Shown here: piece by piece, positions 1-64,000 of the stretch | Numbering within the stretch: position 1 is the first letter of the stretch | Layout: every line of letters begins with the position of its first letter | NCBI RefSeq assembly: GCF_003019035.1 | Contig: NZ_CP027447.1 | Strand: one strand, 5' to 3' | Origin: Escherichia coli | GTDB taxonomy: Bacteria; Pseudomonadota; Gammaproteobacteria; Enterobacterales; Enterobacteriaceae | DNA length: 64,000 nt | Program-made: the position numbers and the translations under genes | The notes under the pieces: model-generated | Databases searched by the model: none | Seen by the model: the letters and a program-made list of their open reading frames with translations, nothing else | What the model was told of the DNA's origin: nothing

Positions 1-313
1 CGCAACGACCAATCCGGGTTTGAATAAAAATTATCCGAAAGGCACTGGGTGTTGTAATGACGCAGAAATATTCGACAAAGCGGGCATTGCTGTACTTTCG
101 GTTGAAGCGACTAACTGGAATCTTGGGAATAAGGATGGTTATCAGCAACGCGCAAAAACAGCCGCATTCCCTGCAGGAAATAGCTGGCATGACGTAAGAC
201 TGGATAATCAACAACATATTGATAAGGCACTTCCTGGAAGAATAGAACGTCGCTGCCGTGACGTTATGCGGATAATGCTACCTCTGGTGAAGGAGCTGGC
301 GAAGGCGTCTTGA
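1..313 (+). CDS. iap: 3' end of aminopeptidase gene (Iap-like), partial, continues upstream of window
   Basis: Open frame from window edge to stop at 311-313; sits immediately beside a type I-E CRISPR array as iap does in E. coli. Identity is by context and memory, not alignment. Confidence 0.55.
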   Translation, partial: ATTNPGLNKNYPKGTGCCNDAEIFDKAGIAVLSVEATNWNLGNKDGYQQRAKTAAFPAGNSWHDVRLDNQQHIDKALPGRIERRCRDVMRIMLPLVKELAKAS

Positions 314-333
314 TGGGTTTGAAAATGGGAGCT

Positions 334-1094
334 GCGAGTTCTACCGCAGGGGCGGGGAATTCTAAGTGATATCCATCATCGCATCCAGTGCGCCCGGTTT
401 ATCCCCGCTGGCGCGGGGAACACTTGCAGTAGCACTTCAGTTCTGTTTTTGTCACCGGTTTATCCCCGCTGGCGCGGGGAACACGCCTGATAGCGCCTCC
501 AGCCTTCGCCCTGGTGCGGTTTATCCCCGCTGGCGCGGGGAACACTGCATAGCTTTGGCTTCTTCTTTAACGGACGCCGGTTTATCCCCGCTGGCGCGGG
601 GAACACAGTACCACTGTTTTTTCTTCGGTGCCCAGCCACGGTTTATCCCCGCTGGCGCGGGGAACACGTTTACATATTTATACCTACACGCTCAATCGAC
701 GGTTTATCCCCGCTGGCGCGGGGAACACCCGTTTTCGATTGAACAGAAAGATTTCAACACCGGTTTATCCCCGCTGGCGCGGGGAACACAATACAGACCC
801 GTTGTACGGTTTTTGCGAGCACGGTTTATCCCCGCTGGCGCGGGGAACACTTGGAAATCACCTCCCCGATCTCCGCGCTGTCCGGTTTATCCCCGCTGGC
901 GCGGGGAACACCCCTCGGCAAAAATGCCTTTTTCCTCGTCGGTCGGTTTATCCCCGCTGGCGCGGGGAACACCACGGGCCAGACGGTAGCAACAATTTTA
1001 CGGCCGGTTTATCCCCGCTGGCGCGGGGAACACCAAAACGGAAGTGCCAGTATTGCCAGAATCACCGGTTTATCCCCGCTGGCGCGGGGAACAC
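334..1094 (-). CRISPR. Type I-E CRISPR array: 13 repeats of 29 nt (terminal one degenerate), 12 spacers of 32 nt
   Basis: Exact repeat CGGTTTATCCCCGCTGGCGCGGGGAACAC starts at 395, 456, 517, 578, 639, 700, 761, 822, 883, 944, 1005 and 1066 (61-nt period). A degenerate copy at 334-362 keeps the CCGC..GGCGGGGAA core. Leader and cas2 lie on the high-coordinate side, so crRNA sense is the minus strand. Confidence 0.97.
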
Positions 1095-1190
1095 ACTAAG
1101 CATACGTATCTGTTTTTAAACAATTTTATTCCACATCAACAATCTACCAACTAAATTCAAACATTTCCTTATTTTTAAAGAACGGGTAAC
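1095..1190 (-). promoter_or_regulatory. CRISPR leader (AT-rich) between first repeat and cas2
   Basis: AT-rich 96 nt between the newest repeat and the cas2 stop; contains AACAATCTACCAAC at 1138-1151, also found in the second array's leader. Confidence 0.6.
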
Positions 1191-2400
<1,210 letters not shown>

Positions 2401-2404
<4 letters not shown>

Positions 2405-3051
2405 GCCTCTGCTCCAGGTTTGATCAGCATCAGACCACAACCGAACGCCCGGCTTTTGCCATACCCCTGACTGAGACGTTGCAGAAATAACCCAGGATCG
2501 GTGACCGTAAGCATCCCCGTATAATCCACGCTACTGAACTGGATCAGTTGCCGGGAGTTTTCCCGCCGCAGTTGCTGTTGTCGGTAGGCATCAACCGAAG
2601 TATCCAGCAGTGTAAAACCGCTTCTCTCCCCCTGCGCTGCCAGCCAGTCCAGCGCCGCCTGTTGTTGATGCAACCAGACATTTCTTCCTTCCGCCTGCCC
2701 CCTCACCTGCCGTTTCGCCTCCATCAGCAGATCGTGGCGCTTACCCGCTTTACAGACTGTTGGATTCGCCCGCAGGTTGAAACAAAGGGATTGTCCGGTA
2801 TGCAGTTCAGGCGCAAATGACCGGCATTCGATGGTGAACGTTTCACTTTCCGCCGGGCGTTCCTGCGACAGGACAAAAAAGCGAAACGCGCCCTGGAGTT
2901 CTTCCCGACGATAAAGAAATTGCCTTTCTTTGCCGCCAGGAAAAAGATCCCACAGCCACTGATGCATCACATATTCACCGCGATCCACCAAATGCAGCAA
3001 CTGCGCAGGCGAAAGCTGACCGGTATGTAAGGTTATTCTTGAGAGGTACAT
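2401..3051 (-). CDS. casE: CasE / Cas6e crRNA endoribonuclease
   Basis: Frame of ORF 2401-3189; conserved start MYLSRITLH at ATG 3051 preceded by GGAGG; the upstream extension in the track would overlap casD. Confidence 0.85.
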
Positions 3052-3779
3052 GGTTCCTCCTTGCTGAGCCACGGCCCCTGATTGACGGTGCGTTCCCCAA
3101 ACAGCCACTGCTGACGATTTAAAGGAACATCCCGGCGGCGTAATATTTTGCTCGAGACCAGGCCATCGTGCTCCCCTTCCCACCAGCATTCATCCTGAAG
3201 TTTCGGGAGTGAGACTTTCAGTTCGTGGAAACGATCCTGATACTGTTGGTATGCGTTACGTAAGGCATCAGACGCGTTACCTTCAAGCAGTAACGGCGCA
3301 AGGGGTAATGCCAGCGGATGGCTTTTTCGCCCCAGATAAAGCGGAAAAGCCGGATGGCGTAAACCTTCCTGCAACTGTTCGAGGCTGTAAGGCGCATCAG
3401 CTGTTGTTGCCACGGCCACCATCCACCAGGCATCGGTGTAGTAGTCGCGCCGGGAGATAATCGCGCTTAGAAGATCAGGGTCGCTCAACTCTTCGCGACG
3501 GCTGAAATAACGCGCTTTACGCACCTCTTTTGGCATCTGGACCGTGTGATAATCCCGTGCCCAGCGCGGGTTACGGCTGGCGCAAACCACCAGTGAATAG
3601 TGGCGATTAAACGCGTTTAAGCATTCGGTGTCATCACGCCGTATCCCTACCCCGGCAGCCAGCAGCCCCAGCAATGCTGAACGCGAAGGCAGTTCATGGG
3701 TATGACGCACCTCACCGGGTGCATCAACGCCCCAGGATGCCATTGGCCCATGAAGCTGAAAAATCAGATATTGGCTCAT
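3033..3779 (-). CDS. casD: CasD / Cas5e Cascade subunit
   Basis: 248-aa ORF between casC and casE, N-terminus MSQYLIFQLHGPMASWG resembles Cas5e (MRSYLILRLAGPMQAWG in K-12); operon position. Confidence 0.82.
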   Translation of the reverse strand: MSQYLIFQLHGPMASWGVDAPGEVRHTHELPSRSALLGLLAAGVGIRRDDTECLNAFNRHYSLVVCASRNPRWARDYHTVQMPKEVRKARYFSRREELSDPDLLSAIISRRDYYTDAWWMVAVATTADAPYSLEQLQEGLRHPAFPLYLGRKSHPLALPLAPLLLEGNASDALRNAYQQYQDRFHELKVSLPKLQDECWWEGEHDGLVSSKILRRRDVPLNRQQWLFGERTVNQGPWLSKEEPCTSQE

Positions 3780-3789
3780 AAGCCGCCCC

Positions 3790-4845
3790 TTACGCGCAGA
3801 TAAAGTCCAGCACGTCCTTCATGCTTCCCTGTTTGTTCATCACGTCAAAACTTGCGCATTCGGTCTTCTGTTCGTAAACCGTATTCATGTTTTCGCGAAG
3901 CGTTGTAATACGCTGCACCGCCACATCTAACTGACGTGTGCCATTAATGGGTTCATAGAAAGCCGCCGCCAGAGAACGCGGTTGTTCGGTGCCTTTTTCT
4001 GCCAGCGCCCAGGAGGCGTAGGCACGGCTGGCAAAGCTGTTTTGTTTACCGGTTGGGGAAACTTTAAACGCTGCTTCCGTAAAGGCGCGCAGGGTCTGAT
4101 TAGCTAATGCTTCGTCACCGCCGAGGTTTTCGACCAGCAGATCTTTATCAATGCAGATATAGGTGTAGAACAGCGCAGAACCAAATCCAGTTTCACCAAG
4201 ATGCCCTGCACCAGCATCTTCAGAGGCCTGGCGCAAATCATCAACGGCGGTGAAAAAATCATCTTCGACAATCGTTTCACTGACACCAAATGCATGCGCG
4301 ACCTGGCAGGCGGCTTCAACATTAAATTCGGGTTTATTCGCCAGCATACGACCAAACATAGCGATATCTACCGCCATGCGATCTTTACGTAACAAAGCGA
4401 GATCTTCCTCTTTTGGCGCGCGCTTTTCTTCGGCCAGTTGATGGGCCAGCGCTTTTACGGCGTCAAATTCTGCCGGGCTGATATGGACGAGCTGTTCAGT
4501 TTCGGCGTTAGTGAGCGGATCTTTTGGTTTTTTGTCGTTTTTAGCTTTCCCAAGATAATCCGCAATTTTTGCCGCCCATTCGATGGCTTTTTTCTCTTCG
4601 ATGCCTTTCTCAATCAGGATAGTTGCCGCCTCACGCGCAATACGCCCACTGCGAATACCAATATGGCCCGCCAGTGCCTGTTCAAAAAGTGCAGAAGTGC
4701 GCCACGCACGTTTCAGACTTTGCGAGGAAACGCGCAGACGCGTTGCTCCACCCAGCACCACGGTTTTCGGCGCACCGGTGTCATCACGGTTAAGGTTGGC
4801 TGCAGGGTAAGCGGTTAACAAATGAAGCTGAATAAATGTCGTCAT
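3790..4845 (-). CDS. casC: CasC / Cas7e Cascade backbone subunit
   Basis: 351-aa ORF, N-terminus HLLTAYPAANLNRDDTGAPKT...LRVSSQSLKRAWRTS matches Cas7e family. Confidence 0.88.
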   Translation of the reverse strand: MTTFIQLHLLTAYPAANLNRDDTGAPKTVVLGGATRLRVSSQSLKRAWRTSALFEQALAGHIGIRSGRIAREAATILIEKGIEEKKAIEWAAKIADYLGKAKNDKKPKDPLTNAETEQLVHISPAEFDAVKALAHQLAEEKRAPKEEDLALLRKDRMAVDIAMFGRMLANKPEFNVEAACQVAHAFGVSETIVEDDFFTAVDDLRQASEDAGAGHLGETGFGSALFYTYICIDKDLLVENLGGDEALANQTLRAFTEAAFKVSPTGKQNSFASRAYASWALAEKGTEQPRSLAAAFYEPINGTRQLDVAVQRITTLRENMNTVYEQKTECASFDVMNKQGSMKDVLDFICA

Positions 4846-4859
4846 GAGATAGTCCTTTA

Positions 4860-5396
4860 TTAATTTTGTTCGTTATCGGCGTCGCCAGCCTGGTAATATT
4901 CCAGCGCCCAGCGGATACGGATAAATTCTGTTGGCCGCTGCTGACGGCGGTGATGGTTGAGCAGGTCGTCACTCTCCTGGCACCAGCGGAAAATATCGTC
5001 TGCCAAAGAGATAAGATTGACGGAACCGTTTAATAATTTGACCGCGCGACGTAACTGGCGCAGTAAATCATCCGGCGTTTTGACTGCCGACAGGCGAGTA
5101 AAACGCCCCTCAGACATTACCGCCGCCAACTGCGCGGCAAAAGGCTGCCGTTCATCAATGGCTTTTACATTGGCGGCAACGGCGGCAACCAGCGCCAGTG
5201 CGGTAAAACGCCACTCCTGTGATTCAATTTTCCACAACGTGTGGGTCTGCATCAGCAGAGAACGAAAACCTTCTGACAGACAAACATCATTAACCGTTGT
5301 GCTACGCCGCAGACTGGCACGATTGCCGCGTTTTTCCTGCAACTCTTCGAGCCATTTACGCAGCGTGGCTTTGTGCTCCTCTTTTACAATACTCAT
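4860..5396 (-). CDS. casB: CasB / Cse2 Cascade small subunit
   Basis: 178-aa ORF in the Cse2 slot between casA and casC; sequence is divergent from the K-12 CasB I remember, so the call rests mainly on position and size. Confidence 0.72.
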   Translation of the reverse strand: MSIVKEEHKATLRKWLEELQEKRGNRASLRRSTTVNDVCLSEGFRSLLMQTHTLWKIESQEWRFTALALVAAVAANVKAIDERQPFAAQLAAVMSEGRFTRLSAVKTPDDLLRQLRRAVKLLNGSVNLISLADDIFRWCQESDDLLNHHRRQQRPTEFIRIRWALEYYQAGDADNEQN

Positions 5397-6961
5397 TCAG
5401 CAGCCTCCTGCTTTTTCTCCCTGGCGGCTTTAGCACTTTGCTTCTCCGCCGATGTTGTAAAATATTTCTTGCGCGCGGTCATGACGCGTTTCAAATCAAC
5501 GGGCTCATAAGGATTGGTGAATACCCGCTCGTCAAAATCCTGACGCGCGAATAACCACATTTCCTTTTGCCATTTGCTGAGTAATTCATCCGGCTCCTGA
5601 CCTTCTTCAATTTGACGCACTAACCTCAGGAAGCGATGCTGAGTTTTGTTCCAAAAGTCGATATCCACAAAACTGAAATCACCCCGTGCACCTTTTGGAT
5701 CGGAGAACCATGCTTCTTTCAATGCACTCCGTAACAGACTTAGAATCCGTGAAGCCGTTTGCGCAGCCAGCCGCAGCTTTGGTATCTGGCCTTCTTTTTT
5801 ATTGAGCAGCAGCGGGAAATGGTGTTCGTACCAACAGCGCGCTTTCATGTTGTCAAAATCATAACCAAATCCCCATAGGCCCACTTTTGCCTGTTTCAGA
5901 CTGCTGGCATTAAAGAGTTTCACCACCAGCGCGGGAAGTTCCGTATTGTTTTCTGATTTACCCGTTTCGATAAGGCCTAACCAGTCGCGCCAGATTAAAC
6001 CGCCCGGTTGTGGTTTAACGGAGTAAAACTCGCCACCCTCTTTAAGTGGTACACGGTAAGGCGTTAAGGGATGCTGCCACATGGCATAATTGGCACCATA
6101 ATTTTTGGTCGTCATCAGGCTCAGGAGCGCGTCGTTCTGCTCGTCGCAAATATCGCAGTTGCCGACTGTCGTGGTATTAAAATCAATACGTATACGCCGC
6201 GGCATTCCCCAGTACGCCTGGAGTTTATTGACCTGATCATGGGTTACCACCGCACCGGCCAGTTCGCTGGTACGCGTCGGGCCTAGCCAGGGGAAAATCA
6301 GATCGTCAAATTTTTTGGGTAGCGGTAAGTCGGCTTCATCCTGCGGCATCACGTTGAGCCACAGTTTGCGCCACAAGGGTGTTTGTTGATTGCCCTGATA
6401 TTCCTGTAATTCAATGAGAGTCGTCATCGGCCCACCGCCGCGTAAACCGGTGCGATAGCCTTTGCCGCCCGCGGGTGCATTCAACTGTAAAGAGAACAAG
6501 GCCAATGCTAAGCAATGGGGGCACAGATATTCCGTTACACCCCGCTTGATAAAATGGTCTTTATTAAACTTCGTCGTTTGAAAGCCGGGAATCTCAGGCA
6601 GTAGCGAAGCGACCGGAACTTTATCTCCCGTGAGCGCCTCAAAATCCTGCATAAATGAAGATGAATCAGGCCCAAACTGGAAAGCATGTTCTAAAGACAG
6701 CAATGCTTCTCGTAGCTTTTCAGCTTCCAGTCCGTCTTCCCAGATATCATCCCAACGACGATGATCTTTTGGCGCGAAGCTGGTTTGTAGTAGTCCCAGC
6801 AAAAACTGCCAGGCCGCACCTTGTAAATCTGCTCGCGGTGCGGCGATATCGACAACATTCTCATCAGCCAGATCGACTGATGCCAGCTTGCCTGTCGTTC
6901 CGTCTTTGAAACGAACAGGCAACCACGGGGTTGTCAGAAGTGAAAACGAGTTCATACGCAT
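5393..6961 (-). CDS. casA: CasA / Cse1 Cascade large subunit
   Basis: 522-aa ORF with a GLRGG motif (GKGYRTGLRGGGPMTT) as in Cse1; position between cas3 and casB. Confidence 0.82.
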   Translation of the reverse strand: MRMNSFSLLTTPWLPVRFKDGTTGKLASVDLADENVVDIAAPRADLQGAAWQFLLGLLQTSFAPKDHRRWDDIWEDGLEAEKLREALLSLEHAFQFGPDSSSFMQDFEALTGDKVPVASLLPEIPGFQTTKFNKDHFIKRGVTEYLCPHCLALALFSLQLNAPAGGKGYRTGLRGGGPMTTLIELQEYQGNQQTPLWRKLWLNVMPQDEADLPLPKKFDDLIFPWLGPTRTSELAGAVVTHDQVNKLQAYWGMPRRIRIDFNTTTVGNCDICDEQNDALLSLMTTKNYGANYAMWQHPLTPYRVPLKEGGEFYSVKPQPGGLIWRDWLGLIETGKSENNTELPALVVKLFNASSLKQAKVGLWGFGYDFDNMKARCWYEHHFPLLLNKKEGQIPKLRLAAQTASRILSLLRSALKEAWFSDPKGARGDFSFVDIDFWNKTQHRFLRLVRQIEEGQEPDELLSKWQKEMWLFARQDFDERVFTNPYEPVDLKRVMTARKKYFTTSAEKQSAKAAREKKQEAAE

Positions 6962-7044
6962 CCTCTCGTAAAAAAGACCATCCCTGGTCGGTTGTCCATC
7001 CTTTTTTGTGTATCAACTATTCAGAGAATCCTGTCGCAGACATC

Positions 7045-9744
7045 TCAACCAACCTTGCCAATCAATCCCTCCGTAGCCGAATACCCACAACTTTCGTCAT
7101 CGGTGACTAAAATCACGTTTGCCATCTCCGGATCATGCCGCTGTTCAACGCACCACTGCCTGAACGCATCCCCTTCCAGTAAAGAAAACTCATCCCGATG
7201 TTTTTTCCACCAGCTTCGGCGCACTCTGACAACGCTCATTTCCCATGCGTGTGCACCTGTGGCATAAGGCTTCACCACACCGTCAATACAGGTAGCCAGC
7301 CACAGGGAAACAGACTCTTCAGCCAGACGTGTCGACAGTTTTTCCGGGAGGTAATCGTTGATATTGGCGGCATAGCCGGGCCTGAAGTTCAGTACAAACT
7401 TTTTAGCCATTGCGCGATCGCAGTAATATTTGCCCACTTGCTCCTGCTCGCTGCGGGCAAACCCTTCCGGCATTACTACGTCCTCACCGTAGACTGATTC
7501 AATCAGAAGCCGGGCTGAGTGTGGCATCTGAATAGCACCTTGCTCACGCAGCACACGCTGCGTCAGCCAGATTCGCCCATGATCGGGATAGACAAATGCA
7601 CTGTTACGCATGGCACTGCCAAACCATTCGTCACCCGGAGAGTCGTCCCAGACGGGGGCCAGAATCAGCAATTCAGGAGGGTGACGCTCGTCTTTACCGT
7701 CACGCTTTAACTGGCCATTCATATCGCGGATATGTCGCTGTAATCGCCCTGCTCGCTGGATCAGTAAATCAACAGGGGCAAAGTCGGAAATCATTTCGTC
7801 CAGGTCGCAGTCAACGCTCTGCTCCAGGACTTGAGTACAAATGAGGACTTTTCCGGCACGCTGTGAACAGTCTTCTTTACCAAAGCGTGCCAGCGTCTCC
7901 GTTTCAATTCGCTGGCGATCGCTAAAAGCAAAGCGGCTATGAAAAAGTGAAAGGCTGGAAGCAGGAATGACGCCGCGGGCAAGTAACTGACGATGAACCT
8001 GGATGGCGTCATCGACAGAATTTCGGATCCAGGCGATACATTTCCCCTGACTTACCGCCGATTCGATACGCGCAATACACTCTTGTTCGCTATGAAGCCA
8101 ACCCACACTCACGCTGCGCTCAACGTCTTTGCGCGTCGCTACCCGGTGTGAATGCACATCGGATTTCGTAACGTGCGTCAGCCAGGGGTAATCATCCTTT
8201 TCCAGGAACGGAGCTTCTTGCTGGCCCTCTATACCACGCGCAAAGGCAGCAACGAGTTTGTCGCGCTGCTGTTGAGATAACGTGGCAGAAAGCAAAATGA
8301 CGCTGTTTCCGCCACGCGCCTGCCGCTCGATCAGCCCTTCAAGAATGCATGACATGTAAGCGTCACAGGCATGGATCTCATCAGCCAGCAGGATTTTGTT
8401 ACTCAGTCCCAGAAGCCGCAGATTATTATGTTTGAACGGCATCACAGCCATCATCGCCTGATCCAGCGTGCCGACGCCAATTTCAGCCAGTAGCGCCTTC
8501 TTGTTACTGTCGGCAAACCAGGCCGCACATCCCTGACTGCACGTTTGTTCATCCGGTTCTTCTGACCCGACTAAATCACCGGACCAGAGTGATTCATTAA
8601 AGCGGTCCATTAATGTTCGGGCACTGTGTGCCAGCACCAGGCTGGGGCGGGACTCTGGCGAATAGAAAGCAAGCCAGGTTTTGACCAGTCGATCGTACAT
8701 GGCATTGGCCGTTGCCATTGTTGGCAGGCCAAAAAACAAACCCTGCGCTTTCCCCGCAGCCATCAACCTGTGCGCCAGGATAAGCGCCGCTTCTGTTTTA
8801 CCTGCGCCGGTTACATCCTCCAGAATAAATAACTGTGGTCCCGGCTGGCTGATATCCAGATCCAGCACCTTTTGCTGTAGCGGTGTCGGATTCTCAATAA
8901 AAGGAAACAGCGTATTAATTCCGGTGAAAGGCGCGCTTTCTGCTTTTGGAGGAAAGACGGTTAAGGCGTTTTGAGCCTGAACTAAAGTTTTCTGCCAGTA
9001 ATCTTCAATATCCATTGTCTGTGCGACGCGTGGAAAATATCGCGTTGACGATCCCGTCCAGTCTGCAAGTACGACGGTTGCAGAGATATACCAGGAAAGT
9101 TGTTTTATAAGTTCAACGCCCTCGTCATCATCCCAGAATGTGGGGATCTCTATGAGCGGAAACAGTACCTTGATTGCAAGGAGAAAATCTCGTGCGGCAC
9201 CTTTGTCTTCAGGCAGAAAATTATCCAGTTCATCCATACGCTCAGGGGGTCGACCATGATGCCCGGTAGTCATGGGCATCCACATCTCCATCACCCGTTT
9301 AAGTTTGCGCGGAGAGAGTGAAGATGAAGGAAGCAACTCCTGACATTCACTTAAATAATGGTTCCACAACCAGTAGCCCAGCGTTGAATGAGAGATCTTT
9401 TCGTAATTCTTTCTTGCGCCTTCCGGAACCTTGAGTTGTGGGTGCAGGTAAAGTTGCTGAAAAGAGCGGGCAAATTTTCCAATATCGTGCCAGCACAGCA
9501 GCCAGGCGAAAAATTGTGCTGCCAGCTCCGTGTCAGCGAAACCTAATTGACGAAAATAGTCAGCCAGTCCGAAGCAATTGCTTTTAACCATTAAATAGCC
9601 CATCGCGGCTACATCCAGCGAATGCCAGCAAAGAAGGTGATAGTCGTCACCACCCTCTTTCTCGCCGCGTCGGGTTTTTCCCCAGAAATCAAAAAAAGTC
9701 ACAATATTTTTATCCTTCAGTAAACTTAAAGGATATTTACGCAT
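7045..9744 (-). CDS. cas3: Cas3 HD nuclease / DExH helicase
   Basis: 899-aa ORF with N-terminal HD region (HSLDVAAMGY...WHDIGK), Walker A DVTGAGKTEAAL and DEIHA box. Confidence 0.95.
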   Translation of the reverse strand: MRKYPLSLLKDKNIVTFFDFWGKTRRGEKEGGDDYHLLCWHSLDVAAMGYLMVKSNCFGLADYFRQLGFADTELAAQFFAWLLCWHDIGKFARSFQQLYLHPQLKVPEGARKNYEKISHSTLGYWLWNHYLSECQELLPSSSLSPRKLKRVMEMWMPMTTGHHGRPPERMDELDNFLPEDKGAARDFLLAIKVLFPLIEIPTFWDDDEGVELIKQLSWYISATVVLADWTGSSTRYFPRVAQTMDIEDYWQKTLVQAQNALTVFPPKAESAPFTGINTLFPFIENPTPLQQKVLDLDISQPGPQLFILEDVTGAGKTEAALILAHRLMAAGKAQGLFFGLPTMATANAMYDRLVKTWLAFYSPESRPSLVLAHSARTLMDRFNESLWSGDLVGSEEPDEQTCSQGCAAWFADSNKKALLAEIGVGTLDQAMMAVMPFKHNNLRLLGLSNKILLADEIHACDAYMSCILEGLIERQARGGNSVILLSATLSQQQRDKLVAAFARGIEGQQEAPFLEKDDYPWLTHVTKSDVHSHRVATRKDVERSVSVGWLHSEQECIARIESAVSQGKCIAWIRNSVDDAIQVHRQLLARGVIPASSLSLFHSRFAFSDRQRIETETLARFGKEDCSQRAGKVLICTQVLEQSVDCDLDEMISDFAPVDLLIQRAGRLQRHIRDMNGQLKRDGKDERHPPELLILAPVWDDSPGDEWFGSAMRNSAFVYPDHGRIWLTQRVLREQGAIQMPHSARLLIESVYGEDVVMPEGFARSEQEQVGKYYCDRAMAKKFVLNFRPGYAANINDYLPEKLSTRLAEESVSLWLATCIDGVVKPYATGAHAWEMSVVRVRRSWWKKHRDEFSLLEGDAFRQWCVEQRHDPEMANVILVTDDESCGYSATEGLIGKVG

Positions 9745-9938
9745 ATATTAAAAATTATCTGTGATATATATCGTTCAATAAAATATTTACATTATGAATA
9801 ATCAAATAATTTTCATCCGTAATATATATGAATAATAAACATAGGCATAATATTCACATAAACAATATAAATTAAAAAAGGGTGCAGGAGACCAAACCAT
9901 CACAATTCAGTACGCGGGGTTTTACCCCCGCGTGGTGG

Positions 9939-10091
9939 CTACTTCTTCGATTCGTAAGCGAGAACCGCCTTAAACTCCATACCACGTTCTCTGATACTCA
10001 ACTCACACAACGAGTCGCCTACCATCAGCGTGAATCCCAGTACTGTAAAACACAGCACTATGATTGCCACAAGGGCATATTTTGTCAGCAT
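9939..10091 (-). CDS. Hok/Gef-family type I toxin (50 aa), not in ORF track because under 60 aa
   Basis: Hand translation of minus strand from ATG (complement of 10089-10091) to TAG (complement of 9939-9941): [50 protein letters not shown]. Hydrophobic N-terminus plus SLCE...AYES tail is the Hok signature; GGAGG 7 nt upstream. Confidence 0.78.
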
Positions 10092-10295
10092 GTCTTGCCT
10101 CCCTGCAAAGAAGAGACTAACATTCGAATTGTTTGGGTTCGAACGCTGGCCTCAGGTTGATAGAAATATCGCCTGGGGCTTTTGTCCATCTGGAACCTCG
10201 CGAATGCTTAACGCCAGACAGCCTCAAGCACCCAACGCCATTCTATACCTGTTAATTCTTCCAACGACGTTCACGTTTAAAATCAGGAATGCTGC

Positions 10296-10340
10296 TCGCA
10301 AAATAAAAACGCCCCCATCATTTCTGACAGAGGCGTTTAA
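10296..10340 (-). terminator. Putative terminator downstream of cysH
   Basis: Minus strand reads AAACGCC...GGCGTTTTTATTTT just after the cysH stop; the stem is short with a large loop, so this is tentative. Confidence 0.4.
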
Positions 10341-10355
10341 TTTATCCGGCAATAT

Positions 10356-11090
10356 TTACCCTTCGTGTAATCCACATTCCCTTTTTAAGCCAAAGAAACG
10401 CGTTTCTTCTTCCGCCATGCCGGGTTCCCATTTACGGGTTGTATGGGTATCGCCCACCGATAAATATCCTTCATCCCATAATGGGTGATATTTCAGGCCA
10501 TGTTTTTGCAGGTACTGATAAATAGTTCGGTTATCCCAGTCGATAATCGGCAACACTTTAAATACACCACGCTGGATAGCCAGCACCGGTAAATTAGCAC
10601 GGCTGCCGGATTGTTCACGGCGCAGGCCAGCAAACCAGGTTTGCGCATTCAGTTCTTTCAGCGCCCGGTTCATCGGTTCGACTTTGTTGATGTCATTGTA
10701 CTTTTCAATGCCTTCAACGCCCTGCTCCCACAGTTTGCCGTAGCGTGCTTCCTGCCAGGCGGCGCTTTCAGTAGCACGGTACACTTTCAGGTTGAGCTTG
10801 AGTTTATCCGTTAACTCGTCAATAAAGCGGTAGGTTTCCGGGAACAGATAACCGGTATCGGTGAGGATCACCGGAATATCCGGGTGAATCTGATTCACCA
10901 GATGCAGGCTCACCGCCGCCTGAATGCCGAAGCTGGAAGAAAGCACATATTCACCGGGCAGATTATCCAGCGCCCAGGCAACGCGGCCTTCAGCGTCCAG
11001 TTTTTCCAGTTCGGCGTTAGTTTCCGCCAGCGCCAGAATGCGATCTACCTTCGGCAGTTCGTTCAGGGCGTTTAGATCGAGTTTGGACAT
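10356..11090 (-). CDS. cysH: Phosphoadenosine phosphosulfate (PAPS) reductase
   Basis: Frame of ORF 10356-11243; conserved start [15 protein letters not shown] at 11090 gives 244 aa, matching CysH. Confidence 0.95.
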
Positions 11091-11111
11091 AGATTCCTCA
11101 CTGTTTGCCTT

Positions 11112-11147
11112 GCCTGATGCGACGCTCACGCGTCTTATCAGGCCTAC
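11112..11147. repeat. REP element (repetitive extragenic palindrome)
   Basis: GCCTGATGCGACGCTCACGCGTCTTATCAGGCCTAC in the cysH-cysI intergenic region. Confidence 0.65.
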
Positions 11148-11163
11148 AAGACCGGGCTGATGG

Positions 11164-12876
11164 TTAATCCCACAAATCGCGCGCCGGATCGAGCACCGGG
11201 CGAATGATGCCCGCACGCACCGTAAAGTCGCCGAAGCCTTCACCCGCTTCGCGCTCTTTCGCCCAGCGCCCTATCAGTTCATCAAGCGACGCCAGGATTT
11301 CCGGTTCGGTGATGTTTTCTTTATACATCCGTGGGATACGTGTCCCAATGCGGTTGCCGCCAAGATGCAGGTTGTAGCGACCCGGCGCTTTACCCACCAG
11401 GCCCACTTCCGCCAGCATCGCGCGACCACAACCGTTCGGGCAGCCTGTTACACGCATCACGATATGCTCATCGCTGACACCATGTTTCGCCATTAAATTA
11501 TCGATGTTGTCGATAAAAGACGGCAGGAAACGCTCCGCTTCCGCCATCGCCAGCGGGCAAGTCGGGAATGACACGCAGGCCATTGAGTTTTCACGCTGCG
11601 GCGTGACGGCATTCATTAACCCGCTTTCTTTGGCGATCTTCTCGATCTTCGCTTTCTCGCTTTCCGGCACGCCGGCGATGATCAGATTCTGGTTCGCCGT
11701 AATGCGGAAATCACCTTTGTGGATCTTCGCGATCTCCAGCAAGCCGGTTTTCAGCGGACGCCCCGGATAATCAAGGATGCGACCATTTTCGATAAACAGC
11801 GTCAGGTGCCAGTTATCATCAATGCCCTTAACCCAGCCAATACGATCGCCGCGTCCGGTAAACTCATACGGGCGAATCGGCTCGAATTTGATCCCCGCGC
11901 GACGCTCAACTTCCGCTTTAAACGTCTCAACCCCTACGCGCTCCAGCGTGTATTTGGTTTTGGCATTTTTACGATCGGTTCGGTTACCCCAGTCACGCTG
12001 AGTTGTCACGACGGCTTCCGCCACCGCCAGCGTATGCTCCAGCGGCAGATAGCCAAACTCACTCGCCGTGCGGGCGTAGGTTTTCTTGTTGCCATGTTCG
12101 ATGGAAAGCCCACCGCCCACCAGCAGGTTAAAGCCCACCAGCTTGCCGTTTTCGGCGATCGCCACGAAGTTCATGTCGTTGGCGTGCAGATCGATATCGT
12201 TCTGCGGCGGGATCACTACCGTGGTTTTGAATTTACGCGGCAAATAAGTCTGACCGAGGATCGGTTCTTCATCGGTGGTGGCGACTTTTTCCTGATCGAG
12301 CCAGATCTCCGCATACGCGCGGGTACGCGGCAGCAGATGTTCAGATATTTTCTTAGCCCATTCATAGGCTTCCGCGTGCAGCTGCGACTCGTAAGGGTTC
12401 GAGGTGCAGAGTACGTTACGGTTCATGTCGTTAGCAGTCGCCAGCGCATCAAGACCGACCGAGTGCAGCATCTGGTGCACCGGTTTGACGTTCTTTTTCA
12501 GAATGCCGTGGAACTGAAACGTCTGGCGGTTGGTCAGGCGAATGCTGCCATAGATGGTGTTTTCACCGGCAAATTTGTCTATCGCCTGCCACTGTTTGGT
12601 GGTGATCACGCCACCCGGCAGACGGCAGCGCAACAGCATCGCGTGGCGCGGCTCCAGCTTCTGTTCAGCACGTTCGGCGCGGATGTCGCGGTCATCCTGC
12701 TGATACATGCCGTGGAAGCGGATCAGCAGGAAGTTGTCGCCCTTAAAGCCGCCGGTCAGACCGTCGTTTAAATCTTCCGCAATGGTGCCGCGCAGGTAGT
12801 TGCTTTCAAGCTTCATGCGCTCGGCGTCTGTCAGTTTTCCTTCGACCACTAAAGGCCCTGGATGCTTTTCGTTCAT
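11164..12876 (-). CDS. cysI: Sulfite reductase hemoprotein beta subunit
   Basis: 570-aa [25 protein letters not shown]... with siroheme/Fe-S cysteine cluster; cysJIH operon context. Confidence 0.97.
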
Positions 12877-14675
12877 TAGTAGACATCTCGCTGATAACGG
12901 CGCTCTACGCGCAGCTCACTTAAAAATTCATCCGCCGCTTCGGTGTCCATGCCACCAAATTCGGCAATCACTTCCAGAAGTGCCTGTTCAACGTCTTTCG
13001 CCATGCGATTAGCGTCGCCGCAGACATAAATGTGGGCACCGTCATTGATCCAGCGCCACAGCTCTGCGCCCTGTTCGCGCAGTTTGTCTTGTACGTAAAC
13101 TTTTTCTTTTTGATCGCGCGACCAGGCAAGATCGATGCGGCTCAATACGCCTTCTTTCACGTAGCGCTGCCACTCCACCTGGTAGAGGAAATCTTCCGTA
13201 AAGTGCGGGTTGCCAAAGAACAACCAGTTTTTACCCGGCGCTTCGTCAGCAGCACGTTGCTGCATAAAGGCGCGGAACGGCGCAATACCGGTGCCTGGGC
13301 CAATCATAATCACCGGGGTTTCCGGGTTGGCTGGCAGGCGGAAGTTGTCGTTATGTTCGATAAAGACGCGAACTTCGCCCTCTTCTTCCACACGATCCGC
13401 GAGGAAACTAGAGGCACCACCGGCACGGGCGCGGCCTTCCACGTCGTAACGCACCACACCAACGGTGACGTGTACTTCGTTCTCGACTTCCGCCTGCGAG
13501 GAGGCGATGGAATACAGGCGCGGCGTCAGCGGGCGCAGCAAGTTAATGAGGGCTTCAGCGTCAAGCTGTGCCGGAGAGAAACGCACCATGTCAACAATCG
13601 GCGTCGTCGCGGCGTAATGCTGCAACTTCGCTTTATCGCCCACCAGCGGCAGCAGCGTTTCGCTGCGGGTAAGCGTGGCATAGTTCTCAACAATGTTGGC
13701 GGTGTTGACGGTCAGTTCGAAGTGCCACTGTAGCGCTTCGTTCAGAGGCAACGTTTTGCCCTCAACGGTGACAGGTTCATCGCCTTTCAGCCACAGCAGT
13801 TCGACAAGTTCTTTCACCAGTGCCGGATCGTTCTGATACCAGACGCCCAGCGCGTCACCCGGCTGGTAACGCAGGCCCGAGTCACCTAAGTCAATTTCGA
13901 TATGGCGAACGTCTTTTTCAGAGTTACGCCCGGTAATTTTCTGGTTAACAGAGAGGCTCGCCACCAGCGGCGCGTCTTTGCTATACGGGCTGGTGTGGAT
14001 TTCATTTACCGTGCCAGTAGCGACGGATTGCGAAGGTGCCGCGACAGGCGCACGCGATTTAAGCGCATCAACCACGCGGGCGCGCCACTCGCTGGCAGCG
14101 GCCTGATATTCAACATCGGCATCGACACGGTCGAGCAGGCGTTCACCGCCCAGTTCCGCCAGCTTGCTGTCAAAATCTTTCCCGGACTGGCAGAAAAATT
14201 CATAAGAGCTATCGCCGAGGCTAAACACGGCAAATGCGGTGTTTTCCAGCTTCGGCGCTTTTTTGGAGAACAGGAACTTATGCAGCGCGACGGCTTCTTC
14301 CGGCGGTTCCCCTTCCCCTTGCGTTGACGTCACCACGATAAGCAGTTTTTCGCTGGCGATTTGTTTGAATTTATAGTCGCCCGCGTTCACCAGCTTAACG
14401 TTTAGTTTTGCCGCTAATAAGTCATCGCGTAACGCTTCAGCAACCCGGCGCGCATTGCCGGTTTGCGAGGCGGAGATAATAGTTATACCCGGCATTTCTG
14501 CGGCGGGCGCTGGCGTCGCTGCAAGCGCAGCAGGCTGCTGGTTGAGCACGCCCCAGAAATAGCCAGAAACCCAGGCAAGCTGGGTGGGAGTTAAATCGGT
14601 CGTGGCCGCCTGAAGGCGTGCCAGTTGCTCCGGGTTCAACGGAAGCAACGCGGAAGGTGAGACCTGTGTCGTCAT
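12876..14675 (-). CDS. cysJ: Sulfite reductase flavoprotein alpha subunit
   Basis: 599-aa ORF with flavodoxin-like and FAD/NADPH reductase regions; stop overlaps cysI start. Confidence 0.97.
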
Positions 14676-14990
14676 GCGTCGTTATGTTCCAGTAAGCAAA
14701 GCTGTTTCTGCGCCCTGTCAGCGCCCATAAAACAGAAGAGAAGGTAAGGTTAACGGGGTGAACGGTGTGGATTAAAGACGGGATAGCGATAACTAATAAC
14801 CAAATCGACTAACCTGTTTTAGCAATAGTCTTTAACAACAAAATAGATTACTCAACCCAATGAAAAACAAGTGAATTTAGCCAATCATTAAGATAAATCA
14901 GCGATTTTGCGCAACAAAGTCGTTTTAGATAATGCGAAAAAACAGCCTTTCCGGTACTCTACGGCGGTTTTATCGTCCTGTAGAGAAATT

Positions 14991-15356
14991 ATGATGTCCA
15001 CCACGTTATTTAAAGATTTCACCTTCGAAGCCGCTCACCGCTTACCACACGTCCCGGAAGGACATAAATGTGGTCGCCTGCACGGGCATTCCTTTATGGT
15101 GCGACTGGAAATTACCGGGGAAGTCGATCCGCATACGGGCTGGATTATCGATTTCGCTGAACTGAAAGCAGCGTTTAAACCAACCTATGATCGCCTCGAT
15201 CACTATTATCTCAATGATATTCCTGGCCTGGAAAACCCGACCAGCGAGGTTTTAGCAAAATGGATTTGGGATCAGGTTAAACCGGTTGTTCCGCTGTTAA
15301 GTGCGGTGATGGTGAAAGAAACCTGCACCGCAGGTTGCATCTATCGCGGCGAATGA
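14991..15356 (+). CDS. queD: 6-carboxy-5,6,7,8-tetrahydropterin synthase
   Basis: Frame of ORF 14907-15356; conserved 121-aa protein begins [33 protein letters not shown] at 14991. Confidence 0.93.
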
Positions 15357-15433
15357 TAAGAGTGTGTCGGCGGTCAATTTCCCTTAAGTAACGCTATGTT
15401 AGGGTGTTGCGCTCTGGATATCTGGGGCATGAC

Positions 15434-16705
15434 ATGGAAGACGACTGCGACATTATTATTATTGGTGCCGGTATAGCAGGCACCGCTTGTGCTTTACGCT
15501 GCGCGCGGGCAGGTTTATCCGTTCTGTTACTGGAACGCGCTGAAATTCCCGGCAGTAAAAACCTTTCCGGCGGGCGTTTATATACCCAGGCGCTCGCGGA
15601 ACTCCTCCCTCAGTTTCACCTGACCGCGCCTCTTGAACGACGCATCACTCACGAAAGTCTTTCTCTGCTAACGCCGGATGGCGCAACGACGTTTTCCAGC
15701 TTACAGCCCGGCGGTGAATCCTGGAGCGTATTACGTGCACGGTTCGATCCGTGGCTGGTTGCCGAAGCCGAAAAAGAAGGTGTCGAATGCATCCCTGGTG
15801 CGACGGTAGATGCGCTGTATGAAGAAAACGGCAGGGTGTGTGGTGTCATTTGTGGTGACGATATTCTCCGCGCCCGTTATGTGGTGCTGGCAGAAGGTGC
15901 CAACAGCGTCCTGGCTGAGCGTCACGGGTTAGTGACTCGTCCTGCTGGCGAAGCGATGGCGTTGGGGATCAAAGAAGTGCTGTCGCTGGAAACATCCGCT
16001 ATTGAAGAACGTTTTCATCTGGAGAATAACGAAGGCGCAGCGTTGCTGTTCAGCGGCGGGATCTGTGATGACTTACCCGGCGGCGCATTTCTTTATACTA
16101 ATCAACAAACGCTCTCGTTAGGGATTGTTTGCCCGCTCTCTTCCCTTACGCAAAGTCGTGTTCCGGCAAGCGAGCTGCTGGCTCGCTTTAAAACGCATCC
16201 GGCAGTGCGCCCGCTTATCAAAAACACGGAATCACTGGAGTATGGTGCGCATCTGGTGCCAGAAGGTGGCTTGCACAGTATGCCGGTGCAATACGCCGGT
16301 AACGGCTGGCTGCTGGTGGGCGATGCGTTGCGCAGTTGCGTCAATACCGGAATTTCCGTGCGCGGCATGGATATGGCGCTGACTGGCGCGCAGGCGGCGG
16401 CACAAACGCTGATAAGCGCCTGCCAGCACCGCGAGCCGCAAAATCTGTTTGCGCTTTATCATCACAACGTAGAGCGCAGCCTGCTATGGGATGTTCTACA
16501 ACGTTATCAGCATGTTCCGGCGCTTTTGCAACGCCCTGGATGGTACCGTGCGTGGCCTGCGTTAATGCAGGATATTTCCCGCGATTTATGGGATCAGGGT
16601 GATAAACCTGTTCCACCGCTGCGCCAGTTATTCTGGCGTCATTTACGTCGTCATGGCCTGTGGCATCTGGCGGGCGATGTTATCAGGAGTCTGCGATGTC
16701 TGTAG
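15434..16705 (+). CDS. ygcN: FAD-dependent oxidoreductase, FixC-like (ETF-quinone oxidoreductase family)
   Basis: Frame of ORF 15404-16705; start at MEDDCDIIIIGAGIAGTACAL (FAD GxGxxG) gives 423 aa. Confidence 0.88.
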   Translation: MEDDCDIIIIGAGIAGTACALRCARAGLSVLLLERAEIPGSKNLSGGRLYTQALAELLPQFHLTAPLERRITHESLSLLTPDGATTFSSLQPGGESWSVLRARFDPWLVAEAEKEGVECIPGATVDALYEENGRVCGVICGDDILRARYVVLAEGANSVLAERHGLVTRPAGEAMALGIKEVLSLETSAIEERFHLENNEGAALLFSGGICDDLPGGAFLYTNQQTLSLGIVCPLSSLTQSRVPASELLARFKTHPAVRPLIKNTESLEYGAHLVPEGGLHSMPVQYAGNGWLLVGDALRSCVNTGISVRGMDMALTGAQAAAQTLISACQHREPQNLFALYHHNVERSLLWDVLQRYQHVPALLQRPGWYRAWPALMQDISRDLWDQGDKPVPPLRQLFWRHLRRHGLWHLAGDVIRSLRCL

Positions 16706-16956
16706 CCCGTAATCTCTGGCGCGTTGCCGATGCGCCGCACATTGTTCCGGCTGACTCCGTTGAGCGTCAGACGGTACAACGGTTGATTAACGCCTGTCCG
16801 GCTGGTCTTTTTTCGCTCACACCAGAAGGTGACTTACGTATTGACTATCGCAGTTGCCTGGAGTGTGGCACCTGCCGTTTGCTGTGCGACGAAAAAACAC
16901 TACAACAGTGGCGCTATCCACCTTCCGGATTCGGCATCACCTACCGCTTTGGATAA
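16696..16956 (+). CDS. ygcO: Ferredoxin-like protein, FixX-like
   Basis: Frame of ORF 16660-16956; 86-aa product from MSVARNLW with CLECGTCRLLC cysteine cluster; overlaps ygcN end. Confidence 0.85.
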   Translation: MSVARNLWRVADAPHIVPADSVERQTVQRLINACPAGLFSLTPEGDLRIDYRSCLECGTCRLLCDEKTLQQWRYPPSGFGITYRFG

Positions 16957-16972
16957 ATAACAAGGATAATTT

Positions 16973-17548
16973 ATGTCCCTCTTACACCTGCTCCGCCAGA
17001 ATCCGGTGATTGCTGCCGTTAAAGATAATGCCAGCCTGCAACTGGCAATCGATTCTGAATGCCAGTTTATTTCCGTGCTATACGGCAATATCTGCACCAT
17101 CAGTCAAATCGTCAAAAAGATTAAAAACGCCGGGAAATATGCCTTTATTCATGTCGATTTGCTGGAAGGCGCGTCAAATAAAGAAGTGGTGATTCAGTTT
17201 TTGAAACTGGTGACTGAGGCGGACGGCATTATCAGTACCAAAGCCTCAATGTTGAAAGCGGCAAGAGCGGAAGGTTTTTTCTGTATTCATCGCCTGTTTA
17301 TTGTTGATTCAATTTCGTTTCACAACATTGATAAGCAAGTTGCGCAATCGAATCCGGATTGTATTGAGATCCTGCCAGGCTGTATGCCCAAAGTGCTGGG
17401 CTGGGTGACGGAGAAAATCCGCCAACCGCTGATTGCTGGCGGGCTGGTGTGCGATGAAGAAGATGCGCGTAATGCGATTAACGCGGGTGTTGTGGCGCTT
17501 TCCACCACGAATACTGGGGTCTGGACGTTAGCGAAAAAATTGCTTTGA
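16973..17548 (+). CDS. ygcP: GlpP-like glycerol-3-phosphate-responsive antiterminator family protein
   Basis: 191-aa ORF; family assignment from memory of the E. coli ygcP product. Confidence 0.8.
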   Translation: MSLLHLLRQNPVIAAVKDNASLQLAIDSECQFISVLYGNICTISQIVKKIKNAGKYAFIHVDLLEGASNKEVVIQFLKLVTEADGIISTKASMLKAARAEGFFCIHRLFIVDSISFHNIDKQVAQSNPDCIEILPGCMPKVLGWVTEKIRQPLIAGGLVCDEEDARNAINAGVVALSTTNTGVWTLAKKLL

Positions 17549-17582
17549 CGGGATAATCGTAACAAGTTGAATTTGGTGTGAT

Positions 17583-17692
17583 TTGTAGGCTGCACGCCAC
17601 ATCCGACATTCAGCGCCTGATGCGACGCTTGACGCGTCTTATCAGGCCTACAAGTCCCCAGGCCAGAACCGTAGGCAGGATCATCCGGCAAC
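17583..17692. repeat. REP/BIME cluster
   Basis: GCCTGATGCGACGCTTGACGCGTCTTATCAGGCCTAC flanked by further GTAGGC/GCCGGATG half-sites between ygcP and ygcQ. Confidence 0.6.
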
Positions 17693-17695
17693 ACG

Positions 17696-18556
17696 TTATT
17701 GGCAATCTGCGTGAATGTTTGTCACCAGTGCCTCCAGCACCACTTTCCAGTCATCAACCACGCCAACATCTGCCTGTGAAAATACCGCTGCGCTGGCGTC
17801 ATGATTAATCGCCACCACAAACTTGCTATTGCATACGCCCGCCATTAACGCTGCTGCGCCAGAAGCGCCAACAACAATACACACCTCAGGTGCCAGCAGA
17901 TGTCCGGAAATACCAATCACTTTTTCAGCATCAACGCCACCGTTCATCACTCGCGCCCGACTGTAGCCCACTTCGGCTCCCAGCTTTTCTGCCAGCATAG
18001 CGATTTCCTGGTTATCTGCCTCTCCGCCCTGCCCCACCACCAGCACCCGTCTGGCCTCAGCTAATGGGTCACGGGTAACATTTTTCAGATCCTCTGTGCT
18101 AACCAGCCAGTCGGGAAGCGCGCCGGGGACAATGTTCAGTTGCTGCATACCAGAGGGCAATGTGGCGTTTTTCACTGCTCCCGCCTGGCGGGCAAGGGAA
18201 AGGCATAGCGGGCGTTTTTCTGTTTGCAGCGTCGCCGTTAGCGCATTTCCCCAGTGGGATTTGCGCACGCTTACGGTTGAAATATCTAACGAAGTCACCT
18301 GGCAGATGCTTGCACCATGTAAACGCCAGGCCAGCCGTGTCGACAGTTCATCACCAAACGTTCCCGGCGGAAAGAGAACAACGTCCGCTGGCGTTCGCTG
18401 CCACTGTTCCACCAGCGCATCCAGCACCTGTTCCGCCACTACGGGCTGAGGTTCAATCTGCCAGTGTGCCAGGGTACAACCGCTGAAATCCTGTTCTGCC
18501 AGACAGCTCGCTATTGCGGCATTCTCCTGATTTATTGTCACAATTGCGATATTCAT
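17696..18556 (-). CDS. ygcQ: Electron transfer flavoprotein alpha-subunit-like protein
   Basis: Frame of ORF 17696-18589; start at MNIAIVTINQ gives 286 aa; ETF-alpha-like C-terminal FAD region. Confidence 0.85.
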   Translation of the reverse strand: MNIAIVTINQENAAIASCLAEQDFSGCTLAHWQIEPQPVVAEQVLDALVEQWQRTPADVVLFPPGTFGDELSTRLAWRLHGASICQVTSLDISTVSVRKSHWGNALTATLQTEKRPLCLSLARQAGAVKNATLPSGMQQLNIVPGALPDWLVSTEDLKNVTRDPLAEARRVLVVGQGGEADNQEIAMLAEKLGAEVGYSRARVMNGGVDAEKVIGISGHLLAPEVCIVVGASGAAALMAGVCNSKFVVAINHDASAAVFSQADVGVVDDWKVVLEALVTNIHADCQ

Positions 18557-19332
18557 GGCTGCATCCTTTGGCGTAAATAGTCCTGCCATAGCTTTTGCGC
18601 TTTTTCTGCTACCGTTTGCCCATCAATCAGCGTCGCTCCGCGTTGTTGCTCTGCTCTTGCCAGTTGCAGACACAGCATCGCTGGCGATTCGGCAGCAACA
18701 GTTTTACGGATAATTTCTGCTTTCCCCGCCGCCATTCGCTGACGCATTCCCGGTACTGGCAAGGCCACTTCACCACACTGACGCACGGCAATCACCGCAG
18801 GCAAGCGAACCCGGCAACAGCGCAGCCCGTTTTCAGTACGCTGTTCAAGGGTGATAAACGGCGCGTCGAGAGTAAAACGCTCCACCTGGGTGAAGCAGGG
18901 CCAGCCCAGCATTTCCGCCAGCAAAAATGGCGTTTGCCCATTCTGCCCTTCGCTGCTTTGGCAGCCGGTAATGATCAGATCCAGCGGATTCTGACGCTGC
19001 CATTCGGCAATATGGCGAGCGACAAATTCCGGCGCAAAGCGCAGATCTGCCACCGTCTCCAGCAATACAGCGTCCTCAAACCCAAGAGCCATGAGATAGC
19101 GCAGCCAGTGCAACGCCCGTTCATCCCCCATGCTCAACGCGGTTAAAGACATCGGCGTACCGTTTTTTCTCTGCGCTAACAGAAGCGCGGCAGCCGCCTG
19201 TTCATCAGCACCGAGTAAACTTCGCAGCAGCGAAACATCCGGTCCGCAATTACCCTGAGCCGCCACCTGCCACTCTTTTTCTGCCAGCATTCCGGCATCC
19301 GGTTCGGCTTTAAACGCTAACAGAATGTTCAT
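18553..19332 (-). CDS. ygcR: Electron transfer flavoprotein beta-subunit-like protein
   Basis: Frame of ORF 18553-19338; start at MNILLAFKAEPD gives 259 aa; overlaps ygcQ start. Confidence 0.85.
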   Translation of the reverse strand: MNILLAFKAEPDAGMLAEKEWQVAAQGNCGPDVSLLRSLLGADEQAAAALLLAQRKNGTPMSLTALSMGDERALHWLRYLMALGFEDAVLLETVADLRFAPEFVARHIAEWQRQNPLDLIITGCQSSEGQNGQTPFLLAEMLGWPCFTQVERFTLDAPFITLEQRTENGLRCCRVRLPAVIAVRQCGEVALPVPGMRQRMAAGKAEIIRKTVAAESPAMLCLQLARAEQQRGATLIDGQTVAEKAQKLWQDYLRQRMQP

Positions 19333-20647
19333 TCGCACCTCCTACATTTCCCGCCGCCACCAGCGGGAGTGCTTTGGTTTCTGGCGCCCATAACCAGGTA
19401 ACAACAAAACCAACCAACAACACTGCCGCCAGAAGCAATAAAGTGACCGGCATCCCCCACTGCGCCAGCACCCACGGCAGCAGGCCAGTACTTACCGCCG
19501 CCCCCAACCGACTCATGGCGGTGGCAAAACCGACGCCCAGCGAGCGAATGTCAGTAGGAAAACTTTCCGCAGGCAAAATGCCCACCAGATTACTGACTGC
19601 AGAAATGGTGGTGCTGAAGAGAACAAAAAGCAGCAGCGTTAATGAACTGCCGGAAGGCAAACAGGCCATCACTACCAGCGTTGCCGCCAGCAGCAAAAAA
19701 CTTCCCAGCAAAAACTTGCGATGTGCCAGCAGGTGCGTCAGAACTAATCCCAGCAGCGCGCCCACAATTAACAACGCATTAAGCATCAGGCTGGCGGTCA
19801 GCGCATCCTCCAGACCAATAGTCTGGGCGATGGTCGGCAGCCAGGTATAAATCACAAACCATGGGATTACGAGGCAGACAAAGAAGACGCTGTTAAACGC
19901 CGTGCGTCGCCAGTAGCGCGAAGAGAACAAGGTTTTGATGTGTTTATGGGTCGCCGCTGCCACTTCATCGCCCAGTAAAACATGTGGCCCCAAATAGCGA
20001 TGCACAATAGCGTGAGCTTCAGCAAAACGTCCCTGACGCATCAGCCAGCGTGGCGATTCTGGCGTTCCCCAGCGTAATAACGTAATCAACAATGCGGGCA
20101 GAGCTGCCGATGCCAACAGCCAGCGCCAGGCCTCCGGGTTTTCGGAAATAAAGTGATGTCCAGCAATACTTGCCAGCACATAGCCTACGGTCCACACCAC
20201 GCTGAATGCGCCCAGCAAAATACCGCGATGGCGGCGCGGGGAAAATTCAGCCAGCAAGGTGTGACCGACTGAGTAATCGCCTCCCAGACCAATGCCGATC
20301 AAAATGCGCAATCCAATAAGATGCTCTGGCGTGGTGGCAAAAAATTGCAAGAACGAAGCGAGCGTAATCAGCATAAAACTGAAGGTGAAAATTTTTTGCC
20401 GCCCGATATGGTCGGAGATCCACCCCAAAACCAGGCTGCCAAGAAACAAACCAAGTAACGCCGAGCCGCCGATCATTCCCGCCATAAACGGCGTCAGTTG
20501 CATGGCTGGAGTAAGCTGAATAATGGCGTAACCAATGACGCCGAGGACATAACCGTCGGTCAGGTGCGCACCGAAAGTGAGCGCAGCAATTCGACAGTGA
20601 AAACGGTTAAGCGGTAAATCATCCATTCGCACCGGTGAAGTGTTCAT
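19310..20647 (-). CDS. ygcS: MFS transporter (sugar-porter type)
   Basis: Frame of ORF 19310-20722; start at MNTSPVRMDD gives 445 aa; about 12 predicted TM helices and the GRQKIF / PESPRWL MFS motifs. Confidence 0.85.
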   Translation of the reverse strand: MNTSPVRMDDLPLNRFHCRIAALTFGAHLTDGYVLGVIGYAIIQLTPAMQLTPFMAGMIGGSALLGLFLGSLVLGWISDHIGRQKIFTFSFMLITLASFLQFFATTPEHLIGLRILIGIGLGGDYSVGHTLLAEFSPRRHRGILLGAFSVVWTVGYVLASIAGHHFISENPEAWRWLLASAALPALLITLLRWGTPESPRWLMRQGRFAEAHAIVHRYLGPHVLLGDEVAAATHKHIKTLFSSRYWRRTAFNSVFFVCLVIPWFVIYTWLPTIAQTIGLEDALTASLMLNALLIVGALLGLVLTHLLAHRKFLLGSFLLLAATLVVMACLPSGSSLTLLLFVLFSTTISAVSNLVGILPAESFPTDIRSLGVGFATAMSRLGAAVSTGLLPWVLAQWGMPVTLLLLAAVLLVGFVVTWLWAPETKALPLVAAGNVGGANEHSVSV

Positions 20648-20740
20648 CTTTACCCCTTCATTGTCCGGTAATAAGAACGGCTTCTCGCCTGAGAAGCCGA
20701 AAAGGCAACGCCCCGACATCACGGGACGCTGCCTGACACA

Positions 20741-22195
20741 TTATTTTTCAATCGGATAGATAGTACCCGTATTCATAATGCCGTTAGGATCGAACTGCTT
20801 TTTCAGCCCTTCCAGCAACGCCCACGCGCTGCCGTGTTCCAGTTTGCTCCAGTGAACGCGATGTTTACCGATACCGTGGTGGTGCACCATCGAACCGCCG
20901 AGGCGAATGGTTTCTTCGCAGATGATTTTGTTGAGCGGATTGTGGTACTTGTCGATTTCCTCTTCCGGCTTACAGTCAACGACGTTGTAGTCGTAGACGA
21001 AGTACATGTTGGTGCCGTTCTGATAGCTATGAGAGGAGTGACCGCCCAGCATGGTGATGTCGTCGGCGTGCGCGAACTCGGTACGAATACGGTTAATAAC
21101 GCTTTCGTAGATTTCGTGGATGCAGCTCCAGCAGCCGGACACTTCGGTGGTAAAGCCCATGTTGCCGGTTTTGAGGATCTGCACACGTTCAGCGGCCACT
21201 TTATCCGGCCCCCAGTTCAGGTGATTAAACCAGGTTTCGATCAGCTTGCTGTCCACGCGCTGGCATTGCGGGTAACGTGCCACGATTTCAGCAATCCCTT
21301 CGCCCGTCGCCTTCGCAATGCGAGGGTTACCTTCAGCCATAAAGATCAGCACACATTTACCATCGGCAAAATGGGTGAAGTGTTGGGTGCCATCTTCAGC
21401 GTCATACAAACGAGCGATCGACGGACGATACCCTTCCACCATGATTTCACGCAGGATGTTGAAGCCGGTTTTCATGTCTTCCAGGATATAGCCGTAGAAG
21501 AGGTTGTTTTCCGGGGTGAACTTAAAGATTTTCACTGTTACTTCAGTGATATAGCACAATGCACCTTCGTTGCCGATGATAATGTGACGAATGTCCGGGC
21601 CTGCCGCGCGGCGTGGTACGTTTTTAATACGTGTGACGGTGCCATCAGCCAATACTGCTTCCAGACCAACGACCATATCTTCGATTGCGCCGTAGAGTGT
21701 GGAGAACTGCCCGATACTGCGGGTTGCTACCAGGCCGCCCATCTGCGCCAGCGGTTTTGATTGCGGTGAATGCCCCGTGGTGTAACCTTTTTCACGCAAC
21801 GTGTTTTCCAGCACCTCCAGCGGAACACCACATTGCGCCGTGGCCTGCATATTCTCAATATCAATATTAATGATTTGATTCATGGCAGAGCCGTCGAGCA
21901 CCACCGAGTTTTCCACAACGGTTTCCAGCCCACCTTCGGTAGCGGAAGCACCGGTACGCGGCACACCGTTAATTTTGTGCGCATTCATAAAATTCAGCAC
22001 ACGGGATACTTGTTCTGTGGAACCGAGTTTTACGACCGATGCCGGAATCGGCAAAGTATAAATGCCATGAATATCCGGAAATTTGCGAAAACGGTCAATA
22101 CTGTTTTTCTTTAATACTGTTTCATCGGTAATTACGCGATCTGCACCAACAATTTCCTTTAGCTGGTCGACAATCGCTGCGCGGGATAAAGACAT
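20741..22195 (-). CDS. ygcU: FAD-linked oxidoreductase (alkyl-DHAP synthase / glycolate oxidase-like)
   Basis: 484-aa ORF with FAD-binding PCMH-type region. Confidence 0.88.
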   Translation of the reverse strand: MSLSRAAIVDQLKEIVGADRVITDETVLKKNSIDRFRKFPDIHGIYTLPIPASVVKLGSTEQVSRVLNFMNAHKINGVPRTGASATEGGLETVVENSVVLDGSAMNQIINIDIENMQATAQCGVPLEVLENTLREKGYTTGHSPQSKPLAQMGGLVATRSIGQFSTLYGAIEDMVVGLEAVLADGTVTRIKNVPRRAAGPDIRHIIIGNEGALCYITEVTVKIFKFTPENNLFYGYILEDMKTGFNILREIMVEGYRPSIARLYDAEDGTQHFTHFADGKCVLIFMAEGNPRIAKATGEGIAEIVARYPQCQRVDSKLIETWFNHLNWGPDKVAAERVQILKTGNMGFTTEVSGCWSCIHEIYESVINRIRTEFAHADDITMLGGHSSHSYQNGTNMYFVYDYNVVDCKPEEEIDKYHNPLNKIICEETIRLGGSMVHHHGIGKHRVHWSKLEHGSAWALLEGLKKQFDPNGIMNTGTIYPIEK

Positions 22196-22264
22196 AGTAA
22201 TTCCTTCCTGATAATAAAAATGGAATAGTCATTAATAAGAGAAAACAGAAACCACCGTTATGGA

Positions 22265-23050
22265 TTAGCGCACTAAATAACCGCCATCGACCACTAATAA
22301 ATGCCCGTTAACATAATTTGAAGCCGGACTTGCGAGGAATACGGCTGCGCCCATTAAATCCTGAGTATCACCCCAACGGTTTGCCGGTATATGATCAAGA
22401 ACGCGCTGATTGGTTTCTGGATTACTGCGTGTTGCCAGCGTAATATCGGTTGCATAATATCCCGGGGCAATACCATTCACCTGAATATTATATTGACCTA
22501 ATTCATCGCAATAGGCTTTGGTGAATCCAGCAAGAGCATGTTTAGTGGCAGAATAAGCAGGTGACCATTGTCCACCTAAGTAAGAGAACAATGAACAGAT
22601 ATTAATGATTTTACCGCTTTTCTGCGGGATCATAATTTTTGCTGCTTCGTAGCTTAACTCGAATGCGGCGGTCAGGTTCACATCAATCATCGGGTCCCAG
22701 TCGGCACGACCGAAGTCCAGCACCTTATTCAGCTTACAAATACCGGCATTGTTAACCAGAATATCTACGGTACCGAAGCGCTCACAGCAGGCAGCGATAA
22801 TCTTCTGCGGCGCGCCTTCTGCGGTGATATCCACCTGCATAAAATCAACTTCGACACCCTGTTTTTCAATCATTTCCTTTGTTTCGCCGTTATCTTTGAC
22901 GAAGCTAGGGATAAAGACATTTGCGCCAGCTTTGGCCAACGCCATGGCAAATGCCTGGCCTAAACCGCTATTCCCGCCGGTAACAATTGCTGTTTTACCT
23001 TTCAGGGAGAAAAAATCCATTGAGAACGCATTGAGAGATTCGATTGACAT
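22265..23050 (-). CDS. ygcW: Short-chain dehydrogenase/reductase
   Basis: Frame of ORF 22265-23062; TGGNSGLG Rossmann motif and YSATK catalytic motif. Confidence 0.9.
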   Translation of the reverse strand: MSIESLNAFSMDFFSLKGKTAIVTGGNSGLGQAFAMALAKAGANVFIPSFVKDNGETKEMIEKQGVEVDFMQVDITAEGAPQKIIAACCERFGTVDILVNNAGICKLNKVLDFGRADWDPMIDVNLTAAFELSYEAAKIMIPQKSGKIINICSLFSYLGGQWSPAYSATKHALAGFTKAYCDELGQYNIQVNGIAPGYYATDITLATRSNPETNQRVLDHIPANRWGDTQDLMGAAVFLASPASNYVNGHLLVVDGGYLVR

Positions 23051-23366
23051 AGTTAGCTCCAATTTCCGTAAGGCAAAAAAAAGAAAGGTAACTTCCCCCG
23101 CGAGAGGGAAGTTACCTTTCTCATTATCTCTGGTAACTGGATATAATTTTTAGCATAAGGGCATAAGCGCTAATGTGATCGTAATCACAGTGTGATATTC
23201 GTATTATCAAATAATTTTAAAAAGCAGAAGCGTGACTACTCTCACACAACACCACTGCTTTCCATGTTATTTCTTATTGCAATTACTAGAGACCTGAGAA
23301 AAGTAATCCACCTGAAAGGGCGGCTTACTTTTCTCTTTTTTTGTCTATTACAAATGGGAATACGAT

Positions 23367-24644
23367 ATGCAACACAACTCATATCGCCGTTGGATAACCC
23401 TCGCGATAATTAGTTTTAGCGGCGGCGTTAGTTTCGACCTGGCTTATTTACGTTATATTTATCAAATTCCCATGGCGAAATTTATGGGATTCAGCAATAC
23501 CGAGATAGGTTTAATAATGAGTACCTTTGGTATTGCAGCTATTATTCTTTATGCGCCCAGTGGCGTTATTGCCGATAAATTCTCACATCGCAAAATGATT
23601 ACTTCCGCGATGATCATTACCGGATTACTGGGTCTGTTAATGGCAACTTATCCACCGCTGTGGGTAATGCTCTGTATTCAGGTTGCCTTTGCGATAACGA
23701 CGATTTTAATGCTGTGGTCGGTGTCGATTAAAGCCGCATCGTTGCTGGGCGATCATAGCGAGCAAGGGAAAATTATGGGCTGGATGGAAGGGCTGCGCGG
23801 CGTCGGTGTAATGTCGCTGGCGGTGTTTACCATGTGGGTCTTTTCTCGCTTTGCACCGGATGACAGCGCCAGCCTGAAAACGGTCATTATCATCTACAGT
23901 GTGGTCTACATTTTATTGGGGATTCTGTGCTGGTTTTTTGTTAGCGATAACAACAACCTGCGCAATACCAATAACAAAGAAAAACAGTCATTCCAGCTTA
24001 GCGACATCCTGGCCGTTTTGCGCATCAGCACCACCTGGTATTGCAGCATGGTGATTTTTGGTGTCTTCACCATCTACGCCATTCTGAGTTACTCCACCAA
24101 CTATCTCACCGAAATGTACGGCATGTCGCTGGTGGCGGCGAGCTACATGGGGATTGTGATCAACAAAATATTCCGCGCGCTGTGTGGTCCACTTGGCGGC
24201 ATTATCACCACCTACAGTAAAGTGAAATCCCCTACCCGCGTGATCCAAATCCTTTCCGTACTCGGCTTGCTGGCGTTAACTGCCCTGCTCGTCACGAACT
24301 CTAACCCGCAATCGGTCGCGATGGGGATTGGCCTGATTTTACTGCTGGGATTCACCTGTTACGCCTCACGCGGGCTGTACTGGGCCTGCCCTGGCGAAGC
24401 GAGAACACCGTCTTACATTATGGGCACCACGGTAGGTATTTGTTCGGTGATTGGATTCCTGCCGGATGTCTTCGTTTACCCGATTATCGGCTACTGGCAA
24501 GACACCCTGCCCGCTGCAGAAGCCTACCGCAATATGTGGCTGATGGGCATGGCGGCGCTTGCCATGGTGATCGTCTTTACCTTTTTGCTGTTCCAAAAAA
24601 TTCGTACTGCTGATAGCGCCCCTGCTATGGCTAGCAGCAAGTAA
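23367..24644 (+). CDS. yqcE: MFS transporter
   Basis: 425-aa multi-TM ORF divergent from ygcW. Confidence 0.85.
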   Translation: MQHNSYRRWITLAIISFSGGVSFDLAYLRYIYQIPMAKFMGFSNTEIGLIMSTFGIAAIILYAPSGVIADKFSHRKMITSAMIITGLLGLLMATYPPLWVMLCIQVAFAITTILMLWSVSIKAASLLGDHSEQGKIMGWMEGLRGVGVMSLAVFTMWVFSRFAPDDSASLKTVIIIYSVVYILLGILCWFFVSDNNNLRNTNNKEKQSFQLSDILAVLRISTTWYCSMVIFGVFTIYAILSYSTNYLTEMYGMSLVAASYMGIVINKIFRALCGPLGGIITTYSKVKSPTRVIQILSVLGLLALTALLVTNSNPQSVAMGIGLILLLGFTCYASRGLYWACPGEARTPSYIMGTTVGICSVIGFLPDVFVYPIIGYWQDTLPAAEAYRNMWLMGMAALAMVIVFTFLLFQKIRTADSAPAMASSK

Positions 24645-24670
24645 GTCCAGAAAATTACAGGAGAAAAATC

Positions 24671-26149
24671 ATGTCGAAAAAATACATCATAGGGATTGAT
24701 GGCGGAAGTCAGAGCACAAAAGTGGTGATGTATGATCTGGAAGGTAATGTGGTTTGCGAAGGCAAAGGCTTATTGCAGCCGATGCACACGCCAGATGCCG
24801 ATACCGCAGAACATCCTGACGACGATTTATGGGCATCATTATGTTTTGCCGGTCACGATTTGATGAGTCAGTTTGCCGGAAATAAAGAAGATATTGTCGG
24901 CATTGGTCTGGGATCCATCCGTTGCTGCCGTGCGTTATTGAAAGCCGATGGCACACCAGCTGCGCCGTTGATTAGCTGGCAGGATGCACGCGTTACACGC
25001 CCTTACGAACATACGAATCCTGACGTGGCATATGTCACCTCTTTTTCGGGTTATCTGACGCATCGCTTAACCGGCGAGTTTAAAGACAATATCGCCAACT
25101 ATTTTGGTCAGTGGCCGGTGGATTATAAGACCTGGGCATGGAGCGAAGATACCGCGGTAATGGAGAAGTTTAATATTCCCCGACAGATGCTTTTTGATGT
25201 GCAAATGCCGGGCACTGTTCTTGGGCATATCACTCGTCAAGCCGCGCTGGCGACACATTTCCCGGCTGGGCTGCCGGTTGTTTGTACCACCAGTGATAAA
25301 CCGGTAGAAGCTCTGGGAGCCGGATTACTGGATGATGAAACGGCGGTGATTTCTCTTGGCACCTACATCGCGCTGATGATGAACGGTAAAGCACTGCCGA
25401 AAGATCCGGTAGCGTACTGGCCGATTATGTCTTCTATTCCGCAAACCTTGCTGTATGAAGGTTACGGTATCCGCAAAGGCATGTGGACGGTGAGCTGGCT
25501 ACGCGACATGCTAGGCGAGTCGTTAATTCAGGATGCCAAAGCACAGGATCTTTCACCGGAAGATTTGCTCAACAAAAAAGCGTCTTGTGTGCCGCCTGGC
25601 TGTAATGGTCTGATGACGGTGCTGGACTGGCTGACCAATCCGTGGGAACCATACAAACGCGGGATTATGATCGGCTTTGATTCCAGCATGGATTACGCAT
25701 GGATATATCGTTCGATACTGGAAAGCGTGGCGCTGACGCTGAAGAACAATTACGACAATATGTGTAATGAAATGAATCACTTTGCAAAGCATGTGATCAT
25801 TACTGGCGGCGGTTCGAACAGCGATCTGTTTATGCAGATTTTTGCCGACGTGTTCAACCTTCCGGCACGCCGTAACGCCATTAATGGTTGTGCAAGTCTG
25901 GGGGCAGCGATCAATACGGCGGTAGGTCTGGGGCTATACCCGGATTACGCAACGGCTGTCGACAAAATGGTTCGCGTGAAAGATATCTTTATGCCTGTTG
26001 AGAGCAACGCCAAACGCTACGACGCGATGAATAAAGGCATTTTCAAAGACCTAACCAAACACACTGATGTGATCCTGAAAAAATCGTATGAAGTGATGCA
26101 TGGTGAGCTGGGGAATGAAGATTCGATCCAGAGCTGGTCGAATGCGTAA
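24671..26149 (+). CDS. ygcE: FGGY-family carbohydrate kinase
   Basis: 492-aa ORF MSKKYIIGIDGGSQSTKVVMYD... with FGGY N- and C-terminal ATPase signatures. Confidence 0.9.
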   Translation: MSKKYIIGIDGGSQSTKVVMYDLEGNVVCEGKGLLQPMHTPDADTAEHPDDDLWASLCFAGHDLMSQFAGNKEDIVGIGLGSIRCCRALLKADGTPAAPLISWQDARVTRPYEHTNPDVAYVTSFSGYLTHRLTGEFKDNIANYFGQWPVDYKTWAWSEDTAVMEKFNIPRQMLFDVQMPGTVLGHITRQAALATHFPAGLPVVCTTSDKPVEALGAGLLDDETAVISLGTYIALMMNGKALPKDPVAYWPIMSSIPQTLLYEGYGIRKGMWTVSWLRDMLGESLIQDAKAQDLSPEDLLNKKASCVPPGCNGLMTVLDWLTNPWEPYKRGIMIGFDSSMDYAWIYRSILESVALTLKNNYDNMCNEMNHFAKHVIITGGGSNSDLFMQIFADVFNLPARRNAINGCASLGAAINTAVGLGLYPDYATAVDKMVRVKDIFMPVESNAKRYDAMNKGIFKDLTKHTDVILKKSYEVMHGELGNEDSIQSWSNA

Positions 26150-26194
26150 GTGAGGAAGACCGGGCGGGAAACTGCCCGGCCTGAACATACCTGA

Positions 26195-26343
26195 ATGGTT
26201 ATCCCCGCTGACGCGGGGAACATAAGTTCGACAACTTAAAAAATGATAACAAGTCCGGTTTATCCCCGCTGATGCAGGGAACATAATAAAAACTTTAACT
26301 AGTTCGGTTTATCCCTGTTTTTACAAGGAATATTAACTACACT
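26195..26343 (-). CRISPR. Decayed orphan CRISPR remnant: 3 degenerate I-E repeats, 2 spacers
   Basis: Repeat-like units at 26195-26223, 26256-26284 (CGGTTTATCCCCGCTGATGCAGGGAACAT) and 26315-26343 (CGGTTTATCCCTGTTTTTACAAGGAATAT); spacers 32 and 30 nt. Confidence 0.7.
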
Positions 26344-26786
26344 CGATGTCTTTAGAATAAAAGACAATACGAATCGCACTTTATCAATTTTCACTTAAAG
26401 TATGAACTGGATATCTTTATTCATAAGAACTATTCATCAACAGCCTATAGAGGCGGTTATGTAAAACCACTCATTAGCCTCAAAACAAAGACAAATTTCC
26501 AGATTTATTACTTAATCAATGAATAACAAGCTTAAAAAATACACTGTTATTCTAAAGAAAAAATTAACAGGCATTAATTAATATTAAAAAAATAATAGAT
26601 TAAAATTTCTTAACGGTTTAAGGATTATACAAATAACACTTTGATTAAATTTGATTTTTTGTATCGATAATTGTGAACTTATCTGGCATGGAGAACTATT
26701 TTGAACATGAGGTGTTATGTGGATATGTTGCTTATTACAAGTACAGCTAATATAAAAACTTGAGAAAGAGATAACGGGTTATATGG

Positions 26787-27059
26787 TGGTTTATCCCCGC
26801 TGGTGCGGGGAACTCTTGGCATAGGCGCTATAGCGGCGCTCTGTGTCCGGTTTATCCCCGCTGGCACGGGGAACTCGTTGGTGCCGTTGTTGTAACCGTA
26901 GAAACCGACGGTTTATCCCCGCTGACGTGGGGAACTCGCAGGTCAACACGGGCGATAAACCCGGCTGACCGGTTTATCCCCGCTGACGTGGGGAACTCGA
27001 TAAGCAGATTGCAGAACTACAGGCGAAGGACGGTTTATCCCCGCTGACGTGGGGAACTC
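26787..27059 (-). CRISPR. Orphan type I-E CRISPR array: 5 repeats, 4 spacers
   Basis: 29-nt repeats at 26787, 26848, 26909, 26970 and 27031 (61-nt period), consensus CGGTTTATCCCCGCTGRCRYGGGGAACTC; ends in ...AACTC rather than the ...AACAC of the cas-proximal array. Confidence 0.95.
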
Positions 27060-27200
27060 TCTAAACATAACCTATTATTAATTAATGATTTTTTAAGCCA
27101 GTCACAATCTACCAACTTTACAGGATCACACAAACAACACATCCATTATGTTAAAGAACACTTAATCCATTGATTAAAAAAGTAAATATTTAAAATAACT
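27060..27200 (-). promoter_or_regulatory. Leader of the second CRISPR array
   Basis: AT-rich; CTAAACATA... start and CACAATCTACCAAC at 27104-27117 parallel the first leader at the same distance from repeat 1. Confidence 0.55.
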
Positions 27201-27397
27201 CTATACCCACTAAAATCTACCAAACTTTACCGCAATAATTTTCACTCCAACGAAAAATTAACGCCACAGAATTTGTAGAGAATGATAATGATTAGCCCAG
27301 AATGGGCAAAATGGAGTTTTTTCAGAGGCGACAAAGAATATAAATAAGTGGAAGTCTTTACAGGTTCCACCCATTTATAACGCTTATAAATGTTTAA

Positions 27398-28069
27398 TCA
27401 GGCAATATTCAAATATTTATGTGTCTGCATCGACAAACGCCAGTTGCGCGCTATGCAGGTATCGATACATAAACGCGTAGCATCTTCCTTCTGGCTAATT
27501 GGCTGAAGTGCAATGACTCGCGGTTTATCATCGGTCAGCGTCGCAAGCAATTCATCCAGTGCTTCGATATCACGTACGCGTCCCACTGGATGCTTGATTT
27601 CGTTGGCTCGCTCCAGTGCCTGTGACAACACTTCATAGCCGCCGCGCATATTCAGCTTTGGCGATACGGTAACCCAGGTATTCGGTGTGCAGCGTACTTC
27701 ATGAGTACCACTGGTTTCGATCTGGCAGCTAAAACCGTTCTTTTCGAGCTGGTCAGTCAGTGGCAGCAAATCATGAATGCAAGGCTCACCACCCGTAATC
27801 ACCACATGCCGTGCGGTGTATCCCTGGCGACCAATGACAGCCAGCAAATCTTCACTGCTCGCAGCCCCCCACTTATCACTCTCTTTGGTCTTCGCCAGAA
27901 TGCTGAAAAGGGAAACTTCCCGATCCTCAAGCTTTTCCCAGGTGTGTTTGGTGTCGCACCAGGCACAGCCAACCGGGCATCCCTGTAAACGAATAAAAAT
28001 GGCGGGGACGCCGGTAAAGTAACCCTCACCTTGCAGGGTCTGGAACATCTCGTTAATCGGGTACTGCAT
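27398..28069 (-). CDS. queE: 7-carboxy-7-deazaguanine synthase (radical SAM)
   Basis: 223-aa ORF MQYPINEMFQTLQGEGYFTGVPAIFIRLQGCPVGCAWCDTKHTW (CxxxCxxC radical-SAM motif variant typical of QueE). Confidence 0.95.
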   Translation of the reverse strand: MQYPINEMFQTLQGEGYFTGVPAIFIRLQGCPVGCAWCDTKHTWEKLEDREVSLFSILAKTKESDKWGAASSEDLLAVIGRQGYTARHVVITGGEPCIHDLLPLTDQLEKNGFSCQIETSGTHEVRCTPNTWVTVSPKLNMRGGYEVLSQALERANEIKHPVGRVRDIEALDELLATLTDDKPRVIALQPISQKEDATRLCIDTCIARNWRLSMQTHKYLNIA

Positions 28070-28241
28070 AGCATTCTCTGTGAAGTGGATAATTGTTAAT
28101 TATTGCAGATCCTGCCACAACAATCATGTCTTATTAACATTCTGTTACAGGCAGGTTTAAGGCAAAAAGTGGATGAGATCATAAAGAATAAAATGAAGCG
28201 GCGTATTATGTTTTAAGGAATTAATTAAAAGGGACATAGAC

Positions 28242-28844
28242 ATGCTCAGGATATTCATCGTAATTATATTTATTGTCAATTTATCAGGCTGTGGATATAA
28301 CGATATTCAAACCTATGATGAGCAGGTTAACGCCTCCTGGTCTGAGGTATTGAATCAATATCAACGTCGCGCCGATCTTATTCCTAATCTTGTCGCCAGT
28401 ATTAAAGGTTATTCCAGCCATGAACAAGAGGTACTGGAAGCCGTAACATTGGCACGTAGCCAGGCTAATCGCGCCAGTAGCGATCTTCAGCAAGCTCCGG
28501 GAGATGCGCAAAAATTACAAGCCTGGCAACAAGCCCAGGCGCAGGTGTCTCGCACTCTCGGTCAGTTAACGATAATTAGTGAACGTTACCCTGAGTTAAA
28601 AGCTCAGGAACTCTATCAAAACTTAATGGTACAGCTCGAAGGAAGTGAAAATAGAATTGCCGTTGCGCGAGGAAGATATATTAAAGCCATTGAACAATAT
28701 AATGTCACTATCCGCAAATTCCCCGCTGTATTAACCGCAAAGGTCATGGATTACACACCAAAGAAAAATTATTTGCCGGATGATGTCACCGCAGTAAGTA
28801 AAGCCCCAACAATAGATTTTAGCCAGAATGCTAATGCGCATTAA
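28242..28844 (+). CDS. LemA-family lipoprotein
   Basis: 200-aa ORF with signal peptide and lipobox (LSGC), then a LemA-like helical region (NASWSEVLNQYQRRADLIPNLV). Confidence 0.85.
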   Translation: MLRIFIVIIFIVNLSGCGYNDIQTYDEQVNASWSEVLNQYQRRADLIPNLVASIKGYSSHEQEVLEAVTLARSQANRASSDLQQAPGDAQKLQAWQQAQAQVSRTLGQLTIISERYPELKAQELYQNLMVQLEGSENRIAVARGRYIKAIEQYNVTIRKFPAVLTAKVMDYTPKKNYLPDDVTAVSKAPTIDFSQNANAH

Positions 28845-28857
28845 GCGGGGAAGTTCT

Positions 28858-29751
28858 ATGCGAAATTTTATCTTCCTTATGGCTTTCTTCTGTTCATCTG
28901 TGTTTGCCACACAAATTCCAGTACCTGAATCCCCCAAGTATGTGAATGACTTAACCGGCACATTAACAAACAGCGAAGTAAACACCCTGACCAACCAGAT
29001 TAAAGCCCTGACGCAAAAAAACCACGCACAGTTGGTCGTGTTAGTGGTTGATACAACAGGCGATGAAACCATCGAGCAGTACGCAACGCGGGTATTCGAT
29101 AGCTGGAAACCGGGTGATAAAGACCGCGATGATGGCGTTCTACTGTTAGTCGCCTGGCAGGATCATACCGTGCGTATTGAAATCGGTTACGGACTGGAAG
29201 GTATTATTACGGATGCACAGTCCGGGAAAATTATTCGCAACAGTATTATTCCGGCATTTAAAAAAGGCGACCTGGCTGGTGGTTTACAAAAGGGGATCAA
29301 CGATATTGAAAGTCGCCTGACGGGGAATAATTCAGCAACGATAACACCGACCGATCACCCTTTGCCCTTTAGCGGTTGGTGGGCTTTGTTAGTCTGGGCG
29401 ATAATACTGACGTTTATTTCTGCCAGAGGATATATCAAAACGCTGGGACTGATTTGCTTCGCAGCTATTGTACTGGCCTTTGTTTTACCTATAGCAGGTT
29501 TCAGCGGAAGCTGGGGAGTGCTCGCAACATTACTCTGCTTCGCCACACCGTTCCTGGCTGTCGCCATCGCTTTTACTCCCTTCGGCAAAAAGGTTCGGGA
29601 TTCGATGCGTAATACCAACCAGCCATCACGCCATACAAGAAGTAATTCTTCCTCCCACTATTCGTCATCGTCATCCTCTTCATTCGACAATGACAATTTC
29701 CGCGGTGGTGGCGGTTCATCTGGTGGCGGTGGCGCTTCCGGACGCTGGTAA
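28858..29751 (+). CDS. TPM-domain membrane protein (YgcG-like), paralog 1
   Basis: Frame of ORF 28828-29751; start at MRNFIFLMAFF (signal peptide) after GGGGAAG; TPM core ([24 protein letters not shown]), 2-3 TM helices, Ser-rich linker and tail [15 protein letters not shown]. Confidence 0.85.
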   Translation: MRNFIFLMAFFCSSVFATQIPVPESPKYVNDLTGTLTNSEVNTLTNQIKALTQKNHAQLVVLVVDTTGDETIEQYATRVFDSWKPGDKDRDDGVLLLVAWQDHTVRIEIGYGLEGIITDAQSGKIIRNSIIPAFKKGDLAGGLQKGINDIESRLTGNNSATITPTDHPLPFSGWWALLVWAIILTFISARGYIKTLGLICFAAIVLAFVLPIAGFSGSWGVLATLLCFATPFLAVAIAFTPFGKKVRDSMRNTNQPSRHTRSNSSSHYSSSSSSSFDNDNFRGGGGSSGGGGASGRW

Positions 29752-29765
29752 CAAAAGGAATTGAT

Positions 29766-30914
29766 ATGCGTATTTTTCTCTTACTTCTGATGCTATGCGG
29801 TTTTCAGGTATTCGCTGAACAATTGCCTTCAGTAACTGACTTAACCGGGACATTAACGACAGAAGAACAAACTGCTTTAAATCAACAATTACAGACTCTC
29901 GAGCAGCAAAACCACTTCCAGGTGGCCGTGTTGGTTACGCCGACTACAGGGGGCAAAAACATTAAACTTGCAGCCTCGCAGAGATACGGGTTATATCACT
30001 GGAAACCCGTTGGAGAGAAGCGATATGGCGAAGGTATCTTAATTCTCGTCGTATGGCCGGAAGGGCTGGCGTCAATGAAGATTGGACATGGACTGGAACA
30101 GATGTTGCCGCCAGAACAAGCTGCGCAAATTGTTCGTTACCATATGCAGCCAGAATTCGAAAAAAGCAATCTCTTTGCTGGATTAACGGGCGGAATTGAA
30201 AGCATCGCACAGTTTACCCATATCAAAGCGAACCTTAGCCCTTTGGATGCTTTAGCCAATCATCTGTTTGCTAATCCACAACGTTCGCTGCCATGTCTTG
30301 CCTGGACACTGCTGATGATCGTTGCCATCGTTGTCCTCTGGCGATTTACCAGCCGTCCTGGGCCTGGCATATGGATGATATCGATGATTACCCCTATGGT
30401 CTGGTTTTTCTTCTTTCAGGATGATGTCATCATTCGGCGGGTGTCGATCGTTTGTTTTAGTTTATTGTTAGCAACAACCTGCTGGCAGCGTCTCGCGGTA
30501 GTTTTTAATATGTGCCGCGCATTTCCTATGATGCTGGCCCCCAAAAATAAAAACACTAAAGTGAAAAAACAAAAGAAGACCCAGCAATTTCCTGAATCAG
30601 GACGAAATTCATTGTTTGTCGTGATGCTGATAATTGTTGTGGGATGGTGCCTGGTGTTCGCCAGTAATAAAGATATTGCATTCATCTCAACAATTATTGG
30701 GTTAATTGATCATTTTATCGGCCCAATAACCATTGCTGGCATCGTTCTGCTGATCATTGTGGCCAAATTTACTGGCAATCTTAAACTGGGGTCAGGAGAA
30801 AAAAGCAACAGGAAAACGGGGAATCGTAATGCTCATTCTCGCTCTTCGTCGAAAAATTCTTTCCGCGGTGGCGGCGGTTCTTCAGGAGGCGGCGGTTCAT
30901 CCGACCGTTGGTGA
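29766..30914 (+). CDS. TPM-domain membrane protein, paralog 2 (extended multi-TM insert)
   Basis: 382-aa ORF: signal peptide, TPM core, about 5 hydrophobic segments, lysine-rich linker, tail [17 protein letters not shown]. Confidence 0.85.
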
Positions 30915-30919
30915 TCGTT

Positions 30920-31792
30920 ATGCGTATAATCCTTTTTCTACTCACTTTATGGTGCCTTCCTGTGCTTGCCCAGCAAATTGCTGTGCCGGAGCTGCGCCAA
31001 CAGGTGACCGATATTACTGGTACCTTAAGCACGTCTGAACAACAATCACTAACACAACAGCTGCAGGATATTACACAAAAAACACGGGCACAGGTCGCTG
31101 TATTAATAGTGCCATCCACCGGAGACGATTCTATTGAACAATATGCTACAAGAGTTTTTGACAATTGGCGTTTAGGAGATGCCAAACGTAATGATGGGAT
31201 ACTGATCATTGTTGCCTGGTCGGATCGTACTGTCCGCATCCAGGTAGGTTATGGGCTGGAAGAAAAGGTAACCGATGCTCTGGCTGGCAATATCATCCGT
31301 AGCATCATGATACCCGCCTTTAAAAAACAAAAATTAGCTAAGGGATTAGAATTAGCTATAATCGCTTTGAATAACCAACTCACTTCACAACACCAATATT
31401 CGTCTAATCCTTCAGAAAGTGAATCAGCGTCTTCCAGTGATCATTACTACTTTGCTATTTTTTGGGTATTTGCAGTGATGTTCTTCCCTTTCTGGTTTTT
31501 TCATCAAGGCAATAATTTTTGTCGGGCATTTAAAAGCAGTGTTTGTATTTCAACAGTCTATCTTATAGATTTATTCCTGTTCTCCGATCAAACTTTTTCC
31601 ATTGCTGTATTTTCCTTCTTTTTTACTTTCACCACCATTATGGTCTTTACCTGTTTATGTGTACTTCAGAAAAAAGCATCTGGTAGAAGTTATCATTCAG
31701 ACAACAGCGGTTCCGGTGGCGGCTCAAGTGGCGGCGGATTTAGCGGCGGGGGCGGTTCTTCTGGCGGTGGCGGCGCGTCCGGTCGCTGGTAA
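30920..31792 (+). CDS. TPM-domain membrane protein (YgcG-like), paralog 3
   Basis: Frame of ORF 30908-31792 (track start is a TTG at 30908; first ATG at 30920); TPM core close to paralog 1, tail ...[15 protein letters not shown]. Confidence 0.85.
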
Positions 31793-31801
31793 CTCAACCA
31801 T

Positions 31802-31832
31802 AAAAAATGCCAGCCCGAAGGCTGGCATTTTT
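31802..31832. terminator. Bidirectional rho-independent terminator between TPM paralog 3 and eno
   Basis: AAAAAATGCCAGCC-CGAA-GGCTGGCATTTTT: perfect 8-bp stem flanked by A-run and T-run, between two convergent genes. Confidence 0.75.
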
Positions 31833-31851
31833 AAATCAGATAAAGTCAGAC

Positions 31852-33165
<1,314 letters not shown>

Positions 33166-33236
33166 TCACTAGTTAAACTGAAACTCCAGACAAACAACGC
33201 GTACCCAGGGTACGCGTTGCCGTTCTAACTTTTTTC

Positions 33237-34889
<1,653 letters not shown>

Positions 34890-35101
34890 TTAGGTTGAAA
34901 AGACGATGGAATAACCAGGACGGGAAAGCAGTATACCCGAACATGACCTGTGCCACAAACTTTCATTATCCCTCCTCTTCGCCAGCGCACTATTGAAATC
35001 AGGAGTGAGAAAATAGCCCCTTTGGGGTAAATGTTTTTGACGCAAATCAAGCGCTTGTCATTTAAAAAATGACACAAATCGCGCTTGACCGCGTAATTCC
35101 C

Positions 35102-35893
35102 TTAGAGATCAATTTCCTGCCGTTTTACCTGTTGCCAGACTTCTTCCATTGTTTCGAGGTCAACACCTGTCATTTCCAGTCCACGCGCGGCAACAATACG
35201 CTCCACTTCGCGAAAACGACGCTCGAATTTTTCGTTCGCTTTTTGCAATGCAATTTCCGCTTTTGTCCCTAAATGACGAGCCAGATTGACCGTGGCAAAC
35301 AGCAGGTCGCCCATTTCCTCCTCCAGTTTAGCCTGGTCGATAACAGCCTGCCGTGCCTCGTACATCACCTCGTCGATCTCTTCGTAGACTTTATCGACTA
35401 CCGGACCAAGCGTCGTCCAGTCGAAACCAACGTTGGCGCAACGTTTCTGGATTTTTTGCGCACGCATTAAAGCCGGTAAACTACGAGGAATATCGTCCAG
35501 CGCCGAATGCTGCGCTTTCTGCGCGCGCTCTTCGGTTTTGATTTGCTCCCAACGGGCAAGCACTTCACTACTATTTTCGGCAGAACTGTCAGCAAAAACA
35601 TGCGGATGGCGACGCTCTAATTTATCGCTGATCGCGGCGCAAATATCATTAAAGTCAAAGCGCCCTTCTTCCTGGGCCATTTGTGCGTAAAACACCACCT
35701 GGAACAGCAGATCGCCCAGTTCACCGCGCAGATCGTCAAAATCTTCACGGGCGATGGCGTCCAGCACCTCGTAGGTTTCTTCAAGGGTGTAAGGCGCAAT
35801 GGTGGCAAATGTCTGCTCTTTATCCCACGGGCAGCCGTTTTCCGGATCGCGCAGGCGCTGCATAATAGTGAGCAAACGGTCGATTTGATTCAT
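35102..35893 (-). CDS. mazG: Nucleoside triphosphate pyrophosphohydrolase MazG
   Basis: 263-aa ORF with tandem MazG domains (EETYEVLDAI..., EEMGDLLF). Confidence 0.95.
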   Translation of the reverse strand: MNQIDRLLTIMQRLRDPENGCPWDKEQTFATIAPYTLEETYEVLDAIAREDFDDLRGELGDLLFQVVFYAQMAQEEGRFDFNDICAAISDKLERRHPHVFADSSAENSSEVLARWEQIKTEERAQKAQHSALDDIPRSLPALMRAQKIQKRCANVGFDWTTLGPVVDKVYEEIDEVMYEARQAVIDQAKLEEEMGDLLFATVNLARHLGTKAEIALQKANEKFERRFREVERIVAARGLEMTGVDLETMEEVWQQVKRQEIDL

Positions 35894-35964
35894 TAGAATG
35901 TCCTGAAAATTGCGGGTCTGTCAGGTGGAAACCTGTGACCAGAATAGAAGTGAGTTAGTAACAC

Positions 35965-36300
35965 CTACCCAATCAGCACGTTAATTTTGGCTTTAATGAG
36001 TTGTAATTCCTCTGGGGCAACTGTTCCTTTCTTCGTTGCTCCTCTTGCCCGCCAGGCGATACTTTTTACCTGATCAGCTAACGCTACGCCATCACGTTCC
36101 TGACCGGATAGAACAACTTCGAACGGATATCCTTTTGATTGCGTTGTACAAGGAACACACAGACACATACCTGTTTTGTTGTTGTACATGAACGGACTCA
36201 GGACAACAGCCGGACGATGTCCGGCTTGCTCGCTACCTTTTGTCGGGTCAAAATCAACCCAAATCAGATCGCCCGTATCGGGTACGTATCGGCTTACCAT
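35965..36300 (-). CDS. mazF: MazF mRNA interferase toxin
   Basis: 111-aa [39 protein letters not shown]... matches MazF. Confidence 0.96.
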   Translation of the reverse strand: MVSRYVPDTGDLIWVDFDPTKGSEQAGHRPAVVLSPFMYNNKTGMCLCVPCTTQSKGYPFEVVLSGQERDGVALADQVKSIAWRARGATKKGTVAPEELQLIKAKINVLIG

Positions 36301-36548
36301 TACCAGACTTCCTTATCTTTCGGCTCCCCCCAGTCGATATTCTCGTGGAGGTTTTCCGGCGTGATGTCGTTGACCAGTTCAGCAAGCGTAAATACGGGCT
36401 CTTTACGCACTGGCTCAATAATTAATTTTCCATCCACCAGGTCAATCTTCACTTCATCATCAATATTCAGATTGAGCGCCTGCATTAACGTAGCCGGGAT
36501 CCGCACTGCAGGAGAATTTCCCCAACGCTTTACGCTACTGTGGATCAT
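36300..36548 (-). CDS. mazE: MazE antitoxin
   Basis: 82-aa [30 protein letters not shown]... (AbrB-fold antitoxin); stop overlaps mazF start. Confidence 0.96.
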
Positions 36549-36625
36549 AACCCTTTCCTCAAACCGCTATCATATGTAGATACAGTATATATCAATCTAC
36601 ATTGTAGATACGAACAAGTTTCGGC

Positions 36626-38860
36626 CTAACTCCCGTGCAACCGACGCGCGTCGATAACATCCGGCACCTGGTTGAGTTTACCCAGCACGCGCCCCAGCAC
36701 TTGCAGGTTGTAAATCTCAATGGTCATGTCGATGGTCGCCAGTTGCTGTTTGGTGTCGCTACGGCTGGCAACGCCAAGTACGTTCACCTTCTCGTTGGCG
36801 AGAATGGTCGTGATATCACGTAACAACCCACTACGATCATTAGCCACCACGCGGACCACCAGCGAATATCCGGCGGAGTAGCTCTCGCCCCATACCGCGT
36901 CAACAATGCGTTCTGGCGCATGGGAGCGCAGTTCCGCCAGTTGTTCGCAATCGGCGCGGTGTACTGAAATACCGCGCCCCTGGGTAATGAAGCCGACAAT
37001 CTCATCTCCAGGAATCGGCTGGCAGCAGCGCGCGATGTGGTGCATCAGGTTACCGACACCTTCTACCACCACACGACCGTTATCTTTACTGCGGTTTTGC
37101 GGCGTGTAGCTTTTTTGCTGAAGCTGTTTCAGCGCGGCGGCATCCTGCTCTTCGGCACTCGGCTTATTAAATTGCGATTGCAGGAAGTTCACCATCTGAT
37201 TGAGACGGATATCCCCGCCACCAATCGCCGCCAGCAACTCGTCGACATCATTGAAGTTGTAACGCGGCAGCAGGTGTTTTTCTGCTTCTTTCAGGCTGAT
37301 CCCCAGATGTTCCAGCTCGTCGTCAAGGATTTGCCGCCCAGCCAGAATGTTTTTGTCACGATCCTGTTTACGGAACCAGGCGTGAATTTTCGAGCGCCCA
37401 CGACTGGTTGTGACGTAACCGAGATTTGGGTTTAACCAGTCACGGCTGGGGTTCGGCTGTTTCTGGGTGATAATTTCAATCTGGTCGCCCATCTGCAGCT
37501 GGTAGGTGAACGGCACAATGCGCCCGCCAATTTTTGCCCCGATGCAGCGGTGTCCGACATCACTGTGGATGTGGTAAGCGAAGTCCAGCGGTGTTGATCC
37601 CGCAGGCAAATCAACGACATCACCTTTCGGCGTAAAGACGTACACCCGGTCGTCAAAGACCTGGCTACGTACTTCGTCGAGCATTTCGCCGGAATCAGCC
37701 ATCTCTTCCTGCCACGCAATCAGTTTACGCAGCCAGGCAATCCGGTCTTCATGTCCCGAACGTGCGCCGCCAGCTGCCGCGCCCTCTTTATATTTCCAGT
37801 GCGCAGCAACACCCAACTCTGCATCTTCATGCATCTGTTTAGTGCGGATTTGGATCTCAACGGTTTTGCCACCTGGTCCCAGAACCACGGTATGAATAGA
37901 CTGATAACCGTTTGGTTTCGGGTTAGCGACGTAATCGTCAAACTCATCCGGCAGGTGGCGATAGTGAGTGTGCACTATCCCCAGTGCGGCATAACAATCC
38001 TGTAAACGCTCGGCGACAATACGTACCGCACGCACATCAAACAGCTCATCGAAGGCGAGGTTCTTTTTCTGCATTTTGCGCCAGATGCTGTAGATGTGTT
38101 TCGGACGACCATACACTTCAGCTTTAACGCCTTCAGCTTTCATCTCAGCGCGCAGATGGCCGACAAACTCTTCGATATAGTGTTCGCGGTCGAGACGGCG
38201 TTCATGCAGCAGTTTTGCGATGCGTTTGTATTCGGTCGGGTGGAGATAACGGAAGCAGTAATCTTCCAGCTCCCATTTCAGTTGTCCAATCCCAAGACGG
38301 TTCGCCAACGGCGCGTAGATATTGGTGCACTCTTTTGCCGCCAGTACGCGTTCATCTTCCGGCGCGTCTTTTACTTCGCGCAGATGAGCAATACGCTCTG
38401 CCAGTTTGATGACCACGCAGCGAAAATCATCGACCATCGCCAATAACATCCGGCGAACGTTATCGACCTGTTCGGAGGAAACAGAATCGGTATGCGTCGC
38501 TTTCAGCTGGCGGATCGCCGCCATATCACGCACGCCGTGAATAAGGTTAACGACCGACTTACCGACGCTCTCACGCAGCACATCTTCGCTGACTACGTTG
38601 GCATCGGCCAGAGGGAACAGCAGCGCCGCCCGCAGCGTGTCAATGTCCATACTTAATGTCGAGAGGATCTCCACCATCTCAACACCACGCCACAATAACA
38701 GACTGGCATCCGGATGCCCCTGCGTCTGTTGCAGACAATACGCCCAGGTTTCGGCTAAGCACTCACACGACTTCTGGCTGGTAATACCCAGACTTGCGAT
38801 CCATTTTTCCGGATCAAATTCACCAGCCTTATTGATATGTGCACTTCTTACCGCAACCAT
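36626..38860 (-). CDS. relA: GTP pyrophosphokinase, (p)ppGpp synthetase I
   Basis: 744-aa ORF with the RelA N-terminus MVAVRSAHINKAGEFDPEKW..., synthetase, TGS and ACT regions. Confidence 0.98.
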   Translation of the reverse strand: MVAVRSAHINKAGEFDPEKWIASLGITSQKSCECLAETWAYCLQQTQGHPDASLLLWRGVEMVEILSTLSMDIDTLRAALLFPLADANVVSEDVLRESVGKSVVNLIHGVRDMAAIRQLKATHTDSVSSEQVDNVRRMLLAMVDDFRCVVIKLAERIAHLREVKDAPEDERVLAAKECTNIYAPLANRLGIGQLKWELEDYCFRYLHPTEYKRIAKLLHERRLDREHYIEEFVGHLRAEMKAEGVKAEVYGRPKHIYSIWRKMQKKNLAFDELFDVRAVRIVAERLQDCYAALGIVHTHYRHLPDEFDDYVANPKPNGYQSIHTVVLGPGGKTVEIQIRTKQMHEDAELGVAAHWKYKEGAAAGGARSGHEDRIAWLRKLIAWQEEMADSGEMLDEVRSQVFDDRVYVFTPKGDVVDLPAGSTPLDFAYHIHSDVGHRCIGAKIGGRIVPFTYQLQMGDQIEIITQKQPNPSRDWLNPNLGYVTTSRGRSKIHAWFRKQDRDKNILAGRQILDDELEHLGISLKEAEKHLLPRYNFNDVDELLAAIGGGDIRLNQMVNFLQSQFNKPSAEEQDAAALKQLQQKSYTPQNRSKDNGRVVVEGVGNLMHHIARCCQPIPGDEIVGFITQGRGISVHRADCEQLAELRSHAPERIVDAVWGESYSAGYSLVVRVVANDRSGLLRDITTILANEKVNVLGVASRSDTKQQLATIDMTIEIYNLQVLGRVLGKLNQVPDVIDARRLHGS

Positions 38861-38907
38861 CGTCCTCTCCTTTAGGGACCAGACCTGCCGAAATCGGCAA
38901 ATCGTAA

Positions 38908-40209
38908 CTATTTAACGCGCGAGAAAAGTACCATCGATTCCAGATGTCCCGTGTGTGGGAACATATCCAGCATCGCCAGTCGCGCAATGGTATATCCTGC
39001 TTTTAATAACGCTTCGCTATCCCGAGCCAGCGTTGCAGGGTTACAGGATACATAAACTATACGAATAGGTTCCAGTTTTATAATTTGCTGCATAACACCT
39101 GCGGCACCTGCTCGCGCCGGGTCCAGCAACACTTTATCGAAGCCGTTTTTCGCCCACGGCTGCTTTGTGACATCTTCTTCAAGATTTTCGTGATAAAACG
39201 TCACATTGTGTAAGCCATTAAGACGCGCATTCTGCTGGCCTTTTTCCACCAGCGCCGGAACACCTTCTACACCCACCACACTGGCAGCTTGTGTCGCCAA
39301 TGGCAGTGTAAAGTTGCCCATACCGCAGAACAGATCCAGTACGCGATCTTCAGGTTGTACATCCAGCCATTCCAACGCACGCGCTACCATTTTTTGGTTC
39401 ACACCCGCATTGACCTGAATAAAATCGCGCGGGCTAAAAGTTAAGCGCAACCCGTTTGAGTCATACCAGGGCATCTCACCAGAGACGGTTTCGAGTATCT
39501 CACTATCGGGGGCGAGATACAGATCCAGTCCTTCAGAATGCGAAAAGCGTTCCAGTTTTTCGCGATCTGCCGAACTTAGCGGTGCGGTATGGCGCAAAAT
39601 CATCAGCGTGCCGCTGGTTGCCTGTACCAGTTCAACATGACCAAGATGGCGCATAGCTTGTAAGCTGCCCAGGCATGCCCTGACTTTGGGCAGCAATGCT
39701 TCAAGTTGGGGCACTAAAATGGGGCATTGTTTAACGTCGACAATGTCACTGGAGCCCGCTTTGCGAAACCCCATCTGAAGTTGCTGTGTTTTCGGTAAGT
39801 AGTTCAGACTTAAACGCGCGCGACGGCGATAGCCCCAGGGAACATCGGCGATCACTTCAGAGACCTCGTGTTTCATTAATCGGGCGAGTGCCGCACTTTT
39901 GCTTCGCTGCTGTAAATCCTCGCTGGCGTGTTGTTGCTGACAGCCACCGCATACGCCAAAATGAGGGCAGCGTGGCGTTTCGCGTTCCGGGCTATCGCTT
40001 AACCGGCGTACGACTTTAGCGCGGGCATACTGTTTTTTATCTTCAGTAACAGTAACTTCCGCGTTTTCCTGCGGCAATAATCCGGGGATAAACAACGTTT
40101 TGCCGTTATGTCGCGCCACGCCCTGACCAAAAGAGTCGAGGTCGTTGACTGAAACGGTTATGATCTGACGCGTCGTCGTGCGTCGTTTTGCAGAGTAGAA
40201 TTGCGCCAT
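38908..40209 (-). CDS. rlmD: 23S rRNA (uracil1939-C5)-methyltransferase
   Basis: 433-aa ORF with TRAM N-terminus, [10 protein letters not shown] Fe-S cysteines and SAM-MTase motif ([14 protein letters not shown]). Confidence 0.95.
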
Positions 40210-40265
40210 TGGCGAGACTTTCTCAATTTAACAGTGTGACCTTAATTGTCCCATAACGGAACTCC

Positions 40266-43022
40266 ATGACCAACTACAGCCTGCGCGCACGCATGATGAT
40301 TCTGATCCTGGCACCGACCGTCCTTATTGGTTTATTGCTGAGTATCTTTTTCGTCGTGCATCGCTATAACGACTTGCAGCGTCAACTGGAAGATGCCGGT
40401 GCCAGCATTATTGAGCCGCTTGCAGTTTCTACTGAATATGGCATGAGTCTGCAAAATCGCGAATCTATCGGTCAGTTAATAAGCGTACTGCATCGTCGCC
40501 ATTCCGATATTGTTCGCGCGATTTCGGTTTATGATGAAAATAACCGACTCTTTGTCACCTCCAATTTTCATCTTGATCCCTCATCAATGCAGCTCGGCAG
40601 CAACGTGCCGTTTCCTCGCCAGCTCACTGTCACTCGTGACGGCGATATAATGATCCTCCGCACGCCGATTATTTCTGAAAGTTACTCCCCCGACGAATCG
40701 CCCAGTAGCGATGCCAAAAATAGTCAAAATATGCTGGGATATATTGCGCTGGAGCTGGATCTTAAATCGGTTCGCTTGCAGCAATATAAAGAGATCTTTA
40801 TTTCCAGCGTGATGATGCTGTTTTGTATCGGTATTGCGCTTATTTTTGGCTGGCGCTTAATGCGCGATGTTACCGGCCCGATTCGCAACATGGTGAATAC
40901 CGTCGACCGCATCCGTCGTGGGCAACTCGATAGCCGGGTGGAAGGATTTATGCTTGGTGAGCTGGATATGCTGAAAAACGGTATCAACTCGATGGCAATG
41001 TCGCTGGCGGCTTATCACGAAGAGATGCAACACAATATCGACCAGGCGACGTCCGATCTGCGTGAAACGCTGGAGCAGATGGAGATTCAGAACGTTGAGT
41101 TGGATCTGGCGAAAAAGCGCGCCCAGGAAGCGGCGCGTATTAAATCCGAGTTTCTGGCAAATATGTCACACGAGCTGCGTACACCACTGAATGGTGTTAT
41201 TGGCTTTACCCGCCTGACGCTGAAAACAGAATTAACACCAACGCAGCGCGATCACCTGAATACGATTGAACGTTCGGCAAATAATTTGCTGGCAATTATT
41301 AATGATGTTCTCGACTTCTCGAAACTGGAAGCCGGTAAGCTGATTCTGGAAAGTATTCCATTCCCACTACGCAGCACGCTGGATGAAGTCGTTACCCTGC
41401 TGGCACATTCTTCTCACGATAAAGGGCTGGAACTGACGCTCAATATTAAAAGCGACGTGCCTGATAACGTGATCGGCGACCCACTACGATTACAGCAAAT
41501 CATCACTAACCTGGTGGGGAATGCAATTAAATTCACCGAGAATGGCAACATTGATATTCTGGTAGAAAAACGTGCGCTGAGTAATACCAAAGTGCAAATT
41601 GAAGTGCAGATTCGGGATACCGGCATTGGTATTCCTGAACGCGATCAATCGCGCTTATTCCAGGCCTTCAGACAGGCTGATGCCAGTATTTCCCGCCGTC
41701 ATGGTGGCACCGGGCTGGGGCTGGTGATTACACAAAAACTGGTTAATGAAATGGGCGGTGATATTTCGTTCCATAGCCAGCCGAATCGTGGTTCAACTTT
41801 CTGGTTCCACATTAATCTCGATCTGAACCCGAACATTATTATCGAAGGGCCATCCACCCAGTGCCTCGCCGGTAAGCGCCTGGCCTATGTCGAACCAAAC
41901 TCCGCAGCAGCGCAATGCACGCTGGATATTTTAAGTGAAACGCCGCTGGAAGTGGTTTATAGCCCAACGTTCTCCGCGCTGCCTCCCGCGCATTACGACA
42001 TGATGTTATTAGGCATAGCGGTGACCTTCCGCGAGCCGCTAACAATGCAACATGAGCGATTAGCGAAAGCAGTATCGATGACCGATTTCCTGATGCTGGT
42101 ACTTCCTTGCCATGCACAAGTCAATGCTGAAAAACTTAAGCAAGATGGTATCGGCGCGTGTCTGCTGAAACCATTAACACCTACGCGCCTGTTGCCTGCC
42201 CTGACGGAATTTTGTCATCACAAACAAAACACGCTTTTGCCTGTAACCGATGAAAGTAAGCTGGCAATGACAGTCATGGCGGTTGATGACAACCCCGCTA
42301 ACCTGAAACTTATCGGCGCATTGCTGGAAGATATGGTGCAACATGTGGAACTTTGCGATAGCGGGCATCAGGCAGTTGAACGGGCGAAACAGATGCCGTT
42401 CGATTTAATCTTAATGGATATTCAAATGCCGGACATGGACGGCATTCGGGCATGTGAGCTCATCCACCAGCTCCCGCATCAGCAGCAAACGCCGGTTATC
42501 GCGGTAACGGCGCATGCGATGGCCGGGCAAAAAGAGAAACTGCTTGGCGCGGGGATGAGTGATTATCTGGCCAAACCGATCGAAGAAGAGCGATTGCATA
42601 ATTTGTTGTTGCGCTATAAGCCTGGCAGCGGTATTTCCTCTCGCGTCGTGACGCCCGAAGTCAACGAAATTGTGGTGAACCCGAATGCGACCCTCGACTG
42701 GCAACTGGCACTACGCCAGGCAGCAGGAAAAACCGATTTAGCGCGCGATATGCTGCAAATGTTACTCGATTTCCTGCCTGAAGTTCGCAACAAAGTTGAG
42801 GAACAGCTGGTTGGAGAAAACCCGGAAGGCCTGGTTGATTTGATTCATAAACTGCATGGCAGTTGCGGCTATAGCGGTGTGCCGCGTATGAAGAATCTCT
42901 GCCAACTGATCGAACAACAGCTACGTAGCGGTACTAAAGAAGAAGATTTGGAGCCGGAGCTGCTGGAACTGTTAGACGAGATGGATAATGTAGCGCGCGA
43001 AGCCAGCAAAATTCTCGGGTAA
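40266..43022 (+). CDS. barA: Hybrid sensor histidine kinase BarA
   Basis: 918-aa ORF: two TM segments, HAMP, HisKA (SHELRTPLN), HATPase, receiver ([10 protein letters not shown]) and C-terminal Hpt. Confidence 0.97.
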
Positions 43023-43096
43023 CGGACGTCTTGTCGAGTAGCAATCGGCTTTTTATGAAGCTGGTTTCAGACTGGTGACAAAGTGCCTGTGTTTAT

Positions 43097-43130
43097 GCCG
43101 GATGCGGCGTTAACGCCTTATCCTGCCTAC
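43097..43130. repeat. REP element
   Basis: GCCGGATGCGGCGTTAACGCCTTATCCTGCCTAC downstream of barA. Confidence 0.6.
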
Positions 43131-43215
43131 AAAACCAATTAAATTCAATGAATTAAAAAGTATGTTGGCCTGATACGTAGCGCAACAGGCAATTTTGCGT
43201 TTGGCATCAGTCTCA

Positions 43216-43247
43216 AACCGGCTCCTGACAGAGCCGGTTTTTGTTTT
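43216..43247 (+). terminator. Rho-independent terminator (likely barA)
   Basis: AACCGGCTC-CTGACA-GAGCCGGTT followed by TTTGTTTT. Confidence 0.6.
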
Positions 43248-43252
43248 CAGTC

Positions 43253-44593
43253 TTAACGCACCATGCACGGGCGCTTGTTATCAAACGTCCAGCCAGGAAT
43301 CAGGTACTGCATTCCCATCGCATCGTCACGCGCGCCAAGCCCGTGTTTCTGATACAGCTCGTGGGCTTTCATCACCTGATCCATATCGATTTCTACGCCC
43401 AATCCTGGTTTTTGCGGCACCTGTACCAGCCCGCCTTTGATCTCAAACGGTTCTTTGGTCAGACGCTGATTGCCTTCCTGCCAGATCCAGTGCGTATCAA
43501 TAGCAGTAATTTTACCCGGTGCAGCAGCGGCTACATGGGTAAACATCGCCAGGGAAATATCGAAGTGGTTGTTAGAGTGTGAACCCCAGGTCAGGCCAAA
43601 TTCATGGCACATTTGCGCCACACGTACCGAACCTTGCATCGTCCAGAAATGCGGATCCGCCAGCGGGATATCAACGGATTGCAGGGAGAGCGTATGGCCC
43701 ATCTGCCGCCAGTCGGTGGCGATCATATTGGTTGCGGTCGGCAGGCCAGTCGCGCGACGGAACTCTGCCATCACTTCACGCCCGGAGAAACCTTGCTCCG
43801 CACCACACGGATCTTCTGCATAAGCCAGCGAACCTTTCAGGTATGTACCAATTTTAATCGCTTCGTTCAGCGACCAGGCACCGTTAGGATCGAGGGTAAT
43901 ACGCGCCTGTGGGAAGCGTTGCGCCAGTGCCACAATAGATTCTGCTTCTTCTTCCCCGGCCAGTACACCGCCCTTCAGTTTGAAATCGTTGAAGCCATAT
44001 TTTTCATATGCCGCTTCCGCCAGGCGCACCACCGCATCCGGCGTCATCGCTTCTTCGTGACGCAGGCGATACCAGTCACATTGATCATCCGGCTGGCTTT
44101 GATACGGCAGCGGTGTGGCTTTGCGATTACCGACGAAGAACAGATAACCGAGCATTTCGACTTCGCTACGCTGTTGACCATCGCCCAGCAGCGATGCCAC
44201 GTTAACCCCCAGATGCTGCCCCAGCAGATCCAGCATTGCCGCTTCTATCCCGGTAACCACATGAATAGTGGTCCGCAGGTCAAATGTCTGCAAACCGCGC
44301 CCGCCGGCATCACGATCGGCAAATGTATTACGCACCAGCGTCAGAACGTTTTTGTATTCACCCAGCGTTTTACCCACCACCAGCGGAATCGCATCTTCCA
44401 GCGTTTTACGGATTTTCTCGCCGCCGGGAATTTCCCCTACCCCAGTGTGACCAGAATTATCTTTGATAATCACAATATTACGCGTGAAGAACGGTGCGTG
44501 TGCACCACTCAGATTCATCAGCATACTGTCATGGCCCGCCACCGGGATGACCTGCATTTCAGTAACAACAGGCGTCGAAAATTGAGAACTCAT
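43253..44593 (-). CDS. gudD: Glucarate dehydratase
   Basis: Frame of ORF 43253-44617; conserved start [24 protein letters not shown] at 44593; enolase-superfamily barrel. Confidence 0.95.
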
Positions 44594-44613
44594 CTTTATG
44601 TCCTTTTTCAAAA

Positions 44614-45954
44614 TCAATGACGGCCGAAAACGGGACGTTTACGGTCAAAGGTCCAGCCGGGGATCAGGTACTGCATCGGGCCCGCGTCGTTACGCGCACC
44701 GCCAGGCAGACGTTTATAGGCCTCATGCGCCTTTTGTACCTGCTCCCAGTCCAGTTCCACGCCCAGACCGGGCGCATCAGGAACGGCAATTTTTCCGTTT
44801 TTAATCTCCAGCGGATTTTGGGTCAGGCGACAATCGCCCTCCTGCCAAATCCAGTGGGTATCGATAGCGGTAGGATTACCCGGTGCCGCCGCACCCACAT
44901 GGGTAAACATCGCCAGAGAGATATCAAAGTGGTTATTGGAATGGCAGCCCCAGGTCAGCCCCCAGTCGTCGCAAAGCTGCGCTACGCGGACTGCACCGGA
45001 AAGCGTCCAGAAGTGCGGGTCGGCAAGTGGAATATCTACCGCATTGATCATCACCGCATGGCCCATTTCGCGCCAGTTGGTGGCGATCATATTAGTCGCG
45101 ACGGGCAAGCCGGTCGCCCGTCGAAATTCCGCCATCACTTCACGTCCGGAGAAACCCTGTTCTGCGCCACATGGATCTTCGGCATAGGTGAGAACATCAT
45201 TCAGCCCTTTGCACAGAGAAATAGCTTCATCAAGCAGCCATGCTCCGTTGGGATCAACGGTAATCCGCGCATCCGGGAAGCGTTTCTTCAATGCACGAAC
45301 AGTGTCGATTTCTTGCTCGCCAGGTAACACTCCGCCCTTAAGTTTGAAATCTTTAAAGCCATAGCGATCCTGTGAAGCTTCCGCCAGACGCACAACGGCT
45401 TCGCTGTTCATCGCTTTCTGATGCCGCAATTGATACCACTCATGGTTGCCCGGCGTATTTTCCAGATAAGGAAGATCGGTTTTGGTCCGATCACCGATAT
45501 AAAACAGATAACCGAGGACGGTAATAGCATCGCGTTGCTTGCCTGGCCCTAACAGTTCGCAGACCGGAACATTCAGCGCCTTACCTAGCAGGTCAAGCAA
45601 GGCGGCTTCCAGCGCCGCCACGGCATTAACGCGCAATTCAAAAGTCCAGGCACCTTTGCCGAAGGTATCAAAATCGGCTGCCTGATTACCTTTATGCACC
45701 TGCTGAACCACTTTATTCAGTCGTGCGATCTCCTGGCCCAACACCATCGGAATAGCATCGACCAGTGTTTGATAAATCACCTCTCCGCCCGGCGCTTCAC
45801 CAATACCGGTATGCCCGGCGTTATCGGTGAGTACCACAATATTGCGGGTGAAATATGCGTTATGTGCACCACCAATATTAAGCAACATGCTGTCATGCCC
45901 GGCCACCGGAATGACTTTCATATCAGTAATAACAGGACTGGATTGTGTCGCCAT
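44614..45954 (-). CDS. gudX: Glucarate dehydratase-related protein
   Basis: Frame of ORF 44614-45969; start [23 protein letters not shown]; paralog of gudD. Confidence 0.9.
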
Positions 45955-45955
45955 C

Positions 45956-47308
45956 TTATTGCCCCGCAACAGGTTTCAACTCGATACGCTTGATATCGCC
46001 CACCAGCACCAGGTAGCTCAGTACCGCGATTAAGGCATGAACACCAACATAAATCAGCGCCCCATTAAAGGAGCCAGTCGTGCCAACGATATAACCAATT
46101 GCGATTGGCGTGACGATGCCAGAAATGTTACCGAACATGTTGAACAGGCCACCGGAAAGACCGCTGATCTCTTTTGGCGCAGTATCAGCCATTACAGCCC
46201 AACCCAGCGCCCCGATCCCCTTACCGAAGAAGGCCAGCGCCATAAAGCCGATGATCATCCACTCAACGTTGACGTAGTTGCAGAACACCATCACCATCGA
46301 CAGCAACATGCCCATTACGATCGGTGTTTTACGCGCAATGTTCAGCGATCCCGTGCGGCGCATCAGCCAGTCGGAAATAATCCCACCCAGCACACCGCCG
46401 ATAAAACCGCAAACCGCCGGAACGGAAGCCACAAAGCCCGCTTTCAGAATCGACATCCCACGCGCCTGCACCAGATAAACCGGAAACCAGGTAATGAAAA
46501 AGTAAGTCAGGGCGTTGATACAGTACTGACCGATATAAACGCCGATCATCATCCGTGACCCGAGCAGCTGTTTGATCTGCCCCCACTTCACGCTGAACGG
46601 CACTTTAACTTTGGTGTTTTGCTGATCCATATTGATCAGCGCGCCACCCGCGGCGATGTACTCCAGCTCTTTCTGATTTACACCCGGATGTTGATTTGGC
46701 TCGTGGATGACTTTCAACCAGATAAAGCTGATGACAATGCCCAGACCGCCCATAAAGAAAAAGACGTGTGACCAGCCCACTTCATGCGTCAGCCAGCCCA
46801 TAATCGGCGCGAAGATCACCGTTGCGAAGTATTGAGCTGAGTTAAAAATCGACACCGCCGTTCCCCTTTCCTGCGCCGGAAACCAGGCCGCAACAATGCG
46901 GCTGTTGCCAGGGAAAGATGGCGCTTCAGCAAGCCCGACCAGGAAGCGCAGCGTAAACAGGGCAACGATAATGCCGAATCCACTAAAGATATCGACGAAG
47001 CCTTGCAGCAAGGTAAACATCGACCAGATAAAGATCGACCAGAAGTAGACGCGTTTTGAACCAAAACGATCCAGCAACCAACCACCAGGGATCTGCCCGA
47101 TAACATAAGCCCATGAGAAAGCAGAGAACACATAGCCCATTCCCACAGGATCAAGGCCGATATCTTTGGCCATTTCCGAACCGGCGATAGAGAGCGTAGC
47201 GCGGTCGCCGTAGTTGAAGGATGTGACGATAAACAACATCACCACTATCCAGTAACGAGCATTCGTGCGTTTTTCCACACTGCTCGCAGCCTGACTTAAA
47301 GAACTCAT
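45956..47308 (-). CDS. gudP: Glucarate/galactarate MFS transporter
   Basis: 450-aa multi-TM ORF at the head of the gudPXD operon. Confidence 0.93.
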
Positions 47309-47742
47309 TGTTGCACTCCTGAAAATTCGCGTTAGCCACGCTCACTCTGGACTGCGACATCGCCAGGAAATCAGAGGTGACGTAGGGTGTTTTTTGCCGT
47401 TTTTATAGGTCGTTCGCCGAATGCGGCGCGTGTTTATATCTGGCAATAGCAGTATAAAAAGCGCGCCATAGCGGCTCACCGTGCAACAACACAACATTAA
47501 TGCGTTCAATGAGGCCCGATTTTGGCATTAGCCCTGGACGGTGGAATCCACTTCACGGAAATGAAAACAAAAACAAGAAAGGAAGGGTTAAATCGAAGAA
47601 ATAAAGAAGAGTATGAAATGGATCGCTTGACTCCAGGCAAACGCCAGTAAAAATCCGCGCTATGAAGCAGTTTTTACTGGCATTTGCCTGAAAAGATTCG
47701 ATTCAGCACCGCTAAAACGGCATTTACCGCTCGCTGAACGTA

Positions 47743-48192
47743 TCAGGACAACAGCGTGCCCCAATGTTCGACCCACGGATTTGATTCCGTTTCCGGTTCC
47801 GGGTTCTCACTGGCGTCAATCAACAGCATTTCTCCCACCCGCTGAGCGCTCTGTTCCTGCAACAAGGCATCGAACTGTTTGCCGCCATTGCAGAAATTCA
47901 CATAACTACTGTCGCCGAGCGCAATCACGCCATAACGCAGATTCGGCTGGAAGCCCAGGGTATCTTTAATTCCCTGAAAGAGCGGCACAATGCAATCAGG
48001 AAGGTCGCCCTGCCCGGTCGTGGACGTAACTACCAGAACATACTTATCCTGATAGGGCAGCCAGTCGCTTAATTCAGGATCTTCAAATACCGTTGCTTTG
48101 TGGCCCTGCGCGGTCAGAATTGCTTCCGCTTCTTCCGCCACTAACAGCGAATTTCCGTACATAGTGCCCACAAAAATACCAATTTCCGCCAT
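47743..48192 (-). CDS. yqcA: Flavodoxin-like protein
   Basis: 149-aa [25 protein letters not shown]... with FMN-binding flavodoxin signature. Confidence 0.9.
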
Positions 48193-48209
48193 ACCGTTTT
48201 CTCCCTGGA

Positions 48210-48992
48210 TTAGGAACTTATCTCTCCATCCTGACCCGATGGCGCACTGAACTCAACCCTTTCATTTTCAGGAAGCAGACCCCGCCAGCCAAATTGTGAT
48301 AACGCCTGCATCCAGGTGTCGTCCAGGCCCGCGTGAATAGTCAGCGGCTCGCCAGTAAAAGGATGCGTCAATGACAACTGACTGGCATGCAGCATTAACC
48401 GCTGAAGGCCAAAATGTTCAGCACCGCTGCGATTCTGGCGTAAATCACCATGTTTGCTGTCGCCAATAATCGGGTGGCGCAAATGGGCAAGATGGCGACG
48501 GAGCTGGTGCTTACGTCCGGTTTTCGGCTCCAGTTCCACCAGGCCGTAGCGCGTGGTCGGGTAACGTCCGGTCGCTACCGGCATTTCTACGGTCGCCAGA
48601 CCGCGATAATGCGTCACTGCTGGCTGCGGGCCTTTATCTTCGCGGGCAAATTTATCAGCGATTTTGTCCAGTTCTTCCACCAGTGGATAATCCAGCACCG
48701 CTTCTTCCATCAACCAGCCGCGCACAATCGCATGATAACGTTTCTGGATTTGGTGCTGTTCAAACTGTTGTGCCAGCAGCCGTCCGGCCTCGCTGGATAA
48801 TCCCATCAACAACACACCAGAAGTGGGTCGGTCCAGACGATGAGCAGTAAACACATGCTGGCCTATCAGGTCACGCACGGTTTGCATGACCACTACTTTC
48901 TCGTCGCGATCCAGCCAGCTGCGGTGAACCAGCCAGCCGGAGGGTTTATTTACCGCAACCAGCCATTCATCCTGATAGAGTATTTCCAGCAT
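48210..48992 (-). CDS. truC: tRNA pseudouridine65 synthase
   Basis: 260-aa ORF with RluA-family catalytic motif ([12 protein letters not shown]). Confidence 0.95.
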
Positions 48993-49321
48993 TAGCTCGC
49001 ATCATCCGCAAAAAGAGCATCCAGTTTTTCCAGCTCAGCCAGAATAAGCGCGCGTTGCGGGTGGTCCGTCGCCAGCGCCATTTCATAATAGGGAGCAACG
49101 GCAAAAGCGCCCGGTAACGGCTGGTTGTTTTCTAACAAATCGTGCATTCGCGGGATCAGCACCCACTGCAACCACTCCAGTGGTTCCATGGTGTCCATAA
49201 AGAACGGTTGGGTACTATTAAATTGATGCGGCTGGGGTTCATCGTTTCGCCAGTGCTGATGTTCACGCAGTAACGCTTCAAGCGCCTGCAACTGGAAACG
49301 AACGCGGTCATGAGTGGTCAT
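48992..49321 (-). CDS. yqcC: DUF446-family protein
   Basis: 109-aa ORF directly downstream of truC with overlapping stop/start. Confidence 0.85.
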   Translation of the reverse strand: MTTHDRVRFQLQALEALLREHQHWRNDEPQPHQFNSTQPFFMDTMEPLEWLQWVLIPRMHDLLENNQPLPGAFAVAPYYEMALATDHPQRALILAELEKLDALFADDAS

Positions 49322-49363
49322 AAAGCAACCTCAATAAGAAAAACTGCCGCGAAGGATAGCAGG

Positions 49364-49723
49364 AATAAAAAAAGGGAGCACTGTATTCACAGTGCTCCCG
49401 GTTCGTTTCGCAGCATTCCAGCTACTTTTGTTGCTCCCTGCTCATCCTTGACAACTTTTCCTCTGGCCTTGCGGCCAATCGTTCATCCTGAACTATTGCT
49501 TCCTGCTCACACCACCCCGATGTGATACTTCATCCTGAAGTGTCCCTGGCCTTCCTGACCCACCGAATCATCCTGACCGGTTCTCATTCTCCATCCTGGA
49601 GGTGTCCTTTAACGCGTCCTGCGTCATCCTCTTCGCTTCATCCAGAAGCCTTTCCCTGAAACACCATCCTGGTGTGTCCTTCAGAAGTGTCATCATCCTG
49701 ATGTTCACTTCGTTGTCTGACTC
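49364..49723 (-). ncRNA. csrB: CsrB, CsrA-sequestering small RNA
   Basis: Minus strand begins GAGTCAGACAACGAAGTGAACATCAGGATGATGACAC... and carries many CAGGATG/AGGA loop motifs (seen as CATCCTG on the plus strand); ends in hairpin GGGAGCACTGTGAATACAGTGCTCCC plus T-run at 49364-49410. Confidence 0.92.
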
Positions 49724-49942
49724 CCTGTCGACGAAGATAGAATCGTCTTTTTCGCGAAGTCTTACAAGGCGCTTACAGACAATGCCTTAAGGAAAATTTC
49801 ATATGAAAGTTAAGAATTGACAAGCAATATATTGATTTTAAATGAAAATAACGATTCTTATCTTTTTAAGTATTCGCTTATTTCCTGGCGATCTCCTACA
49901 GAGTCTGTAAGAGATCTCTCACAACAAGATGGGGTATTTGGA

Positions 49943-50488
49943 TTACAGAAGAGGCTTAAGTTGATTAAGGAATTCCGCAAGATTTGAGGCTAAATGCGTC
50001 CGTTTGCGTGTTCCCAGCGTCTCTTTGCACACTTCACCGGAGAGATTACACACCGAGATCACCTCTAACTCTTCTTCCAGCGTCGCGATAAATAGCGTGG
50101 GCGGCAGTTTTAGCCTTTTCTGAGTCACCAGATGACCAATCAGATTTTCCTGCACCCGACGGAAGTCGTCTTCACTCCAGGTTTGCAGCAATGTCAGTGT
50201 AATATCGCCAAACTGCGCGTGCATATCCCCGGCAAACTGAGTCGTATAAAAGGTATGAATTGTGGGTTGTATCACAATATCAAAAGCGTGTTCAACCGCG
50301 TTTACATTTTGTTCCCCGGTAAACGGCTGGGGTTGCCAGTATACGGCGTCTTCGGTGGTTGAAATAATGCACGGTGAAGGAACGCCGTACAGTTCCTCAC
50401 TCAACGGCCAGCTTTTATGCTCTTCATGCCACGCATCGCAGTAGCGTGCAGTAAAATCTTTCAGGGCTTGTGCGGTCAAATCGTCCAC
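49943..50488 (-). CDS. syd: SecY-interacting protein Syd
   Basis: 181-aa [32 protein letters not shown]... Confidence 0.93.
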
Positions 50489-50555
50489 TAATTTCTCTCT
50501 TCACTTAAACCAGATACACTTGTCGTTTAGTTTATCTGGTTTATGACGGTGAAAC

Positions 50556-51404
50556 ATGTCTTCTTATGCAAACCATCAGGCACTTGCGGGCCTGACTCTT
50601 GGAAAATCAACCGATTACCGGGATACCTATGACGCCAGCCTACTGCAAGGCGTTCCGCGTAGTCTGAATCGCGATCCGCTGGGTCTGAAAGCGGATAACC
50701 TGCCTTTTCACGGTACGGATATCTGGACGCTATATGAACTTTCCTGGCTGAATGCGAAAGGTTTGCCGCAGGTCGCCGTCGGTCACGTTGAACTTGATTA
50801 CACCAGCGTAAATCTGATTGAGTCGAAGAGTTTTAAGCTCTATCTCAACAGTTTTAACCAGACGCGTTTTAATAACTGGGATGAGGTGCGCCAGACGCTG
50901 GAGCGCGACTTAAGCACTTGCGCTCAGGGTAAGGTTAGCGTGGCGTTATATCGTCTTGATGAACTGGAAGGCCAACCGATAGGTCATTTCAATGGCACTT
51001 GCATTGATGACCAGGATATCACTATCGATAACTATGAATTCACTACTGACTATCTGGAGAATGCCACCAGTGGTGAAAAAGTGGTGGAAGAGACGCTTGT
51101 CAGCCACCTGCTGAAATCAAACTGCCTGATCACCCATCAACCAGATTGGGGTTCGATCCAAATTCAGTATCGTGGACGCCAAATTGACAGAGAAAAACTG
51201 CTGCGTTACCTGGTCTCTTTCCGTCATCACAACGAGTTCCACGAACAGTGCGTGGAACGCATCTTTAATGACCTGTTACGCTTCTGCCAGCCAGAGAAAT
51301 TGAGCGTTTACGCACGTTATACCCGTCGTGGCGGTCTGGACATTAACCCGTGGCGCAGTAATAGCGATTTTGTCCCATCGACCACAAGACTGGTTCGGCA
51401 ATAA
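50556..51404 (+). CDS. queF: NADPH-dependent 7-cyano-7-deazaguanine reductase
   Basis: 282-aa two-domain QueF-type ORF; cysteine in ...[12 protein letters not shown] region. Confidence 0.95.
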
Positions 51405-51515
51405 ATTTTTTCTCAATTTTGCGTGCTGGATTCACGCAGAAGGTTGTGAAAGGTCATCAGGCAGGGCTATTGTAATCAAAGGGAATGACGATATTCGTCC
51501 CATAAGGAGTTTTTC

Positions 51516-52880
51516 TTGATTACACATATTAGCCCGCTTGGCTCCATGGATATGTTGTCGCAGCTGGAAGTGGATATGCTTAAACGCACCGCCAGCAGCG
51601 ACCTCTATCAACTGTTTCGCAACTGTTCACTTGCCGTACTGAACTCCGGTAGTTTGACCGATAACAGCAAAGAATTGCTGTCTCGTTTTGAAAATTTCGA
51701 TATTAACGTCCTGCGCCGTGAACGCGGCGTAAAGCTGGAACTGATTAATCCCCCGGAAGAGGCTTTTGTCGATGGGCGAATTATTCGCGCTTTGCAGGCC
51801 AACTTGTTCGCGGTTCTGCGTGACATTCTCTTCGTTTACGGGCAAATCCATAACACCGTTCGTTTTCCCAACCTGAATCTCGACAACTCCGTCCACATCA
51901 CTAACCTGGTCTTTTCCATCTTGCGTAACGCTCGCGCGCTGCATGTTGGTGAAGCGCCAAATATGGTGGTCTGCTGGGGCGGGCACTCAATTAACGAAAA
52001 CGAGTATTTGTATGCCCGTCGCGTCGGGAATCAGCTGGGCCTGCGTGAGCTGAATATCTGCACCGGCTGTGGTCCGGGAGCGATGGAAGCGCCAATGAAA
52101 GGTGCTGCGGTCGGACACGCACAGCAGCGTTACAAAGACAGTCGTTTTATTGGTATGACAGAGCCATCGATTATCGCCGCTGAACCGCCTAACCCGCTGG
52201 TCAACGAATTGATCATCATGCCGGATATCGAAAAACGTCTGGAAGCGTTTGTCCGTATCGCTCACGGTATCATTATCTTCCCTGGCGGTGTGGGTACGGC
52301 AGAAGAGTTGCTGTATTTGCTGGGAATTTTAATGAACCCGGCCAACAAAGATCAGGTTTTACCATTGATCCTCACCGGCCCGAAAGAGAGCGCCGACTAC
52401 TTCCGCGTACTGGACGAGTTTGTCGTGCATACGTTGGGTGAAAACGCGCGCCGCCATTACCGCATCATCATTGATGACGCCGCTGAAGTCGCTCGTCAGA
52501 TGAAAAAATCGATGCCGCTGGTGAAAGAAAATCGCCGCGACACAGGCGATGCCTACAGCTTTAACTGGTCAATGCGCATTGCGCCAGATTTGCAAATGCC
52601 GTTTGAGCCGTCTCACGAGAATATGGCTAATCTGAAGCTTTACCCGGATCAACCCGTTGAAGTGCTGGCTGCCGACCTGCGCCGTGCGTTCTCCGGTATT
52701 GTGGCGGGTAACGTAAAAGAAGTCGGTATTCGCGCCATTGAAGAGTTTGGTCCTTATAAAATCAACGGCGATAAAGAGATTATGCGTCGTATGGATGACC
52801 TGCTACAGGGTTTTGTTGCCCAGCATCGTATGAAGTTGCCAGGCTCAGCCTACATCCCTTGCTACGAAATCTGCACGTAA
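51516..52880 (+). CDS. ppnN: Pyrimidine/purine nucleotide 5'-monophosphate nucleosidase
   Basis: 454-aa ORF starting at a TTG ([12 protein letters not shown]) after AAGGAG; LOG-family motif PGGVGTAEE. Confidence 0.93.
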
Positions 52881-53435
52881 TCTCCCTCCCCCGGTGACGT
52901 TTGTTGCCGGGTTTTCTCGTTTTTGGTCACATACCCATCAATTTATTTCATTTGTTATATGAATGTTTCTTACCACCCTCACGCGATAAATATCATTACA
53001 GTTAATATGTCATACAATTTATGTTGTAACGCAAACGTTTCCCTATTTTCATAAACCACATTTTATCGCTATGAAAAAGAAATTATCGCCATGATTAACT
53101 AAAAGTATTGATTTTTTCAGTTCAACCTACATATATTGCGCGCCCCGGAAGAAGTCAGATGTCGTTTAATGGGCAAATATTGCCCTTAAATTCTCTTTTA
53201 CTTTTGATTTACAGAGTAAAGCGTTGGGATAATCTATCTTCCAAGTAGATTATTGTATTTGGGATCAAGATCACTGATAGATACATAACTTGTGTGTATC
53301 TTTCCGCCCTCAAATTATTACGGCGGTAAATGATTAAGCCATCGCCGATAGACAGATTTCATTTTTACGGTCAGGCACCTTCCCGGGCTGAACTGGCTAA
53401 AAGCTGAATTATTTGCATTCCTCCAGGAGAAATAG

Positions 53436-54725
53436 ATGGAAACGACTCAAACCAGCACGATTGCGTCGAAAGACTCTCGTAGTGCCTGGCGCAAGACAGA
53501 CACCATGTGGATGCTGGGCCTTTACGGCACGGCAATCGGCGCGGGCGTGCTGTTCCTGCCAATCAACGCCGGTGTTGGCGGTATGATCCCGCTGATCATC
53601 ATGGCTATCCTTGCGTTCCCGATGACATTTTTTGCTCACCGCGGCCTGACTCGCTTCGTACTGTCTGGTAAAAACCCAGGCGAAGACATCACCGAGGTTG
53701 TAGAAGAACACTTTGGTATTGGCGCAGGTAAACTGATTACCCTGCTCTACTTCTTCGCTATCTACCCGATCCTGCTGGTTTATAGCGTGGCAATCACCAA
53801 TACAGTTGAAAGCTTCATGTCTCACCAGCTGGGTATGACACCACCGCCGCGTGCGATTCTGTCGCTGATCCTGATCGTGGGTATGATGACCATCGTTCGC
53901 TTCGGTGAGCAGATGATCGTTAAAGCGATGAGTATTCTGGTATTCCCGTTTGTTGGCGTACTGATGCTGCTGGCTCTGTACCTGATCCCGCAGTGGAACG
54001 GCGCAGCACTGGAAACGCTGTCTCTGGACACTGCATCGGCAACCGGAAACGGTCTGTGGATGACCCTGTGGCTGGCAATTCCGGTAATGGTGTTCTCGTT
54101 CAACCACTCCCCGATCATCTCTTCTTTCGCTGTTGCGAAGCGTGAAGAGTACGGCGATATGGCAGAACAGAAATGCTCTAAGATCCTGGCATTCGCACAC
54201 ATCATGATGGTGCTGACCGTAATGTTCTTCGTATTCAGCTGCGTACTGAGCCTGACTCCGGCAGACCTGGCTGCGGCTAAAGAGCAGAACATCTCGATTC
54301 TGTCTTACCTGGCTAACCACTTTAACGCACCGGTTATCGCGTGGATGGCTCCGATTATCGCGATTATCGCTATCACCAAATCCTTCCTCGGCCACTACCT
54401 GGGCGCACGTGAAGGCTTCAACGGTATGGTGATTAAATCTCTGCGTGGTAAAGGTAAGTCTATCGAAATCAACAAGCTGAACCGTATCACTGCGCTGTTC
54501 ATGCTGGTAACGACCTGGATTGTTGCCACCCTGAACCCGAGCATCCTGGGTATGATTGAAACCCTGGGCGGCCCAATCATCGCGATGATCCTGTTCCTGA
54601 TGCCGATGTACGCAATTCAGAAAGTACCGGCAATGCGTAAGTACAGCGGTCACATCAGCAACGTATTCGTTGTCGTGATGGGTCTGATTGCAATCTCCGC
54701 AATCTTCTACTCTCTGTTCAGCTAA
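53436..54725 (+). CDS. sdaC: Serine:H+ symporter
   Basis: 429-aa multi-[47 protein letters not shown]... Confidence 0.97.
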
Positions 54726-54782
54726 GTCCTTTCGCGCCGCTTTCGGGCGGCGCTTCCTCCGTTTTAACGCGATGTATTTCCT

Positions 54783-56150
54783 ATGATTAGCGTATTCGAT
54801 ATTTTCAAAATCGGCATTGGCCCTTCCAGTTCTCATACCGTTGGACCAATGAAAGCGGGTAAACAATTTACCGACGATCTGATTGCCCGTAACCTGCTTA
54901 AAGACGTGACCCGCGTGGTGGTTGACGTGTACGGCTCGCTCTCTCTGACTGGTAAAGGCCACCACACTGATATCGCCATTATTATGGGCCTGGCGGGTAA
55001 CCTGCCGGATACCGTGGATATCGATTCCATCCCTGGTTTTATTCAGGATGTGAATACTCATGGTCGCCTGATGCTGGCAAATGGTCAGCATGAAGTGGAG
55101 TTCCCGGTTGATCAGTGCATGAACTTCCATGCCGACAACCTTTCTCTGCATGAAAACGGTATGCGCATTACCGCACTGGCGGGCGATAAAGTCGTTTACA
55201 GCCAGACTTACTACTCTATTGGCGGTGGCTTTATCGTTGATGAAGAGCATTTTGGTCAGCAGGATAGCGCACCGGTTGAAGTTCCTTATCCGTACAGTTC
55301 AGCAGCCGATCTGCAAAAACATTGTCAGGAAACCGGGCTGTCACTCTCTGGCCTGATGATGAAAAACGAGCTGGCGCTGCACAGCAAAGAAGAGCTGGAA
55401 CAGCACCTGGCGAACGTCTGGGAAGTCATGCGTGGCGGTATTGAGCGCGGTATTTCTACCGAAGGCGTGTTACCTGGCAAACTGCGCGTTCCACGCCGTG
55501 CTGCGGCACTACGCCGGATGCTGGTCAGCCAGGATAAAACCACCACTGACCCGATGGCGGTTGTTGACTGGATCAACATGTTTGCACTGGCAGTGAACGA
55601 AGAGAACGCTGCTGGCGGTCGCGTGGTGACTGCGCCGACTAACGGTGCGTGCGGGATTATCCCGGCTGTGCTGGCGTACTACGATAAGTTTATCCGCGAA
55701 GTGAACGCTAACTCACTGGCTCGTTACCTGCTGGTAGCCAGCGCCATTGGTTCTCTTTATAAGATGAACGCGTCGATTTCTGGTGCCGAAGTGGGTTGCC
55801 AGGGTGAAGTCGGCGTGGCGTGCTCAATGGCGGCGGCTGGTCTGGCAGAACTGCTAGGCGCAAGCCCGGCGCAGGTATGCATCGCGGCGGAAATCGCCAT
55901 GGAACACAACCTCGGTCTGACGTGTGACCCGGTTGCCGGACAGGTCCAGGTACCGTGCATCGAGCGTAACGCCATTGCGGCAGTAAAAGCGGTGAATGCT
56001 GCACGTATGGCGCTGCGCCGTACCAGCGAGCCGCGCGTCTGCCTCGATAAAGTTATCGAAACTATGTACGAAACAGGTAAAGATATGAACGCCAAGTACC
56101 GCGAAACCTCTCGCGGCGGCCTGGCAATGAAGATCGTTGCCTGCAATTAA
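54783..56150 (+). CDS. sdaB: L-serine dehydratase 2
   Basis: 455-aa ORF MISVFDIFKIGIGPSSSHTVGPMKAG... (Fe-S L-serine dehydratase). Confidence 0.97.
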   Translation: MISVFDIFKIGIGPSSSHTVGPMKAGKQFTDDLIARNLLKDVTRVVVDVYGSLSLTGKGHHTDIAIIMGLAGNLPDTVDIDSIPGFIQDVNTHGRLMLANGQHEVEFPVDQCMNFHADNLSLHENGMRITALAGDKVVYSQTYYSIGGGFIVDEEHFGQQDSAPVEVPYPYSSAADLQKHCQETGLSLSGLMMKNELALHSKEELEQHLANVWEVMRGGIERGISTEGVLPGKLRVPRRAAALRRMLVSQDKTTTDPMAVVDWINMFALAVNEENAAGGRVVTAPTNGACGIIPAVLAYYDKFIREVNANSLARYLLVASAIGSLYKMNASISGAEVGCQGEVGVACSMAAAGLAELLGASPAQVCIAAEIAMEHNLGLTCDPVAGQVQVPCIERNAIAAVKAVNAARMALRRTSEPRVCLDKVIETMYETGKDMNAKYRETSRGGLAMKIVACN

Positions 56151-57017
<867 letters not shown>

Positions 57018-57021
57018 CGAC

Positions 57022-57102
57022 GTGCCGGATGCAAACGATTATCAGCACATTGAATTTAATGCACTTATATGCCGGATAAGACGCGGCTAGCGTCGCATCC
57101 GG
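57022..57102. repeat. REP/BIME pair
   Basis: Inverted GCCGGATG...CATCCGGCA units between xni and fucO. Confidence 0.5.
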
Positions 57103-57121
57103 CATTATCACATCAGCGCAT

Positions 57122-58273
57122 TTACCAGGCGGTATGGTAAAGCTCTACAATATCCTCAAGCGTTGCTTCACGCGGGTTGCCACCGGTACAAACATCATCC
57201 AGTGCCGCCTGCGCCAGTGCCGGAATGTCTTCCTTGCGTACACCAACATCACGCAAATGTGGCGGAATACCGACATCACGGTTGAGAGCAAACACCGCTT
57301 CAACAGCGGCATTACGCGCCTCTTCCAGGCTCATACCTTCCACTTTCACGCCCATAACGCGCGCGATATCGCGGTACTTCTCACCGGTAAAGTCAGCGTT
57401 ATAGCGCATGACATGCGGTAACAGGATGGCATTCGCAACACCGTGTGGCGTGTTGTAAAACGCGCCCAGTGGATGCGCCATACCATGCACCAACCCTAAC
57501 CCAACATTCGAGAAGCCCATACCCGCAACATACTGCCCGAGCGCCATTTCTTCTCCGGCATCCTTATCACCAGCAACCGATCCTCGCAGCGCCCCAGCAA
57601 TGATTTCAATCGCTTTAATGTGCAGTGCATCGGTTAGCGCCCACGCGCCACGGGTAATATACCCCTCAATAGCATGAGTGAGCGCATCGACACCCGTCGC
57701 GGCTTTCAGCGCTGGAGGCATACCATCCATCATGTCAGCGTCAATAAACGCCACCTGCGGGATATCATGCGGATCAACGCAAACAAACTTGCGCCGTTTT
57801 TCTTCGTCAGTGATCACGTAGTTAATGGTCACTTCTGCCGCAGTGCCTGCTGTGGTGGGGATTGCCAGAATCGGTACACTGGGTTTATTGGTCGGGGAAA
57901 GCCCTTCCAGGCTACGCACATCGGCAAACTCCGGATTGTTGCTGATAATGCCAATCGCTTTACAAGTATCCTGTGGAGAACCGCCACCAATAGCGATCAG
58001 GTAATCCGCGCCGCTATTCTGGAATACATCGAGCCCTTCTTTAACGACAGTAATTGTTGGGTTAGGTACTACGCCGTCGTAAATCTCCCATGCCAGTCCT
58101 GCCGCATCCATCTTATCGGTCACTTTCGCCACCACGCCGCATTGCACCAGCGTTTTATCGGTGACGATCAGCGCCTTCTGATAACCACGGCGTTTCACTT
58201 CATCGGTTAAAGCCCCAACAGCCCCCCGACCAAACCATGCCGTTTCGTTCAGAATCATTCTGTTAGCCATCAT
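57122..58273 (-). CDS. fucO: L-1,2-propanediol oxidoreductase (lactaldehyde reductase)
   Basis: 383-aa iron-containing alcohol dehydrogenase ORF MMANRMILNETAWFGRGAVGAL... Confidence 0.96.
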   Translation of the reverse strand: MMANRMILNETAWFGRGAVGALTDEVKRRGYQKALIVTDKTLVQCGVVAKVTDKMDAAGLAWEIYDGVVPNPTITVVKEGLDVFQNSGADYLIAIGGGSPQDTCKAIGIISNNPEFADVRSLEGLSPTNKPSVPILAIPTTAGTAAEVTINYVITDEEKRRKFVCVDPHDIPQVAFIDADMMDGMPPALKAATGVDALTHAIEGYITRGAWALTDALHIKAIEIIAGALRGSVAGDKDAGEEMALGQYVAGMGFSNVGLGLVHGMAHPLGAFYNTPHGVANAILLPHVMRYNADFTGEKYRDIARVMGVKVEGMSLEEARNAAVEAVFALNRDVGIPPHLRDVGVRKEDIPALAQAALDDVCTGGNPREATLEDIVELYHTAW

Positions 58274-58297
58274 CCTTCTCCTTGTTGCTTTACGAAA

Positions 58298-58945
58298 TTA
58301 CTCTTCAATCCGTAACCCGTAGGTTTTGAATTTCTCCAGCACTACGGCAATCTCTTCATCGCTCAGCACTGGCACCGGGTCCGTAATCGCCAGGGTCGTC
58401 AGGTAAAGTTGTGCCAGCACTTCAACTTCATGCGCCAGCCATAACGCTTTCTCCAGATTCGCCTCACAAGCGATAAGCCCATGATGTTGTAACAAAGTTG
58501 CCTTACGATTTTTGAGAGCCAGCGCAACATGTTCAGAAAGTTCGCGTGTTCCAAAGGTCGCATAAGGCGCGCAAGGAATAGAATTACCGCCAGCCGCCGC
58601 AATCATGTAGTGAATAGCGGGGATCGGTCGGTTAAGAATGGAAACTGCCGTACAATGAACGGCATGATTGTGAACAACCGCGTTGGCATCCGGTCTGCTT
58701 TGATAGGCCGCCATATGGAAACGCCACTCGCTTGAGGGGAGTTTTCCTTCCTCATGTTTGCCGTTGCCATCAACATAGACAATCATATTCTCCGTCATTC
58801 TTTCATAAGGAATACCGCTGGGAGTAATCAACATGCCGTTTTCAAAACGTGTGCTGACATTCCCCGCTGTCCCCTGATTTAACCCAAGGCGCGTCATTTC
58901 CAGACAGGTTTCAATTATTTCACGGGATAAACGTGTTCTTTCCAT
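58298..58945 (-). CDS. fucA: L-fuculose-phosphate aldolase
   Basis: 215-aa class II aldolase ORF MERTRLSREIIETCLEMTRLGLNQGTAGNVS... Confidence 0.96.
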   Translation of the reverse strand: MERTRLSREIIETCLEMTRLGLNQGTAGNVSTRFENGMLITPSGIPYERMTENMIVYVDGNGKHEEGKLPSSEWRFHMAAYQSRPDANAVVHNHAVHCTAVSILNRPIPAIHYMIAAAGGNSIPCAPYATFGTRELSEHVALALKNRKATLLQHHGLIACEANLEKALWLAHEVEVLAQLYLTTLAITDPVPVLSDEEIAVVLEKFKTYGLRIEE

Positions 58946-59077
58946 TTCTATTCTCCAGATACAGTTTCAGCTCGCCTTGTTGCGTAAAACAGCACCGCAA
59001 ATGAAGACGGGGTTATTTTTAGTAAGGGGAGGCCACTGAATATCAGTGTTCAGTAGCCTGATATCTTTTGCCGATTA

Positions 59078-60076
59078 TTATTTTTTTCTTATGCGCTTAA
59101 TTAATTTCATTTCTACTTTGACTGTTTTTTTGACTGGTCTTTCTTCGATCGCGCTTAACATCATTTCGAACGCTTTTTCTGCCCAGGCATTTTCATCCTG
59201 CTGCATTGACCAGACATTGTTGGCGAGAAATCCCAGCATAGGATGTTCATCGAAAGTGCCAATATTGATTTCTGGCGGTACAGCGCCAAGACGGTCGCGA
59301 ATCGCGCGGACAGCGCCTTCAAGCACAGGTAAAGACGAGGCGATAAATGCCTGCGGACATCCCTGCTCTTCAATGAGTTTTTCCATAATGACATAGCCGC
59401 CTTCCGGAGTATTTACCGGACCTTCCCGCACCCAATCGCGATGGGTAATCCCTTTTTTTGCCAACGCATTCAAATAACCTGTCAGACGATCGCTGATACT
59501 CGGCAAACCGGCATCTCCCAGCAAAAACCATACTGGAGCCTGCCCGGCCTCAAGAATATTTTGCGTCAGCTTTTCTCCGCCAGAAATATTATTACTCTCT
59601 ACCAATGCGTTATCGGTATATTTAAAATCACGATCGAGTAAAACCATTGGCTTACGAATTTTGCGTAAATGATGCTGCTGATTTTCCAGCGTCGAAGGAA
59701 CAATAAAAAGACCATCAACATTTCGTGCGATAAATGCTTTCGTCAATTTATTTTCATAGTCAACATCATCATAAGTACAACTGATCGTAAGTTGATATCC
59801 GGAACGTCGACAGCGTTGTTCGAGTTTTTCTGCCAGCGTAGCAAAAAAGACGTTGGATATGTTGGGAACAATCAACCCTAATGTATCAGTTTTGTTAAGC
59901 TTAAGGCTGCGAGCGGAATGATTAATGATATAACCATAGCGTTCAACATATTCATTGATACGCGTTTGGGTTTTGACGCTGATTCGATATTGTTCCGCTT
60001 TTCCATTTAGCACCAGTCGCACGGTCGTAACCGATAAATTCAGGTCGCTGGCTATCTGCTCTACTGTTTTAGCCAT
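59078..60076 (-). CDS. LacI-family transcriptional regulator
   Basis: 332-aa ORF with N-terminal HTH (MAKTVEQIASDLNLSVTTVRLVLNG) and periplasmic-binding-fold effector domain. Confidence 0.85.
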   Translation of the reverse strand: MAKTVEQIASDLNLSVTTVRLVLNGKAEQYRISVKTQTRINEYVERYGYIINHSARSLKLNKTDTLGLIVPNISNVFFATLAEKLEQRCRRSGYQLTISCTYDDVDYENKLTKAFIARNVDGLFIVPSTLENQQHHLRKIRKPMVLLDRDFKYTDNALVESNNISGGEKLTQNILEAGQAPVWFLLGDAGLPSISDRLTGYLNALAKKGITHRDWVREGPVNTPEGGYVIMEKLIEEQGCPQAFIASSLPVLEGAVRAIRDRLGAVPPEINIGTFDEHPMLGFLANNVWSMQQDENAWAEKAFEMMLSAIEERPVKKTVKVEMKLIKRIRKK

Positions 60077-60140
60077 AGGTATTTCCCAGTTAACATCCAG
60101 ACGTCAAATCACAATCATAAAAGTATTTTCAACTTTTGTC

Positions 60141-61721
60141 TTATTGCATCAGTTGGTTAACCGCCTGTTGTTGCTCCCAAAGCGTCAGGTAAACCCGGTA
60201 TTTACGCTCTAAAAATTCACGGCGTTGTGGATTTACCTGAATAACCTCTCCGGCCTCAACCATTGCTTTACACGCAGATGTAAAATCCCCCCATGCTCCG
60301 CTGGCAACAGCGCCGCTAATTGCTGCGCCCAACGTAACGGCATCTTCTTCTTGCATCAGGTGGATATCGCAACCTGTCACGTCTGCATATTCGCGTAGCC
60401 ATAAAGGGTTGTGCGTTGCACCACCACATAATGTTAATCGGGTAATGGTATGCCCATTTTCCCGCAGAGTTTCAATAATATGTCTGGTGCCAAAGGCTAT
60501 TGCCTGTAAAGTCGCAAGATAAAGCCGCGCGAGCTGATTTTCACCACGCTCCAGTGTTAAGCCATAAACACTGCCTCTGGCATCGGGCCGCGCTCGTGGC
60601 GAACGGTTGCCGTGATGATCGGCAAGCACATGTAAATTTCGTGTGGGTTCTGACTCGTTAGCTTCCAGGGCGGCTACCCATTCATTAATCAGTTGAATCG
60701 GATGACACCCGCGTTGCTGCGCCTTGTTAAAAAGATTTGCGCTTGCCCCGGACTCCTGAAGCGTCCACTCCACCAGCGCCCCTGCGGCGCTTTGCCCGCC
60801 TTCAGTTAGCCAGTAATTTGGCAACATGGCCGACCAGTATGGCCCCCAGACGCCAGGGGTGAATATTTCTTTTTCACTGCACAACATATGGCAATTCGAC
60901 GTTCCGCTTATCAATGCCAGCGTTCCTGATGGCTGCGCGCCAGCCAGCGCCATGCCACCGGCATGGGCATCAATCAAACCACTGGCCACGATAACATTGG
61001 TCGTTAATCCTAATTCTTCAGCAGCTGTGGCAGTTAAAGTTCCCACGGCAGCACCAGGCGGAAGAATTTCGGCGGGAATTCTTTCGAGCATGTCGGTCAG
61101 GTCTACCGATTCCAGTAAGCTATGGCTAAAGCGTTGTTCATGAGCCAGATAATTCCATTTACACGTTAGCGTGCACAATCCCGCGACGTCTCGCCCTGTT
61201 GCTTTCCAGACCAGAAAATCCGCCAGATCGAAAAAGCGATGAGCGGCCTGCCAGGTTTGCGGTAGATGCGTCTTCAACCAACGTAACTTTGGTAACTCCA
61301 TCTCGACGCTCACTTCGCCGCCAACGTAGCGCAATGCGGGATCCTTCGTTGCGTTAATCTGCGCCGTCTCGACAGTTGCACGATGATCCATCCACATAAT
61401 AATGTCGTGATTCGCAGATCCACCGGACGAAACCGCTAAACCCTGGCCTTGTTCATCAAGAACAACCAGCGAGCAGGTAGCGTCAAAACCCAGTGAGCGA
61501 ATTGCGGAAATGGGGATGCCTGCCAAAGCTGTCGCCTCTTTCACCGTTTTACAAACTTGTTGCCAGATCTCTGCCGAAGACTGTTCGACACGCTCGCCGC
61601 CAGGGCGAAACTGGGAGACGGGCGCAGTAGCGAATGCCAGCCTGTGGCCACTGGCACTGTAAACGCCTGCCCTGACACTGGCCGATCCGACATCGACACC
61701 GAGAAAATAACCGTTGTGCAT
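60141..61721 (-). CDS. FGGY-family sugar (pentulose-type) kinase
   Basis: Frame of ORF 60141-61769; likely start MHNGYFLGVDVGSASVRAGVY (FGGY N-terminal motif); C-terminal GGATHNPLW region. Confidence 0.82.
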   Translation of the reverse strand: MHNGYFLGVDVGSASVRAGVYSASGHRLAFATAPVSQFRPGGERVEQSSAEIWQQVCKTVKEATALAGIPISAIRSLGFDATCSLVVLDEQGQGLAVSSGGSANHDIIMWMDHRATVETAQINATKDPALRYVGGEVSVEMELPKLRWLKTHLPQTWQAAHRFFDLADFLVWKATGRDVAGLCTLTCKWNYLAHEQRFSHSLLESVDLTDMLERIPAEILPPGAAVGTLTATAAEELGLTTNVIVASGLIDAHAGGMALAGAQPSGTLALISGTSNCHMLCSEKEIFTPGVWGPYWSAMLPNYWLTEGGQSAAGALVEWTLQESGASANLFNKAQQRGCHPIQLINEWVAALEANESEPTRNLHVLADHHGNRSPRARPDARGSVYGLTLERGENQLARLYLATLQAIAFGTRHIIETLRENGHTITRLTLCGGATHNPLWLREYADVTGCDIHLMQEEDAVTLGAAISGAVASGAWGDFTSACKAMVEAGEVIQVNPQRREFLERKYRVYLTLWEQQQAVNQLMQ

Positions 61722-61774
61722 AAAGCCTCCCTGACGCTGGAGATAACGGGGATGAGAATTCATCCCCAATTTTT

Positions 61775-62725
61775 TTATTTCTTACCGAATGGGTGCAGGA
61801 GTTTGTCGATTTCTGGCGTGTTAATATTCTCGGCATTAACAAATTTCACGGGAATATCGATCTCTTTTTCAACGGCTTGCCCCGAAAGGGCCGCGTTCAA
61901 CGTTTTGATCCCTTGATAGCCAATCTGGTATGCATCCTGAACAACAAAGCCCTGAATGACCCCGTTCTTCAGGAAGTTAATAATCGCTTCCGTACTATCA
62001 AAACCAATGACCTTCACCTTACCTTTCAGATTCTGGCTATCAATGGCATTCGCCACCCCGAGCGTTGAACCTTCATTGGTGCCATAGATCCCAGCAAGAT
62101 CGGGATTGGCCTGAATCATATCGATAGTTTTATCCATCGCTTTTTGCGGGTCACCATCGCTGTACTGAACGGGTAAGACTTTAATGTCAGGATATTTTTC
62201 TTTCATACGCTCCATGAAGCCTTCCGAGCGTTCAATAGCGGAAGATGTTCCTGCAACGTGCGCGATAATCCCAACTTTCCCTTTATTATTTACCTGCGCA
62301 GCTAAGGCATCAGCTGCCTGAGCACCTGCTTTACGGTTATTGGTGGCGACAAAACTCACCGGAATGTCTGAATTGATGCCTGAATCAAAGGTCACCACTT
62401 TGATACCGCGTGAATTTGCCGTTTCTACCAGTGGGGCGAGCGCATTCGCGTCGAGGGCTGCCAGAAGCAAGCCATTCGGTTTCTGCGCCATCGCATTTTC
62501 GACTAACTGAATTTGCTCGGCTATTTGCGTTTCATCAGCCGGGCCAACATAGCTGGTTTTATCCCCCAACTCTTTAGCCGCAGCTTCAGTCCCCATTTTT
62601 ACGGTTTGCCAGAATTCATGTTGGAAACCTTTACTAACAACCGGAAGATTTAAATCCTTCGCCAGTGCGCTGGAAGTTACGCAGGCCAGCAGAGATAACG
62701 CATAGATAAAATGCCTGGTTTTCAT
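61775..62725 (-). CDS. Periplasmic sugar-binding protein of ABC transporter (RbsB-like)
   Basis: Frame of ORF 61775-62848; start at MKTRHFIYALSLLACVTSSALA (signal peptide); type I periplasmic binding fold. Confidence 0.82.
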   Translation of the reverse strand: MKTRHFIYALSLLACVTSSALAKDLNLPVVSKGFQHEFWQTVKMGTEAAAKELGDKTSYVGPADETQIAEQIQLVENAMAQKPNGLLLAALDANALAPLVETANSRGIKVVTFDSGINSDIPVSFVATNNRKAGAQAADALAAQVNNKGKVGIIAHVAGTSSAIERSEGFMERMKEKYPDIKVLPVQYSDGDPQKAMDKTIDMIQANPDLAGIYGTNEGSTLGVANAIDSQNLKGKVKVIGFDSTEAIINFLKNGVIQGFVVQDAYQIGYQGIKTLNAALSGQAVEKEIDIPVKFVNAENINTPEIDKLLHPFGKK

Positions 62726-62798
62726 TGTTGTACTCCGTTCTGAGTGAATCACCCTTAACGTCAGGGCAGTTGTTTCCCGATAAAACAGGGAGCCTAAG

Positions 62799-63782
62799 TC
62801 AACGAATCTTTTTGCGTAATGTATCGAGGTAAACGGCAGCGACCACAACGACGCCCATCGCGACCATTTGCCAGAACTGGGAGACGCCCATTAAATTGAG
62901 GCCATTTTTCAGTACACTCATAATGAAAGCGCCAATGATTGTGCCGCCAATAGTGCCAATACCGCCCATTAAGCTGGTTCCGCCAATCACTACCGCGGCA
63001 ATAGCTTCCAGTTCATAACCCACACCTACCGTCGGTTGTCCGGAGTTGAGACGAGATGCCAGAATGACACCTGCAATCCCCGTTAATAATCCACAGAAGG
63101 CATAGACGAAAATTTTCACGCGCTGAACTTTAATACCAGAAAGATGAGCAGCAACTTCATTACTGCCTACGGCATAGACATAGCGACCAATGACGGTTTT
63201 CTTCAGGATGTAAGCGCCGACAAGCGCTACAATGACAAGGTAGAAAACAGGATAAGGCAGCACATCAAATAAGCGTCCCTGAGCGAGCGTTTTGAACATC
63301 GGGTAATCGGCAAAATAGATGGCGCGCCCGTCAGTCATCACCATATTGATACCTCTGACGGACATCATCAGGCCCAACGTAGCGATAAACGGTGGAATGG
63401 TCATTTTAGTGACCAACAAACCATTCACATAGCCGCACAATCCACCGGCCAAAACACCAGCAATAATACACACAGGCAGCGGCAGGCCCAGCGTGGCGCA
63501 AATACCTACGGCGACACCAGAAAAAGCCACCACGGAGCCCAATGAAAGATCGATGCCAGCGGTAATAATGACGAAAGTTACCCCAATGGCCATAATGCCG
63601 ATTACCGACGTTTGTAGAGCAATCGTCATGATATTTTCGGTATTAAAGAAAAAGGGAGAGCTGAAACTAAAAAATAGCACCAATATAATTAAGCTAAAAA
63701 GAGGTGCAAGGCGCATCAAAAGTTCTTTATTTATCTTTATTTTCTTATTATTACTGTCTGGAGAGGTTACAGAGATAGTCAT
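62799..63782 (-). CDS. ABC sugar transporter permease (RbsC-like)
   Basis: 327-aa multi-TM ORF with branched-chain/sugar permease signature (GGIDLSLGSV). Confidence 0.85.
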   Translation of the reverse strand: MTISVTSPDSNNKKIKINKELLMRLAPLFSLIILVLFFSFSSPFFFNTENIMTIALQTSVIGIMAIGVTFVIITAGIDLSLGSVVAFSGVAVGICATLGLPLPVCIIAGVLAGGLCGYVNGLLVTKMTIPPFIATLGLMMSVRGINMVMTDGRAIYFADYPMFKTLAQGRLFDVLPYPVFYLVIVALVGAYILKKTVIGRYVYAVGSNEVAAHLSGIKVQRVKIFVYAFCGLLTGIAGVILASRLNSGQPTVGVGYELEAIAAVVIGGTSLMGGIGTIGGTIIGAFIMSVLKNGLNLMGVSQFWQMVAMGVVVVAAVYLDTLRKKIR

Positions 63783-63785
63783 AAT

Positions 63786-64000
63786 TTAATCCTCTAACGT
63801 CGCGTATTGCATGATTTTTTCTTGTGTCGCTTCATTTGCGCTAAGTTCGCCAGTAATTCGACCACTGCGCATCACTAAAATACGGTCGCACATTCCTAAC
63901 ACCTCTGGCAATTCAGAGGAGATCATGATGATTGATTTCCCTTTTGCCACCAGGCGATTCATTAACTCATAGATTTCCAGTTTGGCGCCAACATCAATGC
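63786..64000 (-). CDS. ABC transporter ATP-binding protein, C-terminal fragment (runs off window)
   Basis: Hand translation of minus strand: ...[64 protein letters not shown]-stop (stop is complement of 63786-63788); typical end of the second nucleotide-binding domain of RbsA-like ATPases. Not in ORF track (no start in window). Confidence 0.75.

Follow-up and report, generated by a model that had tools for sequence, protein, structure and literature searches.

A fixed-position motif in both CRISPR leaders of an Escherichia coli type I-E locus very probably represents the upstream Cas1-Cas2 recognition element

When the two CRISPR leaders of one genome carry the same short motif at the same distance from the first repeat, the question arises which protein reads it, IHF or the Cas1-Cas2 integrase. 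We addressed this question in a stretch of 64,000 nucleotides from the E. coli contig NZ_CP027447.1 (the window), which is 100% identical to strain SCU-301 and whose leaders are 90-95% identical in most other E. coli. Window positions 1-28,000 correspond to the iap-CRISPR-cas-queE region of E. coli; they include a cas operon of type I-E and the usual pair of arrays, CRISPR-I by cas2 and CRISPR-II by queE, both on the minus strand. The CRISPR-I array (395-1094, 12 repeats) has its repeat 1, the integration target, at 1066..1094; leader 1 occupies 1095-1190 (96 nt) and is followed by cas2 (1191-1484, stop codon at 1191-1193), cas1 and the rest of the type I-E operon. The CRISPR-II array (26787-27059, 5 repeats) has its repeat 1 at 27031..27059, and leader 2 (338 nt) extends from the array to the queE stop at 27398. 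Because both arrays read on the minus strand, leader positions are counted from the repeat, position -n being 1094+n in leader 1 and 27059+n in leader 2; cas2, the repeats and the leader elements located here all lie on that strand. The motif is thus set among 29-nt I-E repeats and I-E cas genes, Cas1e included, as in type I-E systems. Compared with K-12, the cas operon of the window is the other E. coli I-E variant, and its Cas1 is 84% identical to K-12 Cas1; a sequence search of solved structures matched this Cas1 to the E. coli Cas1-Cas2 and Cas1-Cas2-IHF-DNA structures, including 5WFE. No known RNA family was found in either leader.

A sequence-only reading of this DNA had placed the motif AACAATCTACCAAC at 1138-1151, where it indeed lies, reading GTTGGTAGATTGTT in the leader-to-repeat direction (-57 to -44) with a GGTAG core at 1144-1148 (-54 to -50). 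The second motif that it reported at 27104-27117 is present one base away: CACAATCTACCAAC occupies 27103-27116, reads GTTGGTAGATTGTG towards the repeat (again -57 to -44) and has its GGTAG core at 27109-27113. As the two first repeats end at 1094 and 27059, exactly 43 nt separate repeat 1 from the motif in both leaders; the claim of an equal distance therefore stands, and the 44 and 45 nt given for it result from a counting slip. The similar leader starts are real, with CTAAGCATA at 1096-1104 and CTAAACATA at 27061-27069. The longest block identical between the leaders is the 14-mer ACAATCTACCAACT, at 1139-1152 and 27104-27117 (-45 to -58). When the leaders were anchored at the junction and compared without gaps, 13-14 of 14 positions were identical inside the motif and 39% outside it (P ~0.004 over all window positions), so the shared block stands out.

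Three matches to the 14-mer with at most two mismatches occur in the window, compared with an expectation of 0.43, and in 100 shuffles this count was never attained. With a matrix built from the leaders of other species, the three best of 128,000 window positions were 1138-1152 (20.6 bits), 27103-27117 (17.6 bits) and 27211-27225 (16.6 bits), all on the leader strand, while shuffled sequence gave 0.1 sites per window at 16.6 bits or above. The last of these corresponds to the third partial copy that had been described at about 27211-27224, which is real and reads AAAATCTACCAAAC at 27212-27225, one base further on. A match to the 14-mer with two mismatches (AACAATTTACCGAC, 54862-54875) lies distant from the arrays, scores 12.9 bits like other scattered hits and is most likely due to chance.

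The motif has a direct counterpart in K-12 MG1655, where AACAACCCACCAAC lies at -44 to -57 of the CRISPR-I leader and a sequence identical to CACAATCTACCAAC lies in the CRISPR-II leader; the window motif shares 11 of 14 bases with the former and matches the latter exactly. In their scan of the K-12-type leader by 12-bp blocks, Yoganand et al. (NAR 2017) found the blocks at -34 to -45 and -58 to -69 dispensable (PMC5224486). Mutation of the block CBS2 (-46 to -57) abolished acquisition in vivo, the supershift with Cas1-2 and IHF, and integration in vitro, and left IHF binding and bending essentially intact; within CBS2 the sole critical part was the GTGG at its centre (-50 to -53), which received the name "integrase anchoring site" (IAS) (PMC5224486). 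The element of the window is alike in system, species and position, for it belongs to the same I-E system of E. coli and shares with the CBS2/IAS of the K-12/BL21 CRISPR-I (2.1) leader the positions -46 to -57 and a core at -50 to -53; the flanks, with a presumed IHF site at -9 to -35 and TTAGA at the junction, also have the architecture of the K-12 CRISPR-I leader. Given that the positions are the same, the 14-mer is CBS2 plus two bases. We conclude that it is very probably the upstream Cas1-Cas2 recognition element of type I-E leaders (CBS2/IAS), an element already characterised for E. coli K-12 and in that sense an ordinary finding. In the Cas1-Cas2-IHF-DNA structures of Wright et al. 2017 (PDB 5WFE), as cited by other papers, the motif is reportedly called the "upstream recognition motif".

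The sequence-only reading had proposed a protein-binding element at fixed spacing that positions Cas1-Cas2 integration, and this is borne out by the overlap of the motif with the mapped CBS2 and the IAS within it (PMC5224486). The published demonstrations that acquisition and integration need the motif, independently of IHF binding, concern only its K-12 homologue. The one difference within the core is that GTGG was the sequence tested in the K-12 CRISPR-I leader, whereas the window has GTAG, as do the K-12 CRISPR-II leader and most species.

To view the element across species, 80 Cas1e loci were taken from one-genome-per-species contigs, which provided 71 cas2-adjacent leaders and, after dereplication, 57 that were stacked ungapped from the junction. 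The information content of this stack peaks at -2 to -5, at -18, -17 and -10 (the IHF core), and at -56 to -44 (TTGGTRGATTTTT). GGTRG starts at -54 in 44 of the 57 leaders and at -53 or -55 in 4 more, with conservation of 88% for G-54, 95% for G-53, 88% for T-52 and 82% for G-50. Of these leaders, 32 have A and 20 have G at position -51, which makes the GTAG of the window the commoner natural variant; it is at exactly this position that two Salmonella CRISPR2 leaders differ. The core is kept at the same offset as far as Methylophaga, Marinomonas and Shewanella, where the flanks are scrambled. The motif is therefore not only present at an identical position in both leaders of the window but also conserved across species, and its GTAG, though not the tested GTGG, fits the family consensus GGTRG; the variant presumably works like the GTGG of K-12.

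Next to the junction the 57 leaders have the consensus TTAGA at -5 to -1, with T-5, A-3 and G-2 conserved at 88-98%. In the window, the corresponding bases are TTAGT in leader 1 (1095..1099) and TTAGA in leader 2 (27060..27064), the leader-side contact of Cas1-Cas2. Further out, the family profile has an IHF-like core at -21 to -9 in the register of the IHF consensus WATCAANNNNTTR, with AAAWCAR at -22 to -16, C-18 in 91%, A-17 in 95%, T-10 in 91%, and A-9, together with an A-tract at -34 to -31. This profile is matched by leader 1: its predicted IHF-binding region (1103..1129, -9 to -35, position taken from the literature) contains the core AAACAGATACGTA at -21 to -9, with AAAACAG at -22 to -16, T-10 and A-9, and the A-tract at -34 to -31. 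In leader 2 the presumed IHF-binding region (27068..27094, -9 to -35) is assigned by position only and has the degenerate core TAATAATAGGTTA; this leader is A/T-rich and offers two IHF candidates with two mismatches each, the alternative being AATCATTAATTAA at -31 to -19, whose AATCAT core lies 10 nt further upstream. Its position -18 (27077) is T, compared with C in 91% of I-E leaders including Salmonella CRISPR2, and since the conserved C-18 is missing the register of the bend in leader 2 is an assumed one.

These elements can be combined into a mechanism in which IHF would bind the A/T-rich site at about -9 to -35 and turn the leader through a U-turn. With the centre of the bend near -26, the GGTRG at -50 to -54 would fold back beside the leader-repeat junction, where it could contact a Cas1 lobe of the Cas1-Cas2-prespacer complex, and this second contact would be what makes repeat 1, and not the other repeats, take the first strand transfer. 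The spacing of the conserved elements would fit such a geometry, as a U-turn a few bases upstream of the WATCAA core (at about -26) would by mirror symmetry place -51, where the conserved core sits, opposite the junction. Published accounts of the bend, in which it carries the upstream motif towards Cas1, agree with this. In a 2023 review IHF is placed at -9 to -35, the element further upstream that touches Cas1-Cas2 at -50 to -55 and the Cas1-Cas2 site at -1 to -4; later papers describe the solved integration complex likewise, with the IHF bend bringing the elements at -50 to -55 to Cas1-Cas2. On supercoiled plasmids without IHF, the leader was dispensable for a stable complex of Cas1-Cas2, protospacer and DNA (PMC5389526), which argues that the motif is not a strong autonomous binding site and fits a contact that matters only on bent DNA.

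Three other readings of the motif were weighed against that of a Cas1 contact. The sequence-only reading had implied that the motif is itself the leader IHF site, and in favour of this I-E integration is IHF-dependent, the leader is A/T-rich and IHF tolerates degenerate sites. The mapped IHF site, however, lies at -9 to -35, 8 nt from the motif and without overlap, and the 14-mer has no match to WATCAANNNNTTR; the family profile moreover contains a separate IHF-like block at -22 to -9 with its A-tract, and CBS2 mutants keep both IHF binding and bending (PMC5224486). The comparison with mapped sites that had been proposed as a check thus comes out on one side, with the integration signal overlapped and the IHF site not. 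Position and published gel-shift results together rule out the IHF-site identity, to which we give hardly any probability: IHF bends the DNA so that the motif reaches Cas1, and does not bind the motif. No more credible is the idea that the block is a residue of common descent, kept without selection. It is true that the two leaders are homologous along their whole length, but descent alone would not leave 39% identity outside the block against 13-14 of 14 inside, nor hold the core at one offset across distant genera while the flanks were scrambled.

The third reading takes the motif as a promoter element of the pre-crRNA, either a -35-like TTGGTA or part of the start-site region, rather than an integration signal. 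A consensus scan of leader 1 does find TTGGTA-16 nt-TAAAAT on the minus strand (1150..1123), a weak match of 9 out of 12, and according to the 2023 review K-12 CRISPR-1 transcription starts "about 50 nt" upstream of repeat 1. No such pair of boxes was found in leader 2, however, despite the same motif, and no conservation of the partner hexamer is seen across species: the supposed -10 box (-34 to -29) is the A-tract, which lacks the conserved T of such a box. K-12 CRISPR-2 transcription starts at about -95 although its motif is at -54 (2023 review), and the starts are thus not at homologous positions. The motif keeps a constant distance from the repeat but not from the conserved block upstream of it, where the interval changes by steps of about 11-12 nt, and purified Cas1-2, IHF and DNA reproduce the CBS2 requirement without transcription (PMC5224486). 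With one weak match in leader 1, none in leader 2 and an unconserved partner box, promoter identity was rejected as an improbable explanation of why the motif is kept; given the K-12 CRISPR-1 start some 50 nt from repeat 1, the same bases may have a secondary, overlapping role in transcription. The Cas1-Cas2 recognition element accordingly remains our reading of the motif.

The arrays themselves contain traces of leader activity. In array 2, the three leader-proximal repeats (26909-27059) share a private variant, CTGACGTGGGG in place of CTGGCGCGGGG, which introduces a mismatch into the stem and is absent from the older repeats. New repeats are copied from repeat 1, so three proximal repeats with a shared variant would have arisen if repeat 1 mutated and was then copied in two or more later acquisitions; by this inference the motif-bearing leader 2 has been active. 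The window also contains a degenerate array of three repeats at 26195-26333, which is E. coli CRISPR 2.2 and is present in K-12 too. On its leader side, the expected positions -44 to -57 (26377-26390, CACTTTATCAATTT) have lost the GGTAG core and hold no matrix site; both the CRISPR 2.2 array and its docking site seem to be dead.

The third copy of the motif led us upstream in the leaders. It occupies 27211..27225 of leader 2 (GTTTGGTAGATTTTA, -166 to -152) with GGTAG at -162 to -158. Leader 2 can be aligned collinearly with leader 1 and the end of cas2 from the junction to exactly this copy (27060-27225 with 1095-1247; 100 of 163 positions identical, 61%, E = 4e-7), and the alignment covers the last 18 codons of cas2. 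This collinear homology identifies the distal part of the CRISPR-II leader as the decayed remains of a cas2 3' end. In the alignment the third copy stands opposite CCG GTG GAT TTG, the codons for P-V-D-L of Cas2, and the embedded counterpart in cas2 is CCGGTGGATTT at 1237..1247, with GG at -151. A "ghost" leader-repeat junction was considered as an origin of the third copy and discarded, there being no IHF-like site or repeat remnant at the expected downstream offsets.

Several features of the cas2 codons point to constraint on the embedded core. GGTRGA lies at -151 in both E. coli cas2 variants. Of 42 dereplicated cas2 genes from loci L004-L083, 35 encode the P by CCG, where the rest of cas2 has 33%, and 38 encode the V by GTR, where the rest has 45%. 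These P and V columns have the lowest third-position entropy of the 28 conserved four-fold codon columns (0.81 and 1.45 bits versus 1.64-1.99), a control drawn from the same cas2 alignment and hence sharing its phylogeny with the tested codons. Read together, the constrained bases give CGGTRGA, which is the docking-motif core; it is found at a fixed -151, or at -139 in leaders about 12 nt shorter. The cas2-embedded copies score 6.5-8.9 bits, lower than the leader motifs because only the core is kept, and a second motif copy at 11 bits or above occurs in a single one of the 57 cas-adjacent leaders (L035, Marinomonas). When CRISPR-II leaders were sought through QueE homologues, five of six loci had no array by queE (some with queD directly downstream, others with other genes), and only the Salmonella locus (L089, L090) was informative: its CRISPR2 leaders have the orthologous TTTGGTAAATTT, with one change, in a core G.

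Between the distal and the proximal copy lies a perfect IHF consensus, followed by CTTTAA. In leader 1 it is AATCAATAAGTTA at 1187..1199 (-105 to -93), overlapping the cas2 stop, with CTTTAA at 1175-1180; in leader 2 it is AATCAATGGATTA at 27163..27175 (-116 to -104), with CTTTAA at 27151-27156. Across the leaders, 17 have such a consensus at -93 and 6 have it at -103 to -105, the two of the window being at -105 and -116, and CTTTAA is found at -75, -85 or -86, or -97. These positions differ by steps of about 11-12 nt and are paired as -93/-75, -105/-86 and -116/-97. Both blocks persist in coding sequence (E-N-Q-stop or D-L-stop) as well as in non-coding sequence. The distal CGGTRGA lies about 85-108 bp upstream of the first core, and the second IHF site follows it by 45-46 bp in those leaders of E. 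coli and Salmonella that were measured.

Tentatively, and with more doubt than confidence, we consider that the I-E leader is longer than the roughly 60 bp studied and bipartite, with a second docking core, a second IHF site and the CTTTAA block. The second core may reside in the synonymous positions of the cas2 P-V-D codons, and the orphan leaders (E. coli CRISPR-II and Salmonella CRISPR2) may keep a non-coding copy of it in a decayed cas2 3' end. The arrangement of these blocks in the DNA suggests a second bend-and-dock module. If it is functional, a further docking site would be offered by the second IHF bend, which could raise, for instance, the efficiency or fidelity of integration. The scanning study states, citing earlier work, that 60 bp of leader is enough under overexpression (PMC5224486), and a distal module would therefore modulate integration rather than be essential to it. 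The distal blocks may already be covered by earlier work, and no novelty is claimed for them. A later paper cites a survey of leader motifs by Santiago-Frangos et al. 2021 for the presence, in some I-E leaders, of several IHF sites together with upstream motifs.

Known systems offer parallels to the architecture of the motif. In the type I-F leader of Pseudomonas aeruginosa, the DNA folded by IHF likewise offers upstream motifs to the integrase in a constant helical phase; that leader has two IHF sites and bends over ~150 bp, with different motifs, inverted repeats bound by Cas2, and contacts made through Cas2/3 (bioRxiv 10.1101/2023.05.26.542337). For I-E, by contrast, a single IHF with a single motif near -50 has been reported to be enough. 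The attP intasome of phage lambda, where IHF bends deliver arm-type Int sites to the core-bound recombinase, is comparable by analogy only, its proteins and sequences being unrelated.

For the biology of the locus, the motif explains how Cas1-Cas2 chooses the first repeat, which keeps the CRISPR memory chronological. This was established for E. coli in 2016-2017, and recognising the motif here adds nothing to the mechanism. What it adds is a positional precision to the single base that holds for the two arrays of this divergent E. coli lineage and for many Gammaproteobacteria, the corrected assignment of the motif as a Cas1 contact and not an IHF site, and a lead to a second docking-like core hidden in the codons of cas2 and retained in orphan leaders.

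Follow-up and report, generated by a model that had tools for sequence, protein, structure and literature searches.

Results

A hok gene between cas3 and cysH

The window, a 64,000-nucleotide stretch of E. coli DNA, carries on its minus strand a small gene encoding a peptide of 50 amino acids (9939-10091, stop codon included). Its ATG is preceded by a GGAGG Shine-Dalgarno (SD) sequence at 10098-10102, at a distance of 6 nt (CAAGAC). An earlier note on this DNA, made from the letters alone, had pointed out both the open reading frame (ORF) and its GGAGG site, and both are present in the sequence. The interval was a 100% DNA match to E. coli SMS-3-5 (NC_010498.1), in which RefSeq annotates the coding sequence ECSMS35_RS14600 (WP_000956460.1), a "Hok/Gef family protein" located between cas3 and cysH. 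The description of the gene as unlisted was therefore right for the first ORF track, presumably on account of a length cut-off, but not for RefSeq.

The same note had read the peptide as a Hok/Gef-type toxin and proposed a Pfam alignment as a check. This alignment confirmed the reading: the HOK_GEF family (PF01848) matched the peptide over its full model (positions 1-42 of 42; i-E = 3.5e-11, 43.0 bits). When the peptide, hereafter HokX, was aligned with the HokA, HokB, HokC and HokE proteins of K-12, the residues C14, T16, L28, E30, E39 and A45 were invariant, and the marks of the Hok family were found, namely the N-terminal hydrophobic transmembrane stretch, the helix cysteine (Cys14), the LCE motif (SLCEL) and the A(Y/C)E tail (LAYES). 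Identity to the K-12 paralogues was 78% for HokE, 50% for HokA, 39% for HokC and 33% for HokB. The top NCBIfam matches of the peptide were HokA and Hok family models; however, neither curated cut-off was reached (57.7 vs 89 bits for NF007290, the HokA equivalog; 41 vs 73 bits for NF007279, the Hok family), so the peptide is not a HokA equivalog, and these two models cover the HokX/HokE branch poorly. At least 1,000 public contigs carry the exact protein under a Hok name; in some of the records it is mislabelled as HokE.

Among seven full-length copies, the coding sequence showed nine variable sites, eight of them synonymous and one non-synonymous (F15C). As 77% of the possible changes are non-synonymous, this distribution (P = 6e-5) implies that the peptide is under purifying selection, and its maintenance by selection argues against a dead relic.

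The antisense RNA SokX and the putative promoters

In K-12 MG1655, the sole annotated feature of the cas3-cysH interval is the small RNA sokX (b4701). Its sequence (2887353-2887411) maps without mismatch to positions 10131-10189 on the plus strand of the window, which places a SokX antisense RNA of 59 nt within the range of about 10100-10250 where the earlier note expected a Sok-like RNA. The predicted fold of SokX (-23.8 kcal/mol, z = -3.3) comprises a short 5' stem and then a strong terminator hairpin, GGCCUCAGG..CCUGGGGCUUUUGU, followed by CUUUUGU. By sequence, this RNA has what is expected of a Sok: it is cis-encoded, it is complementary to the hok mRNA leader, and it has a terminator hairpin with a U-run and a putative promoter.

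This putative Sok promoter (10095-10123, plus strand) consists of a -35 box TTGCCT (10095-10100), a 17-nt spacer and a -10 box TAACAT (10118-10123); SokX starts 8 nt past the latter. The -35 box shares bases with the hok SD on the opposite strand. It matches the consensus at 8 of 12 positions, and it is invariant in all 8 strains compared, K-12 included. On the minus strand, the putative -10 box of the hok mRNA, TAGAAT (10240-10245), was read by eye and is also invariant in 8 strains; no good -35 box was seen for it. A consensus promoter and terminator scan of positions 9700-10400, with a threshold of 9 matches, reported neither the hok nor the Sok promoter, and gave only a chance-level site inside hok and the cysH terminator (10338-10307). 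We infer both promoters by eye, as weak matches to the consensus.

The earlier note had suggested an alignment with the K-12 interval, in the belief that this was the hokX/sokX position, and had considered the gene intact here. The alignment located sokX at the homologous site of K-12, in agreement with the name used in the literature, and showed that the hok coding body is gone from that strain. K-12 and the window were identical over 10089-10233, which includes all of SokX, and 97.6% identical over 10089-10300, towards cysH. Homology broke off exactly at the hok ATG, with unrelated sequence beyond. Judged from this comparison, what remains in K-12 is the promoter, the leader and sokX, the coding body having been lost.

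Leader, ends and predicted fold of the hok mRNA

The leader of the hok mRNA (10076-10233, minus strand) was recognized by the Rfam model RF01794 ("sok") with 111.1 bits against a gathering score of 59 (E = 4.5e-26), over the full model (1-157), and a scan of the whole window agreed. Despite its name, RF01794 fits the mRNA-sense leader rather than the Sok strand, and its naive use would therefore assign the antitoxin to the wrong strand. Other weak Rfam matches (ctRNA_p42d, PyrR, Spot 42 and others) were rejected as chance, as they fell on the cysH terminator or far under the gathering score. Leader positions 10092-10120 are invariant in 8 strains.

A full-length hokX mRNA of about 360 nt is predicted on the minus strand (9874-10233). 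Its 5' end was placed at 10233 because position 1 of RF01794 falls there and TAGAAT lies 6 nt upstream. The 3' end was placed at 9874 because a run of six U (9879-9874) occurs there and because, in strains with another neighbour, homology stops at 9873/9874, right after this run. No local terminator hairpin was found before the U-run of hokX. The minimum free energy (MFE) of the predicted mRNA was -130.7 kcal/mol (z = -3.9).

In this fold a tac-like box at the 5' end, GGGUGCUUGAGGCU (10220-10233), pairs with an fbi-like box at the 3' end, GGUCUCCUGCACCC (9880-9893), which is complementary to the mRNA 5' end and abuts the U-run. Its 12 bp join 10220-10233 with 9880-9885 and 9888-9893. Of random 38-nt segments drawn from the window, 2.2% attain the energy of this duplex (-21.8 kcal/mol), which supports the pairing only jointly with position and conservation. 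The hokE and hokC leaders begin with the same or nearly the same 5' box, and GCACC(C) boxes occupy the same place as the 3' box in hokA, hokB and hokE. Cognate 5'/3' duplexes of hokX and hokE were 2-4 kcal/mol better than the cross combinations. Among E. coli hokX copies at least 94% identical, natural variation in the 3' box was limited to two one-sided changes, G-C to G-U and G-U to G-C, both of which keep the pairing. Together, these data lead us to propose, with moderate confidence, that the ends of the hokX mRNA may pair in the manner of the tac-fbi interaction reported for the hok mRNA of plasmid R1 (PMC9841398). When 9874-9910 (37 nt) was removed in silico, the 5' end of the mRNA was predicted to refold locally, a behaviour compatible with a processing-triggered switch such as that of R1.

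The hairpin beyond the stop codon

Just 3' of hok, a G/C hairpin of the minus-strand transcript spans 9912-9933, with an 8-bp stem formed by 9912-9919 and 9926-9933 and a loop of 6 nt; on the plus strand it reads ACGCGGGG-TTTTAC-CCCCGCGT. The hairpin itself had been correctly located by the earlier note; its loop was given one C too short. An equivalent post-stop hairpin occurs in hokE, hokC, hokA and hokB. Sequence features indicate that this hairpin is not the end of the transcript, as it is followed by the conserved 3' box and the U-run (9893-9874). The tail past it amounts to 38 nt (9874-9911), and the hairpin is a probable stop point for 3' trimming.

The target consensus of IS186 is reportedly a G-run and a C-run separated by a short spacer. 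In K-12, IS186 occupies the equivalent hairpin of the hokE and hokC loci, and with the element found in hokX of BL21 there are three independent insertions into the same G-run/loop/C-run element. These repeated insertions fit the existence of an IS186 target consensus, as announced in the title of a report cited by PMC3045373.

The 12-codon upstream ORF

Upstream of hok, the minus strand contains an ORF of 12 codons (10085-10123) with its ATG at 10123-10121 and its TGA at 10087-10085, the stop overlapping the hok start as ATGCTGA. The earlier note had described exactly this arrangement, and it is present in the sequence. Seven strains have this ORF in identical form; the O157 copies carry TAA in place of its TGA stop, by a base change synonymous in hok. 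In SMS-3-5 the same frame is open from an ATG at 10189, giving 34 codons (10189-10085). This longer ORF was considered as a mok equivalent and discarded: a stop occurs after 18 codons in five of the seven strain variants, which leaves the 12 codons as the conserved unit, and its 34-amino-acid product had no NCBIfam match.

No SD sequence was found before the ATG at 10123. This codon lies 32 nt before hok and 8 nt outside the SokX-complementary stretch, and on the opposite strand its three bases form the end of the putative Sok -10 box, an overlap that could by itself account for its invariance. The conserved ORF ends on the hok start, but it lacks an SD and has its ATG on the putative Sok -10 box. 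A start codon is missing from hokX at the canonical mok position, 57-58 nt before the hok start. In R1, mok is an ORF of 70 codons that starts 58 nt before hok, and its translation is mandatory up to the hok initiation region and dispensable past it, so that later stops are harmless (PMC9841398). Since translation is needed only up to the initiation region, an ORF of 12 codons that reaches the hok start would be sufficient by the R1 rule.

Reads have been reported over the minus-strand leader in EDL933, which carries an intact copy: 93 from RNA-seq and 28 from ribosome footprints, with a ribosomal coverage value of 0.63, above the threshold for candidate translation used in that study (PMC5331693). 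In K-12, a Ribo-seq signal at sokX has been ascribed to contamination by structured RNA (PMC7580957).

Distribution, decay and neighbourhood of the locus

Of 5,426 complete E. coli genomes, 5,425 contain the leader/sokX part. The coding part with the 3' UTR (9874-10088) occurs in 4,220, and in 4,215 of these it is at least 95% identical; that is, about 78% of the complete genomes have kept it and about 22% lack it. Decay was seen in three forms: K-12 has had its coding body deleted, BL21 has lost the 3' box to an IS186-family element that sits in the post-stop hairpin, and strain PSJ-42 carries an IS1 inside the gene.

The end of the module lies about 130 bp from the start codon of cas3. In strains without cas genes the module is found unchanged between cysH and iap, with the same end base (9873/9874). 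It shares the orientation of cysH, to whose side it belongs, and towards cas3 its homology ends abruptly.

Discussion

We conclude with high confidence that positions 9874-10245 contain the chromosomal type I toxin-antitoxin module hokX/sokX, in a copy that appears complete. The locus name and its position between cysH and iap are those of previous reports, according to which 90% of uropathogenic strains have both hok and sokX beside cysH and K-12-like strains have sokX only (PMC7232551; PMC12736100). The module is thus already named, annotated and described, and represents nothing new in kind. What is mildly unusual is confined to the leader ORF of the HokX/HokE branch, which is short and relocated.

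By analogy with plasmid R1, a weak promoter would give rise to a stable hokX mRNA of about 360 nt, closed by the tac-fbi pairing of its 5' and 3' ends and, in that state, neither translated nor bound by Sok. Slow exonucleolytic trimming would shorten the 3' end by about 38 nt (9874-9911), as far as the G/C hairpin, freeing the 5' end and letting the leader refold. The refolded mRNA would then either be bound by the short-lived SokX and destroyed or, once SokX runs out, be translated. Ribosomes on the 12-codon ORF would terminate at the hok start (AUGCUGA), and there open the hok initiation site or be handed over to it; the Hok peptide produced would enter the inner membrane and depolarise or kill the cell.

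How ribosomes reach hok in this scheme is debatable. From its sequence arrangement, mok-style coupling through the 12-codon ORF is plausible, and we weigh it against direct initiation at GGAGG at roughly even odds. According to the latter explanation, to which we give a little less than an even chance, hok would be translated from its own SD after activation of the mRNA, and the 12-codon ORF would be incidental, its ATG being kept as the complement of the Sok -10 box. The lack of an SD before the ATG at 10123 and the coincidence of this codon with the end of the putative Sok -10 hexamer favour such an explanation, as does the strong SD of hok itself, with GGAGG at a 6-nt spacing. Furthermore, in hokE the corresponding ATG is in frame with hok, so that no particular reading frame is conserved, and the mok starts of R1, hokB and hokC lie 57-58 nt upstream, inside the Sok target, where hokX has none. 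On the other hand, the ORF is identical in 7 strains and keeps its stop in the O157 copies (TGA to TAA). It also has the property that R1 requires, translation up to the hok initiation region (PMC9841398), and the in-frame arrangement of hokE and the stop-on-start arrangement of hokX would both bring ribosomes across the hok SD; ribosome footprints on the EDL933 leader point in the same direction (PMC5331693). Coupling could take a particular form in the HokX/HokE branch, which we put forward tentatively and with more doubt than conviction: a minimal, relocated mok, represented by the 12-codon ORF in hokX and by an in-frame extension of 12 residues in hokE, with an SD-less start 8 nt outside the Sok duplex, within the complement of the Sok -10 box, and in hokX with a stop that overlaps the hok start as AUGCUGA. 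If this were true, SokX could not mask the start of the leader ORF by direct pairing, as occurs in R1, and would act through RNase III-dependent decay or through steric hindrance just upstream. We found no description of a relocated mok in the literature searched, which left out Pedersen & Gerdes 1999 and Steif & Meyer 2012.

Whether the module has a present function at all can also be questioned, as it might be an intact-looking but silent relic similar to the hok loci of K-12. All five of these, hokA to hokE, have been reported as non-functional (PMC7232551), and for this reason a chromosomal hok locus is not automatically active. The repeated destruction of hokX in other strains (the K-12 deletion, IS186 in BL21 and IS1 in PSJ-42) and the absence of the coding part from about 22% of the complete genomes are in line with such a view. 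Nevertheless, we consider it unlikely, given the purifying selection on the peptide, the presence and conservation of every regulatory element, the coding part retained at 95% identity or more in 78% of the genomes, and the transcription of the leader in EDL933 (PMC5331693). Far less probable is that the module is tied to the adjacent type I-E CRISPR-Cas operon, for example by stabilising the cas genes as an addiction module or by regulating the cas3 promoter. The earlier note had drawn attention to this adjacency, which is real and is the only point in favour of such a tie. It has no evident meaning: cas-less strains hold the same module between cysH and iap, down to the same end base, and K-12 has cas3 and no hok, so the proximity is incidental; the orientation with cysH and the sharp homology boundary on the cas3 side also speak against it. 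We therefore dismissed a functional link on this comparative evidence.

As a discovery, a locus that is named, annotated in RefSeq and widespread carries little weight. The coordinate map of an intact copy, with the predicted mRNA ends, the tac- and fbi-like boxes, SokX and its putative promoter, the leader ORF and the probable trimming hairpin, can serve as a reference for the annotation of the many Sok RNAs that lack one. Moreover, whereas the locus is damaged in K-12 and B, strains like SMS-3-5 provide an intact chromosomal hok for functional tests, among them tests of how leader translation is coupled to hok in the HokX/HokE branch.

Compared with other copies of the same locus, that of SMS-3-5 is free of the K-12 defect, in which everything 3' of the hok ATG has been lost, and of the IS186-family element that interrupts the post-stop hairpin in E. 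coli B and BL21; the BL21 gene is annotated as the same protein, WP_000956460.1. The closest paralogue is hokE/sokE of E. coli, as indicated by the 78% protein identity. The leader architecture is alike: the 5' end of Sok is located 8 nt upstream of a conserved upstream ATG, and each mRNA has a hairpin past the stop codon and a 3' box that is complementary to its own 5' end. Unlike hokX, hokE carries a 4-nt indel that puts the upstream ATG in frame and adds the 12 residues to the N-terminus, has a distinct terminator hairpin after the 3' box, where the hokX box abuts the U-run, and is located between ybdK and entD, with tandem duplicates in some strains.

With hok/sok/mok of R1, the module shares the Hok/Gef peptide, an antisense Sok directed against the leader, the RF01794 leader fold, the predicted pairing of the 5' and 3' ends and an upstream ORF that overlaps the hok start (PMC9841398). 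The R1 mok has its own SD and lies inside the Sok target, whereas the hokX ORF has 12 codons, no SD and a position outside it; the R1 system serves plasmid maintenance, whereas the hokX copy is chromosomal. Plasmid Hok proteins are only about 40-43% identical to HokX, which leads us to regard HokX and HokE as a chromosomal branch. In a search of plasmids for intermediate relatives in which the conservation of the leader ORF might be judged, nearly all Hok proteins were less than 60% identical, and the few closer ones include chromosomes filed as plasmids.

The hokB/sokB and hokC/sokC systems of K-12 are likewise chromosomal, with annotated mok and sok genes, and hokB resembles hokX in having a GGCACCCC box followed directly by a U-run. 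They differ in their low protein identity to HokX (33-39%) and in the starts of mokB and mokC, which, unlike that of the hokX ORF, fall within the Sok region, 57-58 nt before hok. Of the two, mokC is an in-frame extension and mokB an out-of-frame overlap.

Results and discussion

Insertions of IS186-family elements were observed at three separate hok loci: K-12 carries them at hokE and hokC, and BL21 at hokX. The point of insertion is equivalent at all three, falling in the hairpin formed after the hok stop codon by a G-run, a loop and a C-run, and at each locus the element severs the 3' box from hok. The hairpin or insertion sites lie at 9912-9933 in the window and at about 1981-2010, 1000-1010 and 330-352 in the comparison loci L010, L003 and L007, respectively. 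The post-stop hairpin of hok loci looks like a target hot spot for IS186.

In the BL21(DE3) assembly NZ_CP081489.1 (locus L004, 2255-2530) what remains of IS186 ahead of hokX is one end of some 55 nt, and this remnant is fused to an apparent truncated tRNA gene beside tolB-pal-cpoB. In BL21 (TaKaRa), by contrast, the complete IS and iap are both present; the arrangement in NZ_CP081489.1 is a rearrangement at the IS, specific to the strain or to the assembly.

On the cas3 side of the module (cas3, 7045-9744, minus strand, encodes 899 aa in the window), the stretch just upstream of cas3, beyond the module end at 9873/9874, is absent from K-12 and from strains without cas genes. On the other side, a strong terminator-like hairpin (10307-10338, minus strand; 14 pairs followed by a U-run) lies directly 3' of cysH, between this gene and the hok promoter region, and accounts for weak Rfam matches to ctRNA_p42d, PyrR and Spot 42.

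Although Rfam labels its family RF01794 'sok antitoxin', the match to it (10076-10233, minus strand, 157 nt) lies on the mRNA-sense strand of hok, and the strand opposite this match carries the annotated SokX RNA (59 nt, 10131-10189, plus strand). The EDL933 entry 'sok_15/sokX' is a minus-strand feature of 152 nt (PMC5331693), a pointer which suggests that automatic annotation from Rfam would place the antitoxin on the wrong strand. Elsewhere in the window, the CsrB RNA gene was matched at full length (RF00018, 383 bits; 49364-49723, minus strand).

Tandem copies of hokE, spaced about 500 bp from one repeat to the next, were found in O157:H7 TX 376-2 and O25:H4 CU568-3 (L016 381-1117 and L017 381-1119), both with intact hokE 3' ends. 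Antisense to the hokE leader, RefSeq lists a 'hypothetical protein'; it carries a frameshift in one strain and is probably a spurious annotation.

At the presumed 3' end of the hokX mRNA (9874-9893, minus strand) the U6 run lacks a local terminator hairpin on its 5' side, and the sole helix abutting this run is the long-range 5'/3' helix of the mRNA. K-12 hokB shares this 3'-end layout, whereas hokE differs in having a separate terminator hairpin.

Follow-up and report, generated by a model that had tools for sequence, protein, structure and literature searches.

The 12-kb separation of queD and queE in Escherichia coli is best explained by a portable catabolic module, the ten-gene ygc block, that landed in the gap between the convergent queE and queD genes and has since been exchanged, with the CRISPR-II arrays in the same interval having a separate history. 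We put the probability of this overall reading at about 85%. The proposed course of events begins with queE and queD lying tail to tail between eno and cysJIH, divided by a short spacer with a terminator hairpin. No transcription would cross such a spacer, so that added DNA would harm neither gene. Somewhere within the Enterobacteriaceae, a ready-made module would have landed there, bringing a sugar-type kinase and a pair of transporters, an FAD oxidase served by its own electron-transfer flavoprotein chain, a short-chain dehydrogenase, and a predicted GlpP-type antiterminator of its own. The module would later have been passed between genera and repeatedly lost, with homologous recombination across the conserved genes on either side as the likeliest route, and Escherichia would have retained it as resident chromosome. 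The arrays would represent a separate event, in which a type I-E array, its leader facing the queE 3' end, came to lie at this spot in several genera, some carrying the module and some lacking it.

Layout of the queD-queE interval

The window analyzed here is a stretch of 64,000 nucleotides from E. coli (contig NZ_CP027447.1). Gene annotation was taken from the record of E. coli SCU-301, which is 100% identical over window positions 14000 to 29000. The left core flank is queD (ygcM; 14991 to 15356, plus strand), encoding 6-carboxytetrahydropterin synthase and divergent from cysJ; the right core flank is queE (ygcF; 27398 to 28069, minus strand), encoding 7-carboxy-7-deazaguanine synthase and convergent with queD. 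Both assignments are backed by NCBIfam equivalog matches (QueD, TIGR03367, 111.6 bits, cutoff 89.25; QueE, TIGR04322, 368.5 bits, cutoff 200). The two genes are 12,041 bp apart, in agreement with the initial annotation, which had placed them about 12 kb apart around ygcN-ygcE and the arrays. Its further placement of queF some 22 kb away was also borne out: queF (50556 to 51404, plus strand; TIGR03138, 435 bits versus a cutoff of 293) lies 22.5 kb beyond queE, outside the site. Read from queD, the interval contains ygcN, ygcO, and ygcP on the plus strand, ygcQ, ygcR, ygcS, ygcU, and ygcW on the minus strand, yqcE and ygcE on the plus strand, and two I-E arrays.

The left junction is the 77-bp queD-ygcN spacer (15357 to 15433), in which the scan detected no terminator-like hairpin. 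The first transcription unit of the module (15434 to 17548, plus strand) comprises ygcN, a FixC-like FAD oxidoreductase, ygcO, a FixX-like ferredoxin, and ygcP, a putative GlpP-type antiterminator. The NCBIfam FixC and FixX subfamily matches of the first two fell below cutoff; YgcP is a full-length G3P_antiterm protein (PF04309, E = 1.4e-62, 173 of 173 profile positions). According to annotation and the Pfam families of orthologues, the second unit (17696 to 23050, minus strand) encodes a KduD-like short-chain dehydrogenase (ygcW), an FAD-linked oxidase (ygcU), an MFS transporter of the sugar-porter type (ygcS), and electron-transfer flavoprotein beta and alpha subunits (ygcR and ygcQ). The third (23367 to 26149, plus strand) consists of yqcE, an MFS transporter, and ygcE, an FGGY carbohydrate kinase, and forms the right end of the module. 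Its edge is marked by a terminator hairpin (26150 to 26194, plus strand), an equivalent of which follows ygcE in all island carriers.

Hairpin scanning and cross-taxon comparison of the divergent ygcW-yqcE control region (23051 to 23366) located a terminator hairpin in the ygcW leader (23081 to 23122, minus strand), with a 19-bp stem followed by a T run. Each of the 11 island-bearing taxa examined has this hairpin, and base changes in its stem leave the pairing intact. Upstream of it, the motif TGTGA-N6-TCACA matches the CRP-site consensus and recurs in most of the 11 taxa. YgcU retains about 71 to 73% identity between Proteobacteria and Firmicutes. The ygc module is a widely shared cassette, apparently under CRP and antiterminator control.

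Between the ygcE terminator and queE lie CRISPR2.2 (about 26195 to 26333, minus strand), with two or three degenerate I-E repeats, and CRISPR2.3 (about 26787 to 27067, minus strand), with five I-E repeats at 61-bp spacing, each carrying one or two mismatches and running in the same direction as queE. In all, seven copies of the 29-nt repeat were found within three mismatches of the consensus at 26196 to 27057, where none is expected by chance. An AT-rich leader (27068 to 27397, minus strand) fills the space between the first CRISPR2.3 repeat and the queE stop codon; conservation between genera is confined to the 60 to 90 bp next to the repeats. The two arrays between ygcE and ygcF are known from the literature as the CRISPR-II locus (CRISPR2.2 plus CRISPR2.3) of the same I-E system (PMC3903273). 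Although the initial annotation described them as orphans, their partners are present in the same window: the CRISPR-I array, with 12 perfect repeats (396 to 1092, minus strand), and an intact I-E cas operon of eight cas open reading frames (1191 to 9744, minus strand), from cas2 (1191 to 1484) through cas3 (7045 to 9744).

Probable ancestral adjacency and scattered cargo

We surveyed the Enterobacteriaceae using the best 80 of at least 588 QueE loci, that is, 80 species loci, of which four could not be scored; sampling among the remaining 76 leans toward relatives of E. coli. Within this sample of best loci, queE and queD were convergent neighbors, 28 to 184 bp apart beside eno/pyrG and cysJIH, in 40 of the 76 scorable species. 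The same adjacent, convergent arrangement was found in Yersinia ruckeri (56 bp), Serratia ficaria (63 bp), and Dickeya solani (39 bp). Adjacency is thus seen in three families, with the Yersiniaceae and Pectobacteriaceae as outgroups and with cysJIH and usually eno as flanks. Empty spacers contained nothing but terminator hairpins, in some cases together with REP-like repeats, and queD (plus) and queE (minus) were convergent in the window and at every related locus examined. By Fitch parsimony on a 58-taxon queE, eno, and pyrG tree, the root state was empty, with at least 10 state changes; this event count is rough, given that the tree is midpoint rooted and built from three site-flanking genes that may themselves have recombined. 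Together, these data support the view that queD and queE were ancestrally neighbors and that the ygc block was inserted between them, as the initial annotation had proposed.

The ten-gene block lay directly 3' of queE in 17 of the 76 scorable species (again from the best 80 of at least 588 loci), and these carriers were scattered. Presence differed within Citrobacter, Klebsiella, Cedecea, Raoultella, and Pluralibacter, and full loci of the Citrobacter youngae and Cedecea neteri types carried the identical ten genes in the same order and orientation between queD and queE. With this scatter and at least 10 gains or losses, the event is not one particular to E. coli. The block is found as one unit elsewhere on the chromosome as well, which identifies it as a portable module: Limnobaculum parvum has the same ten-gene order beside a radA-like gene, and Serratia fonticola has all ten genes beside metH. 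The 77-bp queD-ygcN spacer showed no homology to the DNA upstream of ygcN in Limnobaculum or S. fonticola. In Pantoea sp. BAV 3049, a form of the block lacks the flavoprotein genes. Within E. coli, at least 80% of the island was found in one place in 5,060 of 5,426 genomes, and compared with K-12 it is 95 to 97% identical, the same level as cysHIJ, queD, and queE.

Base composition does not set the island apart, contrary to what the initial annotation had anticipated. GC3 of the ygc genes (0.45 to 0.61) is like that of the core flanks, and the island dinucleotide delta* of 41.9 falls within the 23 to 52 range of same-sized window segments. Composition therefore lends no independent support to a foreign origin. 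By the refutation rule of the initial annotation, this result would count against insertion, yet that rule has little force when the transfer is old or took place inside the same family. ARAGORN detected no tRNA or tmRNA gene at window positions 10000 to 33000. All ten ygc genes are metabolic, transport, or regulatory, with no integrase or transposase match and no mobility gene among them. The left junction (15331 to 15445) and the right zone (26141 to 27400) have no k-mer of 11 bp or longer in common that could represent flanking direct repeats; the sole shared 10-mer is consistent with chance. A classical integrase- or tRNA-associated island was considered and rejected: the patchy distribution is there, and the tRNA site, mobility gene, direct repeats, and compositional signal are not.

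The ygc module is one of several occupants of this gap. Other inserts accounted for 19 loci among the 76 scorable ones (best 80 of at least 588). Besides the ygc module, the gap holds at least seven other cargoes, namely the CRISPR arrays and at least six protein cargoes of unrelated Pfam families: His_Phos_2 in Kluyvera; an MFS transporter, M20 peptidase, and AraC regulator in the E. cloacae group and Leclercia; MFS_2 and arabinofuranosidase in BIGb0383; an alpha/beta-hydrolase in Shimwellia; DAO in LSJC7 and Mixta; a lone short-chain dehydrogenase in K. oxytoca and Kosakonia; and an MBL-fold gene in Salmonella. One conserved gene pair bounds this varied content, and pairwise identities show that cargo history disagrees with that of the core, as in a core-flanked hotspot. 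The queE-queD gap is a recurrent insertion site. A bolder version, in which the 30- to 180-bp tail-to-tail spacer is a family-wide landing pad without mobility genes that has taken up eight or more kinds of cargo independently, with I-E arrays always placed leader against the queE 3' end, appears improbable to us. If the array's fixed place and orientation beside queE reflected a functional link, such as queE read-through into the array, rather than history, this would be new.

Alternative histories of the interval

A single ancient insertion in an early ancestor of the Enterobacteriaceae, with purely vertical inheritance and numerous independent clean deletions thereafter and no transfer between genera, is unlikely. 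Protein identity of the island to E. coli drops with core distance, from 0.93 in Citrobacter (core, 0.96) to 0.84 in Cedecea (core, 0.93); island divergence from E. coli thus roughly follows core divergence, a pattern that also fits one old insertion and many losses. E. coli and C. youngae have homologous queD-ygcN spacers, so this junction is common to Escherichia and Citrobacter, and deletions do occur, since E. coli STEC1587 has lost ygcN through most of ygcE. However, that deletion, the only one seen, left a 3' ygcE fragment as a scar, whereas empty sites elsewhere are 28 to 184 bp long with a hairpin only. Carriers and empty species are also sister taxa on the queE, eno, and pyrG tree. 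Moreover, island and core similarities disagree in both directions, pointing to intergeneric exchange: C. youngae and K. spallanzanii are 96.2% identical in the core and 98.5% and 93.2% in the island, so that island similarity can exceed that of the core, whereas C. youngae and Citrobacter Cu233, at 99.4% in the core, fall far lower in the island (94.3% and 75.8%).

Two further histories fare worse. We consider it very improbable that queD and queE were originally apart and became adjacent by deletion or rearrangement. The order does include an exception to adjacency, Erwinia sp. E602, in which no queD lies within 7 kb of queE, and many genera have intervening DNA, as in the loci with other inserts; against this, adjacency recurs in three families with the same flanks, the cargo varies from genus to genus and is never one conserved set, and the parsimony root is empty. 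Least credible of all is the arrival of island and CRISPR-II arrays as one unit, close to the initial annotation's linking of array seeding to the island. The Escherichia arrays lie immediately against the ygcE terminator, with the module on the queD side of the array and both within the same queD-queE interval, but this association dissolves elsewhere. Salmonella, two Phytobacter species, a Pseudocitrobacter MAG, and UBA3516 have a leader and array directly 3' of queE with no ygc genes; conversely, 13 island-bearing species outside Escherichia have no repeats between queE and ygcE, just 40 to 124 bp or unrelated DNA. E. coli SCPM-O-B-8794 has the island and lacks the array, and gene maps of three loci at other chromosomal sites showed no attached I-E array. 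The position of CRISPR-II beside queE is independent of the ygc module (see also PMC2886076).

Relation to known systems

With a portable module in a tail-to-tail gap as the preferred reading, an oddity of the E. coli map, the 12 kb between queD and queE, is explained by an ordinary landing of genes in a harmless gap. The ygc genes can then be regarded as one coherent cassette that is apparently self-regulated and has been widely exchanged, and the ten-gene unit together with pairs of carrier and noncarrier species should be useful for assigning its function. Our understanding of queuosine synthesis and of CRISPR biology is unchanged, and the value of the finding is modest. Both the gene order and the position of CRISPR2 were known from earlier publications. 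In their ygcE-ygcF location, repeat type, spacing of about 0.5 kb, and leader beside CRISPR2.3, the arrays agree with CRISPR2 of E. coli and Salmonella in the cysJ-ygcF core interval (PMC3903273; PMC2886076). Nothing substantive differs; the arrays of this strain are short, with each repeat one to three bases off consensus, while CRISPR-I has 12 perfect repeats.

Integration hotspots are core-flanked intervals that accumulate varied accessory genes. The queE-queD interval resembles them in its constant core bounds, varied cargo, lack of mobility genes, and patchy occupancy off the species tree, but it is tiny when empty (28 to 184 bp) and lies between convergent genes. A literature search turned up no previous account of this interval as a hotspot for cargo; it is discussed only as the position of CRISPR2.

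In Bacillus subtilis, queCDEF forms the preQ0/preQ1 biosynthesis operon. As there, queD and queE encode consecutive pathway steps and are neighbors in the ancestral layout of the Enterobacterales; unlike there, they are convergent, and queF is 22.5 kb away. The ancestral pairing in the initial annotation therefore holds as adjacency but not as an operon of the B. subtilis kind: convergent genes are not cotranscribed, so the island broke up no operon. GlpP of B. subtilis controls glycerol catabolic genes by antitermination at a leader terminator. YgcP belongs to the same G3P_antiterm family, and the conserved hairpin in the ygcW operon leader would be its putative counterpart site, although the ygc substrate and enzymes differ, with an FGGY kinase, a short-chain dehydrogenase, and an FAD oxidase with a flavoprotein chain.

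The queD-queE interval in the E. coli chromosome

Positions 14000-29000 of the window were 100% identical to E. coli strain SCU-301, and the region was matched by 5425 of 5426 complete E. coli genomes. Gene order was taken from the SCU-301 annotation (coordinates in the extracted locus equal window position + 1001). From the left end, this order is iap, CRISPR-I, cas2 to cas3, hok, cysH-cysI-cysJ (minus strand), and queD (14991-15356, plus strand). Ten ygc genes follow: ygcN, ygcO, and ygcP (plus), ygcQ, ygcR, ygcS, ygcU, and ygcW (minus), and yqcE and ygcE (plus), then a CRISPR array and queE (27398-28069, minus). Beyond queE lie lemA with three TPM-domain genes, eno, and pyrG, and queF (50556-51404) is located 22.5 kb past queE. 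QueD, QueE, and QueF each scored above their own NCBIfam equivalog cutoffs, and the queD-queE interval measured 12,041 bp. Judged by the SCU-301 annotation and these equivalog matches, the coordinates and gene calls of the initial annotation were exact; gene order and the position of CRISPR2 have long been known.

Relative to the RefSeq SCU-301 record, one 61-bp repeat-spacer unit was missing in CRISPR-I (∼1094), the casA-cas3 spacer carried an 8-bp indel (∼6990), and a single base differed at 42100; the rest of the first 44 kb was identical. Positions 1-6994 were considered as a divergent cas allele, which was rejected because the difference amounts to the indel and the absent unit. A hok/sok toxin-antitoxin pair was detected between cas3 and cysH (9939-10233; sok RF01794, 111 bits); at the corresponding position, the K-12 annotation lists the sokX RNA alone. 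Between queE and eno, lemA and the three TPM-domain genes (28242-31792) form the neighborhood's only AT-rich gene cluster (GC3 0.38 to 0.48), and K-12 carries only yqcG and ygcG in this gap. Across genera the eno-queE gap ranges from 124 bp to 5.2 kb, which makes the eno side of queE a second variable site.

Probable ancestral adjacency of queD and queE and insertion of the ygc block

To the initial annotation, the layout was consistent with insertion of the ygc block between ancestral neighbors. We scanned one genome per species of Enterobacteriaceae for QueE and mapped the window's 21 neighboring proteins onto the best 80 of at least 588 loci (∼35 genera). In half of these (40 loci), queE and queD were convergent and 28 to 184 bp apart; 17 had the ygc block directly 3′ of queE, 19 had other content between the two genes, and 4 were not scorable because the contig ended too soon. 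Empty sites held only a terminator-type hairpin, at times with REP-like repeats. Past queD lay cysJIH wherever the sequence reached far enough, and eno/pyrG lay upstream of queE at variable distance. Convergent neighbors beside cysJIH were also found in Yersinia ruckeri (56 bp), Serratia ficaria (63 bp), and Dickeya solani (39 bp), and the empty state is therefore old within the Enterobacterales. Mixta calida had a single DAO-family gene in the gap, and queD was not found within 7 kb of queE in Erwinia sp. E602. Fitch parsimony on a 58-taxon neighbor-joining tree (queE+eno+pyrG) assigned an empty root with at least 10 state changes, a rough count since the tree is midpoint rooted and built from three site-adjacent genes. 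Ancestral adjacency thus holds, on the strength of the 40 adjacent loci, the Yersinia, Serratia, and Dickeya loci, and the empty root.

Island carriers were scattered across the family: all three sampled Escherichia species, four Citrobacter species (island-bearing and empty Citrobacter species being sisters on the tree), Klebsiella spallanzanii (and not K. pneumoniae, K. oxytoca, or K. grimontii), Cedecea neteri (and not C. davisae), Raoultella terrigena, Superficieibacter, Yokenella, and several unnamed Enterobacteriaceae isolates. In full-length loci of the C. youngae and C. neteri types, queD and queE enclosed all ten genes with order and orientation unchanged, and iap came directly after cysH without a cas operon.

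Other genomes hold different cargo, by Pfam assignment: a His_Phos_2 phosphatase in Kluyvera; an MFS transporter, M20 peptidase, and AraC-type regulator in the E. cloacae group and Leclercia; an MFS_2 transporter with an alpha-L-arabinofuranosidase domain protein in Enterobacter sp. BIGb0383; an alpha/beta-hydrolase in Shimwellia; and a DAO oxidoreductase in Enterobacteriaceae bacterium LSJC7 and Mixta. K. oxytoca and Kosakonia pseudosacchari carry a lone short-chain dehydrogenase (75 to 76% identical to YgcW), Salmonella an MBL-fold gene, and two Phytobacter species, a Pseudocitrobacter metagenome-assembled genome (MAG), and Salmonella an I-E CRISPR array. The queE/queD gap is an insertion-prone site. 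In Pluralibacter sp. UBA7423, ∼6.9 kb of unrelated AT-rich DNA (GC 0.44; positions 1655-8597 of locus L067) lies between queE and ygcE. This DNA resembles a later insertion nested within the site and codes for several large unassigned proteins, one of which has repeated segments rich in proline and in lysine/alanine.

An insertion in E. coli is supported most strongly by the presence of the module at other chromosomal sites. In Limnobaculum parvum (Budviciaceae) the ten genes occur in E. coli order beside a radA-like gene, Serratia fonticola carries all ten beside metH with ygcP shifted to the other end, and Pantoea sp. BAV 3049 has a version without the flavoprotein genes; the module therefore exists independently of the queD/queE site. 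YgcU homologs were 80 to 85% identical in other Enterobacterales families and ∼71 to 73% identical in Firmicutes (Sporomusa, Alkalihalobacillus), Photobacterium, and Desulfobacula. This cross-phylum conservation of YgcU (20741-22195), an FAD-linked oxidase annotated by some sources as alkyl-dihydroxyacetone-phosphate synthase-like, is unusually high for an enzyme without an assigned function.

The compositional difference predicted for the island was absent. GC3 of the ten ygc genes was 0.45 to 0.61, compared with 0.51 for queD, 0.55 for queE, 0.52 for eno, and 0.57 for pyrG, and 15400-26150 had a dinucleotide delta* of 41.9 relative to the remaining window sequence, within the 23 to 52 of same-sized segments across the window. 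Per-gene GC and the GC profile of ygcN-ygcE were likewise ordinary; the AT-rich parts of the neighborhood were the CRISPR leaders (GC 0.38) and the lemA/TPM genes. By composition the island could not be told apart from the sequence around it, and composition was rejected as a sign of foreign origin. No integrase or transposase was annotated in the block in SCU-301, and no flanking direct repeats were found at its edges, nor tRNA genes or known RNA families near it. Because no homology to the Limnobaculum or S. fonticola copies extended outside the genes, upstream of ygcN or downstream of ygcE, the edges can be narrowed only to the 77-bp spacer on the left and the ygcE hairpin on the right.

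History of the island and arrays beside queE

Mean protein identities were compared for core genes (queE, eno, and pyrG), slow island genes (ygcE, yqcE, ygcW, ygcU, and ygcP), and fast-diverging island genes (ygcS, ygcR, ygcQ, and ygcO). Between C. youngae and K. spallanzanii these were 96.2, 98.5, and 93.2%, respectively; between C. youngae and Citrobacter Cu233 they were 99.4, 94.3, and 75.8%. Given this disagreement, island and core genes have had different histories, pointing to exchange of the island between genera into the same site. Homologous recombination via the conserved flanks would be the likeliest means. In E. coli itself, the island behaves like any resident chromosomal segment: 5060 of 5426 genomes had at least 80% of it in one place, and its 95 to 97% nucleotide identity to K-12 equaled that of cysHIJ, queD, and queE. 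Secondary loss was seen in STEC1587, where queD, a 3′ ygcE fragment, the CRISPR array, and queE remain; deletion therefore leaves a scar.

Between genera, the electron transfer flavoprotein (ETF) genes and ygcS (15434-16956 and 17696-20719; ygcN, ygcO, ygcQ, ygcR, and ygcS) showed 37 to 89% protein identity, and ygcW, ygcP, ygcU, ygcE, and yqcE 77 to 97%. Divergence was high even among E. coli strains, YgcO, YgcQ, and YgcR of SCPM-O-B-8794 being just 86 to 90% identical. This fast divergence may reflect relaxed constraint, replacement of alleles, or exchange with the fix and ydi flavoprotein paralogs.

Seeding of the CRISPR arrays had been linked to the island, and the arrays had been called orphan. 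The two small I-E repeat arrays at about 26195-26333 and 26787-27067 correspond to the published I-E CRISPR-II locus between ygcE and ygcF (queE), in which CRISPR2.2 and CRISPR2.3 are ∼0.5 kb apart with a leader beside CRISPR2.3 (PMC3903273). The orphan label was not borne out: the same window also contains eight intact cas open reading frames (1191-9744) and the CRISPR-I array (396-1092; 12 perfect repeats). All seven CRISPR-II repeats (26195-27067) deviate from the I-E consensus by 1 to 3 bases, compared with none of the 12 in CRISPR-I; three read GACGTG instead of GGCGCG, a change expected to weaken the repeat hairpin. The CRISPR-II arrays look as if they are decaying in this strain.

The link to the island also failed. 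No I-E repeats were found between queE and ygcE in island carriers outside Escherichia (gap, 40 to 124 bp in twelve such carriers), and I-E arrays lie directly 3′ of queE without ygc genes in Phytobacter ursingii, P. massiliensis, the Pseudocitrobacter MAG, and MAG UBA3516. In Salmonella enterica (locus L094), the order is queE, a ∼295-bp leader, a ∼20-repeat array, the MBL-fold gene, and queD. The arrays are thus independent of the island, and CRISPR2 had already been placed in the core interval cysJ-ygcF of Escherichia and Salmonella (Touchon & Rocha, PMC2886076). The arrays beside queE may stem from one ancestral array or from repeated acquisition. In every case the array was codirectional with queE and had its leader toward the 3′ end of that gene, and only the 60 to 90 bp of leader nearest the repeats aligned across genera, the remainder not being homologous. 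Orthology of the leaders was not upheld.

Locus L094 was recognized as Salmonella by sopD after cysH and was used in place of L090 (GCA_022846635.1, AP025685.1; 4.26 Mb), a record labeled Salmonella enterica serovar Choleraesuis. L090 has cysD directly after cysH, lacks iap, cas, and sopD at the locus, and differs from the true Salmonella locus; its organism label may be wrong. K. spallanzanii adds a third array position to this neighborhood, with at least 22 I-E repeats (positions 6154-7500 of locus L020) upstream of queE, between a lemA-like gene and eno.

Predicted working of the module

The ten ygc genes are organized into three transcription units surrounding a divergent control region (23051-23366). 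The ygcW leader contains a strong terminator hairpin (23081-23122; 19-bp stem, then a T run). All 11 of the island-bearing taxa compared had this hairpin, and changes in its stem preserved pairing. Upstream of the hairpin, most of these taxa carry a TGTGA-N6-TCACA motif, which matches the CRP-site consensus, and YgcP is a full-length GlpP-type antiterminator (PF04309, E = 1.4e-62). Together, the conserved hairpin, the CRP-like motif, and YgcP suggest that the block is a catabolic cassette governed by antitermination as well as catabolite control. From its domain content, the module would import a substrate, phosphorylate it, oxidize it, and pass electrons via its own flavoprotein chain.

Literature searches found no paper assigning a substrate to the module and nothing specific on ygc gene function or queD/queE synteny. 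Likewise, no description was found of the queE/queD gap as a multicargo insertion site or of the ygc block as a portable module. Taken together, these results partly support the initial reading, whose ancestral adjacency and island insertion stand and whose compositional prediction, orphan label, and island-array link do not. The multicargo gap and the portable ygc block are ordinary examples of well-known genome dynamics.

Follow-up and report, generated by a model that had tools for sequence, protein, structure and literature searches.

We found two copies of a conserved leader RNA element of about 65 nt in the divergent ygcW/yqcE region of a 64,000-nucleotide stretch of Escherichia coli DNA (contig NZ_CP027447.1, hereafter the window), paired with YgcP, a GlpP-like protein encoded in the same cluster. 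Our main reading, to which we give a probability of roughly 0.6, is that the ygc locus forms a catabolic regulon which is under carbon catabolite control, is induced by its substrate and is switched through transcription antitermination, with the enzyme and electron-transfer scheme proposed below. An RNA switch placed at two ygc operons would offer a direct route to finding the nutrient that is degraded.

Ten genes are intact between 15434 and 26149, namely ygcNOP, ygcQRSUW (minus strand) and yqcE-ygcE. Pfam and NCBIfam upheld, for each ygc protein, the family named in a preliminary description of this DNA; none of these proteins reached an NCBIfam equivalog cut-off. That description considered the substrate not to be established, in agreement with our search, in which no defining paper or curated model for it was found.

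Two leader attenuators in the ygcW/yqcE region

The element consists of a weak hairpin, with a RUUACY/RGUAAY stem and a purine-rich GAGA loop, overlapping a strong intrinsic terminator. In the ygcW leader (23075..23142, minus strand), the antiterminator stem pairs 23138..23132 with 23116..23110, and the 19-bp terminator hairpin (23122..23081) and its U8 tract (23082..23075) are placed directly 5′ of the RBS. In the yqcE leader (23281..23343, plus strand), 23282-23287 pairs with 23302-23307 in the antiterminator and 23296-23306 with 23325-23335 in the terminator, followed by a U7 tract at 23336-23342. Covariance model R1 gave two sense matches in the 64 kb, which are these two leaders (72 bits for ygcW, 63.6 bits for yqcE). 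Predicted folding energies were −32.4 kcal/mol for the terminator versus −5.5 kcal/mol for the antiterminator hairpin at ygcW, and −20.7 versus −1.4 kcal/mol at yqcE, so that the terminator should be the default fold of both leaders.

Two short K-12 RNAs, published and catalogued as sRNAs, coincide with the leaders: ecr2774 (73 nt) with that of ygcW, and ecr2775 (63 nt, northern-confirmed) with that of yqcE. Their 5′ ends are 139 nt apart, which is the distance between 23142 and 23281 in the window.

About 112 strong matches to the element were detected in 60 related loci across phyla. The gene directly downstream was ygcW (54), yqcE (43), a BCCT transporter gene (5) or ygcU (4), and Opu and MttB operons were also found in this position. 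Over 53 sequences, the antiterminator stem was 95% paired, versus 16-55% for slid controls; its pair 6-36 was always formed, as G-C in 39 sequences and as A-U in 14. The terminator stem was 94% paired, with four pairs altered on both sides. Independent switches are few and the primary sequence is highly conserved, so that part of the covariation signal reflects shared ancestry.

Antitermination had been put forward as a possible mode of control; it is strongly supported by two conserved leaders that combine terminator and antiterminator and are linked to YgcP. The hairpins, however, had been expected upstream of ygcQ and ygcS, and are instead located upstream of ygcW, first gene of ygcWUSRQ, and of yqcE.

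Promoters and CRP control

An extended −10 box is predicted for ygcW (TGCTAAAAA, 23147..23155, minus strand), at a distance from the element that is kept in other Enterobacterales, and another for yqcE (TGTTATTTC, 23265..23273, plus strand) with the same spacing as at ygcW; both were read from the sequence. The 5′ end of the yqcE leader is predicted at 23280 and observed at 23281. CRP site 1 (TGTGATCGTAATCACA, 23176..23191), a perfect consensus, lies about 42 bp 5′ of the ygcW leader 5′ end. A putative CRP-like site 2 (CGTGACTACTCTCACA, 23231..23246), again read from the sequence, matches 9 of 10 consensus positions and is centred 41.5-42.5 bp 5′ of the yqcE leader 5′ end. Each of the two promoters would thus have a CRP site near −41.5, that of yqcE being predicted. 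Site 1 was also predicted by PhyloScan, corresponds to a CRP ChIP-seq peak between ygcW and yqcE in ETEC (PMC4287617), and binds CRP in vitro with a Kd of 1.7 nM (PMC12871828); yqcE-ygcE has been classed as CRP-activated (PMC8085971).

We propose that two divergent CRP-dependent promoters drive transcription into the short leaders, where by default each would form its strong intrinsic terminator and yield RNAs of about 63-73 nt. YgcP loaded with its ligand, probably an intermediate of the pathway that is phosphorylated by the kinase YgcE, would bind and stabilise the weak upstream hairpin (RUUACY/RGUAAY stem, AGAG...GAGAAA loop), whose 3′ strand doubles as part of the terminator 5′ arm. The YgcP-bound hairpin would block the terminator, hence read-through into ygcWUSRQ and yqcE-ygcE.

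A conserved enzymatic core and its possible substrate

Judging from the comparison of loci, three enzymes make up the conserved core, which would be ancient: YgcW (an SDR), YgcE (an FGGY kinase) and YgcU (a flavoenzyme). YgcW (22265..23050, minus strand) resembles KduD and gluconate-5-dehydrogenase; it scored 349.9 bits with the NCBIfam KduD model PRK06935, just below the cut-off of 369, and is 63-97% identical across phyla. YgcE (24671..26149, plus strand) has the Pfam domains FGGY_N and FGGY_C. Its nearest models are xylulokinase and LsrK (about 142 bits, far under their cut-offs), with GlpK at 103 bits, and its best PDB match is LsrK (8e-30). YgcU (20741..22195, minus strand; FAD_binding_4 and FAD-oxidase_C, 65-99% identity across six phyla) is a VAO-fold flavoenzyme whose best solved relative is alkyl-DHAP synthase (ADPS, 1e-55). 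Like ADPS/AGPS (PDB 4bby, 2uuu), it combines a VAO-fold FAD domain with a cap domain and a conserved Arg, Tyr and HHH loop: ADPS residues R419, Y578 and H615-617 correspond to R262, Y398 and H438-440 of YgcU, which are invariant in 84 homologues. It differs from ADPS in lacking the N-terminal 150-180 residues, and in being soluble, bacterial and encoded in a catabolic operon. Its chemistry would be ADPS-like.

In the scheme that we favour, YgcW would oxidise the penultimate CHOH adjoining a terminal CH2OH, and could act before or after phosphorylation by YgcE, a ketose/diol-type kinase. Together the three enzymes would most plausibly turn a compound that ends like glycerol (X-CH2-CHOH-CH2OH) into a DHAP substituted at position 1; YgcU would then process this product, with release of X and a triose phosphate. 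LsrK in Lsr AI-2 processing and EryA-EryB in the erythritol catabolism of Brucella offer parallels: a terminal diol is phosphorylated by an FGGY kinase, and the resulting intermediate is then brought to DHAP-level products; in the Brucella case, a respiratory flavin dehydrogenase follows the kinase. Unlike these systems, the ygc locus has no equivalents of LsrF, LsrG, EryC, EryH or EryI, and its dehydrogenase and that of Brucella come from different fold families. In other phyla, genes for BCCT and Opu transporters and for MttB methyltransferases belong to the regulon under the element. Taken with an ADPS-like YgcU, this suggests a substrate in which a glycerol-like end is joined to a quaternary-ammonium group. 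This suggestion may not transfer to E. coli, because the transporters encoded here are of the MFS type, with neither BCCT nor Opu. They are YgcS (19310..20719, minus strand; Pfam Sugar_tr, 5e-53), with NCBIfam matches under cut-off to aromatic-acid/H+ symporter, sugar-porter and organic-cation subfamilies, and YqcE (23367..24644, plus strand; Pfam MFS_1), with a weak match to the D-galactonate-transporter subfamily and an element upstream of its gene in 43 loci.

A possible, though clearly less probable, alternative is an ordinary sugar-alcohol pathway, in which a pentitol or tetritol enters by MFS transport and is handled by SDR oxidation and an FGGY kinase, as for ribitol and arabitol, YgcU and the ETF forming a polyol-phosphate or 2-hydroxyacid dehydrogenase that delivers electrons to quinone. 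The combination of an SDR with an FGGY kinase is classical for pentitols, xylulokinase figures among the nearest YgcE models, YgcU is also similar to LctD and to the glycolate oxidase GlcD, both ETF users, and CRP control resembles that of sugar operons. Against this, among solved relatives the YgcU substrate domain aligns with that of ADPS only and the catalytic residues are invariant, the element outside enterics drives quaternary-amine rather than sugar transporters, and across the compared loci no isomerase, epimerase or aldolase is conserved alongside the triad. Of the pathway proposed in the preliminary description, the catabolic character is favoured by CRP binding and by the CRP activation of yqcE-ygcE, whereas "sugar or polyol" is probably too broad in view of the ADPS-like YgcU and of BCCT, Opu and MttB in the regulon elsewhere.

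Electron-transfer accessories

From the same comparison, the ETF and FixCX-like genes appear as lineage-specific accessories. YgcQ (17696..18556, minus strand; Pfam ETF_alpha and ETF) is an ETF alpha subunit at about the same distance from the canonical as from the bifurcating ETFs of the PDB, and YgcR (18553..19332, minus strand; Pfam ETF, 3.4e-16) the beta subunit. The overlaps of ygcR with ygcQ (4 nt) and ygcS (23 nt) are consistent with a single transcript. Outside enterics the pair is only about 30% identical, and in Erwinia, Pantoea, Halobacillus and others it is absent beside the core. YgcN (15434..16705, plus strand) is a FixC-like FAD-dependent ETF:quinone oxidoreductase with the Pfam ETFQO_UQ-bd domain (NCBIfam PRK10015, 380 bits, and FixC, 363 bits, both under cut-off), and among solved structures its closest relative is FixC from the FixABCX complex of T. 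maritima (7koe_C, 4.6e-56). YgcO (16696..16956, plus strand) is a FixX-like 4Fe-4S ferredoxin (NCBIfam FixX, 80 bits, cut-off 166). Among the compared loci, YgcNO is confined to Enterobacterales. The genes of the FixABCX-like module earlier assigned to the pathway are present, but across phyla the module lies outside the conserved core.

As in FixABCX and E. coli caiTABCDE-fixABCX, ETF alpha and beta, a FixC-like flavoprotein and a FixX-like ferredoxin accompany a catabolic operon, and the BCCT transporter of the ygc-type regulon in other phyla recalls CaiT. Unlike FixABCX, the ygc genes are split in two units (ygcNO with ygcP, and ygcRQ closing ygcWUSRQ), their partner is a VAO-type flavoenzyme rather than an acyl-CoA dehydrogenase, and all NCBIfam scores are under the Fix cut-offs. 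The LctBCD lactate dehydrogenase-ETF complex (7qh2) likewise has the gene of a VAO-type FAD dehydrogenase adjoining those of ETF beta and alpha, and LctD and LctC appear among the PDB matches. It differs in that the YgcU substrate domain is ADPS-like, not D-lactate-dehydrogenase-like, and E. coli YgcQ has no ferredoxin domain. In Photobacterium and Clostridia, YgcU is accompanied by a second LctD/GlcD-like oxidase and a ferredoxin-domain ETF.

We infer the direction of electron flow, as well as the inducer and the order of the enzyme steps: in E. coli, the YgcU flavin would probably be re-oxidised via YgcRQ, then YgcNO, to quinone. Alkyl-DHAP synthase is redox-neutral, so a strictly ADPS-like reaction predicts no ETF partner, which counts against our preferred explanation. 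The ETF genes often following ygcU imply that, unlike ADPS, it carries out net redox chemistry; in several lineages YgcU has no adjacent ETF.

Alternatively, the module might be reductive and bring low-potential electrons to YgcU, then a reductase under anaerobiosis, as proposed for E. coli fixABCX and carnitine. The paralogous fix and ydi systems of E. coli are thought to support reductions, the structure nearest to YgcN comes from a bifurcating complex, and ETFs beside YgcU occur mainly in anaerobes and facultatives, being missing in aerobic Bacilli, Erwinia and Pantoea. We consider this unlikely, since energy-yielding catabolism typically involves activation by CRP and a kinase, and since YgcQ cannot be assigned clearly to the bifurcating type. 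It would alter the direction of electron flow only, leaving the regulatory model unaffected.

Pairing of the element with YgcP

YgcP (16973..17548, plus strand), the proposed trans-acting regulator, covers the full Pfam G3P_antiterm model (PF04309, 1.4e-62) and matches PDB 3kts, a "glycerol uptake operon antiterminator" (7e-28). The covariance model search gave no copy of the element upstream of ygcN, so the regulator operon is apparently not self-attenuated. Element and YgcP were both present in 55 loci and both absent in 20; the 8 discordant loci comprise 5 with the element only, 4 of them on truncated contigs, and 3 in which only YgcP is present. Fisher's test gives p = 9e-12, without correction for phylogeny, and p = 9e-6 for non-enteric loci alone. 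Counting against the link, Serratia microhaemolytica has both elements and no YgcP within 21 kb, and Bacillus sp. DNRA2 has YgcP and no element. The element matches the cluster's own GlpP-like protein, and we infer that YgcP binds it.

The arrangement resembles that of B. subtilis GlpP, of the same Pfam family, and its targets glpD, glpFK and glpTQ. In the glpD 5′UTR, too, the 5′ arm of an intrinsic terminator overlaps with a short hairpin lying upstream, the loop of which is purine-rich and of the GAGA type (GAGAU..GAGGAGA); in both systems termination is the default, the regulator gene lies beside the regulon, and catabolite control is combined with antitermination. The ygc system differs by its stem (RUUACY/RGUAAY versus GGUC/GACC), by a regulon devoid of glycerol or glycerol-3-phosphate genes, by its occurrence in Proteobacteria as well as Bacillota, and by catabolite control through CRP class II sites instead of CcpA. 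E. coli glp mutants are not known to be rescued by the ygc locus, so the ligand is probably not glycerol-3-phosphate itself.

That the leaders act without YgcP, as metabolite-binding riboswitches or trans-acting small RNAs, would fit the accumulation of both short RNAs in K-12, their cataloguing as sRNAs and the high conservation of the element. It is nevertheless quite improbable: the element is absent in all 18 non-enteric loci that encode the same enzymes without YgcP, it always stands directly 5′ of regulon genes, a stem of 6 bp and a loop of variable length make it too simple to belong to a known class of aptamers, no Rfam match was found, and its layout mirrors the protein-dependent glpD leader.

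Conservation of the locus

Region 15434-26149 is 100% identical in E. coli SCU-301. Of 5426 complete E. coli genomes, 5060 (93%) contain at least 80% of the region, and in nearly every genome the best match is 95-99% identical to the query. The ygc locus is near-core in the species, and its G+C content is mostly 50-56%, so that "island", as it had been called, is a loose term, even though the genes are there. A cryptic remnant, non-functional in E. coli, might explain why no reported phenotype or substrate was found and why expression stops in the leaders under laboratory conditions, but is hardly credible given ten intact ORFs and this conservation. The yqcE leader carries no annotation; 5063 E. 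coli genomes each have a single copy of it, which is at least 99% identical in 4967 of them.

Organisation and conservation of the ygc locus

The ygc genes have long been uncharacterised in the best-studied bacterium, yet of the 5426 complete E. coli genomes, 5060 (93%) contain at least 80% of the stretch 15434-26149, and in E. coli SCU-301 the stretch is 100% identical. The locus itself is already known and annotated. Ten intact genes, arranged as three transcription units, are given by both the RefSeq annotation and the ORF list: ygcN-ygcO-ygcP (plus strand), ygcW-ygcU-ygcS-ygcR-ygcQ (minus strand, with intergenic gaps of 69 and 21 nt, then overlaps of 23 and 4 nt) and yqcE-ygcE (plus strand). 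On one side the locus adjoins queD and cysJIH-cas3; on the other it is followed by a CRISPR array and by queE. All gene families named in the preliminary description were recovered with Pfam and NCBIfam, and none of the ygc proteins reached a curated NCBIfam equivalog cut-off. The label “island” was loose, as a compositional signature was sought and none was seen, the G+C content being unremarkable.

The CRISPR array is annotated at ~26787-27059 (minus strand), in the ygcE-queE interval of the identical RefSeq record; on the opposite side of the ygc locus, cas3 and a gene of the hok/gef family are located upstream of cysH. A REP/BIME-like palindrome at 17565-17648 (plus strand), between the convergent ygcP and ygcQ genes, gave a sub-threshold Rfam match to naRNA4 (39.3 bits, for a gathering score of 59.5). 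It is probably where both converging transcripts end.

Two copies of an RNA attenuator precede ygcW and yqcE

A consensus scan revealed a 19-bp hairpin followed by eight T's at 23122..23075 (minus strand), directly before the ribosome-binding site of ygcW. A second hairpin with a U tract was read from the sequence on the yqcE side (23296-23342), and a like feature was present upstream of the ygcW homologues in the homologous clusters of Photobacterium and Sporomusa. The consensus of the element is RUUACY-(0-4)-AGAG-N3-6-GAGAAARGUAAY-[variable GC hairpin]-UURCYUUUCUC-U5-9. Two mutually exclusive folds are predicted: a short antiterminator hairpin, in which RUUACY pairs with RGUAAY, and a long terminator, in which GAGAAARGUAAC pairs with GUURCYUUUCUC.

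Loci encoding YgcU relatives were collected (80 loci, one genome per species), and 53 elements from such loci were aligned by MAFFT, without structural input. The antiterminator stem was 95% paired in this alignment, compared to 16-55% when the partner strand was slid as a control. Pair 6-36 was G-C in 39 elements, A-U in 14 and unpaired in none, and pair 11-31 was U-A in 42 and C-G in 7. The outer terminator stem was 94% paired, with four pairs altered on both sides. As independent switches are few (at least three lineages), covariation provides good, not overwhelming, evidence for the predicted folds.

A covariance model built from the 53 elements gave two and only two sense matches across the 64-kb window, the ygcW leader element (23141..23075, minus strand, 72 bits) and the yqcE leader element (23278-23342, plus strand, 63.6 bits). 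The preliminary description had proposed to look for an antiterminator target hairpin upstream of ygcQ/ygcS. The model detected no attenuator upstream of ygcN, ygcS or ygcQ, nor anywhere else in the 64-kb window: the targets precede ygcW and yqcE instead. A 9-bp hairpin within the ygcS start was rejected as an attenuator, having no U tract. In Rfam the leaders matched no family at E ≤ 1; besides the naRNA4 match, the only one in the ygc region was a sub-threshold match to a snoRNA family inside ygcE, probably due to chance.

The terminators fold at -32.4 (ygcW) and -20.7 (yqcE) kcal/mol, and the antiterminator hairpins alone at -5.5 and -1.4 kcal/mol. Termination is therefore expected to be the default state, and because the antiterminator hairpin is so weak, it needs a protein to stabilise it.

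Published short RNAs coincide with the leaders, downstream of CRP sites

Romero et al. 2014 (PMC4681348, Table S5) reported two “previously undetected sRNAs” in the K-12 ygcW-yqcE interval, ecr2774 (73 nt, ygcW strand) and ecr2775 (63 nt, yqcE strand, confirmed by northern). K-12 and the window are 98% identical in this region, the elements differing only by one extra T per U tract. Whatever the coordinate version, the 5′ ends of the two RNAs are 139 nt apart, which is the distance between window positions 23142 and 23281, just upstream of the two antiterminator stems. We assumed that the paper uses U00096.2 numbering, with an offset at the ygc locus that we take to be 1,978 bp; on this assumption, the 3′ ends fall at or slightly past the U tracts. 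Since the short RNAs coincide with the leaders, both promoters are active in LB, and without inducer the transcripts stop at the leader terminators. The authors gave no attenuated-leader interpretation of these RNAs (PMC4681348). ecr2774 and ecr2775 appear to be attenuated leaders rather than “sRNAs”, a reinterpretation that seems to be new.

A perfect consensus CRP site, TGTGATCGTAATCACA (23176-23191, site 1), lies about 42 bp upstream of the 5′ end of the ygcW leader and ecr2774. It corresponds to a ChIP-seq peak in ETEC (PMC4287617), is bound by CRP in vitro (Kd 1.7 nM; PMC12871828), and is also a PhyloScan prediction. A second, predicted site read from the sequence, CGTGACTACTCTCACA (23231-23246, site 2), agrees with 9 of 10 consensus positions. 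Its centre lies 41.5-42.5 bp before the 5′ end of the yqcE leader, and yqcE-ygcE has been classed as CRP-activated (PMC8085971). Both sites have the class II position, centred near -41.5, with binding of CRP reported for site 1 and predicted only for site 2. An extended -10 (TGn), also predicted by reading the sequence, is found at both promoters, at equal spacing to the element. Catabolic control of the locus is well grounded.

The element co-occurs with the GlpP-type protein YgcP

YgcP matches G3P_antiterm (PF04309) over its full length (1.4e-62), and PDB 3kts at 7e-28. Among related loci, about 112 strong covariance-model matches were obtained. A YgcP homologue and the element were both present in 55 loci, both absent from 20, and discordant in 8. 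In five of the discordant loci, four of which lie on truncated contigs, the element was present alone; the other three had YgcP only (two with weak matches of ~34 bits). Co-occurrence was significant by Fisher's test (p = 9e-12 for all loci, 9e-6 for non-enteric loci only, kinship being ignored in both). The clearest contrast came from the Desulfobacterota loci, which have the same enzymes with neither YgcP nor the element. Two exceptions were seen: Serratia microhaemolytica (locus L033) has both leader elements and no YgcP within 21 kb, and Bacillus sp. DNRA2 (locus L084) has YgcP and no detectable element.

The B. subtilis glpD 5′UTR is an experimentally established GlpP target, and its sequence was taken from PMC9604022, Table S4. 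Its layout is that of the ygc leaders, with a terminator overlapping an alternative upstream hairpin. The glpD hairpin has a weak GGUC/GACC stem with the loop CUGAGAUGAGGAGA, and its 3′ strand forms the beginning of the 5′ arm of a terminator with a folding energy of -47 kcal/mol. The ygc system has in common with GlpP-type control a PF04309 regulator, a terminator overlapping an upstream hairpin, and premature termination without inducer. Given the co-occurrence of YgcP with the element and the glpD-like layout, we conclude that the ygc leaders are the probable targets of the GlpP-type antiterminator YgcP, the binding of which we infer. The antitermination control that had been put forward as a possibility is thus well grounded, the RNA targets being defined and situated at ygcW and yqcE. 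The RNA switch appears to be new, as does its linkage to YgcP across phyla; if true, this would be the first GlpP-type RNA switch described in Proteobacteria, in E. coli, and would extend GlpP-type antitermination beyond the glycerol genes of Firmicutes. A defined cis-acting RNA switch makes the substrate question directly testable: a leader-reporter fusion would give a yes/no read-out of the inducer, and YgcP could serve as a ligand-binding probe.

YgcW, YgcU and YgcE form the conserved core

Gene-order maps were drawn for 83 related loci. The set kept across phyla (Enterobacterales, Vibrionaceae, Desulfobacterota, SAR324, Clostridia, Bacilli, Negativicutes and Actinomycetes) comprises YgcW (63-97% identity), YgcU (65-99%, over a range that takes in E. 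coli, marine sulfate reducers and halophilic Bacilli) and YgcE (43-59% outside enterics), usually together with YgcP.

The best solved relatives of YgcU are the ADPS enzymes (alkyl-DHAP synthase; 1e-55 for 4bby, in two aligned stretches). This is the only solved family in which the cap (substrate) domain also aligns with YgcU, and both Pfam and the 4bby alignment give YgcU a VAO-type FAD_binding_4 domain and a cap domain. ADPS residues Arg419, Tyr578 and His615-617 are catalytic in ADPS, and align with YgcU Arg262, Tyr398 and His438-440; the YgcU residues showed no variation among 84 of 84 homologues. The second, GlcD-like oxidase of some loci has none of them. YgcU does not have the N-terminal extension of ADPS (484 aa versus 584-658 aa), the alignment beginning at about ADPS residue 183. 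Judged from these alignments, YgcU appears to be an ADPS-like conserved flavoenzyme, a relationship seemingly recognised here for the first time, and its chemistry may be new.

YgcW narrowly missed the KduD models (349.9 versus a cut-off of 369 for NF005390, 276 versus 339 for TIGR01832), the next-best models being gluconate 5-dehydrogenases. KduD and gluconate 5-dehydrogenases oxidise the CHOH adjoining a terminal CH2OH. YgcE is nearest to xylulokinase and to the AI-2 kinase LsrK, and its NCBIfam scores were far from the cut-offs (XylB 142/380, LsrK 142/528, GlpK 103/590), so that it seems assignable to the FGGY superfamily only.

The ETF and FixCX genes are accessory

The FixABCX-like module named in the preliminary description is an accessory electron outlet rather than the heart of the system. 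Outside enterics the ETF pair is only ~30% identical, and YgcNO was restricted to Enterobacterales among the 83 loci. The core lacks an adjacent ETF pair in Erwinia, Pantoea, Izhakiella, Serratia proteamaculans, Halobacillus, Thalassobacillus, Virgibacillus, Alkalihalobacillus, SAR324 and Saccharopolyspora. Because the ETFs adjoining YgcU are mostly found in anaerobes and facultative organisms, YgcU may perform net redox chemistry, and its electrons may need a dedicated outlet when oxygen or a housekeeping acceptor is missing.

YgcQ and YgcR are ETF alpha and beta subunits by Pfam (ETF_alpha and ETF), and fall far under the FixB and FixA NCBIfam cut-offs; YgcN scored 363 for FixC (cut-off 610) and YgcO 80 for FixX (cut-off 166). 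By these scores, the four proteins are Fix paralogues, not equivalogs. The best structural relative of YgcN is the FixC of the FixABCX complex in PDB 7koe, and YgcQ is equidistant from bifurcating and canonical ETFs in PDB similarity.

Loci L008-L032 were set against window 15434-19332, and within single genomes their identity to E. coli proved very uneven: 90-97% for YgcP, YgcW and YgcU, and only 40-78% for YgcQ, YgcR, YgcO and YgcN. Either the ETF/FixCX genes evolved much faster in these genomes, or they were replaced by recombination.

Many non-enteric loci encode a second, GlcD-like FAD oxidase without the HHH loop (L004 13187-16591, with equivalents in L002, L051-L055, L063-L065, L069, L078 and L084). 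Photobacterium, Clostridia and a Bacillus have a second ETF pair, whose alpha subunit carries a ferredoxin domain, as in LctBCD. These genes point to a second oxidation step, coupled to ETF, that E. coli does not have.

Candidate substrate and pathway

Open-access full text yielded no paper defining the substrate or the pathway, in agreement with the preliminary description. A 2026 paper still names YgcU “an FAD-binding oxidoreductase”; it was tested there for one role only, that of D-serine deaminase, and the outcome was negative. In a PTS-Ntr review, “ygcO” is a misprint of ycgO.

By family membership, YgcU, YgcW and YgcE would all point to the conversion of a terminal -CHOH-CH2OH into -CO-CH2-O-phosphate, i.e. 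a 1-substituted DHAP, the class of compound on which ADPS acts. In non-enteric loci, the YgcP-type element stands immediately before genes for BCCT transporters (five cases), for Opu-type ABC transporters (OpuAC binding protein, CBS-domain ATPase) and for a non-pyrrolysine MttB-family methyltransferase. In characterised cases, these three families handle quaternary-ammonium compounds. A “sugar or polyol”, as first proposed, can accordingly be narrowed, from the enzyme families and the non-enteric regulon, to a compound with a glycerol-like end. Our best guess is a glyceryl-X, where X would bear a trimethylammonium group in organisms with BCCT, Opu or MttB; X may differ in E. coli, as two MFS transporters are used there instead. 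The link to these families suggests a role in quaternary-ammonium turnover in gut and marine habitats.

We tentatively propose, at roughly one chance in five, that YgcW, YgcE and YgcU form an unrecognised cross-phylum pathway breaking non-hydrolysable glyceryl linkages. The glycerol end of glyceryl-X would be oxidised and phosphorylated to a 1-substituted DHAP, X being for example the ether-linked trimethylhomoserine head group of deacylated betaine lipids, or (trimethylammonio)propanediol. YgcU would then expel X, running ether-lipid-forming chemistry in the catabolic direction, and in anaerobes its electrons would be taken by ETF. A phosphorylated intermediate of the pathway would be the signal sensed by YgcP. 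If true, YgcU would represent a new class of C-O or C-N bond-cleaving flavoenzyme.

Metagenomes were also scanned by pattern to find additional regulon members; the matches were mostly E. coli-like yqcE leaders, and no family other than YgcW, YgcU, YqcE, Opu and MttB came to light. About 16 others, on phage-like marine contigs or within coding sequence and with no terminator, were attributed to chance. The sequence TTACTAGAGGGCACGAGAAAAGTAA in the near-identical, phage-like marine contigs L116, L135, L143, L157, L160, L162 and L168 agrees with the 5′ half of the motif; it was considered a chance match, since no terminator or ygc-type gene follows.

Finally, two public assemblies, labelled as a Planctomycetota MAG (L005) and Chryseobacterium sp. 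(L028), carry either ygcU or the entire ygc cluster, with 99% and 88% identity to E. coli, respectively, and probably reflect contamination or mis-binning.

What the first reader, a model, noticed from the sequence alone, without database searches (positions are those of the whole stretch)
26195..27200. Two orphan arrays 17 kb from the cas operon with repeat variants that preserve the stem by wobble
The 5-repeat array uses ...AACTC repeats with internal variants GCTGGTGCGGGG, GCTGGCACGGGG and GCTGACGTGGGG, which keep the hairpin through G-U-compatible changes. It is separated by about 440 bp of AT-rich DNA from a decayed 3-repeat remnant. Different repeat termini in the two live arrays (AACAC versus AACTC) suggest separate histories, yet both would be processed by the same Cas6e if the stem is intact.
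Basis: seen in the sequence. Interest (0 to 1): 0.4.

Follow-up and report, generated by a model that had tools for sequence, protein, structure and literature searches.

The report
E. coli's known second CRISPR locus
This is the well-described cas-distal CRISPR locus that almost every E. coli carries between ygcE and queE. Its only unusual feature is a minority repeat allele that puts a mismatch, not a wobble pair, into the crRNA hairpin.

Summary
Window 26195-27059 holds a decayed three-unit repeat remnant, 453 bp of DNA at 27% G+C, and a five-repeat, four-spacer array with the stated variants.

It is not new. The window is E. coli SCU-301 (100% identity). The locus lies between ygcE and queE (ygcF). 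This is the published CRISPR-II locus (CRISPR2.2 + CRISPR2.3 + leader2.3) of the type I-E system. The AACAC/AACTC difference is the published CRISPR-A/CRISPR-T polymorphism. A complete cas-E operon lies about 17 kb away, so the arrays are cas-distal, not orphan.

The "wobble" reading is only partly right. The leader lies to the right, so crRNA is the minus strand. On that strand GGTGC is a loop change and GGCAC gives a U·G wobble. The dominant GACGT repeat (three of five copies, leader-proximal) gives an A·C mismatch (-9.7 vs -15.1 kcal/mol). It is G·U only on the non-transcribed strand.

GACGT occurs in 118 of 5,426 complete E. coli genomes. In six of the seven other carrier loci read (L002-L007) it forms leader-proximal runs, and their spacers differ from those here. 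Integration therefore probably tolerates it. Processing is untested. No protospacers were found. Interest is low.

The parts
26195..26223 (-). CRISPR2.2 remnant, unit 1 (ATGGTTATCCCCGCTGACGCGGGGAACAT; 23/29 identical to the canonical repeat)
   Evidence: identical in the K-12 derivative, MDR_56 and GF60
26224..26255 (-). Fossil 32-nt spacer of CRISPR2.2 (AAGTTCGACAACTTAAAAAATGATAACAAGTC)
   Evidence: the same spacer is present in all 10 loci compared, including the K-12 derivative and O157:H7
26256..26284 (-). CRISPR2.2 remnant, unit 2 (24/29)
26305..26333 (-). CRISPR2.2 remnant, unit 3. It is strongly decayed (18/29), lies only 20 nt after unit 2, and still folds as a weak hairpin (-7.9 kcal/mol).
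26334..26786 (.). AT-rich stretch between the two arrays (453 bp, 27.4% G+C). It has no detectable similarity to leader2.3.
   Evidence: z = 1.3 against shuffles; 92-99.8% identical in five other E. coli loci
26787..26815 (-). CRISPR2.3 repeat R1, leader-distal terminal unit (TGG...GGTGC...AACTC). On the crRNA strand the change is in the loop (GCCA to ACCA).
   Evidence: the same terminal allele occurs in L003-L007
26816..26847 (-). Spacer S1, the oldest. It is shared with 43 other E. coli genomes, in each as the only match; where a feature is annotated under it, that feature is a CRISPR.
26848..26876 (-). Repeat R2 (GGCAC). It gives a U·G wobble at the loop-closing pair on the crRNA strand (-12.8 kcal/mol).
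   Evidence: allele present in 30 genomes, one copy each
26877..26908 (-). Spacer S2, private to SCU-301
26909..26937 (-). Repeat R3 (GACGT). It gives an A·C mismatch in the stem and a C-to-U change in the loop on the crRNA strand (-9.7 kcal/mol).
26938..26969 (-). Spacer S3, private to SCU-301
26970..26998 (-). Repeat R4 (GACGT allele)
26999..27030 (-). Spacer S4, the newest, private to SCU-301
27031..27059 (-). Repeat R5, leader-proximal (GACGT allele). This unit would be the integration site and the template for the next repeat.
27060..27397 (-). Leader2.3 and the rest of the intergenic DNA up to queE (30.2% G+C). The first 70 nt are 68/70 identical to the K-12 derivative, and the whole stretch is 95% identical.
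   Evidence: (D7); PMC3903273
24671..26149 (+). ygcE (FGGY-family carbohydrate kinase), left flank of the CRISPR-II locus
27398..28069 (-). queE (ygcF), right flank of the CRISPR-II locus
395..1094 (-). CRISPR2.1, the cas-adjacent array: 12 canonical AACAC (CRISPR-A) repeats. A possible decayed 13th unit lies at 334-362; this rests on the annotated array extent and an 18/29 match.
1095..1190 (-). Leader2.1 (type A), homologous to leader2.3
   Evidence: D7, 71% over 87 nt; z = 7.2
1191..9744 (-). Complete type I-E cas operon: cas3, cse1, cse2, cas7, cas5, cas6e, cas1, cas2. None is annotated as a pseudogene.

Best explanation
[quoted passage not shown] It consists of a species-wide fossil array (CRISPR2.2, 26195-26333), 453 bp of AT-rich DNA, the cas-distal array CRISPR2.3 (26787-27059) and its leader (27060 onward).

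Shown here:
- The position between ygcE and queE.
- The repeat and spacer geometry.
- A conserved leader.
- An intact cas-E operon about 17 kb away.

Inferred from the established K-12 mechanism:
- A promoter in leader2.3 transcribes the array on the minus strand.
- Cas6e cuts each repeat at the 3' base of its hairpin (GAGUUCCCCGCGCCAGCGGGG^AUAAACCG). This gives 61-nt crRNAs that load Cascade and guide Cas3.
- Cas1-Cas2 inserts new spacers at the leader-repeat junction (27059/27060) and copies the leader-proximal repeat.

The repeat variants are ordinary transition mutations. Any that arises in the leader-proximal repeat is copied at each later acquisition. This explains why GACGT occupies the three leader-proximal positions here, and up to a dozen in the other strains read.

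On the crRNA strand GACGT replaces a G-C pair with an A·C mismatch. It also changes the IR1 ruler motif from CCCCGCG to CCCCACG. My inference is that integration tolerates this. crRNA maturation from three of the five repeats is probably reduced rather than abolished. As in other wild-type E. coli, the whole system is probably largely silent.
For: - Identity and position: the query 25900-27500 is 100% identical to E. coli SCU-301. It overlies the annotated ygcE, CRISPR and queE features. 5,421 of 5,426 complete genomes have a match.
- Published description: a CRISPR-II locus flanked by ygcE and ygcF, with CRISPR2.2 and CRISPR2.3 separated by 0.5 kb and a leader next to CRISPR2.3 (PMC3903273). 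[quoted passage not shown]
- Fossil status of the remnant: 139/139 identical to the K-12 derivative, MDR_56 and GF60, and 138/139 to O157:H7.
- Strand: leader2.1 and leader2.3 are homologous and both lie to the right of their arrays (D7, z = 7.2). Only the minus strand gives the known 21-nt 3' handle and 8-nt 5' handle (PMC4288178).
- cas genes: all eight products pass the NCBIfam type I-E cut-offs. None is flagged as a pseudogene.
- Folds on the crRNA strand: canonical -15.1, GGTGC -14.3, GGCAC -12.8 (U·G), GACGT -9.7 kcal/mol (five pairs, an A·C mismatch, one pair). The three GACGT hairpins are still present in the centroid fold of the whole transcript.
- Propagation: the exact GACGT repeat occurs in 118 genomes, with a median of 4 and a maximum of 7 exact copies. 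It is the first repeat next to an identical leader in 101 genomes. In six of the seven other carrier loci read (L002-L007) it forms leader-proximal runs with 32-nt spacers. Spacer sets differ between SCU-301, L002, L006 and the group L003/L004/L005/L007, which share most of theirs. L002 also carries a nested further mutation in its five newest repeats.
Against: - No expression or processing data exist for this strain.
- The promoter scan of the leader is no better than chance (5 sites found, 4.1 expected).
- Rfam returns nothing for the region.
- The mosaic order of repeat alleles in L010 (canonical, GACGT, then three canonical) and in L002 (a GACGT-like terminal repeat) does not fit simple copying of the first repeat. 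It needs recombination or gene conversion as well.
- Goren et al. found that block substitutions in either inverted repeat cut adaptation about 100-fold (PMC5039180). A single IR1 change could therefore be costly.
- Two other GACGT-bearing strains have lost cas function. One keeps only a partial cas3, and one has a frameshifted cas3. The allele may therefore persist because nothing selects against it.
- None of the four spacers has a detectable target.
Confidence: 0.9

Rival explanations
1. Both arrays are live, and the repeat variants have been filtered by selection so that the Cas6e hairpin is kept through G·U wobble. All crRNAs from the distal array would then be processed normally.
For: The GGCAC repeat is a genuine U·G wobble on the crRNA strand. 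GGTGC changes only the loop. The minimum-free-energy fold of every variant is still a hairpin in the same register.
Against: GACGT is the majority allele (three of five repeats). On the crRNA strand it gives an A·C mismatch with a loss of 5.4 kcal/mol. It is G·U only on the non-transcribed strand, where GGCAC in turn becomes a C·A mismatch. Three variants are too few to show selective filtering.
Confidence: 0.2
2. The distal array is an evolutionary fossil in this strain. It would be silent and no longer acquiring spacers, and the repeat variants would be neutral decay of the kind that produced CRISPR2.2.
For: None of the four spacers has a detectable target in phages, plasmids, 5,426 E. coli genomes or IMG/VR. 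Other strains with the GACGT allele have a deleted cas operon or a frameshifted cas3. Three different variant alleles sit in a five-repeat array, while the 12 repeats of the cas-adjacent array are all canonical. From general knowledge, H-NS silences the E. coli I-E system in laboratory conditions.
Against: Spacers S2-S4 are private to SCU-301 among 5,426 genomes, which points to acquisitions after this lineage split off. Leader2.3 is conserved. All eight cas genes are intact. In six of the seven other carrier loci read (L002-L007), GACGT runs sit at the leader-proximal end, and three further spacer sets are seen among them. This is the pattern expected if acquisitions continued after the mutation arose.
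Confidence: 0.35
3. The remnant and the 453-bp AT-rich stretch are a former array together with its own decayed leader. CRISPR-II would then have arisen by duplication of an array-leader unit.
For: The AT-rich stretch lies on the leader side of the remnant and has a leader-like composition (27.4% G+C). Two short direct repeats are shared with the leader2.3 region (families D3 and D4). One of them overlaps a perfect IHF-consensus match in each copy (26634-26646 and 27163-27175).
Against: Local alignment of the stretch with leader2.3 scores no better than shuffled sequence (z = 1.3), and against leader2.1 z = -0.3. The two true leaders give z = 7.2. IHF-consensus matches across the window are not above chance (72 found, 60 expected). 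The literature assigns leaders only to CRISPR2.1 and CRISPR2.3 (PMC3903273, PMC3737337).
Confidence: 0.15

Closest known systems
E. coli CRISPR-II locus (CRISPR2.2 + CRISPR2.3 + leader2.3) of the type I-E system, as described by the Mojica group (PMC3903273, PMC3737337); this is 'CRISPR II' of K-12
   Same: The flanking genes are the same (ygcE and ygcF/queE). There are two repeat blocks about 0.5 kb apart. The fossil CRISPR2.2 block is identical over 139/139 bases to a K-12 derivative. Leader2.3 is 95% identical. The array has 29-bp type-2 repeats with 32-nt spacers, and it is served by cas-E genes at the iap-cysH locus.
   Different: Only strain-level content differs. There are four spacers, three of them private to this strain. 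The repeats are CRISPR-T (AACTC), whereas the K-12 CRISPR2.3 is mostly AACAC. Three repeat alleles differ from the canonical core, including the GACGT allele found in about 2% of complete genomes.
E. coli CRISPR-A / CRISPR-T repeat variants and the cas-E1 (O157-type, cas-EO) versus cas-E2 (K-12-type) modules
   Same: The cas-adjacent array has AACAC (type A) repeats and a leader unlike that of K-12. hok lies next to cas3. The K-12-specific Cse1 and Cas3 NCBIfam models score below their cut-offs. All of this fits the published E1/EO module (PMC3737337, PMC3903273).
   Different: Nothing of note. The mix of a type A CRISPR2.1 with a type T CRISPR2.3 is what independent histories of the two loci (as published) would allow. 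The O157:H7 strain read here shows type T repeats at CRISPR2.3, and its CRISPR2.1 is reported as type A (PMC3737337).
Thermus thermophilus type I-E repeat and Cas6e (Cse3) hairpin; sequence recalled from general knowledge, not tested here
   Same: The architecture is the same: a stem with a tetraloop, cut at the 3' base. The T. thermophilus stem has A-U at the position where the GACGT allele has A·C.
   Different: In the E. coli GACGT allele only the 5' arm has changed (G to A). The pair is therefore broken rather than replaced, and no compensating C-to-U change is present in this window.

Membership tests
E. coli CRISPR-II locus (CRISPR2.2/CRISPR2.3) | Lies between ygcE and ygcF (queE) | tested here: met
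   ygcE at 24671-26149 (+), queE at 27398-28069 (-), with an annotated CRISPR between them
E. coli CRISPR-II locus (CRISPR2.2/CRISPR2.3) | Type-2 29-bp repeats matching CGGTTTATCCCCGCTGRCGCGGGGAACWC, with 32-nt spacers and a 61-bp period | tested here: met
   five units with 1-2 mismatches to the canonical repeat, four spacers of exactly 32 nt
E. coli CRISPR-II locus (CRISPR2.2/CRISPR2.3) | Two repeat blocks separated by about 0.5 kb, the first being the short conserved CRISPR2.2 | tested here: met
   453-bp gap; the remnant is 139/139 identical to the K-12 derivative
E. coli CRISPR-II locus (CRISPR2.2/CRISPR2.3) | AT-rich leader2.3 adjoining the ...AACWC end of CRISPR2.3 | tested here: met
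   68/70 identical to the K-12 derivative next to the repeat; 30% G+C; homologous to leader2.1 (z = 7.2)
[quoted passage not shown] | cas3, cse1, cse2, cas7, cas5, cas6e, cas1 and cas2 all present and intact | tested here: met
   all pass the type I-E NCBIfam cut-offs; no pseudogene flags
Orphan CRISPR array (array in a genome without cognate cas genes) | No cognate cas genes in the genome | tested here: not met
   an intact cognate operon lies 16.5-17 kb away in the same window
Canonical Cas6e substrate hairpin | Uninterrupted 7-bp stem with a tetraloop on the crRNA (minus) strand | tested here: not met
   met for R1 (loop change) and for R2 (U·G wobble). Not met for R3, R4 and R5, which have an A·C mismatch at the pair next to the loop-closing pair (-9.7 against -15.1 kcal/mol). 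This is a prediction only.
Canonical Cas6e substrate hairpin | Intact cleavage-site context GGGG^AUAAACCG, giving the 8-nt 5' handle | tested here: met
   unchanged in R2-R5. R1 ends in ...AUAAACCA; it is the terminal unit, so no crRNA uses it as a 5' handle.
Canonical Cas6e substrate hairpin | Actual cleavage by Cas6e and loading into Cascade | not testable with these tools
   Needs small-RNA sequencing or an in vitro cleavage assay
Adaptation-competent type I-E repeat (Goren et al. 2016, PMC5039180) | IR2 anchor motif GCGGG intact in the leader-proximal repeat | tested here: met
   the minus strand of R5 reads ...CAGCGGGGAT...
Adaptation-competent type I-E repeat (Goren et al. 2016, PMC5039180) | IR1 anchor motif CCCCGCG intact in the leader-proximal repeat | tested here: inconclusive
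   The motif reads CCCCACG in R5, one substitution. Even so, in L002-L007 (six of the seven other carrier loci read) GACGT-type repeats form leader-proximal runs (3-12 copies per array) with regular 32-nt spacers, which argues for tolerance.

The most novel reading that the evidence does not exclude
The GACGT repeat allele breaks one pair of the Cas6e hairpin (A·C) and alters the IR1 ruler motif. The most novel reading is that it is nevertheless fully competent for both spacer integration and crRNA maturation. It would then be a natural, population-level demonstration that the E. coli I-E machinery tolerates a disrupted upper stem. The exact sequence was found in no paper of the searched library and in no species-representative genome.
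Probability: 0.4. Interest if true: 0.25.

Novelty: already known. Interest (0 to 1): 0.1.

Why it matters
It matters little. The locus, its fossil neighbour, its leader and the A/T repeat polymorphism are all in the literature, and nearly every E. coli genome carries them.

The residual value is a small natural experiment. A repeat allele in about 2% of complete E. coli genomes (118 of 5,426) puts an A·C mismatch in the crRNA hairpin and changes a Cas1-Cas2 ruler motif. It still appears to have been copied through several rounds of spacer acquisition.

That could guide a quick test of how much stem disruption Cas6e and the integrase tolerate. It also shows that wobble arguments about CRISPR repeats must be made on the transcribed strand.

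Tried and rejected
1. Rfam scan of 26000-27500 at E <= 1: no match to any family, so it gave no independent call on strand.
2. Sigma-70 promoter and terminator scan of 26100-27450: 5 promoter-like sites against 4.1 expected and no terminators. Uninformative.
3. IHF consensus WATCAANNNNTTR: perfect minus-strand matches in both leaders (1187-1199, 27163-27175) and in the intervening DNA (26634-26646). The window total of 72 against 60 expected is not above chance. I did not use it as evidence.
4. The idea that the 453-bp AT-rich stretch is a decayed leader: rejected for lack of similarity (z = 1.3 against leader2.3, -0.3 against leader2.1).
5. Spacer targets:
   - blastn of the whole array against 50,697 phage records and 72,556 plasmid records at E <= 1 matched only other CRISPR arrays, plus chance-level 27/30 matches in a Bacillus phage and in Erwinia plasmids.
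   - Megablast of the four concatenated spacers against 5,426 E. coli genomes gave one match per genome in 44 genomes and none elsewhere in those chromosomes. S1 is shared by 43 other genomes; where a feature is annotated under it, that feature is a CRISPR.
   - Exact scans of IMG/VR for S2-S4, with every sixth base free, found nothing.
6. The idea that GACGT is the normal repeat of another species, brought in by transfer: there is no exact match in one genome for each of 100,044 species.
7. Literature search for the GACGT repeat sequence in either orientation: no papers.
8. Papers on Cascade-crRNA binding and on Cas6e tools (PMC4288178, PMC11317134) contain no mutational data for the stem position in question.

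Full report
**1. What is in the sequence**

The region holds two blocks of type I-E repeats.

- The first block has units at 26195-26223, 26256-26284 and 26305-26333. They match the canonical repeat CGGTTTATCCCCGCTGGCGCGGGGAACTC at 23, 24 and 18 of 29 positions.
- The second block has five 29-bp units at 26787, 26848, 26909, 26970 and 27031. The period is exactly 61 bp and there are four 32-nt spacers.
- All five units of the second block end in AACTC. Their cores read GGTGC (1 copy), GGCAC (1 copy) and GACGT (3 copies).
- The blocks are separated by 453 bp at 27.4% G+C, against 50.3% for the whole window.
- A degenerate pattern for the repeat finds 19 copies in the window and none in 100 shuffles.

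**2. Where the window comes from and what the locus is**

- The stretch 25900-27500 is 100% identical to the chromosome of E. coli SCU-301, isolated from a human rectal swab. It overlies the annotated features ygcE, CRISPR and queE.
- 5,421 of 5,426 complete E. coli genomes have a match to this stretch.
- The literature describes exactly this arrangement. The I-E system is split between CRISPR-I (iap-cysH, with CRISPR2.1 and the eight cas-E genes) and CRISPR-II. CRISPR-II is flanked by ygcE and ygcF. It carries CRISPR2.2 and CRISPR2.3 separated by 0.5 kb, with a leader next to CRISPR2.3 (PMC3903273).
- The window also contains CRISPR-I. It has 12 canonical AACAC repeats at 395-1094, a leader at 1095-1190, and cas2 to cas3 on the minus strand at 1191-9744.
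- All eight cas products pass the NCBIfam type I-E cut-offs. None is annotated as a pseudogene.

The arrays are therefore cas-distal members of a complete system, not orphans.

**3. The remnant is a species-wide fossil**

- The 139-bp CRISPR2.2 block is 139/139 identical in a K-12 derivative, MDR_56 and GF60. It is 138/139 identical in O157:H7.
- Its 32-nt "spacer" is present in all 10 loci compared.
- The 453-bp stretch after it has leader-like composition but no significant similarity to leader2.3 (z = 1.3) or leader2.1 (z = -0.3). The two true leaders align with z = 7.2.
- I therefore cannot call it a decayed leader.

**4. AACAC versus AACTC**

[quoted passage not shown] Type A repeats at CRISPR2.1 go with leader-A and the non-K-12 cas variant (PMC3737337).

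Almendros et al. concluded that the cas/leader/CRISPR2.1 module has been exchanged while CRISPR-II evolved clonally.

In this window, three things fit the non-K-12 (E1/EO) module:
- the K-12-specific Cse1 and Cas3 models score below their cut-offs;
- hok lies next to cas3;
- the leader differs from that of K-12.

**5. Which strand is the crRNA, and what the variants do on it**

Both leaders lie to the right of their arrays (family D7). The published repeat orientation puts the W position at the leader-proximal end. The mature E. coli crRNA has an 8-nt 5' handle and a 21-nt 3' handle with the hairpin (PMC4288178). Only the minus strand gives this split: GAGUUCCCCGCGCCAGCGGGG^AUAAACCG.

Minimum free energies of the 29-nt repeats folded as RNA (kcal/mol):

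| Allele | crRNA (minus) strand, | Plus strand, |
|---|---|---|
| Canonical | -15.1; 7-bp stem, tetraloop | -14.2 |
| GGTGC | -14.3; loop G to A | -14.9 |
| GGCAC | -12.8; U·G wobble at the loop-closing pair | -10.7; C·A mismatch, loop opens to 6 nt |
| GACGT | -9.7; five pairs, an A·C mismatch, one pair; loop C to U | -12.3; G·U wobble |

On neither strand are all variants wobble-compatible. On the real crRNA strand the majority allele breaks a pair.

The hairpin register is still the minimum-free-energy fold. The three GACGT hairpins are also present in the centroid fold of the whole 301-nt transcript. I expect weakened rather than abolished processing, but this is inference.

Cuts in GACGT repeats are needed for one or both ends of three of the four crRNAs (S2, S3 and S4).

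**6. Population view of the variants**

- The exact GACGT repeat occurs in 118 of 5,426 genomes, in 411 places, with a median of 4 and a maximum of 7 per genome.
- It is the leader-proximal repeat next to an identical leader in 101 genomes.
- It is absent from one representative genome for each of 100,044 species, and from every paper in the searched library.
- In six of the seven other carrier loci read (L002-L007), GACGT repeats sit in a run next to the leader, with canonical repeats further away. All spacers are exactly 32 nt. Spacer sets differ between SCU-301, L002, L006 and the group L003/L004/L005/L007, which share most of theirs.
- One strain (L002) has 12 GACGT-type repeats. Its five newest carry a further nested substitution.
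- This is the signature expected if a mutation in the first repeat is copied at each acquisition. The allele therefore appears competent for integration, even though it changes the IR1 anchor motif from CCCCGCG to CCCCACG. Goren et al. identified that motif as one of two molecular rulers (PMC5039180).

Two caveats apply.
- Two arrays are mosaic in a way that needs recombination or gene conversion as well: L010, and the terminal repeat of L002.
- Two other GACGT strains lack cas function. One keeps only a partial cas3, and one has a frameshifted cas3.

GGCAC occurs once per genome in 30 genomes. The GGTGC terminal repeat is shared with L003-L007.

**7. Spacers**

- S1, the oldest, is shared with 43 other genomes. 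It is the only match in each of them, and where a feature is annotated under it, that feature is a CRISPR.
- S2-S4 are private to SCU-301.
- No protospacer was found in phage records, plasmid records or E. coli chromosomes. IMG/VR was scanned for S2-S4 only, with every sixth base left free, and also gave nothing.
- Lack of identifiable targets is usual for E. coli arrays (general knowledge; see also the abstract of PMC10910852).

**8. Verdict**

This is a correct observation of a textbook locus. It is wrong on "orphan", and largely wrong on "wobble-preserved hairpin".

The one item that may not have been described is the GACGT allele and its spread in leader-proximal runs. It is a minor natural variant of a known kind. 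Interest is low.

Noticed in passing
L002 (NZ_ABACVG020000001.1) 1074-1895; L010 1188-1460: The order of repeat alleles is mosaic in some strains. L010 reads canonical, GACGT, then three canonical units toward the leader. L002 has a GACGT-like terminal repeat followed by two canonical units and then a GACGT run. L002 also has one spacer duplicated in tandem. Simple copying of the first repeat cannot produce this, so recombination or gene conversion between repeats is implied.
   Followed up: partly
window 26195-26333 compared with 26334-26786 and 27060-27397: The fossil CRISPR2.2 block is 99-100% identical across five diverse E. coli loci. The non-coding DNA on either side is only 92-99.8% and 93.5-95.6% identical. 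The fossil may simply be short, or it may be under some constraint.
   Followed up: partly
window 26634-26646, 27163-27175 and 1187-1199 (minus strand): There are perfect matches to the IHF consensus WATCAANNNNTTR about 100 nt into both leaders, and a third in the AT-rich stretch between the arrays. The one at 26634-26646 lies inside a short direct repeat shared with the leader2.3 region (family D4). Matches across the window are not above chance.
   Followed up: partly
window 334-362: [quoted passage not shown] The annotated array in the public record (761 bp, room for 13 units) reaches this far, though its boundaries are offset by 8 nt from the units found here. This was not checked further.
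   Followed up: no
window about 9939-10091: A hok/gef family toxin gene lies between cysH and cas3. Published work reports hok-sok here in all strains except those with the K-12-type cas-E2 module.
   Followed up: no
window 28242-31792 (plus strand): Downstream of queE there is a LemA-family gene followed by three consecutive TPM-domain genes. Each TPM-domain gene ends in a similar glycine/serine-rich stretch (family D6). K-12 has yqcG and ygcG at this position instead.
   Followed up: no
window 43253-45954: Tandem paralogues gudD and gudX show 75-83% DNA identity over several blocks at a 1,364-bp offset (families D4, D5, D8, D10). This is a known gene pair.
   Followed up: no
window 11128-11153 and 17632-17657: Two near-identical copies (96%) of a 26-nt element, ACGCGTCTTATCAGGCCTACAAG..., lie about 6.5 kb apart, at roughly the cysI/cysH and ygcP/ygcQ gene boundaries. 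They look like REP-type extragenic repeats.
   Followed up: no
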